This document shows, piece by piece, positions 1-64,000 of a stretch of DNA of 64,000 bases. Position numbers and translations under genes: made by a program. The notes under the pieces were generated by a model, which made no database searches, was not told where the DNA came from, and saw only the letters and a list, made by a program, of their open reading frames with translations. How positions within the stretch are numbered: position 1 is the first letter of the stretch; each line of letters begins with the position of its first letter. The DNA lies in contig CAWGRK010000008.1 of NCBI GenBank assembly GCA_963824995.1, positions 62,001-126,000 on the forward strand, written 5' to 3'. The DNA comes from an uncultured Actinomycetes bacterium (GTDB lineage: Bacteria > Actinomycetota > Acidimicrobiia > Spongiisociales > DATADW01).

Positions 1-49
1 GATGACCGCTCCTTTCCGCGCCCGGGAGCGTAGGCAGGTGCGGTCGCGG

Positions 50-424
50 TCACCCCTCTGTCACCACCACGGTGCCCTTCATGTTCGGGTGGAGTGTGCA
101 GACGTATGGGTAGGTGCCCGGGTCGGTGAAGGTGTAGGTGAAGGTCCCCGTCTGCATCACCTCGCTGGCGAAGCCGTCACCAACGACGTTGTGGGGGATG
201 CTGTCGTCGAATACCCAGGTGACCGTCGTTCCCGCTTCCACAGTCAGCCGATCCTGGTCGAACGCCATGCCGCTCACCAGAATGGTCGGGTCAGCCGACA
301 CCGCCCCGGGGTCGACCGGCTCAGGCGAGGCGGAGGGCACTGGTGAGCTGCAAGCGGCGAGCGCCGCAATGGAAACCGCGGCGAGGGCCACTCGAAGAAT
401 GATCTTGGGTGCGTTGTCGTTCAT
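50..424 (-). CDS. Cupredoxin/plastocyanin-like copper-binding lipoprotein
   Basis: Lipobox-like LAAC; HNV motif and C-terminal YVCTLHPNM type-1 Cu ligands. Confidence 0.85.
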   Translation of the reverse strand: MNDNAPKIILRVALAAVSIAALAACSSPVPSASPEPVDPGAVSADPTILVSGMAFDQDRLTVEAGTTVTWVFDDSIPHNVVGDGFASEVMQTGTFTYTFTDPGTYPYVCTLHPNMKGTVVVTEG

Positions 425-565
425 GTCTCAATCATCGGTCGTCAGTGGCCTCTGATCCATCGGGGATGTGCCGCCGGGCGCTGGGGAATGGCCCTGAGAG
501 CACCTCGGTGCCGACCCCGATGTGCATCCAGAGAGGTGAAAGGCTGAGAAAGCCTCAGACCACGC

Positions 566-2392
566 TCACACGCTTGCGGTGTCGATACCGAGCGACGCCT
601 CCGCCTCCTCCAGGCGCTGACCGGCGGCGGCCACCGGGGCGAACAGGTCCCCGAACCGGGCGAGCCGATCCCACACGTTGGCGACGGTGACGTCGCCGTT
701 GGCGACCTCTCCCACCTCGTCCCAGGTGATCGGGACCGACACCGGGGCGCCGGGCCGCGGCCTGACCGAGTAGACGGATGCGATCGTCTGCCCCGAGGCG
801 TTCCTGTTGTGATCGATGAAGACCTTGCCGCGCCGCTTTGGCTTGTCCCATTCCATCGTGATGTCCTCGGGGTTGGCCCCGACGAGGAGGCGCCCCACCG
901 CCTCGACAAACCGCCTGATCCGGCCGAACCCGTATTGCGGCTCGACCGGCACATAGACGTGCATCCCCCGCGCCCCAGACAGCTTCGGGTAGCCGCGCAA
1001 CCCGAGGTTCTGGAGCGCCACCCTGAGGAGTCGCACGCCGGCCACCACCTGACTCCACTCGGCGCCCTCGGCCGGGTCGAAATCGAATATGGCGTAGTCG
1101 GGGCGGTCGAGCGTCCCTGCCCGCGAGTGGAAGGGGTGGATCTCGATGCACGCCATGTTGGCGAACCACATCAGCGACTCCCGGTCGGCGGCGAGCAGGA
1201 AGCCGATCTCGCCACCCATAGAGTCCGATGGGACTGGTGCGATGGTCATCCATTCCGGCTGATGGCCGGGGGCCCTCTTCTCGTAGAAGGTCGAACCTTC
1301 GATTCCGTTGGGGTAGCGGGACATCGAAATGGGTCGCCCGGCGAGATGAGGGAGCAGCACGGGCGCGATCGAGGCGTAGTACTGGATCAGGTCGCCCTTT
1401 GTGGTGCCCTCTGGGAAGAACGGCTTGTCCGGGTTGGTGATCAGCAATGGCTTGCTAAGCCCGAGTGGACGCCAGCGCGGTCCTTCGGGGACGATCCGCA
1501 ACGGATCGGGAAAGGATGCGATAGGTGAGAGGGGGCGGCCTTGCTCTTCGGGTCGATCGGCGGAGGCCAGGGTGGCGCCAATTTCCTCCCATATGGCTTC
1601 ATGACTCGACTGCTCGCGCGCCTCCGAGATGACCACCATCGGGATCCGGGCTTCGATCGCGGCCTGGACCAGCAGGCCGACCCTCAGCGAACCGGTCCCA
1701 TACGGAATGTGCTTCACCTCGCCGTGCTGGTTGAACAGGTTGTCGGTGAACTGGGTCTGCAGGGGCGCCACCATCCACCCAGGAAAGGCCTCCTCGATGA
1801 AGTTGAGGACCGAGGCGAAGGCTTCCTTCGAGGTGAGCGCGCCGCCGGTCATTGCATGGACATGCGCCCAGTCCACGATGGGTCGGACGAACGGGTACTC
1901 GCTGGCGAGCACGGCGATGTCCCCCAGTGTCCCGAAGGAGTGGTCGTTCCCCCCGGTCTCCAGACCGAGACCGACACCGAGCTTCTCGATCTTGGGAGCC
2001 ACGTACTCCAACCGGGAACGGATCCGGTCCATCAACTCGGCAGCCGACCGCTGATGCGTGTTGCCGAAGTGGGCACAAATCACTGGAGCACCGAGAGCCC
2101 GTCCCAGTTTCATCGTGTGCTCGAGGGCGGCGAGACACTGTTTTGCCTTGTCCTCCTCCTCGACGGTGAGCACGGCGAAGTAGGGAGCATGCACCGAGAG
2201 CCTTATGTCCCGTTCCGCCGCCAATTCCCCGAAACGGGCACATCGCCGCTCCTTCCAGGGGAACCCGGTGACGAAGGGAAGCTCCAAAGCCCGGTGCCCC
2301 CGCGCCACCAGGTCGTCGAGAAACGCCTCGTCGTCGGTCCCCTCGGGCGGGACCCGGGAGATGCCGAACCGGATCAGCGCGTCGCTTGTCAC
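566..2392 (-). CDS. Fusion of an endonuclease IV-like TIM barrel (N-term) and a LigD/Prim-Pol-type polymerase domain (C-term)
   Basis: N-term SVHAPY, LETGG..FGTL, VDWAHVHA, GEVKH, ISE; C-term TNPDK..TKGDLIQYY, RYPNGI, FDFDP, KLSGARGMH, VFIDHNRN, SVYSVR, PVSVPITWDE. Confidence 0.85.
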   Translation of the reverse strand: MTSDALIRFGISRVPPEGTDDEAFLDDLVARGHRALELPFVTGFPWKERRCARFGELAAERDIRLSVHAPYFAVLTVEEEDKAKQCLAALEHTMKLGRALGAPVICAHFGNTHQRSAAELMDRIRSRLEYVAPKIEKLGVGLGLETGGNDHSFGTLGDIAVLASEYPFVRPIVDWAHVHAMTGGALTSKEAFASVLNFIEEAFPGWMVAPLQTQFTDNLFNQHGEVKHIPYGTGSLRVGLLVQAAIEARIPMVVISEAREQSSHEAIWEEIGATLASADRPEEQGRPLSPIASFPDPLRIVPEGPRWRPLGLSKPLLITNPDKPFFPEGTTKGDLIQYYASIAPVLLPHLAGRPISMSRYPNGIEGSTFYEKRAPGHQPEWMTIAPVPSDSMGGEIGFLLAADRESLMWFANMACIEIHPFHSRAGTLDRPDYAIFDFDPAEGAEWSQVVAGVRLLRVALQNLGLRGYPKLSGARGMHVYVPVEPQYGFGRIRRFVEAVGRLLVGANPEDITMEWDKPKRRGKVFIDHNRNASGQTIASVYSVRPRPGAPVSVPITWDEVGEVANGDVTVANVWDRLARFGDLFAPVAAAGQRLEEAEASLGIDTASV

Positions 2393-2452
2393 GAGCTCGT
2401 CAGGATGGCAGACGGGACCCGCTGCCGAGCAGCGGCGAAGGAAGCTTGGCTC

Positions 2453-2485
2453 AACTTTACGTTGTTAACCTACCGATGTTAAGTT
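2453..2485. promoter_or_regulatory. Putative TetR operator between divergent genes
   Basis: AT-rich inverted repeat TTAAC-N8-GTTAA (2465-2482) nested in AACTT..AAGTT, upstream of the MMPL-TetR operon. Confidence 0.5.
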
Positions 2486-2513
2486 AGCGGCGATTCAGCG
2501 AGAAGGAACGGAG

Positions 2514-4718
2514 ATGTTGGGGAGACTTGGTGACATTTTGGTACGACGGCGGTGGTGGGTCTTGGCGACCACCCTGGTATTCGTGGGCATCGCCGGATGG
2601 CTGGGCGGCGGAGTCGCCCAGGAACTGACCGGGGGCGGGTTCGAGGATCCCGATGCCGAATCGGCACAGGCCGCGGCAGCGCTGGAGCAGACTTTCGAGA
2701 CCGGTGACCCCAATGTCGTCATCCTGGTCACCGCCGACGGTGGCGACGTCGACGATCCTGCAACGGCCGAGGCGGGCATGGCACTCACCTCGACACTCAG
2801 CCAGATGGAAGGAGTCACCGACGTCGCCTCGTATTGGGCGCTCGGGGCGGCGCCTCCACTGCGAAGCGACGATGGCTCCCAGGCTCTGGTGCTCGCTCGG
2901 ATGGACGAGGACGACGAGGCGGTCGCCGACTCGGTTCGCGACCTGGTTGCCTCCTCGAGCGAGGATCCGATCACCGTCGAAATGGGCGGTGCCTCCGAGG
3001 TCTTCCGTGAGATCCAGGAGACGGTCGAGAACGACCTGATTCGGGCGGAATCGATCGCATTTCCCATCACCTTGGCCCTGCTCGTCCTGGTATTCGGGAG
3101 CCTGGTGGCGGCCTCTTTGCCTTTGGTAGTGGGCGGTATCGCCATCATCGGCACCTTTCTCGCCCTCTCGTTGATCAACCAGGTGACCGATGTATCGATC
3201 TTCGCCCTCAACCTGACCACCGCTCTCGGTCTCGGTCTCGGCATCGACTACAGCCTGTTCGTGGTGTCCCGATTCCGCGAGGAGCTGGCCCGCGGGCTGT
3301 CTACCCACGACGCCGTAGTGGCGACCGTCCGCACCGCGGGCAGGACGGTGGCCTTCAGCGCCTTGACGGTCGCCATCTCGCTCGGGGCACTCGTCGTCTT
3401 TCCCCTCGGGTTTCTCCGTTCATTCGCATACGCAGGGGTCGCCGTGGTGCTCATCGCCGGGATCACGGCGGTAGTGGTGTTGCCGGCCCTCCTCGCCGTT
3501 CTCGGTCCCAAGGTGAACAGCTTGCGGATCTTCCGGCGGCAGCGCCAAGTGGATGACGAGCACGGGTTCTGGGCGCGACTGGCCAACCTCGTCATGCGCC
3601 GGCCCATCCCCTTCGTCGCCACCGTCCTTCTCGTGCTCGTCGTGCTCGGCACGCCGTTCCTGCAGGTCGAGTTCGGGCTGTCCGACGATCGAGTGCTGGC
3701 GCCTGACAACGAGGTTCGGATGGTTCAGGACGACCTGCGGGAGGGCTTTGCCTCCGACGAGGCCGCCACGGTCACCGTGGTGGCACGGGATGCCTCGGCT
3801 GCCAGCCCCGAGGAACTGACCCAGTACGCCACGGCGCTCTCAGCTGTCACCGGTGTGGCTCGGGTCGATGCCGCTGACGGCACCTACATAGGCGGGGTCC
3901 AAGTGGCGCCGGCCAACCCACTGTCGACCCGTTACGCCAGCGGCGACGCCGTTTGGTTTGGGGTGATTCCGTCGGTGGAGCCGGTCAGTCCGGAGGGCCA
4001 ACAACTGGTCGAGGAGATCAGGGCCATCGGCGCACCTGCCGAGGTACTGGTGGGAGGGCCTTCCGCCGGGTTGGCAGACGCCAAGGAGTCCCTCTTCTCC
4101 CGGCTCCCCTGGGCGCTGGGCATCATCGGCGTGGTCACCTTCGCTCTTCTCTTCTTGATGTTCGGAAGCGTCCTGGTCCCGGTCAAGGCGTTGGTGCTCA
4201 ACGTCCTCAGCTTGAGCGCCACCTTTGGTGCCCTGGTGTGGATCTTCCAGGAGGGGAACCTCTCGGGACCGCTCAACTTCACAGCCACTGGAACGCTCGA
4301 CAGCACTCTCCCCGTTCTGCTGTTCTGCGTCGCCTTCGGGCTCTCGATGGACTACGAGGTGTTTCTCCTCTCCCGGATCAAGGAGGAGTACGACCTCACC
4401 GGGGACAACACGCGGTCGGTGTCGATGGGGCTGCAGCGAACCGGCCGGATCGTCACCGCGGCCGCCGCGGTGCTCTCCGTGGTGTTGATCGCCTTCGCCA
4501 CCTCCAGCGTCACGATCCTCAAGGTATTCGGCATCGGCATGACCCTGGCGGTCCTCCTCGACGCCACCCTGGTTCGCGGCATCCTTGTCCCTGCCTTCAT
4601 GCGGCTGGCCGGAAACGCCAACTGGTGGGCGCCGCCATGGATGCGACGGATTTACGAGCGGTTCGGCATCAGCGAGTCCGAGGCCGTTTCGCCCGACCGT
4701 GAACCGGTGAAGACTTGA
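2514..4718 (+). CDS. MMPL family (RND) transporter
   Basis: Two TM repeats with GLGIDYSLF and GLSMDYEVFL motifs; C-term NWWAP. Confidence 0.92.
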   Translation: MLGRLGDILVRRRWWVLATTLVFVGIAGWLGGGVAQELTGGGFEDPDAESAQAAAALEQTFETGDPNVVILVTADGGDVDDPATAEAGMALTSTLSQMEGVTDVASYWALGAAPPLRSDDGSQALVLARMDEDDEAVADSVRDLVASSSEDPITVEMGGASEVFREIQETVENDLIRAESIAFPITLALLVLVFGSLVAASLPLVVGGIAIIGTFLALSLINQVTDVSIFALNLTTALGLGLGIDYSLFVVSRFREELARGLSTHDAVVATVRTAGRTVAFSALTVAISLGALVVFPLGFLRSFAYAGVAVVLIAGITAVVVLPALLAVLGPKVNSLRIFRRQRQVDDEHGFWARLANLVMRRPIPFVATVLLVLVVLGTPFLQVEFGLSDDRVLAPDNEVRMVQDDLREGFASDEAATVTVVARDASAASPEELTQYATALSAVTGVARVDAADGTYIGGVQVAPANPLSTRYASGDAVWFGVIPSVEPVSPEGQQLVEEIRAIGAPAEVLVGGPSAGLADAKESLFSRLPWALGIIGVVTFALLFLMFGSVLVPVKALVLNVLSLSATFGALVWIFQEGNLSGPLNFTATGTLDSTLPVLLFCVAFGLSMDYEVFLLSRIKEEYDLTGDNTRSVSMGLQRTGRIVTAAAAVLSVVLIAFATSSVTILKVFGIGMTLAVLLDATLVRGILVPAFMRLAGNANWWAPPWMRRIYERFGISESEAVSPDREPVKT

Positions 4719-5359
4719 CCGACACGGTGACGGGCACCCCATCATCCAGGTCGGGCCGTGCCAAGCGCGGGGAAGGTGACCTCCTCCGCGAGGAGATCGT
4801 CGAGGCGGCGATCGATCTCATGGCCTCGACTGGCACCGCGGAGCGGCTCACCATCCGCAGCATCGCCGAGCAGGCGGGAGTCACCTCCCCGTCGATCTAT
4901 CTGCACTTCGCCTCGAAGAACGACGTCATATTCGCCGCATGCGAGCGGCTCTGGCAGGACTTCGGGAAAGTTCTCGCCGAGGCGCGATCGGGCCTAGACG
5001 ACCCGGTCGACCGTATGCGGGCGTGTGGTACCGCATACTTGAAGTTCGCCCTCGAGAGGCCGGCGCTGTACCGGGTGCTCTTCATGTCGGAACCGGTGGA
5101 TCAGCCTGAAGACTTCGACGTTCAAGCCCTGCTCGAGAACGTCGGCTTTCTCCAACTGTTCGACGATGTGCGAGAGTTGAACGAAGCCGACCGGCTCCGG
5201 ATAGGTGACCCGCTCGACGTCTCGCTCCTCCTGTGGAGCTCGGTCCACGGCGTGGCCTCTCTCATACTCGACCATCCCAAGATCCCCTGGCCCGAGCCCG
5301 TCCGCTCACTCGATCTCCTCTTCGAAGCTCTCGCAGGAGGTTTGGTTCGGCTGAGCTGA
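4715..5359 (+). CDS. TetR family transcriptional regulator (WHG-type C-domain)
   Basis: HTH TIRSIAEQAGVTSPSIYLHF; LWSSVHG; overlaps MMPL stop. Confidence 0.9.
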   Translation: MTDTVTGTPSSRSGRAKRGEGDLLREEIVEAAIDLMASTGTAERLTIRSIAEQAGVTSPSIYLHFASKNDVIFAACERLWQDFGKVLAEARSGLDDPVDRMRACGTAYLKFALERPALYRVLFMSEPVDQPEDFDVQALLENVGFLQLFDDVRELNEADRLRIGDPLDVSLLLWSSVHGVASLILDHPKIPWPEPVRSLDLLFEALAGGLVRLS

Positions 5360-5362
5360 ACC

Positions 5363-5478
5363 GGGCGGACGGCGGACGGCGGCTTTGTTCCGTCCCCCGC
5401 GGGGGGAAGTGGCCCGCGGCGAAGCAACGGTGAGGGGTGCGGGACTCCCGACGATGTGCTGGCTCGGGCTTTCAGCCC
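5363..5478 (+). repeat. Intergenic palindromic repeat family, copy 1 (degenerate)
   Basis: GGACGGC tandem followed by CCGTCCCCCGCGGGGGGAAG..; aligns by eye with 60319-60415 and 63178-63275. Confidence 0.65.
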
Positions 5479-6405
5479 TCACTCCATGGTCGTCGGCAAC
5501 CCGAACGCGGGGAACAGCCCGGCGCCGAATGTGGTGATCTCGGCGATCCGGCCGTTCTCCACGCGTAGTACATCGAACTTGAAGGGACGGGAGAGGGTGT
5601 CGCCGGGGCGCCGCAGGTAGCTGGCCGCCGTCGGCATCCGGTTGGCGCTCGTCGGGAGAAGACGCCAATCCCCTTCACGCTCCTCGCCAAAGGCGCGCTC
5701 GAGCAGAGGGGCGATAGTGTCGCGGCCGTCGAAGACCATCCCGTCCGGTGGCATGGCGATTCTGATGTCCTTGGCGGCGATGGCAAGAGCCGCCGCGGCA
5801 TCGCACCTCTCGTGGGCGTCGATGAACTGTGCGAGCAGGTCCATCTCTTCCGAAGAGGGGGACCCTGCCGACCACTCGCCGCGTTGCGCCGGCAGGCTCC
5901 GGTGCATGGTCGCTCTAGCCCGCTGCAGCGCGCTGTTGGCGGCGGCGACGCTCGTCTCTAGCAACTCCGCCGTTTCCGATGCCGACCATCCCAGGACATC
6001 CCGCCCGACGAAGGTGGCGCGTTGCCGCGGCGGGAGGATCTGGAGCGCGGCCAGGAACGCCAACGAGATGGTCTCCCTCTCCACGACGGCATCCTCCGGC
6101 TGCTCTGCTGATGACTCCACTTCATCGAGCAGCGCGTCCGGGTACGGCTGGAGCCAGGACACCTCCGCCAGGGAGGCGATTGGCGCCTGGCGACGCCTCC
6201 GGCGGATCGAGTCGATACAGACATTCGTGGCGATCCGATACAGCCAGGCCTGGAGTTGGCCTCTCCCATCGAAGCTGTCCCGGCTTCGCCACGCCCGGAG
6301 GAACGTCTCCTGGACGGCGTCTTCGGCTTCGTCGAATGAGGCGAGCATCCGGTAGCAGTGGACGTGGAGCCGGCGACGGAACGGCTCGATGGCCGCGGCG
6401 AACAC
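5479..6405 (-). CDS. ECF sigma-70 factor with C-terminal SnoaL-like domain (SigG-like)
   Basis: HCYRML..EAEDAVQETFLRAW, WLYRIATN, WLQPYPD, LPPRQRA, NSALQRAR; start uncertain. Confidence 0.88.
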   Translation of the reverse strand: MFAAAIEPFRRRLHVHCYRMLASFDEAEDAVQETFLRAWRSRDSFDGRGQLQAWLYRIATNVCIDSIRRRRRQAPIASLAEVSWLQPYPDALLDEVESSAEQPEDAVVERETISLAFLAALQILPPRQRATFVGRDVLGWSASETAELLETSVAAANSALQRARATMHRSLPAQRGEWSAGSPSSEEMDLLAQFIDAHERCDAAAALAIAAKDIRIAMPPDGMVFDGRDTIAPLLERAFGEEREGDWRLLPTSANRMPTAASYLRRPGDTLSRPFKFDVLRVENGRIAEITTFGAGLFPAFGLPTTME

Positions 6406-6457
6406 ATCGGACTCCCCTCGCGCGGCGAAGTCGACAACGACGGGGTTACTGCTCTCG

Positions 6458-6862
6458 CTAACGACGGACCTCCTGCAGCACCCAGCCGTTCCCGTCTGGG
6501 TCGGAGAAGTCGGCGAAGGAGGCGTACTGGCCGTGATCCGGGTCGGGACCGGACTGCCATCCTTCCTCGGTCATGTGGCGGATCTCATTGACCTCGATGC
6601 CCTTCTCGATCAAGGCAGCGCGTGCCGCCTCGATGTCCTCGACCACGAGGTGCGTGCCCCGCTGCGATCCCGGGGGCGCGTCGGTCAACCCCACGCCGAT
6701 CGTCGCCGAGCACGCCGAGCCAGGTGGCGTCATCTGCACCACCCGGAAGTCGTCGCCCACCCGGTGGTCAACGTCGATATTGAACCCTGCCTGCTCGTAG
6801 AACGCCTTGGAGCGGTCAACATCCGAGACCGGGATCAGCACCACTTCGAGCTTGTATTCCAT
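6458..6862 (-). CDS. VOC/glyoxalase family protein
   Basis: KLEVVLIPVSDVDRSKAFY; FSDPDGNGWVLQE. Confidence 0.88.
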   Translation of the reverse strand: MEYKLEVVLIPVSDVDRSKAFYEQAGFNIDVDHRVGDDFRVVQMTPPGSACSATIGVGLTDAPPGSQRGTHLVVEDIEAARAALIEKGIEVNEIRHMTEEGWQSGPDPDHGQYASFADFSDPDGNGWVLQEVRR

Positions 6863-6994
6863 CTGGCTCCTCCTCGTCAGCGATGCTTCCCTAGCGATCG
6901 CCGTGGTCGTTACCTAGTTCAACGCATCCCATCGCTCGAAGTAATCGGTGCGGCGATGATTTCGGGGAGAGGGAGAGCAAGGTCGATGCGTCGC

Positions 6995-7204
6995 TCAGGG
7001 GACGGCCACCATCACGTCGGAGGCCTTGATTACGACGATGACCGAGGACCCCGAGTCGAGCGCCAGTTCGTCGGCGGCCTCCTTGGTGATCGACGAGGTG
7101 ACGACGTCACCACCGCCGAGCCGGATCTTCACGGTTGACGTGACCGCGCCGTGTTCGATGCTCTCGACCGAACCGTTGAGTTGGTTGCGGGCACTGAGTT
7201 TCAT
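6995..7204 (-). CDS. TOBE-domain molybdate-binding protein (Mop/molbindin)
   Basis: MKLSARNQL..SSIT..IKASDV signature; RBS AAGGAG. Confidence 0.9.
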   Translation of the reverse strand: MKLSARNQLNGSVESIEHGAVTSTVKIRLGGGDVVTSSITKEAADELALDSGSSVIVVIKASDVMVAVP

Positions 7205-8367
7205 GGTTGCTCCTTCCGAGGGGGCTTACGGTAGGAGCGTTCTTTCCCCTCCTGGGTCCGCCCGGAAGAACCGGTCTCGAAGCGATCTGCGTCGGGGAGA
7301 ACTGCAATCTCGGTCGCTTTGATCGAAGCCCAGACTGGCCCGCCCTCTACCAGCCGCATCTCGTCTACTGCCTCGCTGGTCACCTCGGCGACGAGGGGAA
7401 GCGGGGTCCCGAGATGGACCCGGACCCGATCACCGAGGTCCTCGATGTCATCGACGATGGTGGCCCAGGCGTTGCGTGGGCTCCCCTCGGGGCGACTCAG
7501 GTGGAGCGCCACCGCGGAGGGGCGGATGGTGAGGATCACCGGACCTGCGATCTCGGTGTCGGCGATTTGGACGGGGTGACCTTCCACCAGGACGACGCCA
7601 CCGGCAGCCGCCCCGAGCAGCAGGTTCGACCCGGCAAGATCGGCCGCGTATGGAGTTTCCGGCCTGAGGCGGATGTCGTCGGCAATACCGACCTGGGTGA
7701 CCGTGCCGTCCTCCAAAACGTGGATCTCGTCGGCGAGAAGGAACGCCTCGGTGGGGTCGTGGGTGATGAGGAGCCGCGGACCAGCGAACTGCTCGAGGTG
7801 CTCGTCGAGCATCCGCCGCAGCTCCGCCCTGGTGGTCACATCGAGCGCCGAGAGCGGTTCGTCGAGCAGCAACAAGTCTGGCTCGATCACCAGCGCCCGC
7901 GCCAGGGCGACACGCTGTGCCTGACCACCGGAAAGCTGGCGGGGCTTTTGCTTGGCCAGATCGCCCAGTCCCATTTGGCCCATCCAGGAGACGGCGGCGG
8001 TCATGGCCGCCTCGCCACCAACGCCCCTGCTCTTCAACCCGAAGGCGACGTTCTCGAGGGCGCTGAGATGAGGAAAGAGCAGGTAGTCCTGGAAGACCAC
8101 GCCTACTTTCCGGTCTTCGGGCGGTACGAAGACTCCTTTGTCGGGGTCATCGAGTGTGCGGCCGCTCAGGGTGATCCGACCTGCGTCGATCGGGAGGAGC
8201 CCGGCCAGCGCCGCCACCGCGGTGGACTTTCCCGATCCATTCGGTCCCAAGAGGGCGACGGTCTGGCCCGCTGGGATGGAGAGCTTCAATTCGAGACGGA
8301 ACGACCCCCGGCGGACCGCGAGGTCGGCCTCTAGAGCACCTGGTTGGCTCAGAGTGTGTGCCACCAC
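7201..8367 (-). CDS. modC: Molybdate ABC transporter ATP-binding protein
   Basis: Walker A GPNGSGKS, LSGGQ, LLDEP; C-terminal TOBE (GSPRN, SIKATE); operon context. Confidence 0.85.
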   Translation of the reverse strand: MVAHTLSQPGALEADLAVRRGSFRLELKLSIPAGQTVALLGPNGSGKSTAVAALAGLLPIDAGRITLSGRTLDDPDKGVFVPPEDRKVGVVFQDYLLFPHLSALENVAFGLKSRGVGGEAAMTAAVSWMGQMGLGDLAKQKPRQLSGGQAQRVALARALVIEPDLLLLDEPLSALDVTTRAELRRMLDEHLEQFAGPRLLITHDPTEAFLLADEIHVLEDGTVTQVGIADDIRLRPETPYAADLAGSNLLLGAAAGGVVLVEGHPVQIADTEIAGPVILTIRPSAVALHLSRPEGSPRNAWATIVDDIEDLGDRVRVHLGTPLPLVAEVTSEAVDEMRLVEGGPVWASIKATEIAVLPDADRFETGSSGRTQEGKERSYRKPPRKEQP

Positions 8368-9158
8368 TGCTCGCGCAGGGCGATGAGAACGGTCAGCGAC
8401 ACCGCCACCATGATCAGGCTCAGTGCGACCGCGGCGTCACGGTCGCTCTCCAAGGCGACGAACACAGCCAGAGGCAGGGTCTGGGTCCGGCCCTGCAGGT
8501 TGCCGGCGAAGGTGATGGTTGCGCCGAACTCGCCGAGTGCGCGTGCCCATGTGAGCACCAGTCCGGCTATTAGCGATGGTGCAACCATGGGAAGGGTGAC
8601 CCTTCGCATCACCGTCCATCTGCCCGCCCCGAGTGTCGCCGCCGCTCCCTCGTACCGGACATCCATTCCCCGCAGCGCCCCCTCCAACGTCAGAACGAGA
8701 AAGGGCATGGCGACGAAGGTGGTAGCGATGATCACTCCCCAGATTGAGAAGGGGAAGATGAACCCGCTCGCTTCGTAGATGGGACCACCCACCAATCCCC
8801 GCCTTCCGAGAGCGAAGAGGAGCGCCGCCCCCCCCACCACGGGGGGCAATACGAGCGGCAGGGTGACAATCCCCCGTACCAGCGCTCGTCCCGGGAATTC
8901 GATCCGGGCGAGCAACCAGGCGAGAGGGATTCCCACCAGAACGGAGATAGCCGTTGCCGCCAGCGAGGCGACGAGCGAGAGACGCAAGGCGTCTCCCACG
9001 ATGTCGCTGACAAGCAGTTCGGGCAGTCGCGACCAGGGGATCCGGGCGACCAACGCGATCAAGGGAACGACGAACAGGGCAAGCCCGAGCCCGCCGAGGA
9101 CGACGAGCAAAGCCGGCGGCCGGCGGACCCTCGGACGCCGACCCGCCGCTCGGTTCAA
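8349..9158 (-). CDS. modB: Molybdate ABC transporter permease
   Basis: LPLVLPPVVGG, WARALGEFGATITFAGN. Confidence 0.9.
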   Translation of the reverse strand: MNRAAGRRPRVRRPPALLVVLGGLGLALFVVPLIALVARIPWSRLPELLVSDIVGDALRLSLVASLAATAISVLVGIPLAWLLARIEFPGRALVRGIVTLPLVLPPVVGGAALLFALGRRGLVGGPIYEASGFIFPFSIWGVIIATTFVAMPFLVLTLEGALRGMDVRYEGAAATLGAGRWTVMRRVTLPMVAPSLIAGLVLTWARALGEFGATITFAGNLQGRTQTLPLAVFVALESDRDAAVALSLIMVAVSLTVLIALREQWWHTL

Positions 9159-9892
9159 GGCGTGATGAACCCGAAGTCGGCGAGGATCGACTGTCCCTCG
9201 TCGGAGAGGACGAACTCGACGAACGCCGCTGCCCCGTCCGGGTTGGGGGCGCCGTTGAGGGCAACGATCGGGTACTCAGCGACCACGTTTTCCTCCCCGG
9301 GGATATCGACCCCCTCGACGGCACCCTCGGTTGACAGGACGTCGGTCACATAGACGATTCCGGCATCGACCTCCCCGGCCTCGACCTTGGTGACCAGGGC
9401 CCGCACGTCCGGCTCGTCCGTGTCGATCGATGGCGTGACACCGGCGTTGGCCAGCGCCTCTCGTCCGAACTCGCCGCACGGGACGTCCTCGGCGCACAGG
9501 CCGATCACGAGGTCCTCGTTGGCGAAGTCGGCAAGCCCGGTGACGCCGGCCGGATTGCCGTCGGGCACCGCGATCTGGAGAGAGTTGGTCACGAAAATCT
9601 CCGGCTCATCGGCGTTCTCACCGGCCTCGACCACCTGGTCCACATTCGACGTGTTGGCCGATGCAAACACATCGGCAGGTGCACCCTCGAGGATCTGCTC
9701 GCGCAGCGTCGAGCTACTCCCCAGGTTGAGCACGACGTCGGTACCCGGGTTGGCCTCCTCGAATGCCGCCTCGACTGCTCCGAAGGCATCGGTGAGGGAA
9801 GCCGCTGCAGAAACCAAAATCTCACCTTCGGCTTCTCCCGAACAGGCGGTGGCGACCAAGGCGACGAGCAGTCCGACAATGCGCCGCTTCAT
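9155..9892 (-). CDS. modA: Molybdate ABC transporter substrate-binding lipoprotein
   Basis: AAASLT, GSSSTL, ADVFASA, VPCG, DAGIVYVTD; start set at MKRRIV with RBS GGAGG. Confidence 0.9.
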   Translation of the reverse strand: MKRRIVGLLVALVATACSGEAEGEILVSAAASLTDAFGAVEAAFEEANPGTDVVLNLGSSSTLREQILEGAPADVFASANTSNVDQVVEAGENADEPEIFVTNSLQIAVPDGNPAGVTGLADFANEDLVIGLCAEDVPCGEFGREALANAGVTPSIDTDEPDVRALVTKVEAGEVDAGIVYVTDVLSTEGAVEGVDIPGEENVVAEYPIVALNGAPNPDGAAAFVEFVLSDEGQSILADFGFITP

Positions 9893-9923
9893 CCTCCATC
9901 GACCTTCATCCTCGGTGGTACTC

Positions 9924-9946
9924 ACATTGAGAGTACTCAGCAATGT
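9924..9946. promoter_or_regulatory. Palindromic operator candidate upstream of modA
   Basis: ACATTG-A-GAGTACTC-AG-CAATGT near-perfect palindrome. Confidence 0.55.
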
Positions 9947-9956
9947 CCTGTCAGGT

Positions 9957-10473
9957 CTACTGGGCATACCTCCGGGCCAGGTCGTCCAGATAGCCGCCCG
10001 CCGCTCTGGCCACATGGTGGCGCCAAAGCTCGACGTGGTCGACGGGGCCCTGGCTTTCGAGCGCCACGATGGTCGGAGCCAGAGCCGCTCGCTGGGCGGC
10101 GATCAGTTCGAGCGGCGATTGTTTCGCCCGCTCGAGTAGCGCCAGTTTGAGCTGGAACTCGATCCGGAGGTCTCTCACATGGCCGACCGGCTCCCCCAGC
10201 CAGCGCCGAAGCCGCTGACGCCCTGCGGGAGTCACTTGGTGGATGATGCGTCGCGGCCCCGAGTCGCCAGGTTCGGTACGAGCCGGCTGGGCCAGGCCCT
10301 CTGTGACGAGCCGATCGAGCGAGCGGTAGGCCTCGGTGGGACGCACGGTGAGGATCCGGCCGAGCGCCCCCATCGGGCCCGAGTTCCTTGGCGATGGCGA
10401 AGCCGTGAGTGGGGTGCTCGGCGAGCACCCCCAACACGGCGTGGTCGGTGACCGATAATCGGGAGCCGGCCAT
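9957..10473 (-). CDS. PadR family transcriptional regulator (frameshift near 10370)
   Basis: N-term HAVLGVLAEHPTHGFAIAKEL in one frame, continuing as YRSLDRLVTEGL..TPAGRQRLRRWL in another. Confidence 0.8.
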
Positions 10474-10497
10474 CGGATCAATTTGGAGGCGAAATCC

Positions 10498-10830
10498 TCA
10501 CATACCCGGGGTGGGCAAGTACTCGAGAATCTCGATGGTCGCACCCTCCATCATGAGATGAGGATGGTCATCGAGGAGCGGCTTCAGCTCATCCGCCGAG
10601 CCGGCCTCGAGGACCGAAAACCCCCCGATGTAATCCCCACTCGGCGCTCCGCCTGCCCCGACGACACCGGCATGGGAGACCGGTGTGCCGAAGTCGACCA
10701 GCGAGTCGCCCGCCTTGGCACCCCAGGCATTCCAAGCGTCCAGTCCTGCCTGAGCCTGTTCGGGGGTGGCGCTCGCCATCTGCTCCTCGGCTGATACCGG
10801 GGACCGGTACAGCACCATGAACTTCGCCAT
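10498..10830 (-). CDS. YciI-like protein
   Basis: MAKFMVLY..WNAW..LVDFG..IGGFSVLEA..HPH; RBS AGGAGGAG. Confidence 0.75.
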   Translation of the reverse strand: MAKFMVLYRSPVSAEEQMASATPEQAQAGLDAWNAWGAKAGDSLVDFGTPVSHAGVVGAGGAPSGDYIGGFSVLEAGSADELKPLLDDHPHLMMEGATIEILEYLPTPGM

Positions 10831-11087
10831 GTCTCCTCCTGGGCGTCGGGGACTCCCGTCCCATCTTCGCGCACACGAAACCTTGTGTCCGGGGTGCGCC
10901 CTACATCATCGACGAACGGGGACCGCCTCTCGGGACAGCGTCGACTGATTCTTCTCGTCTCGAGGTTCTCCGCCTGGCGAGGCCGCCACATATACGCATC
11001 GCGGTAGCGGCCGAATACGTATTCCTCCGGATGCGCCGTGGCGGAGAAAGGTGCACATTGGAGACCGGCCAAGCCCCGGAGGAGCAG

Positions 11088-11249
11088 ATGCTGATACACC
11101 ACACAGCGATCCGCCATTTCACCGAGCAACGCCGCCGGGACTACCGGTCGGCCATCCAAGGAGCCGCTCGCACGCCCGACGCCGTCCCCGGCTCCCGTCG
11201 CTGGTGGCCGGCCACACGTCGGACGCCGGCTCCGGCGACAGCCCGTTAG
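11088..11249 (+). CDS. Small hypothetical protein
   Basis: Strong RBS GGAGGAG before ATG 11088; lies directly upstream of the LAL regulator. Confidence 0.45.
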   Translation: MLIHHTAIRHFTEQRRRDYRSAIQGAARTPDAVPGSRRWWPATRRTPAPATAR

Positions 11250-11266
11250 CCCGTTAGGGGTTTTCG

Positions 11267-14124
11267 ATGGGTCGTAACCTGAAAGGCGTGATCGTCGGAC
11301 GCCCCGGTCTCAGCGCGGCGATGGTTGGCCGCAGATCCGAATTGGAGCGTTTGCTCGCCATGGTGCCGGTCGACGACGACCCAAGGGTGGCGCTCGTCGC
11401 AGGGGAGGCGGGAGTGGGCAAGACCCGGCTGGTCCGAGAGGTTCGCGCCCGCCTCCCTGAATCCGTCATCATCCTCTCAGGTCAGGCAACTCAGGAGGCG
11501 GCCGGGCGGCCCTTCGAGCTGTTGCTCGAGGCCATAGAACCGTACGTCGCATCGTGGGACGAGCTTCCTGATGAGCTGGAGACACGGGGTAGCGCGGTCC
11601 GGGCTTTGTTGGCGCCTGTGGCACCGCAGCTGGGAGGCGACGACCAGCGCGAGTACTTCCAACAAGAACTGCTCAGGGCAGCGGTCGAGGTGGTACGCCA
11701 GCTCATCCGAGAGAACACCGCCGTCCTCGTGTTCGAAGATCTGCACTGGGGCGATACGGAGAGCGTCAAGGTATTCGGGCGTCTCGGGACCGCTTCCGGC
11801 TTGCGGCTGCTCGCCTTGGGCACCTACCGGTCGGAGCGGCTCAATCGCCGTCACCCGTTGGCTGAACTGCTGGAGCAATTGGAGCGGGACCAATCGTTGC
11901 TCCATATCACGCTGCAGAGGCTGACTGTTGCTGAGGTGGCGGAACTGCTCGCAGGCGCCTACAGAAGGCCGATCCCGATACGGGTCGCGACCGAACTCCA
12001 CCAGCGGACCGGCGGCAACCCGTTCTTCCTCGAGGAACTGGTGACCGCAGCCGGTGACTTGCCGCCCGAAGAGCTACCCGATGTGCCGCTTCCCTGGAAT
12101 CTCAGCGAGGCGGTTCTTCGGCACCTCGACGCGCTCGACCCAGATGAGTTGTCGGTGCTGGAATCGGCCGCGGTGGCTGGTCAACGGTTCTCATTCGACC
12201 TGCTTCAGTCGATGACGGGGCTGGATGAGACCGAGCTCATTGGGATCCTGCGGCGGTTGGTCTACACCGGGCTCCTCGCCGAAGAAGCGCCCGACGTCCT
12301 CGCCTTCCGTCATGCCCTCACCCACGAGTCGGTTGTTGGAAGCCTGCTCGGCCGCCAGCGAAGACGCCTGCACGAGGCGGCTTTCGAGGCATTGCAGCGG
12401 TCGGGGAATGAGGACTACGCCTTGCTCACCTACCACGCCGAGGGCGCCGAACGGTACGACGACATGGTGGATGTCTCCCGCCGAGGTGCGCACCACTACC
12501 TGAGGACCGGCGCCACCCAGGAAGCACTGCGGCTTGCCGAGAGAGCCCTCGCCGAGGCGGGAGAGGACATCGAGCTTCTCGAGGTGGCGTCGCTGGCGGC
12601 GTGGCGCGCGCCGACCGCCTTGACGACGCCGCGGTGTATGCCGGTCGGTGGGAGGCTGCCGCGGTGATGGCAGTCTCCCCTGCGGAGCGATCACGCGCTC
12701 TGCGATTACGGGCCCGTATCGAATTCGACGCCGGCCGACCGTCGGCCCAGTTGCAGTATCTCGAAGAGGCTCTCGGGGCGGTCGCGCCTCTCGGGGAGAC
12801 CGAGGAACTGGCCTGGGTCTACAGCCAGCTTGCCGAGGCCCACATGCTGATGGAGCAATTGGACTCCGCCGTGGATTGGGCAGATCGGTCGCTCGAGCTT
12901 GCCGATCGGGTCGGTTCGGAGGGGGCCAAGGTGCGAGCCTTGGTGAACAAGGGATCGGCGGTGATCGATGGCGATCTGGCTGCGGGCATCGAGTTGCTCG
13001 AGGAAGCGGCAGCTCTCGCCGAGAGCATCGGAGACCACCTCAGCCATGTGAGGGCGATCAACAATGCCCTCATCGGTGGCGTGAGGATCTGGCCGCCGGA
13101 GCGCACCTCAGCAGCCATCGACCGGATGCAGGACGTGGCGGAACGGGCCGGCCTCGACCACTTCGTCACGATGGCTATCGCCGCCCGGGGATATTCGGCG
13201 GAGCTCGATGGAAACCTGGACCTCGCCATCTCCGTCTTCTCCGACCTCAGCTGGGACGAACAGGTTGGCGAGTACGAATCGACGAGGATCCACCTGGCAA
13301 CGCTGCTCTGCGATGGCGACGACCCCGATGGCGCGGCCGCCGTGCTTGACAGGATCGGCGAGCCTGAGGAGCCCTCGAAAAAGTGCTGTTACATCGTCAC
13401 CCGCGTTTACATCGCAGCCCTACGCCGAGACCCCGACGAGGTGAGAGCATTGATGGCCAGATTCGTCGAGGACCCCTCGGTCGCACCGGATCCGGGAGAC
13501 GACGATGCCTACCTGATGGCGCTTCTCGCCCTGAAGGTGGGGGTATCTCCGGCCGAGGTACGTCCACTCCTCGACTCTGTCCCCGACGAGGGAAAGCTTG
13601 CCTTCGATCACGACCCTGCCCTCGAGTGGGCGGTCGAAGGCGCATTGCTTTCTGCGGAGGGCTCGCACGAGGAGGGACTGGCCGCCTACCAGCGAGCGCT
13701 CGGGGATGGGAGGCGTCGCTCTGCCGCCGCCACCGCAGGATTCCGCGTCTCGTTGGCCCACAGCCTGCTGGCGACGGGACAAAAGGCCGAAGCGATCTCG
13801 CAGGCCCGCGAAGCGTGGCGGCTGCTGGAGAACTGGCCGGGATGGTTGGCCGAGGAGACCCTCGCCCTTTTGCGTCGGCTCGGGGTGGGTCAAGAGGTGG
13901 AGGGGCCAAAGACACTCACCTCGCGGGAGCGCGAGGTGGCTGCTCTGTTGGCGGAAGGTATGAGCAACGCTGAGGTCGCCGACCGTCTCTTCATCTCTGT
14001 TCGGACCGCCGCGGTCCATGTATCGCACATCCTCACCAAGCTGGGGATGTCCTCGCGCGCCGAAGTAGCTGCCTGGGCGGTCCGAAATGGCATCGCACCA
14101 GTGACAGACCGAGCAGCAGGATGA
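11267..14124 (+). CDS. LAL-type AAA ATPase / LuxR HTH regulator (frameshift near 12610)
   Basis: MVGRRSEL, GEAGVGKTRL, FEDLHW, TGGNPFFLEEL, FRHAL; C-term LTSREREVA..VHVSHILTKLG in a second frame. Confidence 0.85.
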
Positions 14125-14155
14125 CCAAAGCACCGCACCATTAGGCTCACCGCCC

Positions 14156-14695
14156 GTGACCGAACTCGACGAGCAGGGTCGCCCGGAACCTCCTCCTGCA
14201 GGCAACGAGACCGACACCCTCGTTGGCTTTCTGGAGTACCAACGCGCCACTCTGGCGTGGAAATCGGGCGGGTTGGACATGGCCGGTCTGAGCACCACGG
14301 TGGGTGCTTCGACAATGACCCTTGGCGGGATGCTCAAGCACATGGCCTGGGTGGAGGACTTCTGGTTCTCCGTTCGCCTCCACGGGCGAGACCCGGCCAC
14401 CATCTGGGAAGACGTTGACTGGAAGGCCGACCCCGACTGGGAATGGAACTCGGCGGCCGCGGACTCGCCTGAAGAGGTGCGCGCACTTTGGCAGGAAGCT
14501 GTGGAGCGCTCCCGCACGCTCGCAGCGGAGGCGCTTGCAGACGGGGGACTGGATCGGCTTGCCAAACGCCCCTGGCAGGATGGTCGGGCGCCGAGCCTGC
14601 GTTGGATTTTGGTCCACATGATTGAGGAATATTCCCGGCACAACGGCCATGCCGACCTCATCCGCGAGTCAATTGACGGCGTGGTCGGGGAATAG
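14156..14695 (+). CDS. DinB/DUF664 family protein
   Basis: FLEYQRATL, TLGGMLKHM, SLRWILVHMIEEYSRHNGHAD. Confidence 0.88.
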   Translation: MTELDEQGRPEPPPAGNETDTLVGFLEYQRATLAWKSGGLDMAGLSTTVGASTMTLGGMLKHMAWVEDFWFSVRLHGRDPATIWEDVDWKADPDWEWNSAAADSPEEVRALWQEAVERSRTLAAEALADGGLDRLAKRPWQDGRAPSLRWILVHMIEEYSRHNGHADLIRESIDGVVGE

Positions 14696-14775
14696 ACCGC
14701 CCTGTCGGACGATCCAAGGCGCGCGGAAAGGACCGCCGTGTACGCTGGCTGTGCGTCGCCATGGGAGGGTGTGGG

Positions 14776-15219
14776 GTGAGCACGGAAGAAAACAAGGCCG
14801 TAGTCCAGCGCTGGTTCAGCGAGGTCGTCAGCAACGGCGACATGAGCTGTCTCGATGAGATATGTGCCGTCTGTCATCCGCAGTTCGCCATGGTCCGGGG
14901 CGTCGTCGAACCCGCCCCTCAGGGCATCCCCGGCCTCAAGGACCTGATCGCCAGCTTTCGCACGGCGTTTCCGGATCTCACCGCCACCGTCGATGAGCAG
15001 GTCGCCGAAGGGGACAAGGTCGTCACCCGATTGACCATGAGCGGGACGCATCAGGGCGAGTTCATGGGCATGCCGGCGACGGGCAAGTCCTTTTCGATCC
15101 CAGGGGTCAGCATTTGGGAGGTTCGCGGCGGCCAGCTCATCTCCGAGTGGGTGAGCTGGGATTCGATGGGAATGATGCAACAGCTCGGAGCTGTGCCGGC
15201 TCCCGCGCCCCAGTCTTGA
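14776..15219 (+). CDS. SnoaL-like ester cyclase
   Basis: STEENKAVV, AFPDL, AEGDKVV, GTHQGEFMGMPATGK. Confidence 0.88.
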   Translation: MSTEENKAVVQRWFSEVVSNGDMSCLDEICAVCHPQFAMVRGVVEPAPQGIPGLKDLIASFRTAFPDLTATVDEQVAEGDKVVTRLTMSGTHQGEFMGMPATGKSFSIPGVSIWEVRGGQLISEWVSWDSMGMMQQLGAVPAPAPQS

Positions 15220-15266
15220 TGTAATCCGAGTCGGCCCAACGCATGCGTCCCAGGGCCGACTGGGAC

Positions 15267-15710
15267 TCAATCGCCCAGCGAAGGATGCTGGTCGTCCGCC
15301 GGTTGCCACGAGGGAGACCCCACCTCGGTCACATGGGGCCGGTCGCTGGGGGTGACCCAGAAGCCGACGAAGCTGGCGGGAAAGGTGGGGTGGGGGTTGT
15401 AAGCCCGATGGACGACACCCACCGGCTCGGTATAGACCTCGCCCGCCCGGTAGTGCTCAGACCTGCCTTCGTATTGGAGTGTGACCAGACCCTGTATCAC
15501 CAGGAAGAACACAACCCCGTTGTGAACGTGCCAGTTGGCGGTCCGACCCGGCATGAGCTCGGAGAGTTGGACGTTGACGCGGGACTCCGGATCGCGTGGC
15601 AGCCGGGTCTCGACCTCGTCATAGATCACTCGCCGCACATGTGCTGCACCGGCCGGGACGAGGCCCGTCAATTGCAGCACCAGGTCTGGAGGAGCCTGTT
15701 CGGTGCTCAT
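15267..15710 (-). CDS. Cupin domain protein
   Basis: WHVH..GEVYTEPVGVVHRAYN cupin motifs. Confidence 0.75.
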   Translation of the reverse strand: MSTEQAPPDLVLQLTGLVPAGAAHVRRVIYDEVETRLPRDPESRVNVQLSELMPGRTANWHVHNGVVFFLVIQGLVTLQYEGRSEHYRAGEVYTEPVGVVHRAYNPHPTFPASFVGFWVTPSDRPHVTEVGSPSWQPADDQHPSLGD

Positions 15711-15796
15711 GCCACGCTCCCAGTCTCGACAACACGCCTCTGCGGATGAATCTCTCGCCACGATGAATCGGTCGGTAAACCGTTGGACCAACCTCG

Positions 15797-16657
15797 CTAG
15801 GCCTCGAGATCTTTGTGCTCTGCGACAAACTGGCTGACGATCAAGGTTGCCCCCTGCGGATCCTTGATCACCACCAGCTTGGTCCACGGCGCGTCCAATG
15901 GCCCGGCTACGACCTCGCCCCCCAACTCAGCCGCCTTCGCCGCGGCGGCGGCGGCGTCGTCGATCCCAAACGTCACGCTCCAGTGAGGCGGTGTCTCCGT
16001 GTCGTCGTCGGCGATCGGGTTGAGCGAAGCGACCACGTCGATGAAGCCCTCAGGCCCCCCCATCTGCGCCACCTGCTCGCGCAAGCCGGGGTTGTCCTCT
16101 TCGAGGTGGTCGCCGTACCCGGGCAGCGACCACATCTCGCCCGCGGGCAGTGCCAGGGTCTCCCATCCGAAGATGGAGCCGTAGAACGCCTTTGCGCCGT
16201 CTGGATCCCTCGTGGAGAGGCCGTTGAAATTGAGCGCACCGTGCTCGTTGACGACCTGCGCACCCTTGTGAGCCCTCGCTTCCCAGACGCAGAAGGCGGC
16301 CCCCTCGGGATCGGCGAGCACCGCCATACGGCCGGTGTCCAAGACGTCGAATGGTTCTGTCAGCACGCTTCCACCGGCGTCGCGGGCTTTGGCCGACGTC
16401 TCGTCGGCGCTGTCCACCCAGATGTAAGTGTTCCAAGCAGCCACAGGCGGAGCGCCTGGAGGGATCGAGCCGATTGCCGCGGCATCGCCCCCGCGGATCC
16501 GGCCGACGTAGTACTCGCCCTCTGACTCTTCGGGCATGACGTCCTCGAATTCCCATCCAAAGAGACCGCTGTAGAAGGCCAGTACGGACTCTGGGTCGGG
16601 GTTGCTGGTATCGATCCAGCAAGGGACGCCTGGGATGTAGCCGTCTCGCTCGGGCAT
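15797..16657 (-). CDS. Two-domain VOC family protein
   Basis: PGVPCWID, WNTYIWVD, GRMAVLADPEGA, DPQGA. Confidence 0.88.
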   Translation of the reverse strand: MPERDGYIPGVPCWIDTSNPDPESVLAFYSGLFGWEFEDVMPEESEGEYYVGRIRGGDAAAIGSIPPGAPPVAAWNTYIWVDSADETSAKARDAGGSVLTEPFDVLDTGRMAVLADPEGAAFCVWEARAHKGAQVVNEHGALNFNGLSTRDPDGAKAFYGSIFGWETLALPAGEMWSLPGYGDHLEEDNPGLREQVAQMGGPEGFIDVVASLNPIADDDTETPPHWSVTFGIDDAAAAAAKAAELGGEVVAGPLDAPWTKLVVIKDPQGATLIVSQFVAEHKDLEA

Positions 16658-16794
16658 TGTTTATCTCATTCCTCGGGGTGATCGGACCATACCTGGCTCG
16701 CAGGGAGACCCTCTCTGGGGCCAGTTGGGCGGTTCCGACCCGGGATCCACGCCGTCACTACCCTCCGGTAAGACCCTCTCCCGAAGGAGACGCC

Positions 16795-17109
16795 ATGTTG
16801 ATGACGACAACGCCGGAGGTCGCGGGGAGCCAGATCGCCGAGTACATCGACGTGATCACGGCTCAGGGCGTACTCGGGGTCAACGTCTTCAAGGACGTTG
16901 CGGCCGGGATGCGCAACATTTTCGGTGGTCGCTCCAAGTCTTACGAGAACGAACTCACCGCCGGGGTCAACTCGGTCCTAGACGAGTTACGCAAGCACGC
17001 CACCGATGTTGGCGCCGACGCCGTCGTGGGCGTGGACATCGACTACGAAACCGTCGGCTCCAACATGCTGATGATCAGCGCCTCTGGCACCGCGGTCAAG
17101 CTGAATTGA
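16795..17109 (+). CDS. YbjQ/UPF0145 family protein
   Basis: GGRSKSYE, GADAVVGVDIDYE, SASGTAVK; RBS AAGGAG. Confidence 0.9.
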   Translation: MLMTTTPEVAGSQIAEYIDVITAQGVLGVNVFKDVAAGMRNIFGGRSKSYENELTAGVNSVLDELRKHATDVGADAVVGVDIDYETVGSNMLMISASGTAVKLN

Positions 17110-17140
17110 AAATCTCTGGTAGGTACTAACAGCCTCACAC

Positions 17141-17908
17141 ATGTTCGATAGCCCATACCCCGGGGTGAGTTCTCTCATTGAAGAACTCCTTGGCCGAATT
17201 CGGGCCTCGATTGGCGACCGACTTAGCGGCTTGTACCTATTCGGGTCACTGGTTGCCGGGGATTTCGATTTAGACAAAAGCGACATCGACCTGCTGGCAA
17301 TCGTTGAAGGCGATATAGATGACACAGCTCTAGTAGTACTTGGGGAGATGCACGATGCGTTCATCCGTTCATATCCTGAATGGGAAGATCGAATTGAAGT
17401 TGCATATGTATCGGTCGAAGCCATGAGAGACTTCAAGTCTCACCCGAGTCGGATAGCTCGTATCAGTCCTGGCGAACCGCTCCACTTTAGAGAAATGGAT
17501 AGCCAGTGGTTAATGGACTGGTACCAGGTGCAAGAGCAAGATGTCACCGTCCTCGGCCCTCCCCCTCACCGATACATCCCACATATATCGACCGAAGAGT
17601 TCATTGAGTCGCTCAAGAACCGCCTGCCAGATTGGAGAATCTCCGTAGGAGATGCTCACACGGTTGGTCATCAATCGTACATCATTCTGTCGCTTTGCCG
17701 CACTCTCTATTCCATCCATCACTCCCGACAAGTATCAAAGGTAGCTGCCGGGGAATGGGCTTCACTTGAATTTCCGGAATGGTCCCAACTGATACGAGAT
17801 GCTCTGCGGTGGCATGGGTCTTCCGACAAGACCGACAGCCTTTCGACTCAGGCGATGACAATAGGTTTTGTGGAGTTCGCGAATGGACAGGCTGGAGCAA
17901 GGAACTAG
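17141..17908 (+). CDS. Aminoglycoside adenylyltransferase-like nucleotidyltransferase (AadA/ANT-like, DUF4111 C-term)
   Basis: GLYLFGSLVAGDF..SDIDLL NTase motif; YIILSLCRTLY..SKVAAGEWA C-terminal motif; visibly AT-richer than flanks. Confidence 0.75.
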   Translation: MFDSPYPGVSSLIEELLGRIRASIGDRLSGLYLFGSLVAGDFDLDKSDIDLLAIVEGDIDDTALVVLGEMHDAFIRSYPEWEDRIEVAYVSVEAMRDFKSHPSRIARISPGEPLHFREMDSQWLMDWYQVQEQDVTVLGPPPHRYIPHISTEEFIESLKNRLPDWRISVGDAHTVGHQSYIILSLCRTLYSIHHSRQVSKVAAGEWASLEFPEWSQLIRDALRWHGSSDKTDSLSTQAMTIGFVEFANGQAGARN

Positions 17909-18168
17909 TCATCTATTGGCGGCCCGAGTGGCCATCGATTGGATCTCGCTCGTGACACCCGCCGCAAGACCGATCAGCGCGCGGTTTCTCCACAGGCTGC
18001 CAGACGCCTGGGCGCCGCCATGGACGACGTCGCCGCCATCCTCGTTCCCTACAGTGGACGAGCCTGGACGATGCGCACATCGCCATGCACTGGGACCCCG
18101 TGCTCGACGGCACTGCCGACGGCATCATTGTCCAACGTTAGAGATCGAGCAGTTGTCGGGAGGACAGC

Positions 18169-19916
18169 ATGACGCTTCCGAGCGGTGTCGTCACGTTTCT
18201 CTTCACAGACGTCGTCGGTAGCTCCACCAAGTGGGACATCGCTGGTGACGTCATGGAGGGCGCGATACGCCGCCACGATGAGATCATCGAGAGGGCGATC
18301 TCATCCCAATCCGGAGAGGTCGTCAAGAAGACTGGGGATGGGTTCATGGCGGTGTTCGCCAACCCAACCGAGGCGGTCTCGGCGGCGGTCGAGTCACAGC
18401 GAACGCTCGGCGCCGAGGCGTGGGAGGCGGCGATCGCCGACTTCGCCGTACGGATCGGCATCCACACCGGATCGGGGCAGTTGGTGAACGGCGACGACTA
18501 CCTCGGTTCCGCACCCAACAAGGCGGCTCGCATCGAGTCCGCGGGGCATGGGGGCCAGATCCTCGTCTCGGCGGCTACCAGGGAGCTGGTTGACGAGGCC
18601 GCAGACCTGGTTCGATTCCGAGACCTCGGTGACCACTATCTCCGCGGACTGAGCCGTCCGGAGCGCTTGTATCAGGTGACAGGCGATGGATTGATCGACG
18701 ACTTCCCGCCGATCAGGACCGAGTCGAAGCCCGAGCGGCCGTCGATCGCCGTGCTCCCCTTCGAGACCATTGGCGACCTCCAACGGGATGCGTTCGCTGA
18801 CGGGCTGGTCGAGGACTTGATCACCGGACTTTCCCGATGCCGCGATCTGTTCGTGATTGCGCGCAACTCGACGTTCGTATACAAGGACTCCCCGGTGGAC
18901 ATCACCACAGTCGCCGCCAAACTCGGCGTTCGCTACGTCCTCGAGGGGAGCGTGCGATGGTCGGGGGAACGGGCGCGCATCACCGCCCAGCTCATCGACG
19001 GGTCGACGGGAGGCCACCTCTGGGCGGAGAAGTACGACCGCGACGTCGAAGACGTGTTCGGCGTTATCGACGAGATCACCGGTGACATCGTGGCCCAGCT
19101 CAGCGGCTACCACGGCATCCTGGTGTTGACCGAGAAGAAGCGGACCGTCGCCCAAGACCCCGGGTCGCTCGGCGACTACGAGACCTACATCGCGGGCTCG
19201 AGCTCAAGCACCGGTTCATGCCGGAAGCCAATGTCGAATCGAGACAGACCCTCCTTCAGGTCCTCGAGCACCGGCCGGCGTTCGCTCGCGCCCATGTAGC
19301 GCTGGCGTGGACGTGGCTGTTCGAGGTGTTTTGGGGATGGAGCGAAACACCAGAGGTCTCGCTCCGCGAGGCGTGGAAGGCGGCCAAACGCGCCGCCGAG
19401 CTCGACGATCTCGACTCCGAAACGCACTGGGTGCTCGGCGAGCTGCACATGGCACAGGGCGAGTACGAGCGCACCGAAGCCGAGTACAGCCGTGCCATCG
19501 AACTCAATCCGAGCCTCGCCGACGTCCGCGCCAACTGGGCTTCCACCGCCAACCGCCTTGGAATGGCCGAAGAGGGGGTCGAGTCGATGGAGCTGGCGAT
19601 GAAACTCAACCCAAACCCCCCGCCCTGGTACACGTGGTTCCACGGCTCCTCGCTGTACGGCGCCCACCACTACCAAGAGGCAGTAGTTGCGCTCCAAGCC
19701 GCCGCGGTGCACACCGTGGTCAGCAGGTTGTACCTCGCTGCCGCCCTGCACCGGTTGGGGAGAGCTGATGAGGCGGGGCTGGCACTTGCCAAGGCCCAGC
19801 AAGATGTCCCCGAGATCACCATCGCCATGCTCGAGCAGATCGAGGCCTACCGTGACCCGGCGGGACAGGCTCACCTGTCGGAACCACTGCGATCTATGGG
19901 ACTACCCGAGTCCTGA
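18169..19916 (+). CDS. Class III adenylate/guanylate cyclase with TolB-like and TPR domains (frameshift near 19195)
   Basis: TFLFTDVVGS, GDGFMAVF, RIGIHTG, NKAARI; PSIAVLPF, VIARNS, HLWAEKYD; TPRs in a second frame. Confidence 0.85.
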
Positions 19917-20014
19917 GCGTCGACGAGGATCTCAGCGAGGACATCGCGCGTAGATCGAGCGATCTGGGCAGAGTCGTCGAGCTGTGGAGGGCTCTAACCT
20001 GGGGTTTTGCTGTG

Positions 20015-20052
20015 GGGCCTGTAGCTCAATTGGTAGAGCAGGGGACTTTTAA
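20015..20052 (+). repeat. tRNA-Lys(UUU) 5' half, copy 1 (att-like junction)
   Basis: 38/38 identical to 27625-27662; ends at anticodon loop CTTTTAA with no 3' half following. Confidence 0.92.
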
Positions 20053-20182
20053 GCCCGTTGGCGTCACCGCTGAGCTAAACCACGTTCTACCAGGCACTTC
20101 GCGCTCGGGCGACCACCGTCTAGGCGCGAATCCCTTGCTCTTGGCCATGGCCAGAAGTCCCTTGCTCTCTGGACTTGGAATC
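20053..20182 (+). repeat. Conserved non-coding arm, copy 1
   Basis: 48-nt block GCCCGTTGGCGT..CTACCAGGCACTTC, then 24 nt, CGCGAATCCCTTGCTCT, 13 nt, AAGTCCCTTGC. Confidence 0.9.
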
Positions 20183-20481
20183 AACGGAAAATTCACGCCA
20201 TCCAATCGGACCGAATTCCGTGGGTTGGACCTGCGGCCGAGAAGTCGATGCCGCCACCCCTGATGAAACAGGGACTCGAGGCGATTGGGTCGTCACACCC
20301 ACCTCCATCGGTGCGGGACACGGATCGCCAAGGGAGCGCCAGCGGACAACGACTGGAGGGAGCCCGTCAAGGCTAGCCAACCTCGACCGCCGTCCGGCTG
20401 AGTCGGACCCCGAAGAGCCGAAGTCTGCGATCCGAATGTGCTCTGCAAGTCGGAACTCGGAACGGGTCTTAGCATCTAGGA

Positions 20482-23356
20482 GTGCCAGGGCGCGAGGATC
20501 ATGATCTGGCCGGGGTCGGGGTTGCTCGCAGGCGATTGCCTGGCGAGGAGTGGACTCGACGGGAGCGCAGCCTGCTTGTCGGCCGTGAGGTCGAGGTCGC
20601 GGTGCTGGCGGACTTTCTCGTGGCTGGGTCGTCAATGCCCCAAGGGCTTGTGATCGACGGTGAGGCGGGGATCGGGAAGACAACGCTCTTCGACGCAACG
20701 TTGACGAAGGCGAGGGAGCACGGTTTTGCCATCTTCTCGTGCCGTCCGGCGGCTGCCGAGGCGGCCTTTTCGTTTGCCGCCCTCGCCGATCTCTTGAGCC
20801 CGGTGTTGCCAGAGGGGCTAGGGCGGTTGCCGGGGCCGCAGCGTCGTGCGCTTGCGGCGGCTTTGTTGCTGGACGAGCTCGAGGGGTCGGCGCCGGATAA
20901 GAGAGCGATCGCGTTCGCCGTGTATCAGCTTCTCCGTGAGCGTGGCGGCTCACCGCTGCTTATTGCGGTGGATGACGTGCAGTGGCTCGATGCGGCGTCG
21001 GCTTCGGTACTTGCGTTCGCGCTTCGGCGGCTGGCGGCGGCACCGGCGGCGATTCTCGTCGCACGCCGAAGCAGCGGCGGCGAACCAGCTCCGCTCGGGC
21101 TCGATCGCACGCTTCCGAGCGAACAGCTGCGGCGGTTGCGGCTCGGCCCGCTGAGTCTCGGCGCGACTCATCGGTTGCTGCGCGAGCGTGTCGGTGTCTC
21201 ATTTCCTCGACCGACGCTTGTCCAGCTTCATGAGACGTCGGGCGGGAATCCGTTCTATGCGCTCGAGCTTGGGCGCGCGCTCGAGCAGTCGGGTGGGCGC
21301 GCGGGCGCCGGTGAGCGGCTGACGGTTGCGACGTCAATCTCCGGTCTCGTCTCGGCTCGCTTGGCGGCGCTGTCGAAGGACGTTCGCGAGGTGCTCGAGC
21401 CGGTTGCGTTACTCAGCCAGCCGACGGTCTCGATCGTCGAGGCCGTGGCATCAGACACCACGACCGTGCTCGGGCGGCTTCGCACCGCGGAGGCTGCGGC
21501 GGTCGTTGATCTCGATGACGAGCGTGTTCGTTTCAGCCACCCCCTTCTGGCTGCATGCGTCGAGGCGGAGCTCGACCCCCGCCGGCGGCGATCGCTCCAC
21601 CGCCGGCTCGCAGAGCTGGTCGGCGATCCCGAGCAGCGAGCGCGGCATCTTGCCCTGGGTGCGAACGGGCCGTCAGGCGAGGTGGCCAAACAACTGGAGA
21701 GCGCCTCGGCGATTGCGGCGCTGCGTGGGGCTTCAGTGGCCGCAGCCGAGCTGGCGGAGCTCTCGGTCTCGCTCACTCCAGGCGATGCCGGCGAGGAGGT
21801 CCTGCGCCGCCGGCAGCTGCTCGCGGCTGACCATCATTATGCGAGCGGGGATGCGGAACGCCCGCGTGCAATCCTCGAGCGGCTCCTCGACCAGCTCCCC
21901 GCCGGTTCCGAACGCGCGAAGGTGTTGCGGCGGCTCGGCGAGTACTCACCGAACGACCTCGAGAAGTCGGAGCGACTTCTCGAGCAGGCGTTCCTCGAGG
22001 CCGCCTCCGATCCTCGGCTGCAGGCGGAGATCGTCACGCCACGAGTGAGTACGGCGGCTCTTCGCCACGGGCCGGCGGCAGCCGTGCAGCTGGCGCGGAA
22101 CTTGGCTCGAGTCGTTGAAGACAGCGGCGATCCTGTCCTGCTCGCCATGTTTCTGGCGGAACTCAGCTTCTCGGAGCTGCTCTCCACTGAAGGTTTGACG
22201 CCGGGAGTGCTCGAGCGGGCGCTCGAGCTCGAGCAGCATGTGGGGCCGCTTCCGTCACCCACCACACCTACCTTGATCGACGGAGTCCGCCTGATGTTCG
22301 CAGACGAGCACACGTCGGCGCGCGAAACCCTGCAGCGGGCGCACGACGCCGCTGTAGCCCGCGGCTCCGAGTCCGGACGGGACCGTGCCTTGCAATTTCT
22401 GACCGTGCTCGAGTGCCGCGCTGGTGATTGGAGACGCGCCGACGAGTATGCCGAGGCAATTGCTCCAGGCGGGGGAACAGTGGGGCCTCGAGCTTGAGGG
22501 CGCGCCGACGCTGTGGCTCCGGGGCCTGGTTGATGCCTACCTCGGCCGCCTCGACCAAGCTCGAGCCCGCGCCACGGAAGGAGTTGCGCGCTCGCGCGCC
22601 TGGAACGAGCAGGCGTTCCTCGCGCGGAACCTCGCCGTGCTCGGCCTGATCGACCTGTTCACCGGCGACTATCCGGCAGCGGCGGAGACGTTGGGTCCGC
22701 TCGTTCGCCGGAGGCAGGAAAGCGGTGCGGGCGAGCCGAGCGGATTCCCGCCCCGGGAGCTCGCGATCGAGGCGCTGGTTGCGGTCGGCGACTTGGACGA
22801 GGCCCGCGTCCAACTCGAATGGCTGGAGGAAGCCGGGCGCCGCCGGGCGACTCTCTGGCCGCTGGCGATGGGGGCGCGCTGCCGGGGTCTCCTCCAAGCT
22901 GCCGAGGGCGACCTCGAAGCGGCGCTGGCAAGCTGCGAGCAAGCGCTGAAGGTGCATGAGCGGATGCCAGTGCCGTTCGAGCACGCTCGCACACTGCTCA
23001 TCTACGGCACGATCCTTCGTCGCGCCAAGCGGCGACATGCAGCAAGGGAGGCGATCGAGGAGGCGCTGTCGATCTTCGAGTCGCTCCCGGCACCGGTCTG
23101 GGCGGAAAAGGCGCGCGCCGAGCATGCCCGTATCGGTGGCCGTGCGGCGGCGGGCGGCGGATTAACGCCGAGCGAGCGGCGGATCGCGGAGGTTGTTGCG
23201 GAGGGCAAGACAAACAAGGAAGCCGCGGCGGCGCTGTTCATCAGCGTCCATACCGTCGAAGACGCCCTGAAACGGATCTACCGCAAGCTCGGAGTCCGTT
23301 CGCGCACCGAGATGTCGCGCCGGCTCAACGGCGACCCGCAGAGCAAAGACCCCTGA
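20482..23356 (+). CDS. LAL-type AAA ATPase / LuxR regulator (frameshift near 22465; start uncertain)
   Basis: LVGREVE, GEAGIGKTTL, VDDVQWLD, GGNPFYALEL, FSHPL; C-term LTPSERRIA..IYRKLGVRSR. Confidence 0.85.
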
Positions 23357-23368
23357 TTTCAGGTCTTT
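23346..23368. promoter_or_regulatory. Imperfect inverted repeat, candidate LuxR operator
   Basis: AAGACCCCTGA-TT-TCAGGTCTT overlapping the regulator stop, upstream of the 23402 operon. Confidence 0.4.
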
Positions 23369-23401
23369 CGGGGTGACCGCTGCTGGCCCAAGCTTCGAGC
23401 T

Positions 23402-23665
23402 ATGCCCGAATACCTGGTCGAGCTCTACTCAGCCGCCGAACCGGACCCGGCTGCGCTCGCCCGCCTCGGCGACGGATCGGCAGTCCGATACCTGCGCTCG
23501 ATCCTGATCCCGAGCGACGAGACATCGCTCCACCTGTTCGCAGCCGAGTCCGCCGAGCGCGTCGCCGAAGCGTTTGAGCAAGCCGGTCTGACGGCAAACC
23601 GGGTCGTGGCAGCCGTGAACCTGCCACCGCCTACGACCGTAGGCAAGCAAAGGAGGAAGACATGA
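23402..23665 (+). CDS. Small DUF4242-like ferredoxin-fold protein
   Basis: MPEYLVELY..VRYLRSILIPSDETSLHLF.AES pattern. Confidence 0.65.
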   Translation: MPEYLVELYSAAEPDPAALARLGDGSAVRYLRSILIPSDETSLHLFAAESAERVAEAFEQAGLTANRVVAAVNLPPPTTVGKQRRKT

Positions 23666-24105
23666 CCAAAATCAAGGCAATCCTCGGATGGCGCAGGGCC
23701 GTCGTGGCAACGGTCGTAAGCGTCGCGACCGGTGCGGCGCAGGCGTCCGCGTCGAGCGCGCCGATCGTGATCACGTACGAGAAAACGTGCATCGAAGCGG
23801 CCGGTACATGCAGTGGGACCACCGGAAACGGCGACACGCTGACGATGTTGGTTACGGGCGGGCGTCCCACCGGCAAGGCCGCCCAGCTGACTATGACCGA
23901 GTCGATCGTCGGAGAGATCACGTTCGCCGCCGTGCTGAGCGGGCATTTCACCCCTGCGGGGTTCATTGTCATGAACGGCACAGTCACAGGCGGCCCGCAT
24001 GCGGGGGCGCAGGTCCACCAGCGAAGCAACCTGACGGGCGTCAGCAGCGACGGAACCACGACGACTTCGGAGGGAGAGCTCCGGATCATGCCAGCGAGCT
24101 CGTGA
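23662..24105 (+). CDS. Secreted hypothetical protein
   Basis: RBS AAGGAGG; signal peptide ending AQA/ASA; ATGA overlap with upstream gene. Confidence 0.7.
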   Translation: MTKIKAILGWRRAVVATVVSVATGAAQASASSAPIVITYEKTCIEAAGTCSGTTGNGDTLTMLVTGGRPTGKAAQLTMTESIVGEITFAAVLSGHFTPAGFIVMNGTVTGGPHAGAQVHQRSNLTGVSSDGTTTTSEGELRIMPASS

Positions 24106-24679
24106 ACCGGGAGCATCGGCGCCACTCGGCCGTGGCCGGGGTTCGTCTTCGTCATTGAGCATGCCCGCGGGTCGACGGACCCGGTCAAAGACCAAGACAC
24201 CCCGGTCTACCCGACAGACCGGGTCATCGACAGAACCTCCTACACCGACCGATACGGGCTCCTGTTCGAGCGCCTGGCGCCGCGAGCGGCTCTACGACGC
24301 TGCCTGCCTCATTAGTACGGAGCGCAACAAGGGCATCCACAGCGAACCCGCACCCGAGGTTTCGACATACACCTGACGGCAGCAAATCTCTGGCCGAGTT
24401 GCCTCATCAAGGGCTTGCTGTAGGAGCCTGCCATAGGAACGGTTGTCGGGTGCCGGGGGAGTGGCAAAGCGGTCGGAGTGGTGACACGTTCCTGCTGAAC
24501 CTGGGTAGGAGTGCCGGTGCCGTTCGTGCCGGTGGGGATAATCGTGACTATCTGCCAGACGGTTGGGACGGTCGAGCCGGTGTAGAGGCGACAAGTAGCC
24601 GTGGTACTACGAGGTCGTGGACTCGGACGATGTTCGTGATCAGCGCCAACAAAGCCCCTGGTAGAGAAGCTAAAACGCC

Positions 24680-24717
24680 GGGCCTGTAGCTCAATTGGTA
24701 GAGCGGGGGACTTTTAA
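24680..24717 (+). repeat. tRNA-Lys(UUU) 5' half, copy 2
   Basis: 37/38 identical to the intact tRNA 5' half; ends at anticodon loop. Confidence 0.92.
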
Positions 24718-24900
24718 GCCCGTTGGCGTTACCGCTGAGCTAGACCGTGTTCTACCAGGCACTTCGCGATCCGTCGACAACCTTCTAGACGCGAATCCCT
24801 TGCTCTAGCGAAGCGGGCAAAGTCCCTTGCGCTTGGGTGCTTGGAATCCATTGCTCCTGCCCTCTGACCGGAGTCACGGTTGTGCTGGAGGTTGGAACCA
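24718..24900 (+). repeat. Conserved non-coding arm, copy 2
   Basis: Same blocks and spacing as copy 1, plus GTTGTGCTGGAGGTTGGAACC (24879-24899) shared with copy 3. Confidence 0.9.
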
Positions 24901-25011
24901 ACCGAGTGTCGCCGAGGATCAGGAGCTCAGCGATCCGAGAGCCTGAGTAGCTGAACGCCCCCGACCAGGTTCATCTCGGCGCGGCGCTCCTCATGATCCG
25001 TCGGACAGGGA

Positions 25012-25464
25012 TCAATCACCGATGCCGCGTGCCATCAACACTGCGAACGTCGGGACCAGCACGAGGATCGCCAACTGCAGGTTGATCATCCTGCGAGCCG
25101 ACCCAACCACTTGGTCCGACGGCAGGGCCGACGGGTCTTCGTCGAGGGCCTTGCGCCAGCGGGCGTATCGGATCGTGGGCATGATCGACAGCAGCGCGAC
25201 CGCCACGAACGCCGCCATCTTCAACCAGAACGTAGTGCTCTCGAGATAGAACTCGGCGGGCTTGGCGCCCCAGATGACACGCGCCACTCCCGCGATGATC
25301 ACCGCCACTGCGACGACGCCGTATGCGGCGTCGACCCGCCCCAGCCAGCGGATGTCAGCAGCTGCCATTCCCCGCCGCACAAGGGCCCACTCCGCGGCGA
25401 GCACTGCCACGAGGCTGAACACAGCGAGATGATGAGCTATGGCGAGCCAAGCGTCGGTTGTCAT
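25012..25464 (-). CDS. DUF2214 family membrane protein
   Basis: AIAHHL, DAAYG, GAKPAEFY, FWLKM, LSIMPTI, MARGIG; RBS AGGAGG. Confidence 0.88.
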   Translation of the reverse strand: MTTDAWLAIAHHLAVFSLVAVLAAEWALVRRGMAAADIRWLGRVDAAYGVVAVAVIIAGVARVIWGAKPAEFYLESTTFWLKMAAFVAVALLSIMPTIRYARWRKALDEDPSALPSDQVVGSARRMINLQLAILVLVPTFAVLMARGIGD

Positions 25465-26493
25465 TTGCGACCTCCTATTCGTCGACGTCAGGTCGTCCTC
25501 TGGACGCCTACGCCGTTTGGATCAACCCGACGGCAAGCGTGATGAGTGCGGCGGCAATGAGCAGCGCGCCTGTCCGCGTGAGGTTGGTGCCAGCCGAGGG
25601 CCCGTCGGACCGCCGTCCTCAACGGCTGGGAGCTGCGTGGCGGCGAGCCAACACAGGTACACCCCTGGCGCAGAACACCTGACCGTGGGCCACATCTGCA
25701 CATAGGCGACGCCAGCGGAGATGTCCAGCTCGCCGCCGACCCCGATGAGAGCGCGAAACTGCAAGCCGATGAACCCCACTCACGTAACCCCCTTTCCGAG
25801 GCCAGTGTCGCCGTTACAAACTGGGGCCTCTTCCGTGCGAGGGAATGTCAGCACCTCTCACATCCTGGGAAACGCCAAGAAATGACCTCTGACCAGGTAA
25901 ACGCGCCTCACAGCACTTGTGGGCAATACTTGGCCTTCGCATCTTCTCCGTGCGCCCGAGCGCGCCATCCGATTGAGAACGATTCTCAACCTGTAGCTCC
26001 TATATTTTGCGACCTGCGCACACCGCGTCCAGCGAGCAGAGGGGGTCGCACCAGCAGTGGTGCCCGCACCCTCGCTCGCCCCGTACTCTCTCCTACTGCC
26101 TGAATCACGAAGAGCACGCTGACGATGGCGAGACCGGCGGCTGAAACGAAGCAAACGATGGCGCCGACAAGGCCTGGCTCGGCCTCGAAGCCGAATCAGT
26201 GCGGACCTCATAGAACCTCCCACGCCGATCTCGGGTCAACCTACGCCGTCAATATCTCCCGAGCCGTTCTCCGAGGTCCGCCCTTTGTGGTTGGCTGACG
26301 CGGTTGCTAGCGACGCGGCGCACGTGTCCGAACCACAGCGCTCAGGCGTTGATTTGTTAGCTCACCTTGGGCTTCATGGTCGAAGCCTCCAGGCAAGCAG
26401 AGCCATCGCGGCGTTGCGGGCCGCAGATTCCTGCCAACACCTGCCCTGATCGGGGCTGTCGTCACCCCCGAGTCTCATGCTTTTCGACCACTG

Positions 26494-26502
26494 TGCTAAC
26501 TT
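26494..26502 (+). promoter_or_regulatory. Extended -10 promoter candidate upstream of tRNA half copy 3
   Basis: TG-C-TAACTT matches TGnTAnnnT, about 50 nt upstream of 26555. Confidence 0.4.
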
Positions 26503-26554
26503 CGCGGCAAGGATGGCTGGACGCTGAAGCGCCTGGTAGTCGGCCATTTTTTGC

Positions 26555-26591
26555 GGGTCCGTAGCTCAAAGGCAGAGCGGGGGACTTTTAA
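26555..26591 (+). repeat. tRNA-Lys(UUU) 5' half, copy 3 (divergent allele)
   Basis: GGGTCCG TAGCTCAAAGGCAGAGC GGGGGA CTTTTAA; different acceptor strand and D-loop, but still pairs with the resident 3' strand CGGGCCC. Confidence 0.88.
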
Positions 26592-26782
26592 GCCCGTTGG
26601 CGTTACCGCTGAGCTAAACCGCGTTCTACCAGGCACTTCTCGGTCAGTCGACGTCCGTCCATGCGCGAATCCCTTGCTCTACCGATGGGCGTGAAATCCC
26701 TGCGCTTGGGTCTGAGTGTCGACTGCACCGCACTTTGACCGGGGCCGCGTGCCAGCAAGTAGTTGTGCTGAAGGTTGGAACC
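26592..26782 (+). repeat. Conserved non-coding arm, copy 3
   Basis: 46/48 identical to each other copy in the first block; same 24-nt and 13-nt spacers. Confidence 0.9.
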
Positions 26783-26875
26783 GACATGGTCGTCGGTGTC
26801 GTCGGAACGGAGTGAGACCGCAGCTGGTGCTGACTATCGCGTGGCGGTGACCCTTCGTCCCAGCAATACGTTTGT

Positions 26876-27238
26876 GTGACGATGGCCAACAGACGGGTGG
26901 CCGGCGGTGTGCTGGTCGTGTTGATGGCTTCGGCTTGCACATCCACGGCCAGCTCTGACACGGCCACCAGCGTCGAAGAGTCACCGCCGCCTTCTACATC
27001 CGTGACGAGCTCCTCCTCGCCCGAGGCTTCCTCGGATCGACTAAAGGCGGCTACCGGCGAGATTGGCGGTCCAGGCTGTGAGCCTTCGTCCCCTGTGGTT
27101 GCCTGGGGCTACGGCCTCGCCGAGTCGGTGGCAACCTCGGCGGACCTCCACTGTATGGGCGCTCCTCTCCACCCTGTCGCCCCTCAGACCGGAGCGGAGG
27201 TCAAGATCGTGTGGGTCACGCTGCCACGGCGGCTTTAA
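26876..27238 (+). CDS. Putative lipoprotein (possibly truncated)
   Basis: Signal peptide with MASAC lipobox-like site and Ser/Thr-rich linker. Confidence 0.45.
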   Translation: MTMANRRVAGGVLVVLMASACTSTASSDTATSVEESPPPSTSVTSSSSPEASSDRLKAATGEIGGPGCEPSSPVVAWGYGLAESVATSADLHCMGAPLHPVAPQTGAEVKIVWVTLPRRL

Positions 27239-27303
27239 ACGTGAGATATGCTGCGAGGCCTTCAAAGGCCGTCGCTTCGGCGCAGTGAACGTGGAGGGGA
27301 CGA

Positions 27304-27585
27304 ATGGCGATCAAGTCAATCGTCGAAATGAAGGCGAAGCCCGGAAGGCGCGACGAGCTGTTGAGCACGCTGCAGCAGATGTCAGCCGTCGATGCGCCGG
27401 GCTTCATCGCCGCGGAGCACTACCGCAACGTCGAGGATGAAGACACCGTCATCGGTATCTACGACTGGAAGTCGAACGAGGAGCGTGTGGCCTGGTCACA
27501 GTCGCTCGACCCCGGTACGCGGGAACAGTTGCTGGAAGTGCTCGCAACGCCCATGCGCATCGTTCTGGCTGATCACATTGAATAG
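27304..27585 (+). CDS. Antibiotic biosynthesis monooxygenase (ABM) family protein
   Basis: EMKAKPGRRDEL, APGFI, IYDWKS; RBS GGAGGGG. Confidence 0.8.
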   Translation: MAIKSIVEMKAKPGRRDELLSTLQQMSAVDAPGFIAAEHYRNVEDEDTVIGIYDWKSNEERVAWSQSLDPGTREQLLEVLATPMRIVLADHIE

Positions 27586-27624
27586 ACACGACGGCACTGT
27601 CCCTTGTAGATAAGCCGAAACGCC

Positions 27625-27697
27625 GGGCCTGTAGCTCAATTGGTAGAGCAGGGGACTTTTAATCCCAAGGTCGTGGGTTCGATTCCCACCGGGCCCA
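27625..27697 (+). tRNA. tRNA-Lys(UUU)
   Basis: Full cloverleaf: GGGCCTG/CGGGCCC acceptor, anticodon loop CTTTTAA, T-arm GTGGG-TTCGATT-CCCAC; CCA not encoded. Confidence 0.97.
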
Positions 27698-27908
27698 CTC
27701 CCCTGACCAGGCACTTCTACCCGATGCAACCACTCCGGCATCGCCTCCGAGGCGTCACGGGCGACACTCTCGACGACAAAGACAGTCTCGCCACCTGGAT
27801 TGGGCGATCTGGCGTCGCCGCTGCTGGCGTAGCGAATGGTGCGATCCGTCAGGCGATCACCGGATTGCGACGACGCACCGCAGGCAGAACTGGTGCATCA
27901 TGTGCCAC

Positions 27909-28292
27909 ATGCAGCGGGTAGTCGGCATCGGCGGGATTTTCTTCAAAGCGGCGGATCCAGCGACGCTCAGCCAGTGGTACGCCACCCACCTTGGGATCGA
28001 TCCGCCACCACAGTCGTACGAAGAGCCGGTCTGGTTTCAGGCAGGTGGCCCCACCGTCTTCGCACCGTTCGCGTCCGAGGATGGCGACAACCCCTATCTG
28101 GGGCCCACCGGCTGGGGCATCAACTTCCGCGTGTCCGACCTCGATGCAGTGGTCGCCCAGCTTCGATCGGCGCAGGTCGAGGTCGAGGTCGACGGCGAGG
28201 TGTACCCGAACGGGCGCTTCGCCCAGTTGCACGACCCCGAGGGCAACGCAATCCAGCTCTGGGAACCCAGCGACCCCGAGCCGTCAGCCTGA
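27909..28292 (+). CDS. VOC/glyoxalase family protein
   Basis: RVVGIGGIFFKA, INFRVSDLD, GRFA..DPEGNAIQLWEP. Confidence 0.88.
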   Translation: MQRVVGIGGIFFKAADPATLSQWYATHLGIDPPPQSYEEPVWFQAGGPTVFAPFASEDGDNPYLGPTGWGINFRVSDLDAVVAQLRSAQVEVEVDGEVYPNGRFAQLHDPEGNAIQLWEPSDPEPSA

Positions 28293-28311
28293 GCTACGGG
28301 TTGGTGGTGCA

Positions 28312-29449
28312 TTGGCAGCCGGCGATAACGACAGGAATCGCGACATCGCCGAGCCGTACCCGCCGATCGAGCCATACGACCAAGGGATGCTCGACGTGGG
28401 CGACGGCAACCTCGTCTACTGGGAAACCTCGGCCAACCCGGAGGGCAAGCCGGCGCTGGTCGTCCACGGTGGCCCTGGCTCCGGCTCCGGGCCGGGAAAT
28501 CGCCGCTTCTTCGATCCCAAGCGCTACCGGGTAATCCTCTTCGACCAGCGTGGGTGCGGGGGCAGCACACCGCACGCCAGCGACCCGGCCACCGACATGG
28601 GCGTGAACACCACCGAGCACCTCCTCGCCGACATGGAGCGGCTGCGTCAGCACCTGGGGATCGAGCGGTGGCTGCTGTACGGAGGATCATGGGGATCGAC
28701 GCTGATCCTCGCCTACGCCGAGCGCCACCCCGAAAAGGTGTCGGAGATCGTCATTCCTGGGGTCACCATGACCCGCCGGTCCGAAGTCGACTGGCTCTAT
28801 CGGGGTGTCGGCCGCTTTTTCCCCGAGGCGTGGGAGCGGTTTCGGGCCGGCCTGCCGGAGGCCGACCGCGGTGGCGACCTCGTCGCCGCCTACGCCCGGC
28901 TGATGGAGGCACCAGACGCTGATGTTCGGGGCAAGGCGGTGGCCGACTGGCTCGAGTGGGAAGACGCCGTCATCTCGCACGAACCGCACGGGACACCGAA
29001 CGCCTATAGCTCCCGTCCCCTTGCGGCGCAGATCGCCTTCGTCCGGATCTGCGCCTGGTATTTCTCCCACGGCGCCTGGCTGGAGGAGGGGGCGCTGCTG
29101 CGCGAGGCGGGCCGCCTCGCCGGCATCCCGGGCGTTCTGATCCATGGTCGCCTGGATATGGGATCCCCGGTTGGTACGGCCTGGGAGCTGGCCCGCGCCT
29201 GGCCGGACGCGCGGGCTGGTGGTGGTCGACGACTCCGGGCACACCGGAAGCGAGACGATGAGGACCGCGATCCTCGACGCCCTCAACGAGTTCGCCCGAC
29301 GGCTGACTCAAGTTCCAAGTCACCACGCCGGGCCCCTCGCTGGCAGACGGAAGCGACGGAGAGAGGGAGCTGGTCACCGCACCGTTTCCCTCTGTCGCGT
29401 CCGTACCGACCCTCCCGCTGAGCGGTGGAGGTCCGAAGACTCACCGTAA
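28312..29449 (+). CDS. pip: Prolyl aminopeptidase (frameshift near 29212; ends approximate)
   Basis: PPIEPY, HGGPG, FDQRGCG, GGSWG nucleophile, HGRLD; catalytic His (SGH) in a second frame. Confidence 0.85.
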
Positions 29450-29668
29450 GACGGGCAGCACGCCGTTCGACAAGGGACCATGACGTTTACTGATGGAGCC
29501 TGACGGCTCAACGAAGACCTAGGTGAGGAGCCTGGAGGGAAGTCCTATCTATCGGCACTGCCGTAAACCCGGGACCGCCAACCGGTCGGGTAGCTTCCTA
29601 CGGTGGCTGAGGTCGCGGTCGTCCTGTGAGTACGGGGGCGATTTCCATCGGACGGACACGGTTCGGTC

Positions 29669-30361
29669 ATGGGTGAGGCGCTCTTTTGGGGTCTTGCGGC
29701 GGGCGCAGCATTGGTTTTGGGAGGTGTCGTTGCGCTGCTCACCGATCCGTCCCCACGATTGCTTGGGCTCCTTCTCGGGTTCGGCGCGGGCGCGTTCATC
29801 AGCGCAGTTGCCTATGAACTGATCGATCTGGCTACCACGGTGGGGGGAGGGAGCGGTCGAGTGGCCTCTGGGCTAGCAGTAGGGGCAACGCTGAGTTACC
29901 TGGTGGCCAGAAGAGCTGACCGCTTGGCCGGTTCGCGTGAGGGCGTGCTCCCCGGGATCATCATCTCGGTGGTGCCCGAGGCAGTGATCGTCGTCGGGGC
30001 ACTGCTATTGGGACACGGGGTCGACATTGCTGTGATCGCTGCAGTGGCCTTGTGCGGCTTCCCCGAGGCTGTGGCTGCGACCGAGCGGCTCCAGGAGCAT
30101 GGGATGGCACCAAGCCGGATCATCCTCCTCTGGGTGGGGATGGCCCTTCTGGTGGGGCTCAGCGCCGCTGTCGGCTACACACTCCTGGAAGGAGCTGAAC
30201 AGGGTGCAGTGGCGTTTGTACTCGCCCTCGGCGGCGGGGTGGTGCTCACCCAACTGGTGGCGGTGATGATCCCCGAGGCGAGTTCGCTCAGCGGACGGGC
30301 GGTTGGGCTGGCAGGCACCGCCGGTTTCGCCCTCTCCGTGGCGCTCGTCGGTCTCGCCTAG
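29669..30361 (+). CDS. ZIP/GufA-like membrane transporter
   Basis: Multiple TM helices; GFGAGA, VPEA, FPEA, MIPEA motifs. Confidence 0.7.
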   Translation: MGEALFWGLAAGAALVLGGVVALLTDPSPRLLGLLLGFGAGAFISAVAYELIDLATTVGGGSGRVASGLAVGATLSYLVARRADRLAGSREGVLPGIIISVVPEAVIVVGALLLGHGVDIAVIAAVALCGFPEAVAATERLQEHGMAPSRIILLWVGMALLVGLSAAVGYTLLEGAEQGAVAFVLALGGGVVLTQLVAVMIPEASSLSGRAVGLAGTAGFALSVALVGLA

Positions 30362-30397
30362 CCGCAACCAAGGCCACGAGATGAAGGCTCGGCTGCC

Positions 30398-31342
30398 CTA
30401 TTCGAAGCTAACCGCCATCTTCCCCCGAACCGAGCCGGCGAAGAATCGTCCCAGGCCATCGGCACAGTCATCGAGTCGGTAGACATCGCGCACCGGGATC
30501 TCGAGCGTGCCATTTACCACGTAATCGGCCAGCGTGGCGAACGTTTCCGCGTTCGGATATGTGCCCAGGTTGGTTGCGCCGATATCCCTCTCCGCCAAGG
30601 CATCGACATCGGCGGCCGATAACGCGCTTGCCAACCGGCCACCAGCGGAGACCACATCGGCAAGTGCCGACAACGTCGGCCCGTCGCTGGCCAGGTCGAT
30701 CAATCCATCGACGCCTCCCGGGTACGACTCCCTGACGGCAGCGGCGATGTCGCCCCCGAAGTCGACAACCTCGTCGGCACCGAATCCCCTAAGGGTGTCT
30801 TCGTCGTCGGCCAGACCGGTGGCGATCACCGTCGCTCCACGTGCATGTGCCAGCTGGATCGCGTAGTTGCCCACACCACCGGTCGCCCCAACGATCAACA
30901 CTGCCTTGCCAGGCCCCGCCTGGACCCAGTCCACCGCCGCCAGGGCAGTCGAGCCGGCGAGTGGCAGCGCCGCCGCCTCGGTGAAACCGATCGTCTCGGG
31001 TTTGTGAGCCAGGTGCTGCGCGGAGACGACCACATGATCGGCCAGCGAGCCATTGCTCAGCACCATGTTGCCGATCATTCCAAAAACCTCATCACCAACG
31101 GAAAACTCGGTGACGCCGTCCCCCACCGCTTCGACGACACCTGCAAAGTCGCGACCGAGAGTGACGGGGAACTGGTGCTCGAGCATCCCCTGAAAGAACC
31201 CGGCAGCGACAACGGCATCGAATCGGTTGAGCGACGCCGCCTTCACGGCGACCAGCACCTCGTCGGGCGCGGTGATCTCCGGTGTCGGTGCCTCGATGAC
31301 GGACGGCGCCTCTCCGAAGTCGCCAAAGGCCAATGCGCGCAT
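30398..31342 (-). CDS. NADP-dependent oxidoreductase (MDR/quinone reductase family)
   Basis: AASLNRFD, GRDFAGVV, AAALPLAG, GATGGVG. Confidence 0.88.
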   Translation of the reverse strand: MRALAFGDFGEAPSVIEAPTPEITAPDEVLVAVKAASLNRFDAVVAAGFFQGMLEHQFPVTLGRDFAGVVEAVGDGVTEFSVGDEVFGMIGNMVLSNGSLADHVVVSAQHLAHKPETIGFTEAAALPLAGSTALAAVDWVQAGPGKAVLIVGATGGVGNYAIQLAHARGATVIATGLADDEDTLRGFGADEVVDFGGDIAAAVRESYPGGVDGLIDLASDGPTLSALADVVSAGGRLASALSAADVDALAERDIGATNLGTYPNAETFATLADYVVNGTLEIPVRDVYRLDDCADGLGRFFAGSVRGKMAVSFE

Positions 31343-31561
31343 TGCCAGCTCCTCTCCATCCCCCACGGAGCCACCGGCGACACACCGGCGGATCTCACCG
31401 TGCCACTCCCAGGACTCGCAGCAACCCCCGAGGGCACGCCACGACCTACTCGGACGCTACACGAAGGGCCCCCGAGGTAACCATGCCCCTCGTGACAGGA
31501 CCACATCGCTCCTGAATTGCAGGAACAGGCACCCCTTACGCCAGTTAGCCTCACTCGGCTC

Positions 31562-32533
31562 ATGGAGATCCCCGAAGGCATCGAGTTGCGTCCAATCACC
31601 GCCGAAGACCTGCCCGCGGTCCACGGTGTGATGCGCCGCAGCGAGATCAAGGACAACGAACCGTTGGTGACACCATTCGACGAGGTCGTCTCCGAGTACG
31701 AGGCGCCGTATTTCGATCCTGAGTCTGACTCTCGGCTTGCCGTCGATGGTGACGGGCGAGTGGTGGCATGGGCCAAGGTCTGGTACCGACCGAGCACCGA
31801 GCGCGAGCACCGGGCCTATCTCTTCGGAGGCGTCGACCCCGACTGGCGGCGGCGGGGCGTCGGGACCGCCGTTTTCGCCTGGCAGATGCAGCGCGGCCGA
31901 CAACTGGTGACCGAAGCGGAACCCGACCTCCCGCGAGCGGTCCGCACCAACTCCTGGGACTGGCTCGAGGACGCCATCGGCCTCTACGAGCGGTTCGGAT
32001 TGGAGCCGGTCCGCTACAACGACGTTCTCTCACGGTCATTGGCCGATCCGATCCCGGCGAAAACCGTCGTTGGATCCGAGCTGGTGCCGTGGAATGAAGT
32101 CGACTCCGAGCAGGTGCGACAAGCTCACAACGAGGCTTTCGCCGACCATTGGGGGTCGACGCCGATACCACGAGAGTCGTGGGATCACCTGAACGGGGAA
32201 CCCAACTTCCGCCCCGACCTGAGCTTCGTGGCTCATGCCGACGGTGAGGTGGTTGGGTATACCCGGAACGCCGTTTACCCCGAGGATTGGGACACCGTGG
32301 GGCGCAGGGAAGGATGGGTCGAGCAACTAGGTGTCAAGCGCTCGTGGCGCCGACGTGGGGTGGCCTCGGCGTTGCTCGCCACATCGATGCGGGCATTTCT
32401 CGACGAAGGGCTCGACCACGCCGCGCTGGGCGTGGACACCGACAACCCAACGGGTGCATACGGGCTCTACCAGGGTCTCGGTTTCAGCCAGAGACACCGC
32501 AGCGTCACCCATCAGCTGACCGTCGCCGACTGA
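31562..32533 (+). CDS. Tandem GNAT acetyltransferase
   Basis: Two acetyl-CoA motifs (VDPDWRRRGVG; VKRSWRRRGVA), LGVDTDNPTGAYGLY. Confidence 0.88.
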   Translation: MEIPEGIELRPITAEDLPAVHGVMRRSEIKDNEPLVTPFDEVVSEYEAPYFDPESDSRLAVDGDGRVVAWAKVWYRPSTEREHRAYLFGGVDPDWRRRGVGTAVFAWQMQRGRQLVTEAEPDLPRAVRTNSWDWLEDAIGLYERFGLEPVRYNDVLSRSLADPIPAKTVVGSELVPWNEVDSEQVRQAHNEAFADHWGSTPIPRESWDHLNGEPNFRPDLSFVAHADGEVVGYTRNAVYPEDWDTVGRREGWVEQLGVKRSWRRRGVASALLATSMRAFLDEGLDHAALGVDTDNPTGAYGLYQGLGFSQRHRSVTHQLTVAD

Positions 32534-32581
32534 CCGCGACACCCGGCGGCTGTCCGCTGAGGGCGTGGCGGTCCCTCGACA

Positions 32582-32590
32582 TGCCATAAT
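32582..32590 (+). promoter_or_regulatory. Extended -10 promoter candidate
   Basis: TG-C-CATAAT about 10 nt upstream of the SAM riboswitch. Confidence 0.5.
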
Positions 32591-32601
32591 CGCCACAACG
32601 C

Positions 32602-32700
32602 GTTCATCGAGAGCGGTCGAGGGACGGGCCCTGCGACACCGCGGCAACCGGCTTCTGGCACGGTGCCAATGCCCGAACGATGAGCCGCCGACAGGCGGGG
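32602..32700 (+). ncRNA. SAM riboswitch (SAM-I/IV-like)
   Basis: P1 GTTCATC/GATGAGC, ATCGAGAG, GAGGGACGGGCCC, GGCAACC..GGTGCCAA core; no P4 but a 3' hairpin CCGCC-GACA-GGCGG; upstream of metE. Confidence 0.85.
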
Positions 32701-32797
32701 CTGCTCCCGCCTCGAGGCGCTCACGAGCGCGTCGAGGACGAGAGGAGAGCGCCATGAACGTCAACCCGTGTCGTTATCACCTGGTTGGAGAAGCGCC

Positions 32798-34915
32798 GTG
32801 ACGGTGTACTCCCACCTCCTCGGGTACCCCCGGATCGGGCCGAACCGCGAGCTCAAGTGGGCCCTGGAGGGCCGCTGGTCAGGTAAGGCCAGCCCCGAGG
32901 AGTTCGAGATCCGCATCGAACAGCTTCGCCGCGATCACCTCGAAGAACAGCGCCAACTCATCGGCAGCGCCACGGACGACTTCTTCCTCTACGACCAGAC
33001 CCTGGAAACGGCGGTGATGCTGGGGGCGGTCCCCGGGTGGGCACAAGACGATGACCCCTTCGTCACGGTGTCCAACCTGGCGAGGGGCACCCCCGACCAC
33101 GAGGCATGGGAGATGACCAAGTGGTTCGACACCAACTACCACTATGTAGTCCCCGAACTGAACGATGCCCCGACCAAACTGACCCCGCTGCCGTGGCGGG
33201 CACCGGTTGAGGAGACCACCTGGGCGGTCCTCGGACCGTTCAGCCTGGTCAAACTGGCGAGGGTCGCCGGCGACCCGGTCGCCATCGCCCAGAGCGCTGG
33301 CCGGGCTCTGTGGGATATGGCCGCGACTTTCACCGACGTGCGGCTGCAATTGGACGAGCCGTGGTTGGGGCTGGAGCTCGACGAGAACGACCGCGCTCTT
33401 CTCGAAGCTGCCTATGGCGAGCTGCCGGCCGACCTCCATCCTTTGGTCACGGTCCAGTTCGGATCGGCCGACGGCGCCGCCGCCGCCTTGCTCGCCGATG
33501 CCGGGGCCGTCGTCCAGACAGAGCCGTCCAGGCTCTCCGAACGGCCCTGGCAGGGACGTGACCGTCTTCTTGTGGCCGTGATGGACGGCAGGAGCGTGTG
33601 GGCGGACCCATTCGAACCGGTGGCCGCCCTGCTCGCCCAGGTGTCCGCCGAGACCGAGGTGCTCGTCGCCCCCTCGACCTCGCTCATGTTCCTCCCCGTC
33701 ACAACGGAGGGTGAGGACCTCCCCGATGGCTTCCAATTCGCCCGCGAAAAGGCCGCCGCCTTGGCAACTTGGGTGACTGCGCTCGAAGAGGGCGGGCACC
33801 CGGCAACTCCGGCTCCATCGGTACCCGAGTTCCCCCCGGTCGGCGAGGTGGAAGCCAGGGCAACGAGAGAGGAACGGCGCGCCGCACAGGCCGATCTCGA
33901 TCTCCCCCCGTTCCCCACCACCACCACCGGGAGCCTCCCCCAGACGGCCGAGGTTCGCCGGCTTCGGGTGTCGCTGCGTCGCGGCGATATCGACCAGCGG
34001 CAGTACGACGACGAGATCGACCGACTGATCACCGACGCCGTGCATTGGCAGGAAGAGGCGGGTCTCGACGTGCTTGTCCACGGTGAATTCGAGCGGACCG
34101 ACATGGTCGAGTTCTTCGGCGAGCGGATGGATGGGTTCCTCACCACCAACAACGGGTGGGTCAACTCATACGGCTCGAGATGCGTCCGGCCCCCCATCCT
34201 GGCGGCGCCACCCTCGATCTCCGAGCCGATGACGGTGCGCGAATGGCGGGTGGCCCAGGCGGCCACCGCCAAGCCGGTTAAGGGGATGCTCACCGGGCCG
34301 GTGACAATCGTCAACTGGAGCTTCCGCCCCCCCGGCGTGCCCGACGACAAGCTGTTCTGGGCGGTTGCACTACCCATCGCCCAGGAAGTCGGCTATTTGG
34401 AGCAGGCAGGCGCACGGATCGTCCAGATCGACGAGCCGGCGGTGCGGGAGAGGTGGCCCTTGCCGACGGCCGACGCCGAACAGTTGCGCGAGGTGTACTC
34501 CAGAGGTGTCAGGGCGGCGCTGGCGAGAGTGTTCGCCGGTCCGCCTCGGGTGCAACTCCATACCCATATGTGTTACGGCGACTTCGCCGACATCGTCCCC
34601 CTATGGGGCGATGCCGGGGTGGACGTGGCCTCGGTGGAGTTTTCCCGGTCGAAGGACGAGAGCTACATCAAGCTCTTCTACGACCTGTTCGACGACGGCC
34701 ACCTCGCCATAGGCCCGGGGGTCTTCGACGTCCACAGCCCGCACAGCCCCGGCGAGGCGCTGATGGAGGAACGACTCCGCCACTTCCTCGGGTTCATGGA
34801 CCCCGTTGACATCTGGGTGAACCCCGACTGCGGCCTCAAAACGAGGACGTGGGACGAGGTGGAACGTCAGGTGGGCGAGATGGTGGGCGCCGCCAAAGCG
34901 CTGCGGGAGGGTTGA
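32798..34915 (+). CDS. metE: Cobalamin-independent methionine synthase
   Basis: GYPRIG, MTKWFDTNYHY, HGEFERTDMVE, KGMLTGP; Zn ligands HMC..E..NPDCGLKTR. Confidence 0.93.
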   Translation: MTVYSHLLGYPRIGPNRELKWALEGRWSGKASPEEFEIRIEQLRRDHLEEQRQLIGSATDDFFLYDQTLETAVMLGAVPGWAQDDDPFVTVSNLARGTPDHEAWEMTKWFDTNYHYVVPELNDAPTKLTPLPWRAPVEETTWAVLGPFSLVKLARVAGDPVAIAQSAGRALWDMAATFTDVRLQLDEPWLGLELDENDRALLEAAYGELPADLHPLVTVQFGSADGAAAALLADAGAVVQTEPSRLSERPWQGRDRLLVAVMDGRSVWADPFEPVAALLAQVSAETEVLVAPSTSLMFLPVTTEGEDLPDGFQFAREKAAALATWVTALEEGGHPATPAPSVPEFPPVGEVEARATREERRAAQADLDLPPFPTTTTGSLPQTAEVRRLRVSLRRGDIDQRQYDDEIDRLITDAVHWQEEAGLDVLVHGEFERTDMVEFFGERMDGFLTTNNGWVNSYGSRCVRPPILAAPPSISEPMTVREWRVAQAATAKPVKGMLTGPVTIVNWSFRPPGVPDDKLFWAVALPIAQEVGYLEQAGARIVQIDEPAVRERWPLPTADAEQLREVYSRGVRAALARVFAGPPRVQLHTHMCYGDFADIVPLWGDAGVDVASVEFSRSKDESYIKLFYDLFDDGHLAIGPGVFDVHSPHSPGEALMEERLRHFLGFMDPVDIWVNPDCGLKTRTWDEVERQVGEMVGAAKALREG

Positions 34916-35703
34916 TGCTCTCCACGGCGGGTGGGTTCATCGAGGTGGCGGAGGTCAATCCTCCGCTACTCCCCGATATGACCCACAGCCACTTGGAAGG
35001 CAAATGGCAACGGATCCTGGTGACCGACAACCCGTTCGGACAGGTACGCGTCTCGCCATACGCCTACGCCGCCCGGATCACCCACGACGCCCCCAGTGTG
35101 CGTCCCACGGTGGTGGTCTCCACCAGGGACCGGAACATCCTCGCCATCGAGAGCGAAGTGCGTGGCGCGTTGGGCAACGGCGTCGACTCGTTCCTGGTGG
35201 TGGTGGGGGACACGCTCCCTGAGGTAGATCACTGGGCCAACCACTACGAGATCGTCGAGCACCTCCTGGCCCTGCGGGAGCGCATGCCCGCTTTCGAGGT
35301 GGGGATGACCACCCGGTTCCGCTCGTGGCAATTCCGGCGCCGGGTGGAGTTGGGTGCCCAGTTCTTCGTCGCCGGACCGGTGCTCGACCCCGACACCGTG
35401 GAATCGAGCATGCGCCGCCTCGCCCTCGAGGAAGGAGATCCCCCGGTGTTCGTCGGGGTGGTTCCCCCCTTCTCACCCAGTTGGATAAGCCGACTGGAGT
35501 CGCATGGGGCGGTCGAGGCGACCCTGGCGATGAAAGAGAAGATCGCCTCGCTGCCCAACGGCGAACGCCGCCGGGAGGCATGGCGTCTCGCTGCCGAGAC
35601 GACCGAGCGCTGCCGTCAGAACGGGGCTGCCGGTGTGGTGCTGATGACCCTCAAGTTCTCCACCTTGGTCGGTGAGGCTGCTACCGCTTGGGGCGATAAG
35701 TAG
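34915..35703 (+). CDS. Methylenetetrahydrofolate reductase-like protein (divergent)
   Basis: EVNPP, VTDNP, TRDRN, GD motifs; TGATG coupling to metE. Confidence 0.7.
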   Translation: MLSTAGGFIEVAEVNPPLLPDMTHSHLEGKWQRILVTDNPFGQVRVSPYAYAARITHDAPSVRPTVVVSTRDRNILAIESEVRGALGNGVDSFLVVVGDTLPEVDHWANHYEIVEHLLALRERMPAFEVGMTTRFRSWQFRRRVELGAQFFVAGPVLDPDTVESSMRRLALEEGDPPVFVGVVPPFSPSWISRLESHGAVEATLAMKEKIASLPNGERRREAWRLAAETTERCRQNGAAGVVLMTLKFSTLVGEAATAWGDK

Positions 35704-35732
35704 AGGGGCGCTCGTGACCGCGGTGACCAGCG

Positions 35733-36455
35733 ATGGATGACCCCCATCGACCGCCTCCGATAACAAGTCCCAGGGTCAAGGCTCTCACGTACCCGGCATA
35801 CCAACGGGCGCTCGCCCTGCTGGCTGAACGTGACGCCGACCTCGCCAGGGCGGTGTCCGAAGCGCCCGACCCACCCTTCTGGCGACGCGTACCCGGGTTC
35901 GCCACCCTCATCCTGCTCATCCTCGAACAGCAGGTGTCGATCGCCTCGGCGCTGGCGACGTACAACCGATTGGCCGCGCTGGTGGGCGACGTGAACCCGA
36001 CGGCGCTGCTCGCATTGGACGACCTGGAGTTGAGGTCGGTTGGGTTCAGCCGACAGAAGACCCGCTATGCCCGGGCGCTGGGGCGGGCAATTCTGGAGGG
36101 TCGGCTCGACCTGCAAGCGCTCGCCGCACTGTCCGACGAAGAGGCCCGCGCCGTGCTGGTCGAGTTGCCCGGAATCGGACCATGGACCGCCGACACCTAC
36201 CTACTCTCGGCACTACGGCGACCCGACGTCTGGCCGGTGGGCGACCGAGCACTGCAGGTCGCCGCCGCCGAGGTGAAGAACCTCCCCGAGGTTCCCGGGC
36301 CCGCCGAGCTCCTCGCCCTCGCGGAGCCTTGGCGCCCCTACCGAGCCGTCGCCGCCCGCATCCTCTGGCACCACTATCTGACCATCAGAAGGAGGATGGG
36401 ACCTGTCCCCGTGAGAGTGGCGAAGCGGACAGCTGCTGTCCTCCTAGCTGCGTAA
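35733..36455 (+). CDS. DNA-3-methyladenine glycosylase (AlkA/HhH-GPD family)
   Basis: ILEQQVS, LPGIGPWTA, DVWPVGD, WRPYRAVAA. Confidence 0.88.
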   Translation: MDDPHRPPPITSPRVKALTYPAYQRALALLAERDADLARAVSEAPDPPFWRRVPGFATLILLILEQQVSIASALATYNRLAALVGDVNPTALLALDDLELRSVGFSRQKTRYARALGRAILEGRLDLQALAALSDEEARAVLVELPGIGPWTADTYLLSALRRPDVWPVGDRALQVAAAEVKNLPEVPGPAELLALAEPWRPYRAVAARILWHHYLTIRRRMGPVPVRVAKRTAAVLLAA

Positions 36456-36649
36456 CGTTCTCCCGAAAGGAGGTGGCTGTCGGTGACCTGGTTCTCGCTC
36501 GATGTGGATTCGCCGACCCGCCGGAGGACTCGCACGGTGGTGGCCGAAGTGCTGCGTTCGCTACGAAGTTCCTGTGGGAAGGTGCGTATGGTCGCCATGC
36601 CCTCGGCAATGGGACCTTTCCCGGCTGACTATCCGGAATGCGCCGCAAG

Positions 36650-36810
36650 GCGGCGTCGATCCGGCCACATCGACTTGAACTCCGACGATCAGGAAGCCGA
36701 CGTAACCAGGCTCGCGGGCTGGGCGCGACTCGGCTGTCGATCGGCCGGGTGAGGAGACGTGGGTGGTGATGGCACCGTGAGGACAACGAGTTCTGTGTGC
36801 TCACGCCGTG
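36650..36810 (+). pseudogene. Degraded VOC-family remnant
   Basis: Across shifting frames: HIDLNSDDQEADVTRL..GATR..WVVMA..EDNEFCVL. Confidence 0.5.
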
Positions 36811-36859
36811 GAGTCCTCACGAAGTCAGAGCAACGGTGGATCACTCGATTCCGGTCCTC

Positions 36860-38285
36860 TCAAGTCGGAATTGGCACCGGGGCGAACAGGACCAACCGAT
36901 CCCGGATCGACGCTTCCAACAACTCGGCGCGGATCGTGGTCCCCTCGACGAGCCCCGGTCCTTGGATGCGAGCGTGGACCGCCGGCTCCGCCAGCTGAAC
37001 CCTTCCCACGGCGTTGGCGGGGTCGTAGTCCACCACCACGCCCTCGAACACTTCACCGACCCGATGCCTCAGTACCGCTGCCTCGACCAGATCGAGGCAC
37101 TCGATGGCGTAGCGGCTGGCACGGCCCGCCCCTCGGGCCATGATGTCGGGAAGGCCGGTCATGCCGTGGAGGACCCACTCCGCCGGATCGGTGCCGGCCT
37201 CGATGGCCAGACAGGTCTCGGCGGCGTATCGGTCCACCAGCCGTCGCAGCGGGGCGGTGACATGGGCATAGAGCGATGCCACCGCGGCGTGAGGTCTTGG
37301 AGGCTGCTTCGGTCCGATCACCTGGTATCCGGCGCCGCGGAACAGGCTGGAAGCCTCGGCCAGAACCGCCGCCTCGGCGGGCTTGGCGGCGTCGAGCGAG
37401 CTGACGAAAGCTCCGTAGCCAAGCTCGTCGTGGCCACTCGACACCAAGCGCCTTGGCTGCGTGCCGCAACCGAATCACATCGCTCTCGGGGGCGGGTGAC
37501 AGGGTGCGGAGAACCCCCACACCTGCCTCCGCCATCATCCGCCCCGCCGCCATACCGGTCGCCAGCGATAGCTGTGCGTTCCACCGTTCCACATCGGGCA
37601 CCTCGCGGAATTCCAGCCGCCACCCACCATCGGCCGGCACCACCTGCTGCTCCGGCGCCGGGAGCGAGACACCCCCCCGGGCCGTCTCTCGCTCGATCCG
37701 GAGTGGGCCCAATTCGGCCAGGGGAGCCAACGATTCCGGCATTTGACCGGCCTCGAAATCCGCCTGGACGGATCGATATTCGAGTTGAGCACGGCTACGG
37801 ACCACAGCACGGCGCACCGCCGCTGCCTTCATCTCACCATCGGGATCGAAGGCAAGCTCCCAGACCGCGGCGGGGCGATCTTGGCCGGCCAGGAGCGAGC
37901 CGTTCCCTTCCGACAGGCTGAAAGGGTGGAGCGGGGTGCGCTTGTCGGGGGCGTAGAGGGTCATGGCGCGGACGCGGGTCTCTTTGTCGAGGGCACCTCC
38001 CGGGCTGACGAAGGCGGCGACGTCGGCCACCGCATACCGAAGGAGAAAACCGCTTGGCGTGCGCTCGAGGTGGATGGCCTGGTCGAGGTCCATCGACCCG
38101 GCCGGGTCCAGGGTCACGAATGGGATGTCGGTGAGATCCGTCTCCGGCATCCGAGGCGGTCTCTCGGCCTCCTCTTGTGCCTCGGCTGGATAGTGCTCGG
38201 GAACCTCGAGTTCGTCCCGAATCGCCTCCAACCCGGCCCGCACCTCCTCGTCGGGCGCGACAAACCGAAGCACTCGTTGCGGCAT
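36860..38285 (-). CDS. RNB-domain exoribonuclease (RNase II/R family; frameshift near 37435)
   Basis: TLDPAGSMDLDQA, YAVADVA, TLYAPD; YAHVTAPLRRLVDR in a second frame. Confidence 0.85.
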
Positions 38286-38318
38286 CGCCTCATGCTACGG
38301 ATCGGGTGATAGACAAAC

Positions 38319-38552
38319 GCTTCACTCCCCAAGGCTGGGGATTACCGACGCCGCAGGCGTTGGGGGAGAGGAACGGTTCACTCCCAAGGGTGCGAAAGCC
38401 GCGGGTCGAGCACCGTTGGGAGCTCGGCAGCCCCCCTACCCGCTGCTGACGCAGCGGGGCCTTTCCCCCTGTGGGAGCACAGAAGGGTCGAGGCTGTCGG
38501 TTCTTCAATACCACCGACCACCTCCCGTCCGCCGTCCGCCGTCCGCCGTCCA
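38319..38552 (-). repeat. Intergenic palindromic repeat family, copy 2
   Basis: Reverse complement of the 60265-60492 unit; GAACGGTTCACTCCCAA..GGGTCGAGCACCGTTGGGAG shared with 56108-56160; CCGTCCG tandem at the end. Confidence 0.8.
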
Positions 38553-38577
38553 CTGGGACGCCTACCCTTGGCAGGCC

Positions 38578-40365
38578 ATGGCCGACACGTACACAGCCCC
38601 CGTACGGGACATGCTCTTCGTCCTCGAGACCGTGTGCGATCTCGAGGGTTTGAGCCGCCTCGAGGGGTACGAACATGCCGATCCGGACACGGTGAGGGGA
38701 CTCCTCGAGGAAGCGGGGAGGTTCTTCTCCGAGGTGATCGCACCGCTCAACAGAGTGGGCGACCAGCAGAGATCGAGGCTCGTCGAGGGGAACGTCGTCA
38801 CACCCGATGGTTTCAAAGAGGCCTACCGCCGGTTCACGGACGCAGGGTGGCCCGGTGCACACATGCCCGCCGAGTGGGGCGGAGGCGGACTGCCTATGGC
38901 GGTGGGGATCGCAATCCAGGAAATGGTCACCTCGGCGAGCATGGCGTTCTCGCTCTGCCCATTGCTGACCCAGGCGGGGATCGAGGCGCTGGTGGCCCAC
39001 GGGACCCCGGAGCAGCAGGAGACATATCTGAGCAAGCTCGTGACCGGCGAATGGGTGGGGACGATGCACCTCACCGAGCCGCAGGCCGGCTCCGACGTGG
39101 GTGCTCTCACCACCAGGGCGGTCCGCCAGGACGACGGGACCTACCGGCTCTCTGGCACCAAGATCTTCATCACCTGGGGCGACCACGACATGACCGACAA
39201 CATCGTGCATCTCGTGCTCGCCCGCACGCCCGGTGCCGCTCCGGGGACAAAGGGGATCTCGCTGTTCCTGGTCCCCAAGTTCCTGGTGAATGCCGACGGC
39301 AGCCTCGGCGAGCGCAACGACATCAAGGTGGTGTCGTTGGAGCACAAGATGGGCATCCACGCCAGCCCCACGTGCGTGATGAGCTTTGGAGACGAGGGCG
39401 AAGGCGCTGTCGGCTACCTCATTGGAGAAGAGCAGCAGGGGATGCGGTTCATGTTCACCACGATGAACAATGCCCGGCTGGGCGTGGGGACGGAAGGTGT
39501 TGCCATCGCCGAACGGGCCTACCAGCAGGCGCTCACTTTCAGCCAGGAGCGCAGGCAGGGCCGGGCGACCGGAGCGACCGAGAGCTCGTTCATCATCGAG
39601 CACCCCGACGTACGGAGGATGCTGCTCACCCAGAAATCGCTGATCGAGGCGATGCGGGCTCTCCTCTATCACGAGGCTTCGCTGCTCGACCTGGCCGAGC
39701 GGCATCCCGACACCGATGTCTCCGGGGCGAGCGCCGAGAGGGCGGACCTCTTCACCCCGGTGGCGAAAGCGTGGTGCACCGATCTCGGGGTGGAACTCAC
39801 TTCGCTGGCTCTCCAGGTGCATGGCGGCATGGGGTATGTGGAGGAGACCGGGGTCGCCCAACACATGCGTGACAGCAGGATCGCCCCCATCTACGAGGGT
39901 ACGAACGGCATCCAGGCAATCGATCTGGTCGGCCGCAAGCTCCCGATGAGGGATGGTGGGGTCATCGCCGACCTACTCGACGACGTGGGGACGACGGTCT
40001 CCGACCTGCGGGAAGCCGGGATGTCGAGTGAGGCCGAGGCGCTCGATTCCGCCCTCTCCTCGGTGAAGGTCGCGACCTCCTGGCTGCTGACCCGACGACC
40101 GGAAGCCCCCGACGACGCGCTCGCCGGCGCTACCCCTTACCTACGGATGCTCGGCTTCACCATCGGAGGATGGCTGCTCGCTCGTGAGGCGCTGGCTCTT
40201 GGTGAGCGCGAGGGCGAAGACAGTGGTTGGGTCGATGCCAAGACGGCGACCTTCTCCTTCTACGCCACACAGATGCTGCCCCAGGTAATGGGGCTGTTCC
40301 CATCGGTGGTTGCGGGCGCCTCTCCGCTCTTCTCGATCGAGCCCAAGTACATGGCAGGTGGGTGA
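38578..40365 (+). CDS. Acyl-CoA dehydrogenase
   Basis: GTMHLTEPQAGSD, GTKIFIT, EHKMGIHASPT, QVHGGMG, IYEGTNGIQ. Confidence 0.93.
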   Translation: MADTYTAPVRDMLFVLETVCDLEGLSRLEGYEHADPDTVRGLLEEAGRFFSEVIAPLNRVGDQQRSRLVEGNVVTPDGFKEAYRRFTDAGWPGAHMPAEWGGGGLPMAVGIAIQEMVTSASMAFSLCPLLTQAGIEALVAHGTPEQQETYLSKLVTGEWVGTMHLTEPQAGSDVGALTTRAVRQDDGTYRLSGTKIFITWGDHDMTDNIVHLVLARTPGAAPGTKGISLFLVPKFLVNADGSLGERNDIKVVSLEHKMGIHASPTCVMSFGDEGEGAVGYLIGEEQQGMRFMFTTMNNARLGVGTEGVAIAERAYQQALTFSQERRQGRATGATESSFIIEHPDVRRMLLTQKSLIEAMRALLYHEASLLDLAERHPDTDVSGASAERADLFTPVAKAWCTDLGVELTSLALQVHGGMGYVEETGVAQHMRDSRIAPIYEGTNGIQAIDLVGRKLPMRDGGVIADLLDDVGTTVSDLREAGMSSEAEALDSALSSVKVATSWLLTRRPEAPDDALAGATPYLRMLGFTIGGWLLAREALALGEREGEDSGWVDAKTATFSFYATQMLPQVMGLFPSVVAGASPLFSIEPKYMAGG

Positions 40366-40378
40366 CGGGTCACCTGGG

Positions 40379-41147
40379 ATGCAACTGACAGGCGCCGTCG
40401 CCGTCGTCACCGGTGGCGGTGGCGGCATAGGTGCCGCTCTCGTCCGGCGCTTCGCTTCAGAGGGAGCCGCCGGGATCGTGGTCGGCGACATCGACATCGG
40501 CGCCGCCAAAGCCGTTGCCGAGGACATTGGAGCGGTGGTGGTGGCGGTGGAGGCCGACGCCGAAATCGAGGATGACACGGTACGTCTCCTCGAGACCGCC
40601 GAAGAGCGGTTCGGGCCGGTCGATCTCTTCTGCGCCAACGCCGGAATATTCATTCCCGGTGGTCCCGAAGTGGCCGACGAGGCTTGGGACCGAATCTGGC
40701 GGGTCAACGTCTTGTCCCATGTCCATGCCGCCCGCCACTACGTGCCGCGGCGTGGTGGCACGCGGTGCCGGCTATCTGCTCCACACCGCCTCCGCGGCGG
40801 GTCTCCTGTCCAACCTCGGCGCTGCCCCTTACGCCGTCACCAAGCATGCGGTAGTTGCTCTGGCGGAGTGGTTGTCGATGACATTCGGCGACCGGGGATT
40901 GAAGGTCTCCTGCCTGTGCCCGATGGGGGTGCGAACCGCCATGCTCGACTTCGACACCAGCAACTATGTCCGACCCAACGCAATCGATCCGGCCGACCTG
41001 GCCGAGGCCGTAGCCGAGGGATTGGCCGACGAGCGCTTCCTCATCCTCCCCCACCCCGAGGTCGCCGGTTATGCCGTTCACCGCGCCAGCGACCCCGACG
41101 GGTGGTTGAAGGCGATGCGGCGCCTGCAAGCGGAGATCTTCGGCTGA
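40379..41147 (+). CDS. SDR family oxidoreductase (frameshift near 40748)
   Basis: [17 protein letters not shown] catalytic motif in a second frame. Confidence 0.85.
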
Positions 41148-41178
41148 CGCGCCATACCCCGTTTAGCGTGTACGCAAC

Positions 41179-41646
41179 GTGACAGGCGACCAGGACCTCC
41201 CCGAGGACGAGCTCCCCCCACCGGTGGACTTCGGCTTGCCGCCGACGGTGCCAGCCCAACCGCTACCGGAGCGCCCTGTCGTCCTCCGCCGCTGTCAGAC
41301 CGGGCGGGTGATCGGTGGAGTGGCGTGCGGAATCGGCCGGTGGCTGGGAATCGACGCCCTCTGGATCCGGATCATCTTTCTCGTGCTCCTGTTCGGGGGC
41401 GGTTCGGGGCTGCTGCTCTACATCATCGGGTGGATCGCCATCCCCGAAGAGACGGCAGGTGAGCCGGTCGGCGAGTCACCGCACGCCTCGTCCTATCGGA
41501 CGCAGGTTTTCATCGGCGGCGCCTTGGTTGCTCTGGGCAGCTGGCTGCTCCTCACCCGTCTGTTCCCGCAGATCTCGGGGTACATCGGACCGATCGTGGT
41601 GATCGTGTTCGGTCTGATGCTCCTGCTCGGCGGGCGCAGCCGGTGA
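41179..41646 (+). CDS. PspC domain-containing membrane protein
   Basis: LRR..RVIGGVACGIG..IRI.F..YIIGWIAIPE. Confidence 0.85.
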   Translation: MTGDQDLPEDELPPPVDFGLPPTVPAQPLPERPVVLRRCQTGRVIGGVACGIGRWLGIDALWIRIIFLVLLFGGGSGLLLYIIGWIAIPEETAGEPVGESPHASSYRTQVFIGGALVALGSWLLLTRLFPQISGYIGPIVVIVFGLMLLLGGRSR

Positions 41647-42263
41647 ACTCGACCACAGCCGATCGTTCTCCGCTGCCGGTAGGTCGGTTCGTCCTCGGTC
41701 TTCTGGTCGTCGCCGCCGGAGCCGTCTGGTTGCTGGACACGCTCGATGTCATCGAGATCTCGTGGACAATCTTCTTCCCGGTCGCCCTCATCATCACGGG
41801 CATAGGGGTTCTCGTCGCCGGTCCGGGGCACACCGAGGGTGGTCTCATCGGTCTGGGCGTGGTGCTCTCGGTGCTGACCGTGGTGACCGCCATCGGGCCA
41901 CTCGACGTCTTCAGCGGTGGAATCGGTCAGCGCAGCTTCTCTCCGACCAGCGCCGCGGATCTGGAGGACGAGTACGTGCTGGGGATCGGGGAGATGGAAC
42001 TCGACCTGCGTGGGCTCGAAGTATCCGAGGGCACGTTGAACGTCAAGGCGAGCGTGGGGATGGGTCAGTTGCGCGTGCGGGTGCCGGGCGATGTCAACCT
42101 GATCGCTACCGGTTCGGCGACGCTCGGTCAAGTTCAGTTGCTCGGAGAGGACCAGGGTGGCTTCGGACCACGACTCGAGACCAGTATCGATGTGCCCGGG
42201 TCGCCGGTGACCATCGAGTTGGAGGCATCTGTGGGTTTGGGCGAGGTGGAGGTGAGCTCGTGA
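41643..42263 (+). CDS. LiaF-like (DUF2154) envelope-stress protein
   Basis: N-terminal TMs plus GIGEMELDLR, VGMGQLRVRVP, VGLGEVEV beta repeats. Confidence 0.75.
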   Translation: MNSTTADRSPLPVGRFVLGLLVVAAGAVWLLDTLDVIEISWTIFFPVALIITGIGVLVAGPGHTEGGLIGLGVVLSVLTVVTAIGPLDVFSGGIGQRSFSPTSAADLEDEYVLGIGEMELDLRGLEVSEGTLNVKASVGMGQLRVRVPGDVNLIATGSATLGQVQLLGEDQGGFGPRLETSIDVPGSPVTIELEASVGLGEVEVSS

Positions 42264-42265
42264 AC

Positions 42266-42448
42266 ATGGGATCTCTGATAGCTGGACTGGTCTTCATCAT
42301 CCTCGGGGTCCTGTTCCTGCTCGACAATCTCGGTGTGTTCGAGGTCAGCTTCGCCGTGGTTTGGCCGATCGTTCTCATCGGGATCGGGTTGGCGCTGCTG
42401 CTTGGTGGTCTCGGCCGCCGCCGTCAAGAGACGCCACCAGTGGAGTGA
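42266..42448 (+). CDS. Small LiaI/LiaF-TM (DUF5668-like) membrane protein
   Basis: GLVFIILGVLFLLDNL..WPIVLIGIG. Confidence 0.75.
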   Translation: MGSLIAGLVFIILGVLFLLDNLGVFEVSFAVVWPIVLIGIGLALLLGGLGRRRQETPPVE

Positions 42449-42473
42449 TCGTCGGATCGGGCTACCCTGACAC

Positions 42474-42565
42474 CCGACGCGGGAGCTCGGTGGACCGGGC
42501 TGAGAGGGAGGCTGGAGCCTCCGACCGTTGGAACCTGGACCGGGTAATTCCGGCGTAGGAAGCCT
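42474..42565 (+). ncRNA. TPP riboswitch
   Basis: GGGAGC..GCTGAGA, GACCG..GAACCTG, GGGTAATTCCGGCGTAGGAAG consensus upstream of a thiamine ABC operon. Confidence 0.92.
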
Positions 42566-42609
42566 CTCGGTGCACCCAGCAGCCCGCTCGTCGAGTCTGG
42601 AGCGAGGCG

Positions 42610-43680
42610 ATGCGAACGGTGCGCACGACGACGATCTGCCTGGTCCTGGTGTTGGCGGCATGCGGCGATGCCGCATCGCCATCAACCAGCGCGCCGGTGA
42701 CCAGCGCACCGGAGAAGCTCGTGGTGGTCTCGCACGAGTCGTTCGCCGCCGGTGTCACCGAAGAGACCTTCGCCCGGTTCACCGAAGAGACGGGCATCGC
42801 GGTAGAGGTGCTCGCCGGCGGTGACGCCGGGGCCACGATCAACCAGGCGATCCTCACCAAGGACGCGCCGCTTGGCGACGTGCTCTTCGGGGTGGACACC
42901 ACCTTCCTCTCCCGGGCGCTCTCCGAGGAGCTCTTCGCCGTCCACCACTCGGACCTACTCGGTGATGTCCCCGACGATCTCGAGATCGATCCCACCCACA
43001 TGGTGACGCCGATCGACTTCGGCGACGTCTGTATCAACTACGACAAGGAGGGGCTGGCGCGGGCTGGGCTGGCGCCGCCTGCATCGCTTGCCGAGCTCAC
43101 TCGTCCCGAGTACAGGGACACCCTCGTCGTAGAGCACCCGGCCACGTCGAGCCCTGGGCTCGCCTTCCTGCTCGCCACCATCGCCGAGTTCGGTGACGAA
43201 GGGTGGACGGACTTCTGGGCCGCACTGCGCGACAACGGAGTGGAGGTCACCGCGGGGTGGGACGAGGCGTACTACTCGTCGTTCTCCGGTGGGTCCGGAG
43301 AGGGAGATCGCCCTCTGGTGGTCTCCTACGCATCGTCGCCGCCAGCGGAGGTGATCTTCTCCGAGACCCCGATCGAAGAGGCGCCGACCGGAGTGATCAC
43401 CGACGGGTGCTATCGCCAGGTCGAGTTCGCCGGTGTCCTCGCCGGTACCGGGAACGAAGCGTCCGCCGGAGACCTGGTCGACTTCATGCTCACCCCCCCA
43501 TTCCAGGAACAGATCCCCCTCGCCTGGTTCGTCTTCCCGGCGAACGAGACCGTGGACCTGCCCCCGGAGTTCACCGACCACACCGTCATACCCGACTCGC
43601 CGGCAGCTATCGAGCCCGGGTCCATCGAATCGAACCGGGAGGACTGGATCACGGAATGGGAGGAGTTGATGGAGGGGTGA
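42610..43680 (+). CDS. thiB: Thiamine ABC transporter substrate-binding lipoprotein
   Basis: HESF, GDAG, FGVD, PATSSPGLAF, GWDEAY, VSYASSP, QVEFAG. Confidence 0.9.
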   Translation: MRTVRTTTICLVLVLAACGDAASPSTSAPVTSAPEKLVVVSHESFAAGVTEETFARFTEETGIAVEVLAGGDAGATINQAILTKDAPLGDVLFGVDTTFLSRALSEELFAVHHSDLLGDVPDDLEIDPTHMVTPIDFGDVCINYDKEGLARAGLAPPASLAELTRPEYRDTLVVEHPATSSPGLAFLLATIAEFGDEGWTDFWAALRDNGVEVTAGWDEAYYSSFSGGSGEGDRPLVVSYASSPPAEVIFSETPIEEAPTGVITDGCYRQVEFAGVLAGTGNEASAGDLVDFMLTPPFQEQIPLAWFVFPANETVDLPPEFTDHTVIPDSPAAIEPGSIESNREDWITEWEELMEG

Positions 43681-45298
43681 CTTCTCTGCGCTCGCCGCGG
43701 CCACGGCGGCTGACCTGGCTGGCGGCGGTGGTCCCGGTGGCCTTTCTCGGTTACCTGTTCGTCTATCCGCTGACCCGGATCCTCGTCACCGGTCTCAGTG
43801 GAGAAGGGGGCGCCGGTTCGGCGTTCGCCGAATTGGCGAGCCGCCAGTCGCTCATCGGAGTCGCCTGGTTCACCTTCTGGCAGGCGGGGGTCTCCACCGT
43901 GCTCACCCTCGTCTTGGCACTCCCCATCACCTGGGTGCTATCCCGATTCGCCTTTCGCGGGCGAGGACTGGTGCGCGCCGCGCTGCTCGTCCCGTTCGTG
44001 CTGCCCACCGTGGTCATGGGGGCCGCCTTCCTCGCCCTCGCCGGGCCGTCAGGGTTCCTCGGCGTAGACCTCACCGGGACGATCTGGATCATCCTCTGGG
44101 CCCATGTGGTGTTCAACATCGCCGTGGTCGCCCGCACCGTTGGGGGTCTCTGGGAGCACCTCGACCCCCGCCTCGAAGATGCGGCCCGTCTCCTCGGAGC
44201 GAGCCGATGGCAGGCGTTCCGCACCATCACCCTCCCGCTGCTCCGACCCGCCCTGGGAGCTGCCGCCGCCATCGTCTTCCTGTTCTGCTTCACGTCGTTC
44301 GGCGTCGTCCTGATCCTCGGTGGTTCCGAGTTCGCCACCATCGAGGTGGAGATCTGGCAGCAGGTGGTCGGCTTCCTCGACCTCCCCCTGGCGGCGGCAC
44401 TGGCCATCGTCCAACTCGTCGGCGTGACCGTGGCGCTGCTCGCCTATAGCCGATACCAGCAGCGCCACGCCCGCCAACAGCCCCTGCGACCGGTCAGCGA
44501 GACGCTGCGCAAGCCGGTGACGCCCAAGGAGAGAGCGACTGTGGCCATAGTTGTGAGCCTCACCCTGTTGTTGGTCGGCGCGCCACCGCGGTGTTGATTG
44601 CCCGCTCGCTCCGTTCGGGTATCGATGGCTACGCCGGACTCGGGGAGCAACTGCCCGGGCTTCCCGCCGATCCGATCACTGCGGTGGGCAATTCGCTCGC
44701 CTTCGCCGCGGTCGCCGCCGGCATCGCCTTGCTGGTCGGGCTTCTGTCTGCTGCCGTGGTGGCATACGGACGCGGGGGGCCGTCACGATGGTTCGACACG
44801 GTGCTCATGCTCCCACTCGGCACCTCGGCGGTCACCATCGGCTTCGGCTTCCTCATCGCCCTCGATGAGCCGGTGGACCTGCGCACTGCATGGATCCTGG
44901 TGCCGCTCGCCCACGCCCTCGTGGCGATTCCCCTGGTAGTGCGGGTGGCGGTACCGGTGATGCGGTCGGTCGAGATGAGGCTGCGCGAGGCCGCTCGAGT
45001 GCTCGGGGCGTCACCGGTGAGGGCATGGCGCCACGTGGACCTGCCCATGGTCGCTCGAGCCGGGCTTGTCGGCGCCGCTTTCGCCTTCGTGGTGTCACTC
45101 GGAGAGTTCGGAGCGACGCAGTTCATCGTCCGGCCCGACACGCCGACAATTCCCACCACCATCTACCGGCTGCTGGCCCGGCCGGGAGAACTCACCTTCG
45201 CGAGGGCGATGGCTCTGAGTGTCGTGCTCATGGTGATGACCGTGGCGGTGGCGCTCTCGATCGAGCGCGCCCGTCCCGGCGGGCTCGGCAGTTTCTGA
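43677..45298 (+). CDS. thiP: Thiamine ABC transporter permease (frameshift near 44590)
   Basis: Two EAA-type loops (EDAARLLGA, EAARVLGA), FTFWQA, SLGEFGAT. Confidence 0.82.
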
Positions 45299-46317
45299 TG
45301 CTCGAGATCGACTCCGTCTCGGTTGTGGTGGACGGTCAACCCATCCTCGACGGGGTGAAGCTCGCCATAGCCGACGGCGAGACCGTGGCGGTGCTCGGAC
45401 CGAGCGGCGCCGGGAAGAGCACCCTGCTCAGGGTGGTGGCCGGGCTACGGGCCCCCGATCAGGGAGCATTGCGATGGGACGGGGCCGACCTGGCCGCGGT
45501 CGAGCCCCACCGGCGGAACTTCGGGCTCATGTTCCAGGACTACGCCTTGTTCCCCCATCTCGACGTGGCGGGAAACGTCGGCTTCGGTCTCCGGATGGCC
45601 GGTTACTCGGCTGAGGCCTCGGCGGTGCGTGTGACCGAGGTTCTGGAGTGGGTGGGCCTGCCCGGTCTCGAGGATCGGGCGGTCACGTCGCTGTCGGGGG
45701 GAGAGCAACAGCGGGTCGCTCTGGCGCGGTCGCTTGCGCCCTCTCCGCGGTTGTTGATGCTCGACGAGCCGCTCGGATCGCTCGACCGCAGCCTCGCCGA
45801 GCGCCTCGTTCTCGATCTCCGTCGTCTGCTCAGCGCGGTAACCGCCCTCTACGTCACCCACGACCAGGAGGAGGCCTTCACCGTCGCCGACCGCCTCGCC
45901 ATAATGCGGACGGGTCGTATCGTCCGGGCGGGTCGCCCCGAGGAGGTTTGGGAGCAACCCGGCGACGCCTGGGTGGCCCGCTTCCTCGGCTTCGCCAACC
46001 TCGCCGAGTCCCCGGTTACCGACGGTGTGGCCATCACGCCATGGGGCAAGGTCGCCGTGCCGAAGGGTGCTACCGGAAAGGTGATCTTGCTGCGCGCCGA
46101 CCGTCTCCTCATCCGCCCCGAGGGAGCGATCTCCGGCACCGTCAGCCAGCGACTCTTCCAGGGAAACCATGCGGTCCTCCTGGTAGAGGTAGATGGGGGG
46201 CCGCCATTGCAGGTGGAAGTCGCCGCCCTCGATTCTCCTCGGCCGGGCGACCCTGTTCGAGTAGCGGTGCCCGAGGACGCAGTCTCCCTGCTGCGAGCTG
46301 CCGATGGCCCGGTGTGA
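45298..46317 (+). CDS. thiQ: Thiamine ABC transporter ATP-binding protein
   Basis: GPSGAGKS, LSGGEQQR, MLDEP; operon context. Confidence 0.8.
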   Translation: MLEIDSVSVVVDGQPILDGVKLAIADGETVAVLGPSGAGKSTLLRVVAGLRAPDQGALRWDGADLAAVEPHRRNFGLMFQDYALFPHLDVAGNVGFGLRMAGYSAEASAVRVTEVLEWVGLPGLEDRAVTSLSGGEQQRVALARSLAPSPRLLMLDEPLGSLDRSLAERLVLDLRRLLSAVTALYVTHDQEEAFTVADRLAIMRTGRIVRAGRPEEVWEQPGDAWVARFLGFANLAESPVTDGVAITPWGKVAVPKGATGKVILLRADRLLIRPEGAISGTVSQRLFQGNHAVLLVEVDGGPPLQVEVAALDSPRPGDPVRVAVPEDAVSLLRAADGPV

Positions 46318-46391
46318 ACGGGGGACGCGGTTGAGAGCCGGCAGGCCAGTTGGCGGGACGTAATCTTCCCGCACCGAATAGAGGAGCAAGC

Positions 46392-46898
46392 ATGGTCGTT
46401 CCTTACACCCCACCCCCCATCGAGTCTGCCGAAGGGCTGGTGACGAGGCTCGCCGGTCGGGTGCAGGGAGCGACCGGTTGGATGAGATTTGTCGGGGTGG
46501 TCTGCGTGATCGGTGGAGCTCTCAGCGTGCTCGGCCTCATCCTGGCTCTACTGGCCGGTGCGGTCATCCAGGAGTTCGAGGGCCAGTTAGGTCAGGACAT
46601 TCCATCCGATTTCAGAGGGTTCCTCATCGGCTACATCGTGGTGGCCCTGGTCTTTGCCGCCCTCTACATCTGGATCGGTGTGATTCTCTGGCAGGCCGCC
46701 GACGGAATCCGCGACGCCCACCGACACGGGGCAGTCGCCGAGTTGGAGCTTGGCCTCGGCAAGGTTCGGGTCTTCTTCGTGATATTGGGCATCGCCACCC
46801 TCTGTGCCTTGGTGCTGGGAGTCGTCTTCTTCATCCTCTCGCTCAGCGTGGCATCTACGTTCACTCCCAGCATCGGGGCCACCGCCGTTCTGGCGTGA
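46392..46898 (+). CDS. DUF5362-like membrane protein
   Basis: GWMRFVG plus three TM helices; RBS GAGGAG. Confidence 0.65.
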   Translation: MVVPYTPPPIESAEGLVTRLAGRVQGATGWMRFVGVVCVIGGALSVLGLILALLAGAVIQEFEGQLGQDIPSDFRGFLIGYIVVALVFAALYIWIGVILWQAADGIRDAHRHGAVAELELGLGKVRVFFVILGIATLCALVLGVVFFILSLSVASTFTPSIGATAVLA

Positions 46899-46940
46899 CT
46901 GAGTTGTCGATCCGACTGCGGTGTCACGAAAGTACGGTCC

Positions 46941-47330
46941 TCAGGCTTGCAGGGTCTCGGCAAATCCTTCGGGGGCGCGTCGGGGACGTCCGTTTCGGTC
47001 GGTGAAGGCAGCGGTGATATCGAGAGTCGCGATGACGTCGCTGTCGCGGTTCATCACCTGTCGCCAAGTGCTGGTGGTGCGACCTACCGAAAGGACCTCG
47101 GTCGTGATCTTCACCAGGTCGTGCAACCTGGCGGGGCGGTGGAATCGAGCCGTGACCTCCACCAGGACTATATGGATGCCTTCCTCCTTGAGGCGATCCA
47201 GCCCGTAGCCCAGCGCCTCCAGTGCCTCGACCCGCGCCGATTCGAAGAAAGTCAAGGCGTGGGCGTGGTTGAGATGGTCGTATGGGTCTAGGTCGCCGAA
47301 TCTGACCCGAAGCTCGGTGTCGTGGATCAC
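46941..47330 (-). CDS. Hot-dog acyl-CoA thioesterase (4HBT/YbgC family)
   Basis: VRFGDLDPYDHLNH..FFESAR. Confidence 0.85.
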   Translation of the reverse strand: MIHDTELRVRFGDLDPYDHLNHAHALTFFESARVEALEALGYGLDRLKEEGIHIVLVEVTARFHRPARLHDLVKITTEVLSVGRTTSTWRQVMNRDSDVIATLDITAAFTDRNGRPRRAPEGFAETLQA

Positions 47331-47695
47331 TCGCCGCCGACGTCGAACACGTTGCCTTCGGGGTCGGCGAACGTATTCCAGGTGAAATCACCGATCTGGT
47401 GGGTCTCGACAAAGCTTCCACCAAGTTGCTCGATGCGGTCCCTGGCGGCGGACAGGTCGGCGAACGAGAAGTCGAGATGGAGACGGTTCTTCCCCGGTGT
47501 CGGGTTGGGCACCTTCTGAAAGGCGAGCGAGATCGAGCCGTCGCTGGCCGGGGCCAGCCAGATGAAGCCCGGAAAGCTCTGCGAGATCTCCGTCCCGAGC
47601 ACCGCCCCGTAGAAGCCGGCAAGACTTTCCGGGTCGGAGCAGTCGATCACCACCGACCCGAGGTGCAGCACGACATCGCCCATCTCTTCCTCCAA
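47327..47695 (-). CDS. VOC family protein (Glyoxalase_6-like)
   Basis: VIDCSDP..FY, KNRLHLD, ADPEGNVF; start uncertain. Confidence 0.85.
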   Translation of the reverse strand: MEEEMGDVVLHLGSVVIDCSDPESLAGFYGAVLGTEISQSFPGFIWLAPASDGSISLAFQKVPNPTPGKNRLHLDFSFADLSAARDRIEQLGGSFVETHQIGDFTWNTFADPEGNVFDVGGE

Positions 47696-47751
47696 TTGAC
47701 GAGCGACCGATGCTATCGGCCAGCCCTTCGGCCAGGTCTAACGTCGGGTCG

Positions 47752-48774
47752 ATGCTCGCCTGGCAACTCCACGAGACGGCCGGACCGGAGAGCTACCGGT
47801 TGGAAGAGGTTCCCGACCCCGAACCGGGACCCGGCCAGGTACTGATCCGGCTCCGGACGGCCGCCCTCAACCACCTCGATATATGGGTGTCCCGTGGCCT
47901 GCCAGCCCCACACAGCTTTCCGCACGTCGCCGGTGGCGATGGCGCCGGCATCATCGAAGCCGTCGGGCCGGGCGTGGAATCCGTGGCCGTCGGCGATGAG
48001 GTGGTGATCGACCCATCGCTCTCCTGCGGCGAGTGCCCGTCGTGCCTCTCCGGAAACTCCACGGCATGCCGCCGCTTCGGCATATTGGGTGAGCACGCTT
48101 GGGGGACCCTCGCCGAGTTGGTTGTGGTCCCGGCGGCCAACGTGCTGCCCAAACCGGCGCAGCTCACCTGGGAGGAAGCGGGTTCATACGGTCTGGTGAC
48201 CGGCACGGCGCACCGCATGCTGCGACGCACCCGGCTCTCACAAGGGGACCTCCTCCTCGTGGTGGGGATCGGGGGAGGTGTGGCCGCGGCGACCTTCTCG
48301 CTTGGACTTGCCCTCGGTGCCGAGGTCCACGTCACCTCGACCGATCCGGACAAGCGGGAATGGGCAATGACCAACGGCGCGGCCGCTGCCTACGACTCGA
48401 GCGGGGCATTTTCCGAGGAACTGGCCGAGACCGCGGGTCGCAAAGCCGACGTTGTCGCCGACAACGTGGGGGCTGCGACATGGAGCCAGTCGATGCGTTC
48501 GCTTGCTCCCGGAGGAAGGTTGGCTGTGTGCGGCGCCACCAGTGGTGGCAAGGTCGAATTGCCGCTCACCGTCCTCTTCTACAAGCAACTCGAGATCATC
48601 GGGTCGACCATGTTCGACCACAGCGAGTTCGCCGAGGTCACGGAGATGGTGGGTTCCGCTCGGGTCAAGGTCCCCGTAGACATCGTTTTCCCACTCGACC
48701 GTCTCCCCGAGGCCCTGGCCAGGCTCGATAGGGGCGACCAGATGGGGAAAGTGGTCCTCCGAGTTCCACGGTGA
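47752..48774 (+). CDS. Zinc-binding alcohol dehydrogenase family protein
   Basis: ALNHLD, CGECPSC..C structural Zn site, CGATSG, GSTM. Confidence 0.88.
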   Translation: MLAWQLHETAGPESYRLEEVPDPEPGPGQVLIRLRTAALNHLDIWVSRGLPAPHSFPHVAGGDGAGIIEAVGPGVESVAVGDEVVIDPSLSCGECPSCLSGNSTACRRFGILGEHAWGTLAELVVVPAANVLPKPAQLTWEEAGSYGLVTGTAHRMLRRTRLSQGDLLLVVGIGGGVAAATFSLGLALGAEVHVTSTDPDKREWAMTNGAAAAYDSSGAFSEELAETAGRKADVVADNVGAATWSQSMRSLAPGGRLAVCGATSGGKVELPLTVLFYKQLEIIGSTMFDHSEFAEVTEMVGSARVKVPVDIVFPLDRLPEALARLDRGDQMGKVVLRVPR

Positions 48775-48852
48775 AGCCGGGAACCGCCCGCCCTATACTC
48801 CCCGGGCCCGCGGAATCGCCGCGGGTGACCGAGGTGGACTGCCTCGGACCAC

Positions 48853-48930
48853 GGGGGCGTGGTGAAGCCTGGAGTTCACGCCGGCCTGTCAAGCCGGAGG
48901 TCGCGGGTTCAAATCCCGTCGTCCCCGCCA
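48853..48930 (+). tRNA. tRNA-Asp(GUC)
   Basis: Cloverleaf; CCGGC-CTGTCAA-GCCGG; T-arm GCGGG-TTCAAAT-CCCGT; CCA encoded. Confidence 0.96.
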
Positions 48931-48939
48931 CCGAGCACC

Positions 48940-49015
48940 GGCCAGGTAGCTCAGTTGGCAGAGCACAGGTCTGAAAAACCTGGGGTCGGCAGTTCGATTC
49001 TGCCCCTGGCCACCA
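48940..49015 (+). tRNA. tRNA-Phe(GAA)
   Basis: Cloverleaf; CAGGT-CTGAAAA-ACCTG; GGCCAGG/CCTGGCC acceptor; CCA encoded. Confidence 0.96.
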
Positions 49016-49104
49016 TTCATTTCCCCTGGTCACGCTCCTGCCCGCACCAACTCGTGTCGCTGGAGGCGATCGGTCGAGAGCAGTGCCCCGTAGACTGGGC
49101 CAGG

Positions 49105-49797
49105 ATGTCGGGCATGCCGGTTCGTGTCGTCCTCCAACGTGGTCCGAAGGGCAAGAAGTTCGTCGCGTTCGCCATCGACTGGCCGGGCTGGAGTCGCGGC
49201 GCGAAGACCGCCGATGCGGCCGTGGAGACGCTCGAGACGTACCGCGAGCGCTACCGACCGGTCGCGGCCGGCGCCGGTCTCGGCGACGAGTTCGAGGCGG
49301 CCGGACCCCTTGATGTCTTCGAGGACCAAGTCGGGACACCTTCGGTCGATTTCTGGGGCATCTCGTTCTCTCCTTCGGAAACGGAGCATGGGCCGATGAC
49401 CGAGGACGAGCTCGAGCGCAAGATCGCGCTGCTCCGGTCCTGCTGGGCGTACTTCGACGCGGTTGCGGGGCGAGTCTCGGCGGAGATGCGCAAGGGGCCG
49501 CGTGGTGGCGGACGGGACCGAGACCGGATAATCCGTCACACGATCCGCACCGAGAGCGAGGACTTCGCCAAGCAGGTCGGCCTCCGCATCCCCGAGGAGG
49601 GGGCGCTGGCGCCAGGCGCCCTACAGGAGTATCGCGAGGACTACATCCTGGCGATCCGAGCGTACGAACGCGGCGAGGTGGAGAAGCGCATGCGGTCGTG
49701 GACGCTCCCTTTCCTGATTCGACACTCGGCCTACCACACGATGGACCACGCCTGGGAGATGGAGGACAAAGACCTCTCGACCGAGGTCCAGACCTAG
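49105..49797 (+). CDS. Conserved hypothetical protein (HicB-like N-term, DinB-like C-term)
   Basis: AFAIDWPGWSR, RKGPRGGGRDR, RHSAYHTMDHAWEMED. Confidence 0.7.
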   Translation: MSGMPVRVVLQRGPKGKKFVAFAIDWPGWSRGAKTADAAVETLETYRERYRPVAAGAGLGDEFEAAGPLDVFEDQVGTPSVDFWGISFSPSETEHGPMTEDELERKIALLRSCWAYFDAVAGRVSAEMRKGPRGGGRDRDRIIRHTIRTESEDFAKQVGLRIPEEGALAPGALQEYREDYILAIRAYERGEVEKRMRSWTLPFLIRHSAYHTMDHAWEMEDKDLSTEVQT

Positions 49798-50164
49798 GCA
49801 GCGCTGTCGGGCGCGGTGAACGTGAGAACGGCCGGGTGTTGTCCCGGATCTCGCCTTTCCGACCCCCGGCGAAAAGGTGCCAGCCCGCTTCCCTTGATGG
49901 TGCGGCCGTCCGATGACACCAACTAGCCACTCACCGGGAGGGTCACCCGCCGTTGTCAGCCCATGAGGAGGGCGAAGCCGATCAGTCCGGTGGGCAGATA
50001 GACGATCGCCGGGAGCATGTCGCCGAGCACGATCATGCCGCCCATTGCCATGAAACCAGTATGAGAACGAACCCTTGAAGTTCGCTGCAACGGAACAACG
50101 GGCTCCAGACAGCGGTGTTCAAAGACCGTTGGGAGGGCGGCTCTGCCTCCAACGCGTCGGCTGG

Positions 50165-50652
50165 TCAGGTTTCGTTGTCGATGAGGCGAACCACCGGGAG
50201 GATCCGGTCGGTCCCCTCCTGGTACTTGCCGAACCGCGGCGACAGCTCCACGATGCGCTGCCAGGCCTCATCTCGCTCGGTCGCCCTCAAGCGACTCGGC
50301 CGCTGACCGGGCGCTCGACACCGTCGAGGTCAACCTTCGCCCGGTCAGGGTTCTTGGCCAGGTTGTAACACCAGGCGGGATGGCGTGCTGCCCCGTTGTT
50401 GGACCCGACCACCAGTCGGCTCTCGGGCCCGCGTTCGCCATCGGGGAACCAGCACACCAGCCCGGAGCGCTCCAGCCCGCTCTTGGCGCCGACTGTCGTC
50501 AACCGGAGAAGCGGGCGACCGGCTACGCGCATCCTCGACTCGAAGTGTCGGAAGGCGAAGTCGGATACCCCCATCATCGCCTTCAACACCGGGCGGGGGA
50601 TCTTCGGCATCTCCGTACCGCGAGTGCCGTTCGGGGTGAGATTCACCGCCAT
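50165..50652 (-). CDS. F420H2-dependent nitroreductase (DDN family; frameshifted near 50280-50305)
   Basis: LLRLTTVGAKSG, GSNNGAARHPAWCYNLAKNP; C-term F.KYQEGTDRILPVV in another frame. Confidence 0.8.
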
Positions 50653-50680
50653 ATCGACCTCCCGTCGCTTGATGATCTTG

Positions 50681-51439
50681 TCAGTTGCCCGGATCCGGTT
50701 CTTTGGCAAGGGCTTCGCTCGAGTCCGCTTCTGGCGGAGTGTCCCAGGCCCGTGGGCTCCACGCGCTGACGATCTTGGTGACCGCGGTCACCAGGAACAA
50801 TTGGCCGATCAATGCCTCCACCACGGCCAGACTCTGTCCCGGGTTGGTTGCAGGGACGAGGTTCCCGTAGCCGGTGGTGGTGAGCGTGATGAAGCTGAAG
50901 AACAAGGTGTCGCTCATCGTGCCGTCGCCGTTGGCGCCGAAGAAGGGGGTTGGTTGCACGACTCCGAGGACCCGGTAGGCGAAGGCGAACGCCATGCCGA
51001 TCAGTAGATAGGCGGCGAGCGCCCCGAGCAGTGTCTCTTGATCGACGTCTCTCCGATAGGCGATGTGACGAATGATCGAAAGCGGGGCGATGAAGTAGAG
51101 GAAGGTTCCGGCAACGAAGACGAGTGCCACGACCACGACCTGAGCCGGGACGACGGCGTTGATGACTACCGATGCCAGCGCGACGACAACGATCCCAGCA
51201 GCCAACAGGGTGAGCCGACGACTTGCGTGCGAAGTGCGTAGGGCGAACCAAACCGTCCCGCTCTGGATGGCAATCATGAAGGGCACCGCCCACGCTTCGT
51301 CGTCGAACACGATGGGGAAGGCGTAGGTGATCACGATCAACACCAGCACCAGCCCAAAGCTGTCGGTCGAACCGAGCGATCGCAACAGCCTCCGAAGGGC
51401 ACGGTCTGCCCGCTGTTCCGGTTCGGTTGCCTCGTCCAA
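50681..51439 (-). CDS. Potassium channel family protein
   Basis: FFSFITLTTTGYGN selectivity filter; several TMs. Confidence 0.85.
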   Translation of the reverse strand: MDEATEPEQRADRALRRLLRSLGSTDSFGLVLVLIVITYAFPIVFDDEAWAVPFMIAIQSGTVWFALRTSHASRRLTLLAAGIVVVALASVVINAVVPAQVVVVALVFVAGTFLYFIAPLSIIRHIAYRRDVDQETLLGALAAYLLIGMAFAFAYRVLGVVQPTPFFGANGDGTMSDTLFFSFITLTTTGYGNLVPATNPGQSLAVVEALIGQLFLVTAVTKIVSAWSPRAWDTPPEADSSEALAKEPDPGN

Positions 51440-51566
51440 GACCCGCTCCTCCCCGTCTGCCCCCTTTTCGGGCCTGCGACGCCTGGCCTCAGTCGGTCTA
51501 GGCGACCAGAACTAGATCATCGGTCCACGGAAGTCTGACAGAACGCAGGGCCCGGTTCGGTCCGGC

Positions 51567-52058
51567 TCAATCTCCTTGCCCGTGGAGCGCTTCCTGCAAC
51601 TCCTTCTCGGCATCCTCGGACAACGAGCTCTTGAGAACGGTGCCGCCGTACTTCGACAGTGCCTCCACCGCCTTGTCCGGTGTCACCTTCTCGACGATGA
51701 GGAACAGCGCCGAGGACCCCGGCTTCAACAGGTCGCGGATCCGATCCTGGAAGTCCTTGTCGATCCCTGTCTTCTCCACCTTGCCCATCAGGGCGCCCAT
51801 ACCGGCACCGAATGCCATACCGAGAAAGGGGACAAAGAACAGCATCCCGAAGAGAAGTCCCCAGAACATGCCCCAGGTGGCACCCGCCCCTACGACGTGG
51901 GCATTTGTCACCGTTCTGAGCTTTCCCGCCTCGTCGCGGATGATCACCGCCACGGCGTCCGGCTGGATGATCAAGTCCTGGGTGAGCCGCTCCACCTCTT
52001 CCATCGCCTCGGTCGCCGTCGTCATATCGTCGTACCCGATCGCAATGAGATCCGACAC
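51567..52058 (-). CDS. DUF1269 family membrane protein
   Basis: SDLIAIGY, GMFWGLLFG, GIDKDF, PGSSALF, GGTVLKSSLS. Confidence 0.88.
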   Translation of the reverse strand: MSDLIAIGYDDMTTATEAMEEVERLTQDLIIQPDAVAVIIRDEAGKLRTVTNAHVVGAGATWGMFWGLLFGMLFFVPFLGMAFGAGMGALMGKVEKTGIDKDFQDRIRDLLKPGSSALFLIVEKVTPDKAVEALSKYGGTVLKSSLSEDAEKELQEALHGQGD

Positions 52059-52106
52059 CGGCCCTCCTTCGAACGTCGATCGCCATTCAACCCACCCTGC
52101 ATTGTC

Positions 52107-52167
52107 GCTGCCAACCCTGGGTTGGGGAGTACCAAGGCGGTAGCTGCCAACCCTGGGTTGGGGAGTA
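52107..52167. repeat. Tandem 25-bp direct repeat (period 36) with an internal palindrome
   Basis: GCTGCCAACCCTGGGTTGGGGAGTA at 52107 and 52143. Confidence 0.85.
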
Positions 52168-52169
52168 TC

Positions 52170-52655
52170 TCAGTGGCGGGCCGCCGGACCGCCCACCGGA
52201 ACCACGTCGGGAGGGGGTGGGAGCGACGGATCCAACCAGCGGCCCCCTGCCCTGCTGGCTAGATCGGCGAAGCTGACGCGCTCCAGGATGGCGATGGTGG
52301 CATCGCGCACCTCGGTCCACACTTCCTTGAGCGAGCAGGCCACCTCCATGGGACACGGTTCGGGTTCGCTCCTGGTGGCACATGCAATCGGCGCCAGCTG
52401 CCCTTGGAAAACCCGGACCACCCGTTCCAGGGATACGTCGGCTGGATCGTGATTGAGCCGGTAGCCACCCGAAGGCCCGCGTTCGGAGCGAACCACTCCG
52501 GCAAGCCGAAGCTGCGGCATGATCTGTTCGAGGAAGGCAGACGGCACCGACGTGCGGTCGGCGAGATCACGCAACTTCAACGGTGGGCCGTCTCCGGCCA
52601 AGGCGAGGGCGAGCACGGCTCTCGTGGCGTAATCGGTCTGTCGGGTGATCCACAT
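52170..52655 (-). CDS. Rrf2 family transcriptional regulator
   Basis: DYATRA, FLEQI, SERGPSGGY, three Cys (C..CP..C). Confidence 0.88.
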   Translation of the reverse strand: MWITRQTDYATRAVLALALAGDGPPLKLRDLADRTSVPSAFLEQIMPQLRLAGVVRSERGPSGGYRLNHDPADVSLERVVRVFQGQLAPIACATRSEPEPCPMEVACSLKEVWTEVRDATIAILERVSFADLASRAGGRWLDPSLPPPPDVVPVGGPAARH

Positions 52656-52756
52656 CCGGGCGACACTCCTGAATTGTCGACCTTTCAACTTGAGATTATC
52701 AGCTGTACGAACCGACGCCGAGGGGGCTCTTCAACCGGAGACAAGGAGGAGAGCTC

Positions 52757-53151
52757 TTGAAGAACACGGGACGCGCCCGCTACGCCCGCCGCCTGGCGGC
52801 CAGAAGCCTCATCGGCGCCTTGATCGTTACGGCCGGTCTCAGCGGGTCGATCATCGGTGTCGCCGCCGGGGAGACTCTGATCAACGGGGGCGAAGCCCGT
52901 CCACCCGACGTGACGACCCAGGAGCACCCTGCGACGACTTCCGAGAAGGCAAGCAAGCCCAAGGCCGCCAAGAAGAAGCGCCCGAGACACGACCACCACC
53001 ACCGTCGTCGTCATCGGCCCGCGCAGACCAGGCTCCGAACGTGTCGCCGCCGCAACAGGACCCTGATTCCTCGTTTCGCCGTGGCTGGTGGGTGATCTCG
53101 CTCGTCGAGCGGAACGCTTCCTCTGTCACTTCGGCGCCGCGCCACGGCTGA
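52757..53151 (+). CDS. Hypothetical exported low-complexity protein (possibly frameshifted)
   Basis: RBS AAGGAGG; N-terminal TM; Lys/Thr/Pro-rich tail with ambiguous frame. Confidence 0.4.
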
Positions 53152-53279
53152 GCAAGCTTGACCCTCTCCTGCCGACTCTGATAACGTCCCGTACTCGGTA
53201 ATCCGGATAAAAATTGTCAGTAAAGTTGGAATAGTCGGATACCGATCAAGTAGGACCTACACCTAGGGAGAGATCAGGA

Positions 53280-54354
53280 ATGAACAGAAATCTACGACTT
53301 GTGGCCGGGGCTACGGCAGTGCTGGTGGGTCTGGCCGCTTGCGGCGGGACTACCGGCGGCGCCGACACCTCGGGCGGTGCCGATAACCACTGCCGCCGCC
53401 GAGAGCGAAGCGGCGAAGACGGTGAGGATCGGCTACTTCCCCAACGTCACCCATGCTCCGGCCATCATCGGAATCGAGGACGGCCTATTTCAGGAGGCTC
53501 TCGGTGACGACGTCGCCATCGAGACCGCTACCTTCAGTACCGGTACTGAGGCGGTCGAGGCGCTGTTCGCAGACGCCATCGACATGAGCTTCATCGGTCC
53601 CAACCCCGCCATCAACGGGTTTGCCCAGTCGAACGGCGAGGCCCTGCGGATCGTGAGCGGCACCACCAGCGGCGGCGCGGCACTGGTCGTCAATTCCGAG
53701 ATCACCTCGCCCGAGGATCTGGCCGGGAAGACCATTGCATCACCCTCTCTGGGCAACACCCAGGACGTGGCGCTGCGGGCATGGCTGGCCGACCAGGGGT
53801 ACGAGACCGACCTCGAAGGTGGTGGCGACGTATCGGTAGTTCCGCAGGAGAACTCGCAGACGCTCGACCTCTTCCAGGCCGGTGAGATCGACGGAGCGTG
53901 GGTCCCCGAGCCGTGGGCGACCAGGCTCGTCCTCGAGGGCGGGGGAACCGTCCTGGTGGATGAGAGGGAACTCTGGCCCGACGGGGAGTTCGTGACCACG
54001 CACCTCGTGGTAGCGACCGAGTACCTCGAGCAGAACCCGGAAGTCGTCCAGGGTGTCCTCGAAGGACTCATCTCCGCAGTTGACGTCGCCAACGATGACC
54101 CGGCCGCGGCGCAGGCCACGGTCAACGCCGGCATCGAAGCGATCACCGGAAGCCCGCTGGCCCCGGAGACCATCGAGGGCGCCTGGGAGAACCTGACCTT
54201 CACCGTGGATCCCATAGCGGATTCGCTGCGTGAGTCGGCGGTGGACGCCGAGGCCGTTGACCTCCTCGACCCGGTTGACCTGGCCGGCATCTATGACCTG
54301 ACCCTGCTCAATGAGGTACTGACCGTCATGGGCAGGCCCGAGATCACCTCGTGA
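53280..54354 (+). CDS. Sulfonate/nitrate-type ABC substrate-binding lipoprotein (SsuA-like; frameshift near 53370)
   Basis: Lipobox LAAC; RIGYFPNVTHA, GPNPA, LGNTQDVA, WVPEPW. Confidence 0.82.
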
Positions 54355-55172
54355 TGACAGCGACCGCCAATCCTGCCGAGACCGCCCGAGCCGAAAGGCT
54401 CGGGCGGACGGCCGTATCGATCAACCATGTATCCAAGACCTACGGCGACGGGCACAGTGCCTTGCTCGCTCTAGATGACATATCGCTCGATGTGGGAGAG
54501 GGCGAGTTCGTCTGCACGGTGGGTGCTTCCGGCTGCGGCAAGACGACGCTTCTCAACCTGATCGCCGGGATCTATCAGGTGCCGCAGGGCACCATCGATG
54601 TCGGCGACCGCCGTGTGTCACTGATGTTCCAGGAATCCGCCCTCTTCCCCTGGCTCACCGTGGAGAGAAACGTGGAACTGGCCCTCCAGTTGCGCCACGT
54701 TGCCAAGACTGAGCGCCGCGCCAAGGTGGCGGAACTGCTCAGGCTGGTGAGGCTCGATGGCTTCGCCGACAAGCGCCCCCACGAGTTGTCGGGTGGCATG
54801 CAACAACGTGTTGCCATCGCACGTGCTCTCGCTCAGGAGGCCGAAGTGATGCTGATGGATGAGCCCTTCGGCGCCCTCGACGCCATGACGCGGGACGTCA
54901 TGCACGACGAGCTGGAGCGGATCTGGACCTCGACCGGGCTCAGCGTGCTCTTTGTGACCCACAACGTGCGTGAGGCGGTTCGGCTCGGAGACCGTGTGGT
55001 GGTGCTCACCAGCCGGCCGGGACGGGTGGCCGAAGAGATCCCGGTCGAACTACCCAGGCCGCGCCGAATGGATGACCACAGGGTGTCCGAGCTGACAGGG
55101 ATGATCACCGACCGGCTCAAGGAAGAGGTCAGGCGGCACGCCGACGACGCCAAGGAGGACGATCGTGGTTAG
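54351..55172 (+). CDS. ABC transporter ATP-binding protein (SsuB-like)
   Basis: GASGCGKT, LSGGMQQR, MDEPFGALD. Confidence 0.9.
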   Translation: MMTATANPAETARAERLGRTAVSINHVSKTYGDGHSALLALDDISLDVGEGEFVCTVGASGCGKTTLLNLIAGIYQVPQGTIDVGDRRVSLMFQESALFPWLTVERNVELALQLRHVAKTERRAKVAELLRLVRLDGFADKRPHELSGGMQQRVAIARALAQEAEVMLMDEPFGALDAMTRDVMHDELERIWTSTGLSVLFVTHNVREAVRLGDRVVVLTSRPGRVAEEIPVELPRPRRMDDHRVSELTGMITDRLKEEVRRHADDAKEDDRG

Positions 55173-56031
55173 CAGCGTCGACACGCTCGACCGCGAGCTG
55201 GCTGGGCTCGACGCCCTCGACCTCCGGCGGACGAGTAGGACCACCTGGGCGGTACGCGCCTGGTCGGCCACCTGGCCGAAGCTGGCGGCGATCGCCATCG
55301 CCCTGCTCTTATGGCAGGCGCTCATCTGGATCGAGTGGAAGCCGCTCTACGCATTCCCACCGCCGGCGCAGGTCTTCGCCACGCTCGGCGAGTTGGTGAC
55401 CACCTCCGAGTTCTGGCTCGGGGTGGCCACGACGATGCGCCGCGCCCTGCTCGGATTCGCAGTGGCCCTGGTGCTCGGCACGTTGATCGGCTTGGCGGTC
55501 TCGCAGATCCCTCTGCTACGCCGCGCCATCGGCTCGATGATCGCCGCGCTGCAGACCATGCCTTCGATCGTTTGGTTCCCACTGGCCATCCTGCTCTTCC
55601 AGCTCAGCGAGACGGCGATCTTCTTCGTGGTGGTGCTCGGGGCGGCGCCCTCGATTGCCAACGGGCTGATAAGCGGCGTCGACCACATTCCCCCGCTTTG
55701 GCTGCGCGCCGGCAAAGTGCTCGGTGCCCACCGGTTCAGCGCATGGCGCCACGTGGTGATCCCGGCGGCGGTGCCCACCTACATCGCCGGGTTGAAGCAG
55801 GGCTGGGCCTTCGCCTGGCGCTCGCTGATGGCTGGAGAGCTCTTGGTGATCATCGCCAAGACGACGTCGATCGGCGTTCGCCTTCACTTCGCCCGGGAGT
55901 TGTCGGATGCCGACCTGGTCATGGCGATGATGATCGTGGTCCTGGTTATCGGGCTCATCGTCGACCTCGCCTTCGCCAAGGTCGAGTTGGGCGTCCGTCG
56001 CCGCCGCGGCCTGATCGAGCCAACCGGCTGA
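55165..56031 (+). CDS. ABC transporter permease (SsuC-like)
   Basis: LQTMPSIVW, GWAFAWRSLMAGE. Confidence 0.9.
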   Translation: MVSSVDTLDRELAGLDALDLRRTSRTTWAVRAWSATWPKLAAIAIALLLWQALIWIEWKPLYAFPPPAQVFATLGELVTTSEFWLGVATTMRRALLGFAVALVLGTLIGLAVSQIPLLRRAIGSMIAALQTMPSIVWFPLAILLFQLSETAIFFVVVLGAAPSIANGLISGVDHIPPLWLRAGKVLGAHRFSAWRHVVIPAAVPTYIAGLKQGWAFAWRSLMAGELLVIIAKTTSIGVRLHFARELSDADLVMAMMIVVLVIGLIVDLAFAKVELGVRRRRGLIEPTG

Positions 56032-56041
56032 GCACAAAGTC

Positions 56042-56206
56042 CTTCACAACGAATCTCTCCCCCCGGCGGGGGGAGTACCCGACGCCGCAAAGGCGTCGGG
56101 GAAGGGGGGAACGGTTCACTCCCAAAGGTGCGAAAGGCGTGGGTCGAGCACCGTTGGGAGTTCGCCACGGGGGGACGGAAACTTGCTGCCGTCCGCCGTC
56201 CGCCCC
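56042..56206 (-). repeat. Intergenic palindromic repeat family, copy 3 (partial)
   Basis: CCCCCCGGCGGGGGG and CCGACGCC-GCAAA-GGCGTCGG hairpins; about 53-nt block shared with 38370-38423. Confidence 0.8.
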
Positions 56207-57001
56207 TAGTTGCTCCAGGTGACGGCGACGGCGGGGGCCCAGCGGGAGGCGACGGCTTGGTAGTGAGTGCCGGCGCCCTGCCAGTCCTCTGCGTCGAGAG
56301 CTTCGATCGAGGCCCACACCTCGGCGGCGGAGTCGTCGAGGGCTAGCTCGGCGCCGTCGAAGAAGGCAGCCACTCCGCCGTAGTCGAGTTCCACCATGGC
56401 GTCCTCGGGGAAGCCTCCGATCCACTCACCGAGCTCCTCGACCTCGGTGACGACGCCGTCGTCGAACCCGGCCCGGCGGAGAACGGCGATCGCATGCTCG
56501 ATCCGCTCCGATCCGACCCGGCGCCCGGTGCGGTAGCGGATGGAGAGCCTGAGCTCACCCGACTCATCCGCCGATTCGACCAACTCGCGCTGCGAAGGCT
56601 CGAACATGATGAACCAGCGCAGCGGGACGTGCCACGGTGAGGTGAGGATGTAGGACCGCGGCAAGGGGGACACCCTCGACCAACCCGCGCAATTCGGTGG
56701 CCGCCCGACGTGCCACCGATTCGGGGATGACCGCTTCCCCTCCCATCTCCCGGTAGGCGTGATGGAAGGCGAGCACACCCTCGAGCATCCGCACCCGCGG
56801 TGTGCGTGGGCACACGAATTCCGTGCCACCCCAGACGGCGATGAGGGCGTCATCACTGAGAGGCTCGGCGAGCAGTCCATAATCGGTCACCCGAAGCCGT
56901 GGTGGAGATCCCTCGGAACGGTGTGGCGTCGGAGAAAGTCCGCCGGCGGCATCAACCGTCTCGGACGGTAGGTAGACGCGGAGATAGGCAGCCCGGGTCA
57001 C
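56206..57001 (-). CDS. Conserved actinobacterial hypothetical protein (frameshift near 56665)
   Basis: AYLRVY..VCP; ILTSPWHVPLRWF..WIGGF..VELDYGG in a second frame. Confidence 0.7.
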
Positions 57002-57101
57002 CGTTCGATCGTACCGAACTCGGGTGACATCCCCACACGGCGGCTGGTCCGTTCTCCCGGTACACTCGGCGGTGGGCCAGGTGAAAGGGTCGCCCCGGGC
57101 T

Positions 57102-58172
57102 ATGGGAGTCTTCGACCGTATGACCTCGGAAGGCCACGAGGAGGTGCTCTTCGGGTTCGACCGAGTATCGGGCCTTCGCAGCATTATTGCCATCCACTCG
57201 ACAGTTCTGGGTCCCGCCCTCGGCGGGACCCGCTTCTTTCCCTACCCCGATGAGAAGTCGGCGCTCCGCGACGTGTTGAGGCTGTCCAAGGGCATGACCC
57301 TGAAGGCTGCGGCGGCGGGAATCGACCTGGGTGGCGGCAAGGCGGTAATCATCGGGAACCCGCTCACTGACGGAAGCGAGCCGCTTTTCCGCTCGTTTGG
57401 CCGAGTCGTCGATTCGCTCGGCGGGGCATTCATCACCGCCGAGGATGTGGGCACCAGTGGGGCGGATATCGAGCTCATGCGCCGCGAGACAAAGTGGGCA
57501 TTCGGGGTCCCGATCGAGGACGGGGGGTCGGGCGACCCGTCGCCAGCCACGGCTCACGGACTATTAGCGGCGCTCCGAGCGGTGGCAGGCCACCTCTGGA
57601 AGGATGACGAAGTCCATGGCCGCCGGGTAGCGGTGCAGGGTGTCGGCAAGGTAGGTGGTGCGTTCGTCGAGCTGCTGGTGGAGGCCGGGTGCGAGGTGGT
57701 GGTCAGCGATGTCAGCGGTGACGCCGTGACCCGATCCGTAGAGACATACGGCGTCAAGGCTGTCGAGCCGGAGGAGATCCTCTCGGTCCCGTGTGACGTG
57801 TTCTCGCCCTGCGCAATGGGCGGGGTTCTCGACGCCGCCTCCATTCGCGGGTTGCGCTGCGAGGCGGTGGTGGGGAGTGCGAACAACCAACTGGCCGAGG
57901 ATGACGACGACCTGAGGCTGGCCGAACTCGGGATCCTCTATGCCCCCGATTTCGTGGTCAACTCCGGCGGCTTGATCAACGTCGCCGAAGAGCTCGGCGG
58001 ATATCGCCCGGAGCGGGCCGCACGGCGGGTGCAGGGTGTGGGCGATGCAACGACGGCCATCCTGAGGCGTGCCGATCAGACGGGAACGACCCCACACCGC
58101 GCCGCCACCGAGGTTGCCGAAGAGAGGCTTGACGCAATAGGCGAGCTGAGGGGCCGGAGGAGGAGGGGATGA
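57102..58172 (+). CDS. Leucine (Glu/Leu/Phe/Val) dehydrogenase
   Basis: GPALGGTR, GMTLK, GGGKAVI, TAEDVG, QGVGKVG, GSANNQL. Confidence 0.92.
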   Translation: MGVFDRMTSEGHEEVLFGFDRVSGLRSIIAIHSTVLGPALGGTRFFPYPDEKSALRDVLRLSKGMTLKAAAAGIDLGGGKAVIIGNPLTDGSEPLFRSFGRVVDSLGGAFITAEDVGTSGADIELMRRETKWAFGVPIEDGGSGDPSPATAHGLLAALRAVAGHLWKDDEVHGRRVAVQGVGKVGGAFVELLVEAGCEVVVSDVSGDAVTRSVETYGVKAVEPEEILSVPCDVFSPCAMGGVLDAASIRGLRCEAVVGSANNQLAEDDDDLRLAELGILYAPDFVVNSGGLINVAEELGGYRPERAARRVQGVGDATTAILRRADQTGTTPHRAATEVAEERLDAIGELRGRRRRG

Positions 58173-60232
58173 CGACGACCGAGCGTGACGGGGTACTGCC
58201 TTGGCTGGAGCTTGGGACGGCCCGTCTCGACCACCAGGTCCTCGGGCTGCCCGATGAGCGGCTGGTCGAAATGTATCGGTGCATGCTGTTGGCACGACGG
58301 ATGGACGATCGGATGTGGGCTCTCAACCGCCAGGGCAGGGCGCCCTTCGTCGTTTCCTCCTCCGGCCATGAGGCCGTGCAGGTGGCGAGTGTTTTCGCCT
58401 TCGACCCTGAGATCGACTGGCTGCTCCCCTACTACCGCGACATGGGGGTGGCGCTCGCCTGGGGATCGCCGGTGGTGGATGTCCTCGCCGCGGTCTTCAC
58501 CCGCAAGACCGATCCCACCAGTGGCGGCCGCCAGCTTCCCAATCACTGGTCCGACCCGGATCGGCGGGTGCTCACCCACTCCTCCACCATCGCCACCCAG
58601 TACCCGCACGCAGCGGGGATCGCACAGGCGCTGCGTCTCGATGGCCGCCCCGGGGTGGTGGCGGTGTACGGAGGTGAGGGTTCGACCTCCGAGGGCGACT
58701 GGCACGAGATGATGAACTTCGCCGGGATCCACTCGCTCCCGCTGATCTGCATCATCGAGAACAACCGCTACGCCATCTCCGTGGCGGAGGCCGAACAGGT
58801 TGGAGGACGGATAGTCGATCGGGCCAATGGCTACGGCGTGACCGGTGTCGAGGTAGATGGAAACGACCCGCTCGCCGTGTACGCGGTGGTCCGAGAAGCC
58901 GCCGACCGGGCGCGATCCGGTGCCGGCGCAACCCTGGTGGAGGCGCACACCTACCGGTACTACGCACATACCTCGGACGACGACGATCGTCTCTACCGAA
59001 CCCGCGAGGAAGTGGACCTTTGGCGCCGCCATGACCCCCTTGCGGTTCTCAAGCAGTACCTGATCGAGGCGCGGCTGCTGTCCGAGCGCGACGAAGAGGC
59101 GTTGGAGTCGTCGATCGCCGAGGAGCTGGCGGCGGCGGTGACCGAAGCGGAGGGGGCTCCAGAACCCGACGACCCGTACAGCCACGTATATGCCAACCCC
59201 ATCGTCCCCGAGGAACCTGTCACGGGGCCCGAGCCGGAGCCGGGGGGCGAGTCGGTCAATCTGATCACCGCTATCAACATGACCCTCCACGAGATCCTCG
59301 AGGCCTACCCCGAGACCGTGGTATTCGGCGAGGACGTCGCCGACCCCAAGGGTGGTGTTTTCAAGGCAACCCAGGGCCTCTCCGACCGATTCGGCGGCAA
59401 CAGATGCTTCAACACACCCATCGCCGAGTCGCTCATCGCCGGGCTGGCGGTGGGGATGGCGGCCACCGGAAAGACCCCCCTGGCGGAGCTGCAGTTCGCC
59501 GACTACGTGCATCCCGCCTTCGACCAGATCGTCTCGGAGATAGCCCGCATCCACTACCGCTCCAACGGGCGTTGGAGGATGCCGATCGTTCTCCGTGCGC
59601 CGTTCGGTGGGGGGATCCATGGCGCCCTCTATCACTCGCAGTCGATCGAGGCCTACTACTCGCATGTACCAGGCCTCAAGGTCGTGATCCCGTCCACGCC
59701 GGCGGACGCTAAGGGTCTGCTCTGGAGCGCGGTGGAAGACCCGGACCCGGTGTTCTACATGGAACCGAAGAAGCTCTACCGGCTGGGGAGGTACCCGTTC
59801 CCGGAGGGGGAGTGGAAGGTCCCGATCGGCAAGGCCCGCGTCCGGCGGGCGGGGTCCAAACTCACCTTGCTGACCTACGGTGCGATGACCCATTTCTCGC
59901 TGGAGGCGGCAGCCGCTCTCGACGGCGAGGGGATCGACATCGAGGTCATCGACCTGCGAAGCCTCCGTCCGCTCGACTGGCCCACCATCGAGACATCCGT
60001 GCAGAAGACCTCTCGTGTCCTCATCGTCCACGAGGACAACGAGTTCGGTGGTTACGGCGCCGAGCTCGCCGCTCAACTGGTGGACAAGGGGTTCGAGTGG
60101 CTCGACGCCCCGGTGCGGCGCTACTGCGCGCCCGAGGTTCCCAACTTCCCCTTCGCCCAAGCGATGGAGGACATGACCTACCCGAGCACCGAGGGCATCA
60201 TCACCCGGGCCAAATCCCTGGTCGAGTGGTGA
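58169..60232 (+). CDS. Branched-chain 2-oxoacid dehydrogenase E1, fused alpha+beta
   Basis: YYRD, GEGSTSEG..ENN TPP motif, HTSDDD; beta part GEDV, NTPIAE, QFADY, HSQS. Confidence 0.9.
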   Translation: MTTTERDGVLPWLELGTARLDHQVLGLPDERLVEMYRCMLLARRMDDRMWALNRQGRAPFVVSSSGHEAVQVASVFAFDPEIDWLLPYYRDMGVALAWGSPVVDVLAAVFTRKTDPTSGGRQLPNHWSDPDRRVLTHSSTIATQYPHAAGIAQALRLDGRPGVVAVYGGEGSTSEGDWHEMMNFAGIHSLPLICIIENNRYAISVAEAEQVGGRIVDRANGYGVTGVEVDGNDPLAVYAVVREAADRARSGAGATLVEAHTYRYYAHTSDDDDRLYRTREEVDLWRRHDPLAVLKQYLIEARLLSERDEEALESSIAEELAAAVTEAEGAPEPDDPYSHVYANPIVPEEPVTGPEPEPGGESVNLITAINMTLHEILEAYPETVVFGEDVADPKGGVFKATQGLSDRFGGNRCFNTPIAESLIAGLAVGMAATGKTPLAELQFADYVHPAFDQIVSEIARIHYRSNGRWRMPIVLRAPFGGGIHGALYHSQSIEAYYSHVPGLKVVIPSTPADAKGLLWSAVEDPDPVFYMEPKKLYRLGRYPFPEGEWKVPIGKARVRRAGSKLTLLTYGAMTHFSLEAAAALDGEGIDIEVIDLRSLRPLDWPTIETSVQKTSRVLIVHEDNEFGGYGAELAAQLVDKGFEWLDAPVRRYCAPEVPNFPFAQAMEDMTYPSTEGIITRAKSLVEW

Positions 60233-60264
60233 GCTAGCGAGGTACCGCTGCTTTCACGCCGTCA

Positions 60265-60492
60265 GGGAGTGAACCAGCCCCCGTCCCCCGACACCGCCGG
60301 GGGGAGCGAAAGGTCTCTCCGTCCCCCCGCGGAGGGAAAAGGGCCCCGCTGCGGAGCAGCGGGTAGGGGGCTGCCTACTTCCAACAGTGCTCGACTCGCG
60401 GCTTTCACACCTTTCGGAGTGAGCCAGTCCCGTCCCCCGACGCCTCCGGCGTGGGTACTTCGCCCGCCGGGGGGAAGGAATCGGACGGCGGG
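60265..60492 (+). repeat. Intergenic palindromic repeat family, copy 4
   Basis: 30-nt GGGCCCCGCTGCGGAGCAGCGGGTAGGGGG (60341-60370) identical to 63199-63228. Confidence 0.85.
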
Positions 60493-60524
60493 TTCGCGGG
60501 ACGCCGCAGATAACCTCGCACTAG

Positions 60525-62291
60525 ATGTCATTGCTCGATCGGCTCAGCGAGGAATTCGGTGCGGCATTCGAGAAGCTGGGGCTCGATCGAGGGCTCGGCC
60601 GCGTTGTGCTCTCGCAGCGGCCCGAGCTTGGCCAATTCCAGGTCAACGGGGCCATGGCTGCCGCCGGTCAGGCGGGACGGCCGCCACGCCAGATAGCCGA
60701 GGCTGTAATAGATCAGATCGGGGCAACCAACCGGTTCGCCGCGCTCGAGGTCGCCGGTCCAGGCTTCATCAACGTCACGCTCACCGACGACGTGCTGGCC
60801 GAGCACATCGGCGAACTCGCCGGCGACGACCGGCAGGGGGTGGCGGTGGTTGAGCCCTCCCTGACCGTCGTCATCGACTACGCCGGACCAAACGTGGCCA
60901 AACCGATGCATGTAGGCCACCTCCGGGCGACCATCATCGGCGACAGCTTGCGGCGGCTGTTCGGCTTCGCCGGCCACCGCGTCATCGGCGACCCGCACTT
61001 TGGCGACTGGGGGCTGCAGATGGGCCAGCTCATCGCCGAACTGGCGCACCGCCGTCCGGACCTCGCATACTTTGACGCGGATAGCACCGGCCCCTACCCG
61101 GTAGAGCCACCACTCTCACTCGACGAACTGATCGATCTCTACCCCGAAGCGGTCCGGCGTTGCACGACGGACCCTGAGGCGATGGCGGCAGCGCAGCGCG
61201 CCACGGCCGACCTGCAGCGGGGCCGTCCCGGCTACCTGGCGCTGTGGAGACACTTCGTGACCGTCTCCCGCACCTCGCAGGAATCGGACTTTGAACGCCT
61301 CGGGGTGCGCTTCGACCTCTGGATGGGAGAGAGCGACGTCGAGGCGCGTATCCCCGAGATGTTGGAGCGCGTCCGGGCGAGCGGGGCCGCCGAGCAGTCG
61401 GAGGGGGCACTGATCGTACGGGTGGATCTGCCCGACGATCGGATGGACGTGCCACCGCTGCTATTGGTCACGTCACGGGGGTCGTATCTCTACTCGACAA
61501 CCGACCTGGCCACGATCGATCAGAGAGTCCGGGATCTAGGAGCGGATGCGATTCTCTATGTGGTCGACGCCCGCCAGGCACTCCACTTCGAGCAGGTGTT
61601 TCGCGCTGCCCGCCGCGCCGAGATCGCACCGCAGGCTGTCGATCTGGAGCACATCCCGTTCGGGACGATGAACGGGCCAGATGGGCGGCCCTTCAAGACC
61701 CGGGAAGGTGGTGTCGTCCGGCTGAGTGACCTGATCGAGATGGTCACCACTGCGGCGCTCGAGAGGATCGATGAGGCCGAGATAGGGGCCGGCTACCCGG
61801 AGGAAGAGCGTCGCCGGATCGCCATCGCCGTTGGTCTGGCCGCTCTCAAATTCGGCGACCTGTCCAACCACCGTGCCTCCAACTACGTCTTCGACCTCGA
61901 CCGGTTCGCATCCTTCGAGGGCAAAACGGGGCCATACCTGCTCTACGGAGCGGTGCGGATCAAGTCGATCCTGCGGCGTGCGGAGGAACTCGGAAGGTCA
62001 GCGGGCAAAGTCCTCCCTGCGGTGCACGCCGTCGAACGGCAGTTGATGGTCACCGTGGCGATGTTCCCCGAGGCCGTGGAACGGGCCATCGAGGGGCGGG
62101 CTCCGAATCACGTTGCCGAATATGCCTACGGGCTCGCCACCGACTTCAACCGGTTCTACGACGTCTGCCACATCCTGCGCGAAGAGGACGCTGGACGTCA
62201 GGCGTCGTGGCTCACCCTGGTCACCCTGACTCTTGCGACTCTGGAGCGATCGCTCGAACTGCTCGGGATCGAGGTTCCCGACCGGATGTGA
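60525..62291 (+). CDS. argS: Arginine--tRNA ligase
   Basis: AGPGFIN, PNVAKPMHVGHLR (HIGH), GDWG, FKTREG, GPYLLY, IEVPDRM. Confidence 0.96.
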   Translation: MSLLDRLSEEFGAAFEKLGLDRGLGRVVLSQRPELGQFQVNGAMAAAGQAGRPPRQIAEAVIDQIGATNRFAALEVAGPGFINVTLTDDVLAEHIGELAGDDRQGVAVVEPSLTVVIDYAGPNVAKPMHVGHLRATIIGDSLRRLFGFAGHRVIGDPHFGDWGLQMGQLIAELAHRRPDLAYFDADSTGPYPVEPPLSLDELIDLYPEAVRRCTTDPEAMAAAQRATADLQRGRPGYLALWRHFVTVSRTSQESDFERLGVRFDLWMGESDVEARIPEMLERVRASGAAEQSEGALIVRVDLPDDRMDVPPLLLVTSRGSYLYSTTDLATIDQRVRDLGADAILYVVDARQALHFEQVFRAARRAEIAPQAVDLEHIPFGTMNGPDGRPFKTREGGVVRLSDLIEMVTTAALERIDEAEIGAGYPEEERRRIAIAVGLAALKFGDLSNHRASNYVFDLDRFASFEGKTGPYLLYGAVRIKSILRRAEELGRSAGKVLPAVHAVERQLMVTVAMFPEAVERAIEGRAPNHVAEYAYGLATDFNRFYDVCHILREEDAGRQASWLTLVTLTLATLERSLELLGIEVPDRM

Positions 62292-62298
62292 CGGCGTC

Positions 62299-63102
62299 TC
62301 AGCCGGCGAGAGTGTCGGCGATGAACCCGGCGTAGCCGATGATGCCCTCGCAAGACAGGTGATAGCCGTCGGCCACGAACCAGTCACTGTTGAGCGTCGC
62401 CGCCGTCTGCCAGTCGGCCAACTCGGCTGTGGGCCACCGATCGACCCCCGCCCGGAGTGCCGCATTGACCTCGTCCTCCCATTCGCGGGGGACGCTCACA
62501 TTGACGAACACCACCCGGGGTGTCCCGCTGAGCGAGGCCATAAGGTCGTCAAAGGTCTCGGCGGAAAAGGCGCCGTTGGTCCCGAGGTGCACCACCACGA
62601 CCGGCGCCAGATCGCCCTCGTTGCGCAGCCGATCCACCGCCTCGATCGACGCTTCGAACTGTCGCCCTTCCTCGGCATCGACGGCGATGGCACCGTCGAA
62701 AACCGACTCGAGCGCCGCGGTGGCGGAGAGCATGATCGAATCACCTACACCCGAGACTTCCACTGTCCTCTCCTCGGCCGACGACCCGCTGGTACACGCC
62801 TCGGCCCCAGCGGTGCCCGCCGAGGTCACGGTGGGCGCACCGATATCCACTGAGCCGGCGGTTGGGCTACCCGTGATGACCGCATCGGTCTGTCCGGTCT
62901 CGGCGACGGCCGTCCCCGCTGTCGCCTCCGATGGCCCGGGCGTTGTCGTGCCGGCGGCAAGACCCGGACGCCCGCTGGGACCGAACAACGTGAAGGCGAG
63001 GGCCGCCACCCCCGCCACCAGCGTGATGCTCAGAACGATGATGGCGATGCCACCGGCCGAGCGCCGGGAAGAAGCAGCATGACGTGGAGGCTCGCCTGGC
63101 AC
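62299..63102 (-). CDS. Membrane-anchored SGNH hydrolase (OatA C-terminal-like)
   Basis: GDSIM, HLGTNG, DGYHL. Confidence 0.8.
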   Translation of the reverse strand: MPGEPPRHAASSRRSAGGIAIIVLSITLVAGVAALAFTLFGPSGRPGLAAGTTTPGPSEATAGTAVAETGQTDAVITGSPTAGSVDIGAPTVTSAGTAGAEACTSGSSAEERTVEVSGVGDSIMLSATAALESVFDGAIAVDAEEGRQFEASIEAVDRLRNEGDLAPVVVVHLGTNGAFSAETFDDLMASLSGTPRVVFVNVSVPREWEDEVNAALRAGVDRWPTAELADWQTAATLNSDWFVADGYHLSCEGIIGYAGFIADTLAG

Positions 63103-63169
63103 GGCGCGACGATAAACGGCCCGGAGTGCCGCGATGCGGAGCGGCCGCAGACGGCAGACGAGGACGGCG

Positions 63170-63335
63170 AACCCTCACCGTCCCCCCGCACGGGGGAAGG
63201 GCCCCGCTGCGGAGCAGCGGGTAGGGGGGCTGGCGAATTCCCAACGGTGCTTGCTCTGCGGCTGTCGCACCTCTGGGAGTGAACCACTCCCCCCTCCCCC
63301 GACGCCGACGGGTACTCCCCCGCCGGAGGGAGTGG
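63170..63335 (+). repeat. Intergenic palindromic repeat family, copy 5
   Basis: Aligns with 60319-60480. Confidence 0.85.
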
Positions 63336-63344
63336 ATCGTTGCT

Positions 63345-64000
63345 CTACCGGTTCATTGCCTCGGCGATGAGGTTGGCGTAGGCGGCGGCTCCTTCGGAGC
63401 CGACGTGGATGCCGTCCCAGAACCATTCGGGATGGTCGTTGCCGAGCGTGTGCCAATCGGCCAGAACGGCGTTGGACCAGCGCGGGACCGCCTCGGCGAT
63501 CATCTTGTTGACCGAGGTCTCCCAACCGCGGGGCACGTGGGTGTTGAGCACGACCACACGGGGTGCCTTGGAGGCGACGGATAGCAGCTCGTCGAGTTGG
63601 TCCGCAGTGAAAGGGCCATTGGTTCCCATGTGTATCACGAGCACATCGCCGAGCCGATCATCTGCCGCCAGCCCGCGCAGGATCTCGATGGCGGTGGTGA
63701 GCTGTCGACTCACCTGGGCATCCACCATGGTCTCGGGTCCGAACCGGGACTCCAAGGCGGGTTTGGCCCCCAGCATGACCGAATCGCCTATGGCGACCAC
63801 CTTGGGCATCGGAGTGGCCGTGGTCGTCGTGGCCCTCGCCGAGGCGGCCGCCACAGGCGAGCGGCGGACCCGGCCGTCGGCCGAGCCGCTCCAGGCACCG
63901 ACATCGACCCGTCCTGCAACAACCGTCGACCGGTTGACCGCCAACACCGCACTCCCCCCCTTGGGGACCGCTGAGGCCGAGACGGTGGCACCACGCGCAG
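63345..64000 (-). CDS. SGNH domain protein, probably the C-terminus of an OatA-like acyltransferase (5' end may lie outside the window)
   Basis: GDSVM, HMGTNG, DGIHV; Thr/Pro linker upstream. Confidence 0.75.
   Translation of the reverse strand, partial: ARGATVSASAVPKGGSAVLAVNRSTVVAGRVDVGAWSGSADGRVRRSPVAAASARATTTTATPMPKVVAIGDSVMLGAKPALESRFGPETMVDAQVSRQLTTAIEILRGLAADDRLGDVLVIHMGTNGPFTADQLDELLSVASKAPRVVVLNTHVPRGWETSVNKMIAEAVPRWSNAVLADWHTLGNDHPEWFWDGIHVGSEGAAAYANLIAEAMNR

What the first reader, a model, noticed from the sequence alone, without database searches (positions are those of the whole stretch)
20015..20100. Junctions are dyad-symmetric about a central TT in the anticodon loop
Seen: in copy 1, TAGCTCA (20022-20028, tRNA D-arm) and TGAGCTA (20071-20077, arm) are reverse complements centred at 20049.5. 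This is the same centre as CTT-TT-AAG (20046-20053). GGTA/TACC (CACC in copy 1) and GGG/CCC add near-symmetric pairs, and the pattern recurs in copies 2 and 3. The arm therefore mirrors the tRNA 5' half. Known: serine-integrase att sites are imperfect inverted repeats around a 2-bp crossover, tyrosine integrases use a 7-bp overlap such as an anticodon loop, and integron attC sites act as ssDNA hairpins. Inference: this is a recombinase-recognised site. The enzyme class cannot be decided from the sequence alone.
Basis: partly seen in the sequence, partly recalled or inferred. Interest (0 to 1): 0.75.

Follow-up and report, generated by a model that had tools for sequence, protein, structure and literature searches.

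The report
Island junctions in a tRNA-Lys gene

Summary
The sequence features are real. TAGCTCA/TGAGCTA and CTT-TT-AAG share the centre 20049.5 in copy 1 and 24714.5 in copy 2. In the third copy the two centres differ by half a base. The symmetry is only modestly above chance, and ssDNA folding is unremarkable.

The three copies (20015, 24680, 26555) are attL-type junctions. Each is tRNA-Lys(UUU) positions 1-38, ending exactly at the anticodon loop, fused to a conserved element arm. They lie upstream of the intact tRNA (27625-27698) and bound three tandem islands with no integrase.

A same-genus genome has the same array with a 13.9-kb element. That element carries a Xer-like (CB+CAT) tyrosine integrase about 100 bp from the tRNA 5' end.

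Relatives of this integrase sit next to a tRNA gene in 72 of 80 loci. The tRNA half nearest the integrase gene is the one repeated, and the repeat stops at one or other edge of the 7-nt anticodon loop. That loop is therefore the crossover region.

The box also occurs where it faces the T-arm, so a mirror of the D-arm is not the working principle.

This is a known kind of site and a probably undescribed element family.

The parts
20015..20052 (+). Junction 1: displaced tRNA-Lys(UUU) 5' half, tRNA positions 1-38. Includes the D-arm word TAGCTCA (20022-20028) and the anticodon loop CTTTTAA (20046-20052), which is the inferred 7-bp overlap.
   Evidence: identical to positions 1-38 of the intact gene at 27625. 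Identity stops after the loop.
20053..20185 (+). Integrase-distal (P') arm of island 1.
   Evidence: Searches show conservation among the three copies. Searches show homology to the arms of integrase-bearing elements.
20053..24679 (+). Island 1, about 4.6 kb. Carries an AAA_16/TPR/LuxR-type regulator in two overlapping frames (20482-22497 and 22424-23356) and unassigned ORFs. No recombinase.
   Evidence: Pfam. 97% identical to the array-distal island of the same-genus genome. tblastn with 23 integrases found nothing better than E=0.037.
24680..24717 (+). Junction 2: tRNA-Lys 5' half (A26G variant) supplied by the right end of island 1. Loop at 24711-24717.
24718..26554 (+). Island 2, about 1.8 kb. 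Begins with the P' arm (B box 24733-24740, TGAGCTA 24736-24742) and carries a DUF2214 membrane protein gene (25012-25464, minus strand).
26555..26591 (+). Junction 3: diverged tRNA-Lys 5' half (GGGTCCG acceptor strand, D-loop 1 nt shorter). Loop at 26585-26591.
   Evidence: The variant acceptor strand can still pair with the resident 3' strand CGGGCCC through one G-U pair (read from the sequence).
26592..27624 (+). Island 3, about 1.0 kb. Begins with the P' arm (TGAGCTA 26610-26616) and carries an ABM-domain ORF at 27304-27585. Its right end supplies the promoter-proximal DNA and the 5' half of the working tRNA.
   Evidence: The 25 nt upstream of copy 2 and of the intact gene are alike, but those upstream of copy 1 differ (family D2).
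27625..27698 (+). Intact tRNA-Lys(UUU), the attR-type junction and the target for further insertions. Its trailer holds ACCAGGCACTTC at 27706-27717.
   Evidence: ARAGORN. Rfam tRNA 75 bits.

Best explanation
Positions 20015-20100 are the first of three attL-type junctions in a tandem array of small integrated elements at a tRNA-Lys(UUU) gene.

Each element integrated by tyrosine-recombinase crossover inside the 7-nt anticodon loop. [quoted passage not shown]

After insertion, the old chromosomal 5' half is left behind fused to the element's integrase-distal arm. The element's own 5' half joins the resident 3' half to rebuild a working tRNA at the other end.

Repeated insertion into the rebuilt gene stacked three islands, with the newest nearest the tRNA. 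All three have since lost the integrase and its neighbouring arm, so they are probably immobile remnants or movable only in trans.

Shown here: the repeat structure, the sharp identity boundary at the loop, the cognate integrase in a congener, and the family-wide rule that the integrase-proximal tRNA half is the repeated one.

Inferred: the 7-bp overlap and cleavage at the loop edges, the order of arrival, and protein binding at the conserved arm boxes.

Its perfect complementarity to the D-arm word TAGCTCA is not required in the family.
For: (1) The tRNA half appears four times in the window, three times fused to a 127-nt arm that is 80-91% conserved. The own genome has no further arm copies.

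(2) Identity to the intact gene ends exactly after CTTTTAA in all three copies.

(3) Same-genus genome G004 has the same first island (97%). It then has a 13.85-kb element with a Phage_integrase plus SAM-like gene that starts 97 bp from the tRNA 5' end, and a frameshifted TrwC relaxase.

(4) The integrase alignment keeps R152, K176, H242, R245, W268 and Y277 invariant in 23 sequences.

(5) Relatives (34-60% identity) have a tRNA gene beside the integrase start in 25 of 31 loci. In the second set the figure is 72 of 80 loci: 57 divergent and 15 co-directional. The two sets overlap.

(6) Where both element ends were found, divergent elements repeat tRNA position 1 up to the loop end, plus 0-3 nt. 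This holds for L081, L082/L109, L085, L086/L161, L090, L104, L125, L129, L162 and L179. Co-directional elements repeat from the loop start (minus 0-5 nt) to the 3' end. This holds for L095, L096, L099, L100, L170, L176/L177 and L181. The only segment common to both classes is the 7-nt loop.

(7) The arm box CGCTGTGC, with at most 1 mismatch at offset 15-16, occurs in 14 of 19 junctions outside the window lineage, in both orientation classes. Shuffled arms give a mean of 0.48 and a maximum of 3 (alignments). The motif was derived from these same arms, so the shuffle contrast is partly circular.

(8) Published passages agree. Anticodon-centred att sites, 5' tDNA-fragment islands (159 of 3919) and tandem arrays are all recorded in Islander Table 1. 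The 7-bp loop with its palindromic stem matches a lambda-type core.
Against: - No integrase of this family is in the window. None is in the 85%-complete own genome, which has only two Xer-like genes at 32-33% identity. The link to the enzyme is therefore by homology of the arms and by a congener, not direct.
- No recombination was observed. The two suggestive joints in soil-metagenome contigs are single low-depth contigs across repeats.
- The first 12 bp of the arms next to the loop, where a core half-site should lie, are not conserved across the family, so the half-sites remain undefined.
- The genomes are metagenome bins, and tandem repeats can be misassembled. G004 copy 2 has an odd 25-nt partial duplication.
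- In 7 of 13 divergent loci and 4 of 8 co-directional loci that were fetched, no second junction was found within the DNA held. Most of those contigs end early.
Confidence: 0.85

Rival explanations
1. The extended dyad is functional. A protein pair recognises TAGCTCAG in the D-arm and its mirror in the arm, about 21-28 bp either side of the crossover. This would give a roughly 56-bp pseudo-palindromic site and would explain how the family can hop between tRNA genes.
For: The symmetry is above shuffles in copies 1 and 2, and in one relative, L125 (18 of 29, P=0.006). The family consensus of the arm box with its two following bases, CTGTGCTA, differs from the mirrored D-arm CTGAGCTA at one base and sits at a near-mirror distance. 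The best centre is the same half-base offset in 9 of 15 junctions.
Against: - The exact mirror is in 0 of 11 relatives, and 11 of 12 non-window junctions are no better than shuffles.
- The same box, at the same offset, occurs in 5 of 8 co-directional junctions, where it faces the T-arm rather than the D-arm.
- The position lies outside the usual 11-13 bp half-site of a CB+CAT recombinase (general knowledge).
- The G004 copy has TGAGCCA.
Confidence: 0.1
2. A serine-integrase att site with a central TT dinucleotide crossover.
Against: No serine recombinase domain was found in the Pfam scans of the chosen ORFs of the window islands, of the G004 element, or of four related elements. The gene next to the site in 72 of 80 related loci is a tyrosine recombinase. 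Identity blocks end at both edges of a 7-nt segment.
Confidence: 0.01
3. A site that works as a folded single strand, like an integron attC or the CTX phage attP, perhaps after conjugative entry as ssDNA.
For: The integrase is Xer-like. Some family elements carry a TrwC relaxase. A TAGCTCA/TGAGCTA stem appears in the predicted folds.
Against: Folding energies are ordinary: z = -1.28, -1.24 and +0.44. The stem is not conserved in relatives. The integrase scores 21 bits against the integron-integrase model, whose cutoff is 265. A 38-nt identity that rebuilds the gene fits duplex recombination.
Confidence: 0.02
4. tRNA pseudogenes or tRNA-like RNA genes made by segmental duplication, with no site-specific recombination.
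For: The Rfam tRNA model aligns copies 1 and 2 end to end at 26.6 and 26.5 bits, just under the 29-bit threshold. CAGGCAC can pair with the 5' acceptor strand.
Against: The score comes from the 5' half. ARAGORN does not call these copies. The supposed acceptor pairing is part of the family box CAGGTCA, which does not match the acceptor strands of the other tRNAs. The breakpoint is identical in all copies and in relatives that carry integrases.
Confidence: 0.02

Closest known systems
tDNA genomic islands with an anticodon-centred att site and a displaced 5' tDNA fragment (Islander database, Hudson, Lau and Williams 2015, PMC4383910; passages and Table 1 seen)
   Same: An intact tRNA gene plus a direct-repeat fragment marks the island ends. 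The crossover is centred on the anticodon. Tandem arrays occur: the table lists 125 arrays of 2 or more and 4 arrays of 3 or more. 5' fragments are recorded for 159 of 3919 islands.
   Different: That pipeline requires an integrase in each island and excludes Xer-like integrases. These three islands have none, and the cognate enzyme is Xer-like. Arrays like this one would therefore be filtered out.
pTN3-like integrases of Thermococcales, whose attB is the 5' half of a tRNA gene (as described in the review PMC8371274; passages seen)
   Same: The element carries the 5' part of the tRNA gene and rebuilds an uninterrupted gene.
   Different: Those are archaeal. No sequence comparison was made here. 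The same review says that, with very few exceptions, bacterial recombinant tRNA genes keep their original promoter, so this bacterial family is on the rare side.
Simple (CB+CAT, armless) tyrosine recombinases borne by mobile elements, such as the IntBrujita subgroup (Smyshlyaev et al. 2021, PMC8138268; passages seen)
   Same: Two-domain architecture with no arm-binding domain detected. Used for integration in Actinobacteria-related hosts.
   Different: Only 32-35% identity to the best phage integrases, which is no closer than to the host's own Xer proteins. Membership of that subgroup was not tested by phylogeny.
Lambda-type core organisation mapped onto the anticodon stem-loop (Campbell; Williams 2002). 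Cited through. The Williams paper itself is not held, so it is recalled.
   Same: A 7-bp overlap equal to the loop, with the stem as flanking dyad. This is the real and already known basis of the inner CTT/AAG and GGG/CCC symmetry.
   Different: In the attL junction only 3 of 5 stem positions survive on the arm side. In the other family members, the first bases of the arm show no evident match to the anticodon-stem complement.
Integrase-less elements flanked by att sites in accreted arrays (CIMEs of the ICESt1/ICESt3 group; recalled, no call)
   Same: DNA bounded by att sites without its own recombination genes, lying in tandem with related elements.
   Different: Mobilisation in trans was not tested here. 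A helper is present only in a congener.

Membership tests
tRNA-gene integrative island, anticodon-loop sublocation | An intact tRNA gene and a direct-repeat fragment of it bound the inserted DNA | tested here: met
   three 5' fragments lie in direct orientation upstream of the intact gene.
tRNA-gene integrative island, anticodon-loop sublocation | The identity between the two junctions ends at the anticodon loop | tested here: met
   for the window. for 10 divergent and 7 co-directional relatives with clean boundaries. An eleventh divergent relative, L091, is degenerate.
tRNA-gene integrative island, anticodon-loop sublocation | A tyrosine integrase gene lies inside the island next to an att site | tested here: not met
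   None in the window islands or in the own genome. Met in the congener's element and in 72 of 80 related loci.
tRNA-gene integrative island, anticodon-loop sublocation | Demonstrated integration or excision | not testable with these tools
   Only two weak single-contig joints were seen in metagenome contigs.
Simple (CB+CAT) tyrosine recombinase | A catalytic domain with the R-K-H-R-H/W-Y residues | tested here: met
   Pfam PF00589 at E=1.3e-18. R152, K176, H242, R245, W268 and Y277 are invariant in 23 sequences.
Simple (CB+CAT) tyrosine recombinase | A SAM-like core-binding domain and no arm-binding domain | tested here: met
   PF13495/PF02899 match from residue 13 of 302, leaving no room or hit for an arm-binding domain. 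No structure was predicted.
XerC/XerD chromosome-dimer resolvase | Score above the equivalog cutoff | tested here: not met
   115 and 112.7 bits against cutoffs of 329.6 and 335.15.
Integron attC / IntI | A stable single-strand hairpin and an IntI-type integrase | tested here: not met
   Fold z = -1.28, -1.24 and +0.44. Integron-integrase model 21 bits against a cutoff of 265.
Serine-integrase att site | An associated serine recombinase and a 2-bp crossover | tested here: not met
   No such domain in the ORFs scanned. The identity-block boundaries define a 7-nt segment. The crossover itself was not mapped.

The most novel reading that the evidence does not exclude
These junctions may reveal an undescribed, widespread family of Xer-like integrases in Acidimicrobiia and Chloroflexota.

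The family mostly replaces the promoter and 5' half of tRNA genes. It uses either half of the gene by flipping about the anticodon loop. It has spread over at least a dozen tRNA identities.

Its attP would have a fixed outer layer of sites beyond the normal core: a CGCTGTGC box at 15-16 bp and a CAGGTCA box at about 38 bp on the integrase-distal arm.

In the boldest form, the outer box began as, and in this lineage still works as, a mirror of the universally conserved D-arm. That would give a roughly 56-bp pseudo-palindromic synaptic site.
Probability: 0.15. Interest if true: 0.6.

Novelty: new member of a known kind. Interest (0 to 1): 0.35.

Why it matters
For the finding itself, the result turns an intriguing palindrome into an ordinary and well-understood object: an att junction in a tRNA anticodon loop.

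Three things remain useful.

1. It shows how a tRNA locus in an uncultured soil Acidimicrobiia-like lineage collects and then erodes small islands. Two congeners share the oldest island and differ next to the tRNA.

2. The responsible integrases are Xer-like and mostly carry the 5' half of the gene. A review calls this configuration a rare exception in bacteria. The standard island finder excludes Xer-like enzymes, so such islands are likely under-counted.

3. The conserved arm boxes at fixed spacing give a concrete, testable handle on how an armless integrase achieves site choice.

Tried and rejected
- **Whole tRNA-like RNA.** I first read copies 1 and 2 as possible whole tRNA-like RNAs, because Rfam aligned them end to end (26.6 and 26.5 bits) and a YrlA hit appeared (24.5 bits against a threshold of 69). 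Rejected: the apparent acceptor pairing is part of a family arm box unrelated to the other tRNAs' acceptor strands.
- **GAATCCCTTGCTCT repeats as inverted tRNA copies.** I considered that these repeats are inverted copies of tRNA positions 21-34, and that the integrase-proximal arm holds an inverted copy of the whole tRNA 5' half. Rejected: local alignment against shuffles gave p<=0.05 in only 5 of 57 loci, with median z 0.24.
- **CCWGG box required downstream of the target tRNA.** I considered this requirement. It was present in 7 of 54 distinct loci, against a background of 0.16, so it is not enriched.
- **Integrase remnants in the window.** None found. The best tblastn hit was E=0.037.
- **Earlier notes of this scan.** None for this place.
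- **Public runs.** Shares were at most 0.18. Laying four runs gave fragmentary contigs. Two single-contig joints appeared: X12 skips 20160 to 26700 (depth 3.35), and X1 goes back from 27597 to 24650 with 17 other letters between (depth 8.99). Both span repeats at 90% likeness and may come from related strains, so they are not counted as evidence of excision.
- **Williams 2002.** The paper could not be read.
- **Literature on this family.** One search for Acidimicrobiia, tyrosine integrase and tRNA islands found nothing specific to it (listing only).

Full report
**What is in the sequence**

The window holds one intact tRNA-Lys(UUU) gene at 27625-27698. Upstream of it are three partial copies, starting at 20015, 24680 and 26555.

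Each partial copy equals tRNA positions 1-38. It runs through the anticodon loop CTTTTAA and stops there. After the loop, all three continue with the same arm. The arm is 80-91% identical over the 127-nt repeat unit, which includes the tRNA half.

The arm is not found anywhere else in the 2.9-Mb, 85%-complete genome.

These are correct for copies 1 and 2. TAGCTCA and TGAGCTA share a centre with CTT-TT-AAG, at 20049.5 and 24714.5. In the third copy the D-loop is one base shorter, so the two centres differ by half a base (26589 against 26588.5).

**Is it more than chance?**

I kept the tRNA half fixed and shuffled the arm.

| Junction | Mirrored pairs | P at fixed centre | P, best of 19 centres |
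|---|---|---|---|
| Copy 1 | 16 of 29 | 0.007 | 0.014-0.017 |
| Copy 2 | 15 of 29 | 0.019 | 0.046-0.050 |

The three arms are copies of one another, so this is in effect one observation of modest strength.

As single-stranded DNA the 86-nt junctions fold no better than shuffles. The z-scores were -1.28, -1.24 and +0.44. The 58-nt core gave -1.88, with 6 of 200 shuffles folding at least as well. I did not fold them as RNA.

**What the junctions are**

The DNA between the copies (4.6, 1.8 and 1.0 kb) carries:
- a LuxR-type regulator split over two frames
- a DUF2214 membrane protein
- an ABM-domain ORF
- unassigned ORFs

It carries no recombinase. A tblastn search with 23 family integrases found nothing better than E=0.037.

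A genome of the same genus (G004) has the same first island at 97% identity. Between that island and the intact tRNA it has a 13.85-kb element.

That element encodes a 302-residue protein with a SAM-like core-binding domain and a Phage_integrase catalytic domain. The gene starts 97 bp from the 5' end of the tRNA and reads away from it. The element also has a frameshifted TrwC relaxase and cargo genes.

Two other congeners have the tRNA without the arm-bearing junctions. One of them keeps a 25-residue remnant of the integrase N-terminus beside the tRNA, a weak match (60% identity, E=0.12). The other has a small conventional island marked by a repeat of tRNA positions 30-74.

The own genome has only two Xer-like genes, at 32-33% identity to the island integrase.

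**The family rule and the crossover**

*How often a tRNA gene lies beside the integrase*

Relatives of the integrase (34-60% identity) were found in 29 of 401 genomes of the class. A wider scan kept 80 loci. The named ones are mostly Acidimicrobiia and Chloroflexota bins, plus one isolate, Actinospongicola halichondriae (L104).

A tRNA gene lies within a few hundred bases of the integrase start in 25 of 31 loci and in 72 of 80 loci. The two sets overlap.

Of the 72, the tRNA is divergent in 57, with its 5' end next to the integrase. It is co-directional in 15. At least twelve anticodon classes are used.

*Where the repeated segment ends*

In divergent elements where both ends lay in the DNA held, the repeat runs from tRNA position 1 to the end of the anticodon loop, plus 0-3 nt. 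This held for ten distinct elements. An eleventh, L091, is degenerate.

In co-directional elements the repeat runs from the loop start, minus 0-5 nt, to the 3' end. This held for seven distinct elements.

The integrase-proximal half of the tRNA is therefore always the half the element carries. The only segment common to all repeats is the 7-nt loop.

This is the signature of a tyrosine recombinase with a 7-bp overlap. It matches the published description of anticodon-loop sites (passages).

*Misses*

No second junction was found in 7 of 13 divergent and 4 of 8 co-directional loci fetched; most of those contigs end early. In the ±10-kb loci, only 11 of 72 showed a second junction.

**What the TGAGCTA word is**

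I aligned the integrase-distal arms, rotating those of the co-directional elements. This shows a conserved box, consensus CGCTGTGC, starting 15-16 bp beyond the loop. A second box, CAGGTCA, lies near +38.

| Box | With at most 1 mismatch, of 19 junctions outside the window lineage | Shuffled arms |
|---|---|---|
| CGCTGTGC | 14 (9 of 11 divergent, 5 of 8 co-directional) | mean 0.48, maximum 3 |
| CAGGTCA | 11 | mean 0.54, maximum 3 |

The motifs were derived from the same arms, so the contrast is partly circular. The fixed offset is the stronger point.

The family consensus of the box with its two following bases (CTGTGCTA) is one base away from the mirrored D-arm (CTGAGCTA). That is why a near-mirror is seen. 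Three results argue against the mirror being functional:
- The exact mirror occurs in 0 of 11 relatives.
- Only 1 of 12 non-window junctions beats shuffles.
- The same box keeps its place in elements where it faces the T-arm.

I conclude that the extended dyad is not the working principle. I cannot exclude that the box arose from such a mirror.

What binds the boxes is unknown. The integrase has no arm-binding domain. A further integrase protomer or an accessory protein is possible; both are inference.

**Mechanism**

Inferred except where noted:

1. The element circle carries attP. This consists of the integrase gene, about 100-250 bp of arm, the tRNA 5' half, the loop, and then the distal arm with its boxes.
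2. Recombination with the chromosomal gene inside the loop leaves the old 5' half joined to the distal arm. That is the junction at 20015.
3. The element's 5' half and upstream DNA are placed in front of the resident 3' half. The tRNA is then expressed from element DNA.
4. The rebuilt gene is again a target, so new arrivals stack next to the tRNA.

Two observations are consistent with this:
- The window genome and G004 share the distal island but differ proximally.
- The roughly 25 nt upstream of copy 2 and of the intact gene resemble each other and the element ends of G004 and G005, but not the DNA upstream of copy 1.

The diverged 5' half at 26555 can still pair with the resident acceptor 3' strand (read from the sequence).

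**Comparison with what is known**

Already described:
- Anticodon-centred att sites.
- Displaced 5' tDNA fragments: 159 of 3919 Islander islands (Table 1).
- Tandem arrays (Table 1).

A review states that, with very few exceptions, bacterial recombinant tRNA genes keep their own promoter. It also states that archaeal pTN3-like integrases use the 5' half (passages).

Simple two-domain tyrosine recombinases on mobile elements are known, for example the Brujita group (passages). The present integrase is only 32-35% identical to the best phage integrases. It falls far below the XerC/XerD cutoffs.

The Islander method excludes Xer-like integrases and requires an integrase in each island. Arrays like this one would therefore be missed.

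I found no paper on this family. That rests on one search, of which I saw the listing only.

**Verdict**

The interpretation as a recombinase site is right, and the enzyme class can be named. The object is a new member of a known kind.

Noticed in passing
window 20089-20100 and 27706-27717: The 12-mer ACCAGGCACTTC occurs in the element arm, 36 nt after the loop. It also occurs in the chromosomal trailer 8 nt after the intact tRNA. G002 and G005 have near-identical trailers, but G004 does not. A CAGGTCA-like word follows the tRNA in several related loci, though CCWGG is not enriched there (7 of 54). Unexplained.
   Followed up: partly
window 20128-20141, 20155-20168, 24793-24806, 24820-24833, 26667-26680; L036 1548-1561 and 1583-1596: GAATCCCTTGCTCT-like repeats lie in the arms. 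In G004 they also lie beside the integrase start. They match the reverse complement of tRNA positions 21-34 at 11 of 14 bases. The family-wide test for an inverted tRNA half in the proximal arm was negative. They may be operator or accessory sites.
   Followed up: partly
window 20142-20153: A perfect 12-bp palindrome, TGGCCATGGCCA, lies between the two arm repeats of copy 1. It is 10 bp long in G004 and absent from copies 2 and 3'.
   Followed up: no
window 20482-22497 and 22424-23356: A large AAA_16 / TPR / LuxR-type regulator is split over two overlapping frames in island 1. This is either a frameshift or two genes.
   Followed up: no
window 32601-32686: A SAM riboswitch (S box), 67.8 bits. 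It is conserved at the same relative place in G002 and G005.
   Followed up: no
L038 6985-7874 (G002): The same tRNA-Lys gene carries a conventional island of about 0.8 kb, bounded by a repeat of tRNA positions 30-74. The island has TTGGTAGGCA direct repeats and a small ribbon-helix-helix-like ORF. Both halves of this gene are therefore used as island borders within one genus.
   Followed up: partly
L036 15320-15352 (G004): Junction 2 of the congener has an extra 25-nt partial copy of the tRNA 5' end directly before a slightly damaged 5' half. This is either an assembly artefact or the scar of a further event.
   Followed up: no
L081 127-6995: A 6.8-kb family member at a tRNA-Met gene carries a DUF3987 protein and an HK97-type capsid protein. 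This looks like a phage satellite rather than a mobilisable island. Another member (L179) has a full TrwC relaxase.
   Followed up: partly
window 27597 / 24650 and 20160 / 26700: One soil-metagenome contig joins the right end of island 3 back to the start of junction 2. Another skips from arm 1 to arm 3. These could be circles, deletions or other island orders in related strains, or they could be repeat artefacts.
   Followed up: partly
L085, L090 proximal arms: On the integrase strand, the proximal-arm boxes read as a good sigma-70-type promoter (TTGCAT, 17 nt, TAACAT or TAATAT) aimed at the integrase gene. The arm boxes may therefore double as promoter or operator elements. This was read by eye only.
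   Followed up: no

Follow-up and report, generated by a model that had tools for sequence, protein, structure and literature searches.

The stretch of DNA analysed here, referred to as the window, comprises 64,000 nucleotides and contains a single tRNA-Lys gene (anticodon ttt, ARAGORN), which scores 75 bits with the Rfam tRNA model. Positions 1-38 of this gene are present as three further copies on its 5' side, as revealed by BLAST of the tRNA against the window and by direct reading, and the spacing between successive copies amounts to 4665, 1874 and 1071 bp (Table 1). In all three copies, identity to the tRNA ends after CTTTTAA at the end of the anticodon loop; a G then replaces T, and the copies further have CCC in common. 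No extra piece of the tRNA-Lys 3' half was detected elsewhere in the window by BLAST. The copies differ mutually by approximately 10% and thus do not represent a collapsed or duplicated assembly repeat. Copy 3 is the divergent one. Since pairing with G69 and G67 of the intact gene survives both of its changes in the acceptor stem, and its remaining changes are found in the D-loop and at position 26, it looks like a working allele of another lineage rather than a product of random decay.

Table 1. Features of the tRNA-Lys array (window coordinates)
Feature	Position	Strand	Role or remark	Evidence
Copy 1, tRNA-Lys positions 1-38	20015-20052	+	left array end, attL-type core	38/38 identical to intact gene
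Unit 1 arm (P'-type)	20053-20260	+	12-mer 20089-20100; 14-nt motifs 20128-20141, 20155-20168	
Unit 1, LAL-type regulator	20482-23356	+	two overlapping frames	Pfam
Unit 1, AAA_16 STAND ATPase frame	20482-22497	+		Pfam, E 2.9e-17
Unit 1, TPR and GerE/LuxR HTH frame	22424-23356	+		Pfam, E 3.9e-13
Unit 1, small SCO4226-like protein	23402-23665	+	below the PF14026 cut-off of 28.5 bits	PF14026, E 1.6e-5, 25.4 bits
Unit 1, small secreted-type protein, 147 aa	23662-24105	+	signal-peptide-like N-terminal segment	translation, GC3 frame plot
Short upstream (P-type) segment, right end of unit 1	24656-24679	+	repeat shared with 27601-27624	
Copy 2, tRNA-Lys 5' half	24680-24717	+	junction site, units 1/2	37/38 identical
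Unit 2 arm	24718-24900	+	12-mer 24754-24765; 14-nt motifs 24793-24806, 24820-24833	
Unit 2, DUF2214 membrane protein	25012-25464	-		Pfam, E 2e-46
Unit 2, gene-poor 1.07-kb stretch	25465-26554	.	tRNA-proximal end	
Copy 3, tRNA-Lys 5' half, divergent allele	26555-26591	+	junction, units 2/3	32/38 identical, one 1-nt gap
Unit 3 arm	26592-26800	+	12-mer 26628-26639; 14-nt motif 26667-26680; second near 26697, 1-nt deletion	
Unit 3, lipoprotein-like ORF, 120 aa	26876-27238	+	hydrophobic N-terminus ending ...ASAC	translation
Unit 3, ABM-domain protein	27304-27585	+		PF03992, E 1.7e-9
Short upstream (P-type) segment of unit 3	27601-27624	+	directly 5' of working tRNA-Lys	
Intact tRNA-Lys(UUU)	27625-27698	+	attR-type end of array	ARAGORN; Rfam
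12-mer	27706-27717	+	8 nt after tRNA-Lys; also in every arm	

Where the anticodon loop ends, each copy runs directly into one type of non-coding arm of approximately 140-220 nt, which is conserved well over about 140 nt and shows weaker similarity up to about 220 nt. The first 48 nt of the arms are identical at 44-46 of 48 positions in pairwise alignments. The three 5' halves ending at the loop, the interval lengths, the arm identity and the unrelated cargo of the three intervals had all been proposed in an initial annotation, and BLAST with direct reading, alignment and Pfam, respectively, confirmed them. BLAST revealed no further arm copies elsewhere in the window, and no matches to the arm exist in the phage and plasmid collections. 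A profile of five arms (three from the window and two from a related MAG), searched against the window and L001, returned those five and the 5' half of the intact gene only.

The arms carry a 14-nt motif, the inverted repeat of tRNA positions 21-34, with one inverted occurrence per 5' half and two per arm. It has nine matches in the window against 0.33 expected, a number reached in none of 100 shuffles, and six in L001 against 0.01 expected. Measured from start to start, the motifs of fully matched arms are spaced by 93 and 27 nt, and the layout is kept in five of five arms, the second copy of the third window arm having a 1-nt deletion. The motif copies are probably recombinase binding sites. 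None of the sites reveals a folded single-strand hairpin (z -1.76, -0.58 and +0.55, no better than shuffles).

On the other side of the 5' halves, a 66-nt repeat (24656-24721 versus 27601-27666, 60 of 66 positions identical) takes in a 24-nt upstream segment that is common to copy 2 and the intact gene, is partly found at copy 3 and is missing at copy 1, whose upstream flank is unlike the others (only 70% over 19991-20056). Upstream DNA common to copy 2 and the intact tRNA, and absent from copy 1, is the pattern expected of attL, junction and attR sites.

Among 185,579 species representatives, the exact junction was found on one contig of one other genome, the related MAG. This contig holds unit 1 between two such sites; it ends inside copy 1, and the 9.9 kb beyond its second arm were read. 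Unit 1, including the upstream segment and the 5' half, is approximately 98% identical to the window, and the first arm of the MAG is 99% identical to the unit 1 arm over 208 nt. Up to position 24705 there are 1-2 substitutions per 100 nt; from 24730, with 24 substitutions in 113 nt, identity drops to about 79%, and the cargo beyond is unrelated, such that the MAG has a different arm variant and different genes from the anticodon loop onward. This puts the unit borders at the anticodon loop and the turnover on the side nearer the tRNA. Different tRNA-proximal content next to a unit 1 that has diverged by only about 2% implies recent activity, and the units may be mobile to this day. However, the 9.9 kb beyond the second arm hold no tRNA and encode membrane and envelope genes of ordinary appearance, so that, with the break inside copy 1, the different neighbour could also be due to a rearrangement or misjoin. 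The initial annotation expected variable content in relatives; the tRNA-proximal neighbour does differ, in a single contig of a single comparator. In both assemblies, unit 1 is followed by an arm instead of the tRNA 3' half. With 15 small indel events in 4.7 kb between them, the assemblies are error-prone.

The cargo of the three units is mutually unrelated according to Pfam and is encoded on both strands. In unit 1, the LAL gene is frame-broken, with a frame change near 22420, and the 147-aa protein has no match in Pfam, NCBIfam or PADLOC; the 120-aa lipoprotein-like ORF of unit 3 has no family in Pfam or NCBIfam. Frame-broken genes are numerous in the window. Gene-poor DNA makes up the tRNA-proximal 0.55 kb of unit 1 (24106-24655) and 1.07 kb of unit 2, the latter stretch without any family in frames of at least 45 aa, in PHROGs or in six read-through frames (X at stops). 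Unit 3 (1071 bp) is compact, with about 75 nt from the arm to the first gene and 15 nt from the last stop to the upstream segment. Comparison with the MAG yields dN/dS values of 0.58-0.66 (three genes) and 0.25 (a fourth gene), based on 5-30 substitutions each, and on these values the cargo appears to be under weak constraint.

Neither a recombinase nor a recognisable remnant of one was found in the 64-kb window, which extends 20 kb upstream and 36 kb downstream of the array, or in the part of the MAG contig that was read (9.9 kb). Pfam recombinase families matched none of 34 and none of 48 ORFs of the window, none of 103 stop-to-stop frames of at least 45 aa within the array (E<=1; the other four of 107 such frames were scanned as ORFs), none of 150 further frames of at least 130 aa outside it, and none of 16 more frames, including the last seven of the 157 outside-array frames. 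PHROGs gave none in 114 frames, and the read-through frames of the two gene-poor stretches gave none in 12. The absence of a recombinase ORF from intervals and window reported in the initial annotation is thereby supported, and the decayed integrase genes that would have spoken against its cassette reading are not recognisable in the intervals. A recombinase gene beside the same arm, which that annotation anticipated elsewhere, appeared neither in the genome scan nor in the phage and plasmid collections.

We incline, somewhat beyond even chances, to regard the array as three non-autonomous att-bounded (CIME-like) units that form a small additive island on the 5' side of tRNA-Lys(UUU) and were recombined into it serially and site-specifically. 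A unit would consist of an arm (approximately 140-220 nt), cargo, an upstream segment of at least 24 nt and tRNA positions 1-38, and once circularised it would have a single attP-like site, some 200-280 bp long. Crossover would take place in the anticodon stem-loop, with the incoming DNA bringing a tRNA 5' half and an arm. Insertion would fuse the resident 5' half to the incoming arm, leaving a dead pseudo-tRNA, while joining of the incoming 5' half to the 3' half in the chromosome would restore a working tRNA. Because each insertion would rebuild the tRNA in this way, the oldest unit should be located farthest from the tRNA and the newest should adjoin it. The present tRNA would be transcribed from element-borne upstream DNA; its promoter is probably element-borne, since the upstream segment of unit 3 now adjoins the working gene. 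A sigma-70 consensus promoter was not found at this segment (27601-27624). The recombinase would probably recognise the 14-nt motif, present once in the tRNA and as two inverted copies of fixed spacing in every arm. Its source must lie elsewhere, either in a helper element that delivered the units and then left, or in a gene acting in trans.

The site anatomy fits the series attL, junction, junction, attR. The tRNA-distal unit is common to the window and the MAG while the tRNA-proximal neighbour differs, which is the polarity expected of serial insertion beside the tRNA. The layout also matches CIME accretion as outlined in PMC5704250 and tRNA-proximal island growth as outlined in 10.1101/2020.12.28.424599. 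The upstream-segment pattern and the MAG comparison support what the initial annotation had proposed on the recombination, namely a crossover at or near the anticodon loop, an incoming 5' half plus arm, and the newest unit next to the tRNA. This logic stands, together with the lack of a recombinase. The integron-like label does not fit the features tested, and integration of free integrase-less circles in trans is one option among several, as cis-mobilisation by a helper that later left, or in-place erosion, would give the same picture. Some observations run against serial insertion: the gene-poor DNA of units 1 and 2 leaves room for an integrase gene that has since decayed completely, neither the genome scan nor the phage and plasmid collections yielded a helper element or recombinase with this arm, the cargo seems weakly constrained, and the LAL gene is broken.

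In a rather unlikely alternative, three autonomous integrase-bearing elements inserted in turn and were deleted down in place to dead stumps, with nothing moving today. Both the IME review (PMC5704250) and the tycheposon model make erosion the most frequent origin of integrase-less DNA flanked by att sites; the gene-poor stretches could be remains of lost genes, and weak constraint and the broken LAL gene point the same way. The searches of read-through frames, array frames and PHROGs, however, gave no recombinase signal, and a complete arm and upstream segment are kept in all three units. Gradual in-place erosion would not predict a newest unit that is both the shortest and the most tightly packed, with almost no spare DNA, and the recent activity implied by the MAG does not suit dead stumps. 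Ordered arrays of small recombinase-less units, in which the latest arrival adjoins the active site, are otherwise familiar from integrons and Xer-dependent IMEX/dif modules. Dedicated capture of this kind, the strong form of what the initial annotation proposed, with a permanent chromosomal platform recombinase located elsewhere taking up integrase-free circles in trans, is doubtful here. It would account for the compact units of approximately 1-5 kb with one complete site each, their order, the motif layout conserved in all five arms and the lack of a recombinase for 20 kb upstream and 36 kb downstream. Yet the array fails each integron feature tested: no platform integrase was seen beside it or elsewhere in the window, the sites lack attC-like single-strand folding, and the cargo occurs in both orientations and includes regulators with their own signals. 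Moreover, one other genome with the exact junction is no sign of a widespread system, and known cis-mobilisation accounts for the same facts.

Two further explanations are much less probable. Chaining of strains, each with one different unit at tRNA-Lys, through the shared 5' half and arm would be an assembly artefact; although broken genes, indels and a contig end inside copy 1 are what such an error might leave, we consider it highly improbable, given repeats of only about 180-260 nt that differ by roughly 10%, the agreement of two assemblies on the arm after unit 1, and a copy 1 flank that is unique, as for a real left end. Hardly credible is a function of the repeats as tRNA-like RNA genes or leaders, or as halves of split, intron-bearing or duplicated tRNA genes. 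The Rfam tRNA model does align copies 1 and 2 end to end (26.6 and 26.5 bits), taking CAGGC in the arm as the acceptor strand, but these scores are under the 29-bit threshold and copy 3 reaches 20.2 bits, with its changed acceptor bases uncompensated in its arm. No separate 3' half exists in the window, the copies fold no better than shuffles, and the cargo orientation is mixed.

Seen as serial insertion of att-bounded units, the array looks like a remarkably neat case of the known pile-up of mobile DNA at tRNA genes. By comparison with published cases we would not call it a new system, since 5' tRNA fragment islands, tandem accretion and integrase-less att-flanked elements have already been described. 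Of the 3919 tRNA/tmRNA islands in the Islander report (PMC4383910), 159 have a 5' fragment, and arrays of three or more account for four. Islands with a displaced 5' fragment likewise pair an intact gene with an upstream, equally oriented fragment broken at the anticodon loop, but as set out there an island must contain an integrase and measure 2 kb or more; our units all lack an integrase, and two of the three are shorter. CIMEs, the integrase-less att-flanked elements described in tandem arrays in PMC5704250, are alike in their attL/attR-type bounds, the lack of integration and transfer genes, the tandem position at a tRNA and the use of another element's recombinase. The CIMEs described there, however, are tied to a known parent ICE/IME and located at the 3' end of their target, whereas the tRNA-Lys units have a 5'-side site, are very small (1.07-4.7 kb) and stand three in a row without an autonomous partner. 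In the tycheposon islands of Prochlorococcus, as reported in bioRxiv 10.1101/2020.12.28.424599, repeated tRNA insertion pushes older DNA away, growth takes place at the tRNA-proximal end, partial tRNAs act as separators and variability is highest beside the tRNA. The elements of that account bear integrases or fragmented integrases, none of which is detectable here; our array has an actinomycete host and full arms at every border. The pTN3-like archaeal integrases also use the 5' half of a tRNA gene as attB according to PMC8371274, but belong to archaeal plasmids with their own integrase, with no evidence of relatedness to the tRNA-Lys units.

For the sites themselves, the TnpI/IRS of Tn4430 offers a likeness in layout only: as presented in PMC2847244, a core of inverted recombinase-binding motifs is accompanied by two directly repeated accessory copies on one side. 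That site is a transposon resolution site with a known enzyme, while in the tRNA-Lys sites the core is the tRNA anticodon stem-loop and the accessory copies are 93 and 120 nt away. Outside what the serial-insertion model explains, the arms and the tRNA 3' flank have the 12-mer ACCAGGCACTTC in common, which matches exactly at four places in the window where 0.19 would be expected.

The tRNA-Lys(ttt) gene, the single such gene detected by ARAGORN, scores 75 bits against the Rfam tRNA model and is preceded by three duplicates of its 5' half (positions 1-38), all located upstream and in the orientation of the intact gene (see Table). In each copy, identity with the tRNA stops after the anticodon loop, where a common noncoding arm starts. 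Pairwise, 44-46 of the first 48 nt of the arms are identical; approximately 140 nt are well conserved, and weaker similarity extends up to about 220 nt. The spacing of the copies gives three units of 4665, 1874, and 1071 bp, numbered towards the tRNA, two of which are thus shorter than 2 kb. The 5' halves, the arm, the spacing, and the intact tRNA had been described in the initial annotation and are confirmed in every detail. An nhmmer profile built from five arms retrieved no further degenerate arms in the window or in L001, the portion read of a related contig.

Table. Positions of the tRNA-Lys array and of further features in the window
Feature	Position	Strand	Remark
Copy 1 of tRNA positions 1-38	20015-20052	+	38/38 identical
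Copy 2 of tRNA positions 1-38	24680-24717	+	37/38 identical
Copy 3 of tRNA positions 1-38	26555-26591	+	32/38 identical
Intact tRNA-Lys(ttt)	27625-27698	+	
Upstream segments (24 nt)	24656-24679, 27601-27624		before copy 2 and intact tRNA
12-mer ACCAGGCACTTC	20089-20100, 24754-24765, 26628-26639, 27706-27717		exact matches
ATPase-TPR-LuxR gene	11267-14124		two overlapping frames
Cyclase-TPR gene	18169-19916		two overlapping frames
ATPase-TPR-LuxR gene opening unit 1	20482-23356		two overlapping frames
RNase II-type exonuclease and short-chain dehydrogenase genes	36860-38294, 40289-41179		two overlapping frames each
Secreted-protein ORF	23662-24105		unit 1
XhoI-like fragment	24106-24312	+	sub-threshold
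Gene-poor stretch	25465-26554		unit 2
tRNA-Asp and tRNA-Phe pair with following ORF	48853-49797		ORF at 49030-49797
AP-endonuclease-2/LigD fusion	566-2392	-	608 aa

The copies themselves were rejected as tRNA-like RNAs, since they reach 26.6, 26.5, and 20.2 bits in Rfam, below the threshold of 29 bits that the intact tRNA alone passes. A split, intron-bearing, or duplicated tRNA was discarded as well, because there is no second 3' half of tRNA-Lys elsewhere in the window. Copy 3 deviates from the tRNA at six positions. Two of these changes affect the acceptor stem, where pairing with G69 and G67 on the 3' strand is preserved; the remaining ones concern the D-loop and position 26. Copy 3 thereby resembles a usable allele of another lineage more than a product of random decay, an argument of modest statistical weight.

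The upstream segments, i.e., the 24 nt in front of a 5' half, differ among the sites. Those of copy 2 and of the intact tRNA resemble each other (60 of 66 nt over the repeat that includes them), while the segment is partly present at copy 3 and absent at copy 1 (70%). This is the pattern predicted by serial integration, in which copy 1 would retain the original chromosomal upstream flank and represent attL, copies 2 and 3 would be element-to-element junctions, and the intact tRNA would constitute attR with element DNA in front. Judged from these flanks, the DNA now preceding the intact tRNA is imported. It follows from the site polarity that one unit comprises arm, cargo, upstream segment, and 5' half, with the arm as its left and the upstream segment plus 5' half as its right boundary (attL/attR-type). 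The sites show the polarity of recombination products, and in this respect the logic of the initial annotation proves correct. A sigma-70 promoter scan, which is uninformative for an actinomycete, returned 0 sites.

We scanned one genome per species for the exact 24-nt junction pattern and obtained a single match, the 43-kb contig CAVTEU010000002.1 of an uncultured Actinomycetes MAG. It carries unit 1 between two sites 4678 bp apart, the contig end falling inside the first site. The identity of unit 1 between window and MAG is 97.2%. It amounts to approximately 98% through unit 1, the upstream segment, and the 5' half, and falls between 24705 and 24730 to a level of about 79%, with differences at 24 of 113 nt. 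This agrees with the predicted unit border at the anticodon loop and with an arm that would belong to the downstream unit. In this one comparison, the tRNA-distal unit is common to both genomes, and the tRNA-proximal side appears to have been replaced since a divergence of about 2%. Beyond its second site, the MAG encodes an LPG-synthase-like protein, a Na/H exchanger, a sulfatase, a lectin-like protein, and an ion channel; the second unit of the MAG may represent a large island or may result from rearrangement or a misjoin. Neither a tRNA nor a recombinase was detected in the 9.9 kb of the MAG examined. Of the expectation that relatives would differ in content at this locus and carry a recombinase gene beside the arm, the former part appears to be borne out on the tRNA-proximal side of the one MAG and the latter is not within these 9.9 kb. 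At L001 10046-10074 (minus strand), an additional 24-nt partial duplicate of tRNA positions 1-25 stands in tandem before the second 5' half of the MAG; an aberrant exchange could have left it as a scar, or it could stem from misassembly.

The 4.7 kb of unit 1 contain 15 small indel events between window and MAG, and several housekeeping genes are frame-broken; both assemblies are rich in indels. Five genes of the window, encoding two LAL regulators, a cyclase-TPR protein, an RNase II-type exonuclease, and a short-chain dehydrogenase, are each spread over two overlapping frames. This suggests that the frame splits and the indels of unit 1 are assembly errors and not true pseudogenes. Substitutions in the unit 1 cargo were too few for dN/dS between window and MAG to be decisive.

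A putative binding motif of 14 nt structures the sites. It has nine matches in the window against 0.33 expected, a number reached in none of 100 shuffles, and six matches in the related MAG locus against 0.01 expected. The tRNA copy of the motif covers positions 21-34 in inverted orientation, comprising the 3' strand of the D-stem, the 5' strand of the anticodon stem, and the start of the loop. Every arm contains two direct copies, which lie 93 and 120 nt away from that of the tRNA wherever both were matched; the third arm of the window shows a 1-nt deletion in the second copy. The arm accordingly holds two additional inverted copies of the presumed left half-site of the core. This arrangement resembles, in layout alone, the TnpI resolution site, which PMC2847244 describes as a core of inverted motifs with two direct accessory motifs. 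The 12-mer ACCAGGCACTTC occurs four times in the window (0.19 expected): each arm contains it 36 nt past the anticodon loop, and it recurs 8 nt beyond the 3' terminus of the intact tRNA. Its presence hints at a possible descent of the arm from a tRNA 3' region; alternatively, it may serve as an additional binding site. Single-strand DNA folds of 5' half plus arm gave z-scores of -1.76, -0.58, and +0.55, and 96-nt folds gave 0.09, -0.33, and 0.89. As the folds are no better than those of shuffles, a folded attC-like site is not supported and was rejected.

The search for an enzyme covered recombinase, excisionase, transposase, and transfer families. None was matched in 34 and 48 ORFs of the window, in 103 of the 107 stop-to-stop frames of the array of at least 45 aa (E<=1; the other four were covered as ORFs), in 150 of 157 further frames of at least 130 aa outside the array or the remaining seven, which were scanned separately, in 114 frames compared with PHROGs, or in 12 read-through frames of the two gene-poor stretches. 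The earlier statement that the window lacks a recombinase is thus borne out over 64 kb (Pfam on ORFs and frames, PHROGs, and read-through frames), and decayed integrase genes, which had been named as the observation that would turn the intervals into eroded islands, were not recognised in them, read-through frames included. Likewise, the arm has no match in phage and plasmid collections (blastn, E<=0.01).

The cargo differs from unit to unit. Unit 1 contains a LAL-type regulator in two frames (AAA_16 STAND ATPase; TPR plus GerE), a small SCO4226-like protein, and a small secreted protein. Unit 2 encodes a DUF2214 membrane protein, on the opposite strand, and has 1.07 kb in which no gene is recognisable; unit 3, where hardly any DNA is left to spare, is filled by an ABM protein and a lipoprotein-like ORF. 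Against PADLOC and NCBIfam, the nine cargo ORFs reveal no defence or mobility family, the sole matches being at HTH level for the TPR-GerE protein and weak and partial for the STAND ATPase. GC contents of the units (61.6-66.6%) are close to those of the flanks (63.9-66.5%; window 65.6%), and the window has a gene content typical for Actinomycetes (mycothiol S-transferase, F420-dependent reductase, MMPL, LigD). The gene-poor 1.07 kb of unit 2 has a lower GC content (0.55-0.62 around 25750-25900) and yields no convincing ORF and no Pfam, PHROGs, or Rfam match, also when read through stops. In unit 1, a fragment resembling the XhoI restriction endonuclease family below the threshold (23.4 bits, with 25 required) follows in the same frame directly past the stop of the secreted-protein ORF; with 20.2 bits when read through, it is treated as unproven. 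The cyclase-TPR gene stops about 100 nt before copy 1. An ATPase-TPR-LuxR gene opens unit 1 and another is located further upstream, so that the neighbourhood is rich in this type of regulator.

We propose that a recombinase recognising the tRNA-Lys anticodon stem-loop would exchange strands in or beside the 7-nt loop. By analogy, the acting enzyme is most probably a tyrosine recombinase, these being the rule for tRNA targets according to passages of the Islander paper (PMC4383910). As the imported DNA bears a 5' half, each event would leave a dead 5' half plus arm and rebuild the gene on the right. With somewhat better than even confidence, we regard the units as non-autonomous, att-bounded elements that arrived either by cis-mobilisation with a helper later excised alone, as a section of PMC5704250 describes for CIME-ICE tandems, or by integration in trans. 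The main rival is the in-place erosion of three formerly autonomous islands. We consider it rather unlikely, as complete sites are found at every border, no remnant was detected, and the newest unit is the smallest.

The strong form of the initial annotation, a dedicated integron-like platform, is doubtful. It would require that some actinomycetes run a tRNA-anchored cassette capture with circles, a recombinase encoded elsewhere, and an ordered array, and to this we attach little credence. Integrase-free circles of 1-5 kb would possess an attP of about 250 bp, in which the tRNA-Lys 5' half and its promoter are combined with an arm bearing the recombinase half-site twice. A distantly encoded recombinase would capture them one by one, every capture giving an essential tRNA gene another promoter and 5' half, and the outcome would be an ordered array of fast turnover, integron-like in function and based on tRNA half-sites. 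The designation as integron-like does not hold for the locus in terms of integrase, folded sites, or cassette orientation: within 64 kb, no intI-type integrase and attI accompany the array, the imperfect single-strand hairpins of attC find no support in the folds, and in place of mostly promoterless cassettes in one orientation under a common promoter we find DUF2214 on the opposite strand and unit 1 with its own regulator. An assembly chimera, in favour of which the indels of both assemblies would speak, is very improbable; unit 1 recurs between two sites in the MAG. Hardly conceivable is an RNA or split-gene reading, with all copies below the Rfam threshold.

Among known systems, the locus shares with Islander entries an intact tDNA with displaced end fragments of the same orientation on the correct side. 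It deviates from them in that no recombinase family was matched in any unit, where a tyrosine integrase is expected in each island, and in that two of the three units fall below the length range of 2-200 kb. Passages of the Islander paper (PMC4383910) list a displaced 5' fragment in 159 of 3919 islands, 2083 anticodon-centred sites, and four arrays of at least three. As in CIMEs, every unit has attL/attR-type bounds and is devoid of integration and transfer genes (Pfam, PHROGs, NCBIfam, PADLOC); for a parental ICE or IME sharing the att site, the junction scan offers the one MAG contig, without recombinase in 9.9 kb, and phages and plasmids are unmatched. Prochlorococcus islands, as parts of 10.1101/2020.12.28.424599 report, arise by repeated tRNA-adjacent insertion, with partial tRNAs as separators and mostly proximal variation. 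Such separators and a variability highest near the tRNA are seen here as well, the latter against one comparator only, whereas the integrase and replication modules that are the hallmark of tycheposons are absent from the window. A portion of PMC8371274 states that pTN3-like archaeal integrases target a tRNA gene's 5' half and, citing Williams 2002, that bacterial recombinant tRNA genes keep their original promoter with very few exceptions; this locus would be such an exception. Our literature search for an integrase attP at the 5' end of a tRNA returned nothing in this wording, and the one for tandem islands with tDNA fragment and integrase yielded the Islander paper only (PMC4383910).

The locus is a real and neatly organised feature and not a new system. 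What is unusual is the combination of three very small tandem units, full sites of approximately 200-280 bp, no trace of a recombinase, the 5' side of the tRNA, and a clear repeated half-site layout. According to the passage on Islander filters (PMC4383910), tRNA-island mapping discards candidates without integrase or below 2 kb, and hence arrays like this one escape such tools. If the units move with or through a helper recombinase, very small accessory packets would reach actinomycete chromosomes from the 5' side of a tRNA, the incoming DNA would take over the tRNA promoter, and the 14-nt motif layout would offer a means of tracing the enzyme and of screening further genomes. Should the units be dead stumps instead, we would be dealing with an ordinary, though tidy, scar.

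Two observations concern the window outside the array. A tRNA-Asp and tRNA-Phe pair is followed by an ORF of 255 aa with good coding statistics and no Pfam family at E<=1. Near the start of the window, an AP-endonuclease-2/xylose-isomerase-like TIM barrel is fused to a LigD primase-polymerase domain.

Follow-up and report, generated by a model that had tools for sequence, protein, structure and literature searches.

The tRNA-Lys array in the 64,000-nt stretch of DNA analysed here (the window) probably arose by tandem accretion of integrase-less, CIME-like units and forms the mirror image of the classic 3' arrays. CIMEs are defined in PMC7563491, the accessible part of which gives sizes of 1.2–13 kb and places the most decayed members farthest from the target gene. 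The units of the window are better explained as deletion derivatives of this described class than as the small non-autonomous circles, integrated in trans, of the preliminary description. What is new is the integrase family of the parent elements and the anatomy of its attachment site; as a structure, the array is of a kind already known.

The array is delimited by three 5' halves of tRNA-Lys(UUU), which lie where they had been reported, and by the intact tRNA-Lys(TTT) that closes the series:

20015..20052, + strand: tRNA-Lys 5' half copy 1, the outermost, attL-like junction; 38/38 matches to the intact tRNA, ending at loop position 38.
24680..24717, + strand: tRNA-Lys 5' half copy 2, an internal junction; 37/38 matches to the intact tRNA.
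26555..26591, + strand: tRNA-Lys 5' half copy 3, with a variant D loop (several changes and a 1-nt D-loop deletion relative to the intact tRNA); a run X1 contig (26111-26615) spans it.
27625..27698, + strand: intact tRNA-Lys(UUU), attR, called by ARAGORN; the sole tRNA-Lys(UUU) found in the genome.
27704..27717, + strand: the arm's ACCAGGCACTT box again, immediately 3' of the tRNA; the fourth copy in a genome-wide count.

Identity to the tRNA extends through the final anticodon-loop base and no further, the loop-to-loop intervals re-measured as 4665, 1874, and 1071 bp, and the first 48 nt of the arm match pairwise at 44/48, 46/48, and 46/48 positions, all in agreement with the preliminary description. 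The arm homology exceeds the length given there, with ~130 nt common to all three copies and ~190 nt shared by copies 2 and 3. The similarity between arms is far above chance (BLASTN E 1e-27 to 1e-34 in the 2.9-Mb genome), and the same search returned no further strong arm match outside the three copies. In addition, conserved right ends are present upstream of each next tRNA half. The ACCAGGCACTT box has four copies genome-wide, every one within the tRNA-Lys locus; the copy 3' of the tRNA is present in the congener G005 and absent from the sister species G004, and is possibly a relic of a 3'-type element.

Between these junctions lie three units, each with a left arm, cargo, and a right end:

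20053..20182, + strand: unit 1 left arm (P'), with the family motif at 20065-20076 (10.6 bits at the family offset, by a profile from 23 arms of other genomes), a CTACCAGG box at 20087-20094, and TCCCTTGC boxes at 20131 and 20158.
20482..23356, + strand: unit 1 cargo, a LAL-type regulator (AAA_16, TPR, GerE) in two ORFs, 20482-22497 and 22424-23356.
23402..24105, + strand: unit 1 cargo, an SCO4226-like protein (under the Pfam cut-off) and a 147-aa protein without a family.
24644..24679, + strand: unit 1 right end (P arm), truncated to the CCTGGTAG box and the tRNA-proximal stretch.
24718..24902, + strand: unit 2 left arm (P'), family motif at 24730-24741, 13.1 bits.
25012..25464, − strand: unit 2 cargo, a DUF2214 membrane protein (Pfam E 2e-46).
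26469..26554, + strand: unit 2 right end (P arm), full length and diverged, with a motif pair at 26469-26497 in family spacing (26486-26497 scores 12.3 bits against the family profile) and a CCTGGTAG box.
26592..26785, + strand: unit 3 left arm (P'), family motif at 26604-26615, 13.1 bits.
26800..26865, + strand: unit 3 decayed gene start, 82% over 67 nt to L026:15485-15551; the gene is intact in G005.
26876..27585, + strand: unit 3 cargo, a 120-aa ORF with a lipoprotein-like start and an ABM protein at 27304-27585 (Pfam).
27601..27624, + strand: unit 3 right end (P arm), down to ~24 nt; longer in run X1.

The earlier cargo labels stood for the LAL-type regulator (AAA_16 and GerE), DUF2214, and ABM, whereas the "lipoprotein" has no Pfam match. 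The split of the LAL regulator may be a read error, because the indels of the G004 copy sit elsewhere. The L026 interval is the start of a 441-aa ORF, and its counterpart in the window runs into a stop, a sign of erosion within unit 3. Unit 3's right end occupies the place where the tRNA-Lys promoter must lie and may thus serve as that promoter; a sigma-70 scan of 19900-27800 called none. As in CIMEs, none of the units carries integrase, relaxase, or conjugation genes, while their attachment sites are retained, with three intact left arms and with right ends that are full in unit 2 and truncated in units 1 and 3. The reported lack of a recombinase in the window was borne out, the best hit of the cognate integrase profile being an iE of 0.28 among 1646 six-frame segments, and the same six-frame search found no integrase remnant in the intervals. 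Genome-wide, no serine recombinase was found, nor was an integrase of the family in this 85% complete assembly.

A recombinase gene had been predicted beside the same arm elsewhere, and one is present in G004. There, a 13.8-kb element flanked by the same junctions carries an integrase, P0001, and a TrwC relaxase. The P0001 gene starts ~95 nt upstream of the tRNA and its frame is intact, and no phage or repressor Pfam match occurs among the 28 ORFs of the element. Unit 1 directly adjoins this element in G004, so that the tandem with an intact element that marks CIMEs is seen in G004 and not in the window. Its right end in the window aligns over ~35–40 nt with that of the integrase element and lacks the distal motif. 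Order and content of the units vary in G004 and in run X1, as had been anticipated for relatives; a DNA search with the arm in seven genomes of the taxonomic family matched this genome and G004 only.

P0001 is a 302-aa, arm-less, Xer-like tyrosine integrase, with a SAM-like domain from residue 13, a catalytic domain at 117-282, and no N-terminal arm-binding domain. It scores 113–115 bits, below the curated cut-offs of 330–335 for chromosomal XerC/XerD, and is 29–30% identical to two recombinases on contig C6. Its profile match to XerA/XerD (E 1e-34) is better than that to PDB chain 5vfz, Gp33 (E 3e-14), which we take to be the Brujita integrase. The family comprises at least 569 confirmed relatives and targets at least 12 tRNA types. 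Relatives of P0001 adjoin a tRNA gene at 71 of 74 assessable loci, 56 of them in the divergent, 5'-replacing orientation, in line with the earlier proposal that the tRNA is rebuilt from its 5' side. Among 26 5' fragments in other genomes, 14 end at position 38, nine at 39-42, and three are mis-registered. The offset of the arm motif is 15–16 for 20 of the 23 arms taken from other genomes and 15 for each arm of the window, and one arm design serves either orientation across the family. The window arm is the exact mirror of TAGCTCA. A strong motif stands at the D-stem position in two of seven 3'-type fragments; since the D arm of tRNA-Lys scores just 1.1 bits against the family profile, recognition of the D stem by the integrase as the arm motif's mirror image is a lead only.

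The junction pattern had no matches in JGI metagenomes and five in viral contigs, none of them a tRNA-half junction by eye. A short loop-plus-motif pattern was matched in 21 of 401 genomes of the class with about as many control matches, and is uninformative. No description of the integrase family was found in the literature searched, which consisted mostly of papers free of subscription and throughout of main texts; TIGER/Islander tables may hold members. The parent elements form an apparently undescribed, widespread mobile family that inserts into tRNA genes by replacing their front half.

These findings suggest how the array may have formed. The parent would be an integrative element with a small, arm-less tyrosine integrase that crosses over within the tRNA-Lys anticodon loop, a site that the 5'-fragment ends and the family loci support. 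Its attP would read right arm, promoter, tRNA 5' half, loop, and left arm; the G004 element and the family arms support the earlier view of attP as 5' half plus arm. With this layout, insertion would fuse the host 5' half to the left arm, while at the right end the tRNA would be rebuilt behind a promoter that the element brings along. Internal deletion would later remove relaxase and integrase, leaving the cargo and variable lengths of both ends, and the next element would enter the rebuilt tRNA and displace the older unit outward. Three such rounds would yield the window array, consistent with the proposed serial integration beside the intact tRNA, although the order in time is deduced. Old units may occasionally be cis-mobilised with a resident intact element; mobility after integrase loss is possible, mainly in cis.

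Relatives display a series of erosion states. Integrase stumps of varying length are kept at the homologous ends in three congeners (G002, G004, and G005): about 25 codons from the integrase start survive at tRNA-Lys in G005, and G002 and G004 have N-terminal integrase fragments at tRNA-Arg (E ~1e-13). L189 holds an integrase fragment at an internal junction, and G001 has an empty site at tRNA-Arg. The stumps sit exactly where the window units have nothing, which argues against circles integrated in trans, as do the truncated right arms of two of the three units and the failure to find a family integrase in this 85% complete genome. Because the three units hold no integrase stump, we infer their descent by deletion from the homologous ends elsewhere. 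Two further observations run against this explanation. The left arms are 92–96% identical over 48 nt with intact motifs beside unrelated cargo, which suggests conservation beyond the expectation from passive decay, and the tRNA-proximal unit is integrase-free with the shortest right arm, opposite to the usual gradient.

The units could instead be dedicated non-autonomous mini-elements, single circles that the integrase encoded by a visiting element moves in trans as an integron-like cassette pool at tRNA genes, which we regard as unlikely. Complete ends in some integrase-free units would suit this reading, namely unit 2, a second such unit of this genome (3.3 kb, at tRNA-Arg, no integrase match), and a 1.8-kb cysteine-synthase-like unit in L071 that ends on the right almost where the integrase starts; however, the distal right-arm motif is missing from units 1 and 3, and the variable stump lengths point to random deletion. 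Likewise, unit 1 is 97.2% identical to its G004 copy over 4814 nt, far above backbone similarity (third-position divergence of ~2% versus 22–29% in four backbone genes), but it is outermost in both genomes. Moreover, 38 of 283 aligned 1-kb windows of the two genomes are at least 95% identical and 18 at least 96.5%; as the two species share these other recent tracts, homologous recombination or movement in cis may account for unit 1, and its high identity is weakened as an argument for site-specific transfer. One contig of run X1, at depth 9, continues from the end of unit 3 into a right arm of greater length, followed by a 5' half and ~25 nt of left arm; this joint fits a circle and, equally well, a further unit inserted behind unit 3. 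Brujita-class arm-less integrases are reported to act without directionality in the accessible part of bioRxiv 10.64898/2026.10.29.762952, which would also suit movement in trans. It is similarly doubtful that arm-less, 5'-half-replacing integrases keep a pool of 1–5-kb integrase-free mini-elements, singly excised and re-inserted in trans, making several tRNA genes of soil-type actinobacteria and Chloroflexota integron-like platforms without a resident integrase.

Still less probable is that the units are three immobile scars, spread by descent or homologous recombination, with arms conserved merely through recency. The truncated right arms, the decayed gene start in unit 3, the mosaic sharing between species, and the loss of a left half-site at tRNA-Lys (G005) and at tRNA-Arg (G002 and G005) are consistent with such relics. 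However, the sequences that composite excision requires are recognisable, namely the left arm of every unit and the tRNA-proximal right end, and unit 1 of G004 adjoins an element whose integrase frame is intact.

We consider it extremely improbable that the array is an assembly artefact or a true integron-type array, whose attC-like sites would fold as single strands and be read by an integron integrase. Inverted repeats do occur at the junctions. Compared with shuffled sequences, a better fold was obtained for copy 3 (z −1.9, −3.0) but not for copies 1 and 2 (z +1.0 to −1.2), and the hairpin/attC idea was rejected on this basis. P0001 reaches 21 bits against an integron-integrase cut-off of 265, the window has no integron integrase, and the units are multigenic and lie in either orientation (unit 2 is reversed) rather than being single co-oriented ORFs; the earlier label "integron-like" is thus dropped. 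Misassembly is contradicted by the recurrence of two junctions in another species and by contigs of an independent run that support copies 2 and 3, one of which covers the copy-2 arm from 24713 to 24968 with 0 differences. No run shared half of the window's words. The run comparison covered contigs of four of 24 listed runs, in which most pieces came from other organisms, and uncovered parts of the window carry no weight as evidence.

Tandem accretion of CIME-like units also has close counterparts among known systems. According to the accessible sections of PMC7563491 and PMC5704250, CIMEs and ICE/IME accretions in Streptococcus likewise stack kilobase-sized units free of integrase and relaxase, with att sites kept, at one gene, and combine CIMEs with intact elements, including at tRNA-Lys. 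However, those arrays lie at gene 3' ends, whereas the elements described here replace the 5' half by means of a small, arm-less integrase, and the window array has no intact member. The relaxase here is TrwC/MobF, and the portion of the 2017 review available (PMC5704250) gives no MobF among canonical IMEs.

The 5'-fragment islands of Islander at anticodon site A share a tyrosine integrase, an anticodon-loop crossover, and a 5' fragment upstream of the restored tRNA (PMC4383910, accessible text). The window has this pattern of same-orientation 5' fragments that end at the loop upstream of an intact tRNA; a tyrosine integrase of its own is found in the G004 element and not in the window units. 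That class makes up 159 of 3919 islands in the same text, versus 56 of 71 loci of the integrase family here. Since Islander, as described there, rejects units without integrase or below 2 kb, it would skip the window array. Prochlorococcus tycheposons (bioRxiv 10.1101/2020.12.28.424599) and Dehalococcoides ssrA islands (PMC3146451), in the parts accessible, similarly show serial insertion at one tRNA or tmRNA gene, with partial-gene separators, the newest element proximal, and integrase-free or degenerate members, but their hosts and integrases differ. Brujita-class phage integrases resemble P0001 in having tRNA targets and no arm-binding domain (bioRxiv 10.64898/2026.10.29.762952, accessible part), whereas here we saw no phage genes or repressor ORF across attP. 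Archaeal pTN3-like integrases also use the tRNA 5' half and an element-supplied promoter (PMC8371274, accessible part), but the integrase gene here is, as far as seen, unsplit by integration.

An enzyme and a site anatomy can now be named for a rare polarity of tRNA-gene insertion, with cargo accumulating ahead of tRNA genes in units missed by island finders that demand an integrase. Because the family reaches no fewer than 12 tRNA types with an enzyme of 300 aa and a single arm layout that works in either orientation, target switching and polarity become directly testable, and the integrase family is a source of compact integrases for cloning tools.

The tRNA-Lys(UUU) 5' halves (copies 1 to 3; 20015-20052, 24680-24717 and 26555-26591), their common arm and the intact tRNA (27625-27698) all lie where the preliminary description placed them, and the halves stop at the anticodon loop, the match to the tRNA ending with the final loop base. 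The non-coding left arm that follows each half agrees pairwise at 44, 46 and 46 of its first 48 nt. This likeness extends beyond what had been described, to approximately 130 nt when all copies are compared and approximately 190 nt for copies 2 and 3; the arm has no other strong match within the 2.9-Mb host genome (66% G+C, 85% complete). Pfam upheld the labels given to the cargo of units 1 to 3, which run from each half to the next half or the tRNA, but had no match for the lipoprotein-like ORF. The right arm, at the end of a unit upstream of the next half or the tRNA, is full in unit 2 and reduced to 24-40 nt in units 1 and 3, and unit 3 contains a decayed gene start.

At 24890-24915 and 26775-26805, GGAACC is followed 16-17 nt on by a CGTC-like word, an arrangement common to the related genome G005, where it precedes the cargo gene; we take this pair to resemble the ECF-sigma promoter consensus and regard it as a candidate. 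Unit 2 also carries a 120-nt non-coding stretch (26043-26174) with 78-81% copies on host contig C7 and in four congeners. Repeats of 60-90 nt are dispersed in both orientations (38362-38447, 56050-56205, 60334-60483 and 63192-63330), and this repeat family has no relation to the array.

Among five congeners and one other family member, the arm is present only in the related genome G004. In that genome, a different unit of 13.8 kb stands between unit 1 and the intact tRNA, and this second unit holds the recombinase gene that had been predicted to lie beside the same arm elsewhere. Its product, P0001, is a 302-aa tyrosine recombinase with SAM-like and catalytic domains and no room for an arm-binding domain, encoded approximately 95 nt upstream of the tRNA and directed away from it. 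Residues R152, K176, H242, R245, W268, and Y277, presumably the usual catalytic set, are invariant across 16 relatives, and P0001 scores under the cut-offs for XerC, XerD and integron-integrase. The unit also encodes a TrwC relaxase interrupted by frameshifts, which may be read errors. Searches of the window with P0001, TrwC and the family profile revealed no remnant, in agreement with the claim that it holds no recombinase. The profile found no family member in the 85% complete host genome, its sole matches there being two contig C6 recombinases with 29-30% identity to P0001. The 5' half at the internal junction of G004 (L024:18280-18360) shows a partial tandem duplication of approximately 24 nt, which is either real or an assembly slip.

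Relatives of P0001 at E 1e-30 or better occur in 18 of the 401 genomes of the order, and a GTDB search returned at least 569 confirmed relatives, the best 80 of which are labeled mostly as Acidimicrobiia, other Actinomycetota and Chloroflexota; the labels of the closest ones suggest an actinobacterial host. Neighborhoods were counted at these best 80 of at least 569 loci, one being the query's own: at 71 a tRNA gene lies no more than 250 nt from the integrase start, at three no tRNA is near, and six end at a contig edge. With the orientation of integrase and tRNA as a proxy for polarity, these 71 loci, which cover 12 amino-acid types, are divergent in 56 cases and codirectional in 15. At loci whose far end could be reached, the fragment was a 5' one in the divergent cases and a 3' one in the codirectional cases, apart from two irregular loci, L167 (inverted fragment) and L197 (diverged 3' fragments). 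The Islander account, in part, gives a 5' fragment for 159 of 3919 islands (PMC4383910). No description of an integrase family with a strong 5' bias and a common arm design was found in the literature searched, supplements aside.

Fragment ends were surveyed in 24 elements with both ends, comprising 26 fragments. With three mis-registered rows left out, tRNA identity stops at position 38 in 14/26 fragments and at 39-42 in 9/26, and the 23 remaining arms have a common motif, consensus CGCTGTGCT, which begins 15-16 nt past the loop in 20 of them. A profile of this motif, made without the window arms, gives these three arms scores of 10.6-13.1 bits at the family offset, whereas background sequence yields 1.5 matches per kb of at least 6.5 bits. 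Related motifs are found again inside the left arm, at a depth of approximately 65-85 nt, and upstream of the tRNA, where a pair lies 60-85 nt away from it. In 2/7 fragments of the 3' type, where the element replaces the 3' part of the tRNA, a strong motif lies on the opposite strand, 24 nt before the fragment. We infer a single attP design that would be used in either orientation around the loop.

At tRNA-Lys in G005, 6 kb of different cargo leads into a match to approximately the first 25 P0001 codons, followed by the right arm and the intact tRNA, with no left half. The host genome holds a further unit outside the window:

G000:C2:40234-43593 (= L201:2235-5594), second integrase-free unit of the same design, at tRNA-Arg(CCT)

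The 5' half of this unit is identical at 38/38 positions, its arm bears the same motifs, the cargo amounts to 3.3 kb, the right arm is complete, and the unit gave no integrase match. By reading of the sequence, its cargo comprises cyclase-like and membrane-protein ORFs, and the cyclase-like gene is located elsewhere in the related genomes G001 and G002 (92-95%). The tRNA-Arg(CCT) site is empty in G001, whereas G002, G004, and G005 hold different inserts there, again behind the same right arm, with N-terminal integrase fragments in G002 and G004 (E about 1e-13). Two of the 24 both-ended 5'-type elements are tandems, and the profile matches nothing in their outer units of 1.8 and 11.9 kb; one of two 3'-type tandems has a 1.0-kb integrase-free unit and the other an integrase fragment. 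Cis-mobilizable elements (CIMEs), as partial accounts describe them, have lost recombination and transfer genes, keep their att sites, and are mobile only with a neighbor (PMC7563491, PMC5704250). The erosion across congeners, tRNA-Arg sites, tandems and window units matches the deletion series expected of CIMEs, in which the integrase is lost and the ends are kept to varying extent.

As predicted, the content of the array differs between congeners. Unit 1 is 97.2% identical to its G004 copy over 4814 nt, and third-position divergence between the two genomes is approximately 2% in unit 1, 22-29% in four backbone genes and 10% in the pair of genes located 3' of the tRNA, which indicates that unit 1 was shared recently, already integrase-free. 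However, 283 of 400 sampled 1-kb windows aligned between G004 and the host (median 85.8%), and 38 of these, in whole tracts, were at ≥95%, which counts against reading unit 1 as a site-specific transfer. Loci L254, L257, and L248 of G004 show such tracts at 95-100% identity against a median of 86% between the two species, reflecting either recent exchange or a binning mix-up. An independent sequencing run, X1, gave near-identical contigs over parts of units 2 and 3. In one (depth 9), 17 other letters link the end of unit 3 to a right arm of greater length, after which come a 5' half and approximately 25 nt of left arm, indicating that unit 3 is not always tRNA-adjacent; a circle and a further unit behind unit 3 fit this joint equally.

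Left of copy 1, a cyclase-TPR gene (17911-20014) is missing at that place in G002 and G005, and this stretch is possibly an older unit that has lost its left half-site. The contigs of three runs lack the frameshift that the gene shows at 19190, which is thus probably a read error. Directly 3' of the tRNA (27698-29400), the ACCAGGCACTT box of the arm occurs again, and the glyoxalase and peptidase-like genes there are 94-95% identical to G004 and G005, closer than the backbone; G002 instead has a 0.85-kb islet with a tRNA 3' fragment at its end. The stretch 27698-29400 may be the relic of a 3'-type element. Host contigs C1, C10, C13, C16, and C17 hold several small islets of the conventional 3'-fragment kind:

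tRNA-Ala(TGC), 1.1 kb
tRNA-Arg(ACG), 0.3 kb and more
tRNA-Met, 0.7 kb
tRNA-Ala(CGC), 3 kb, with a recombinase fragment
tRNA-Sec, two fragments behind the gene

Junction anatomy, cognate integrase, family geometry, erosion series and variable content are read from sequence, and established tyrosine-integrase biology is the basis for the steps of the mechanism. Strand exchange would take place across the 7-nt anticodon loop. Each newcomer would insert into the rebuilt tRNA, a step modeled for tycheposons (bioRxiv 10.1101/2020.12.28.424599), and the element would supply the promoter for the rebuilt tRNA, as reported in one account of pTN3-like integrases (PMC8371274). A scan of 19900-27800 gave no sigma-70 match. 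The tRNA-anchored array is real and its mechanics are largely as the preliminary description drew them, but the integron-like label fails, and the array is probably a mirror-image CIME array instead. What the window adds is an integrase family with a strong 5' bias and a shared arm design.
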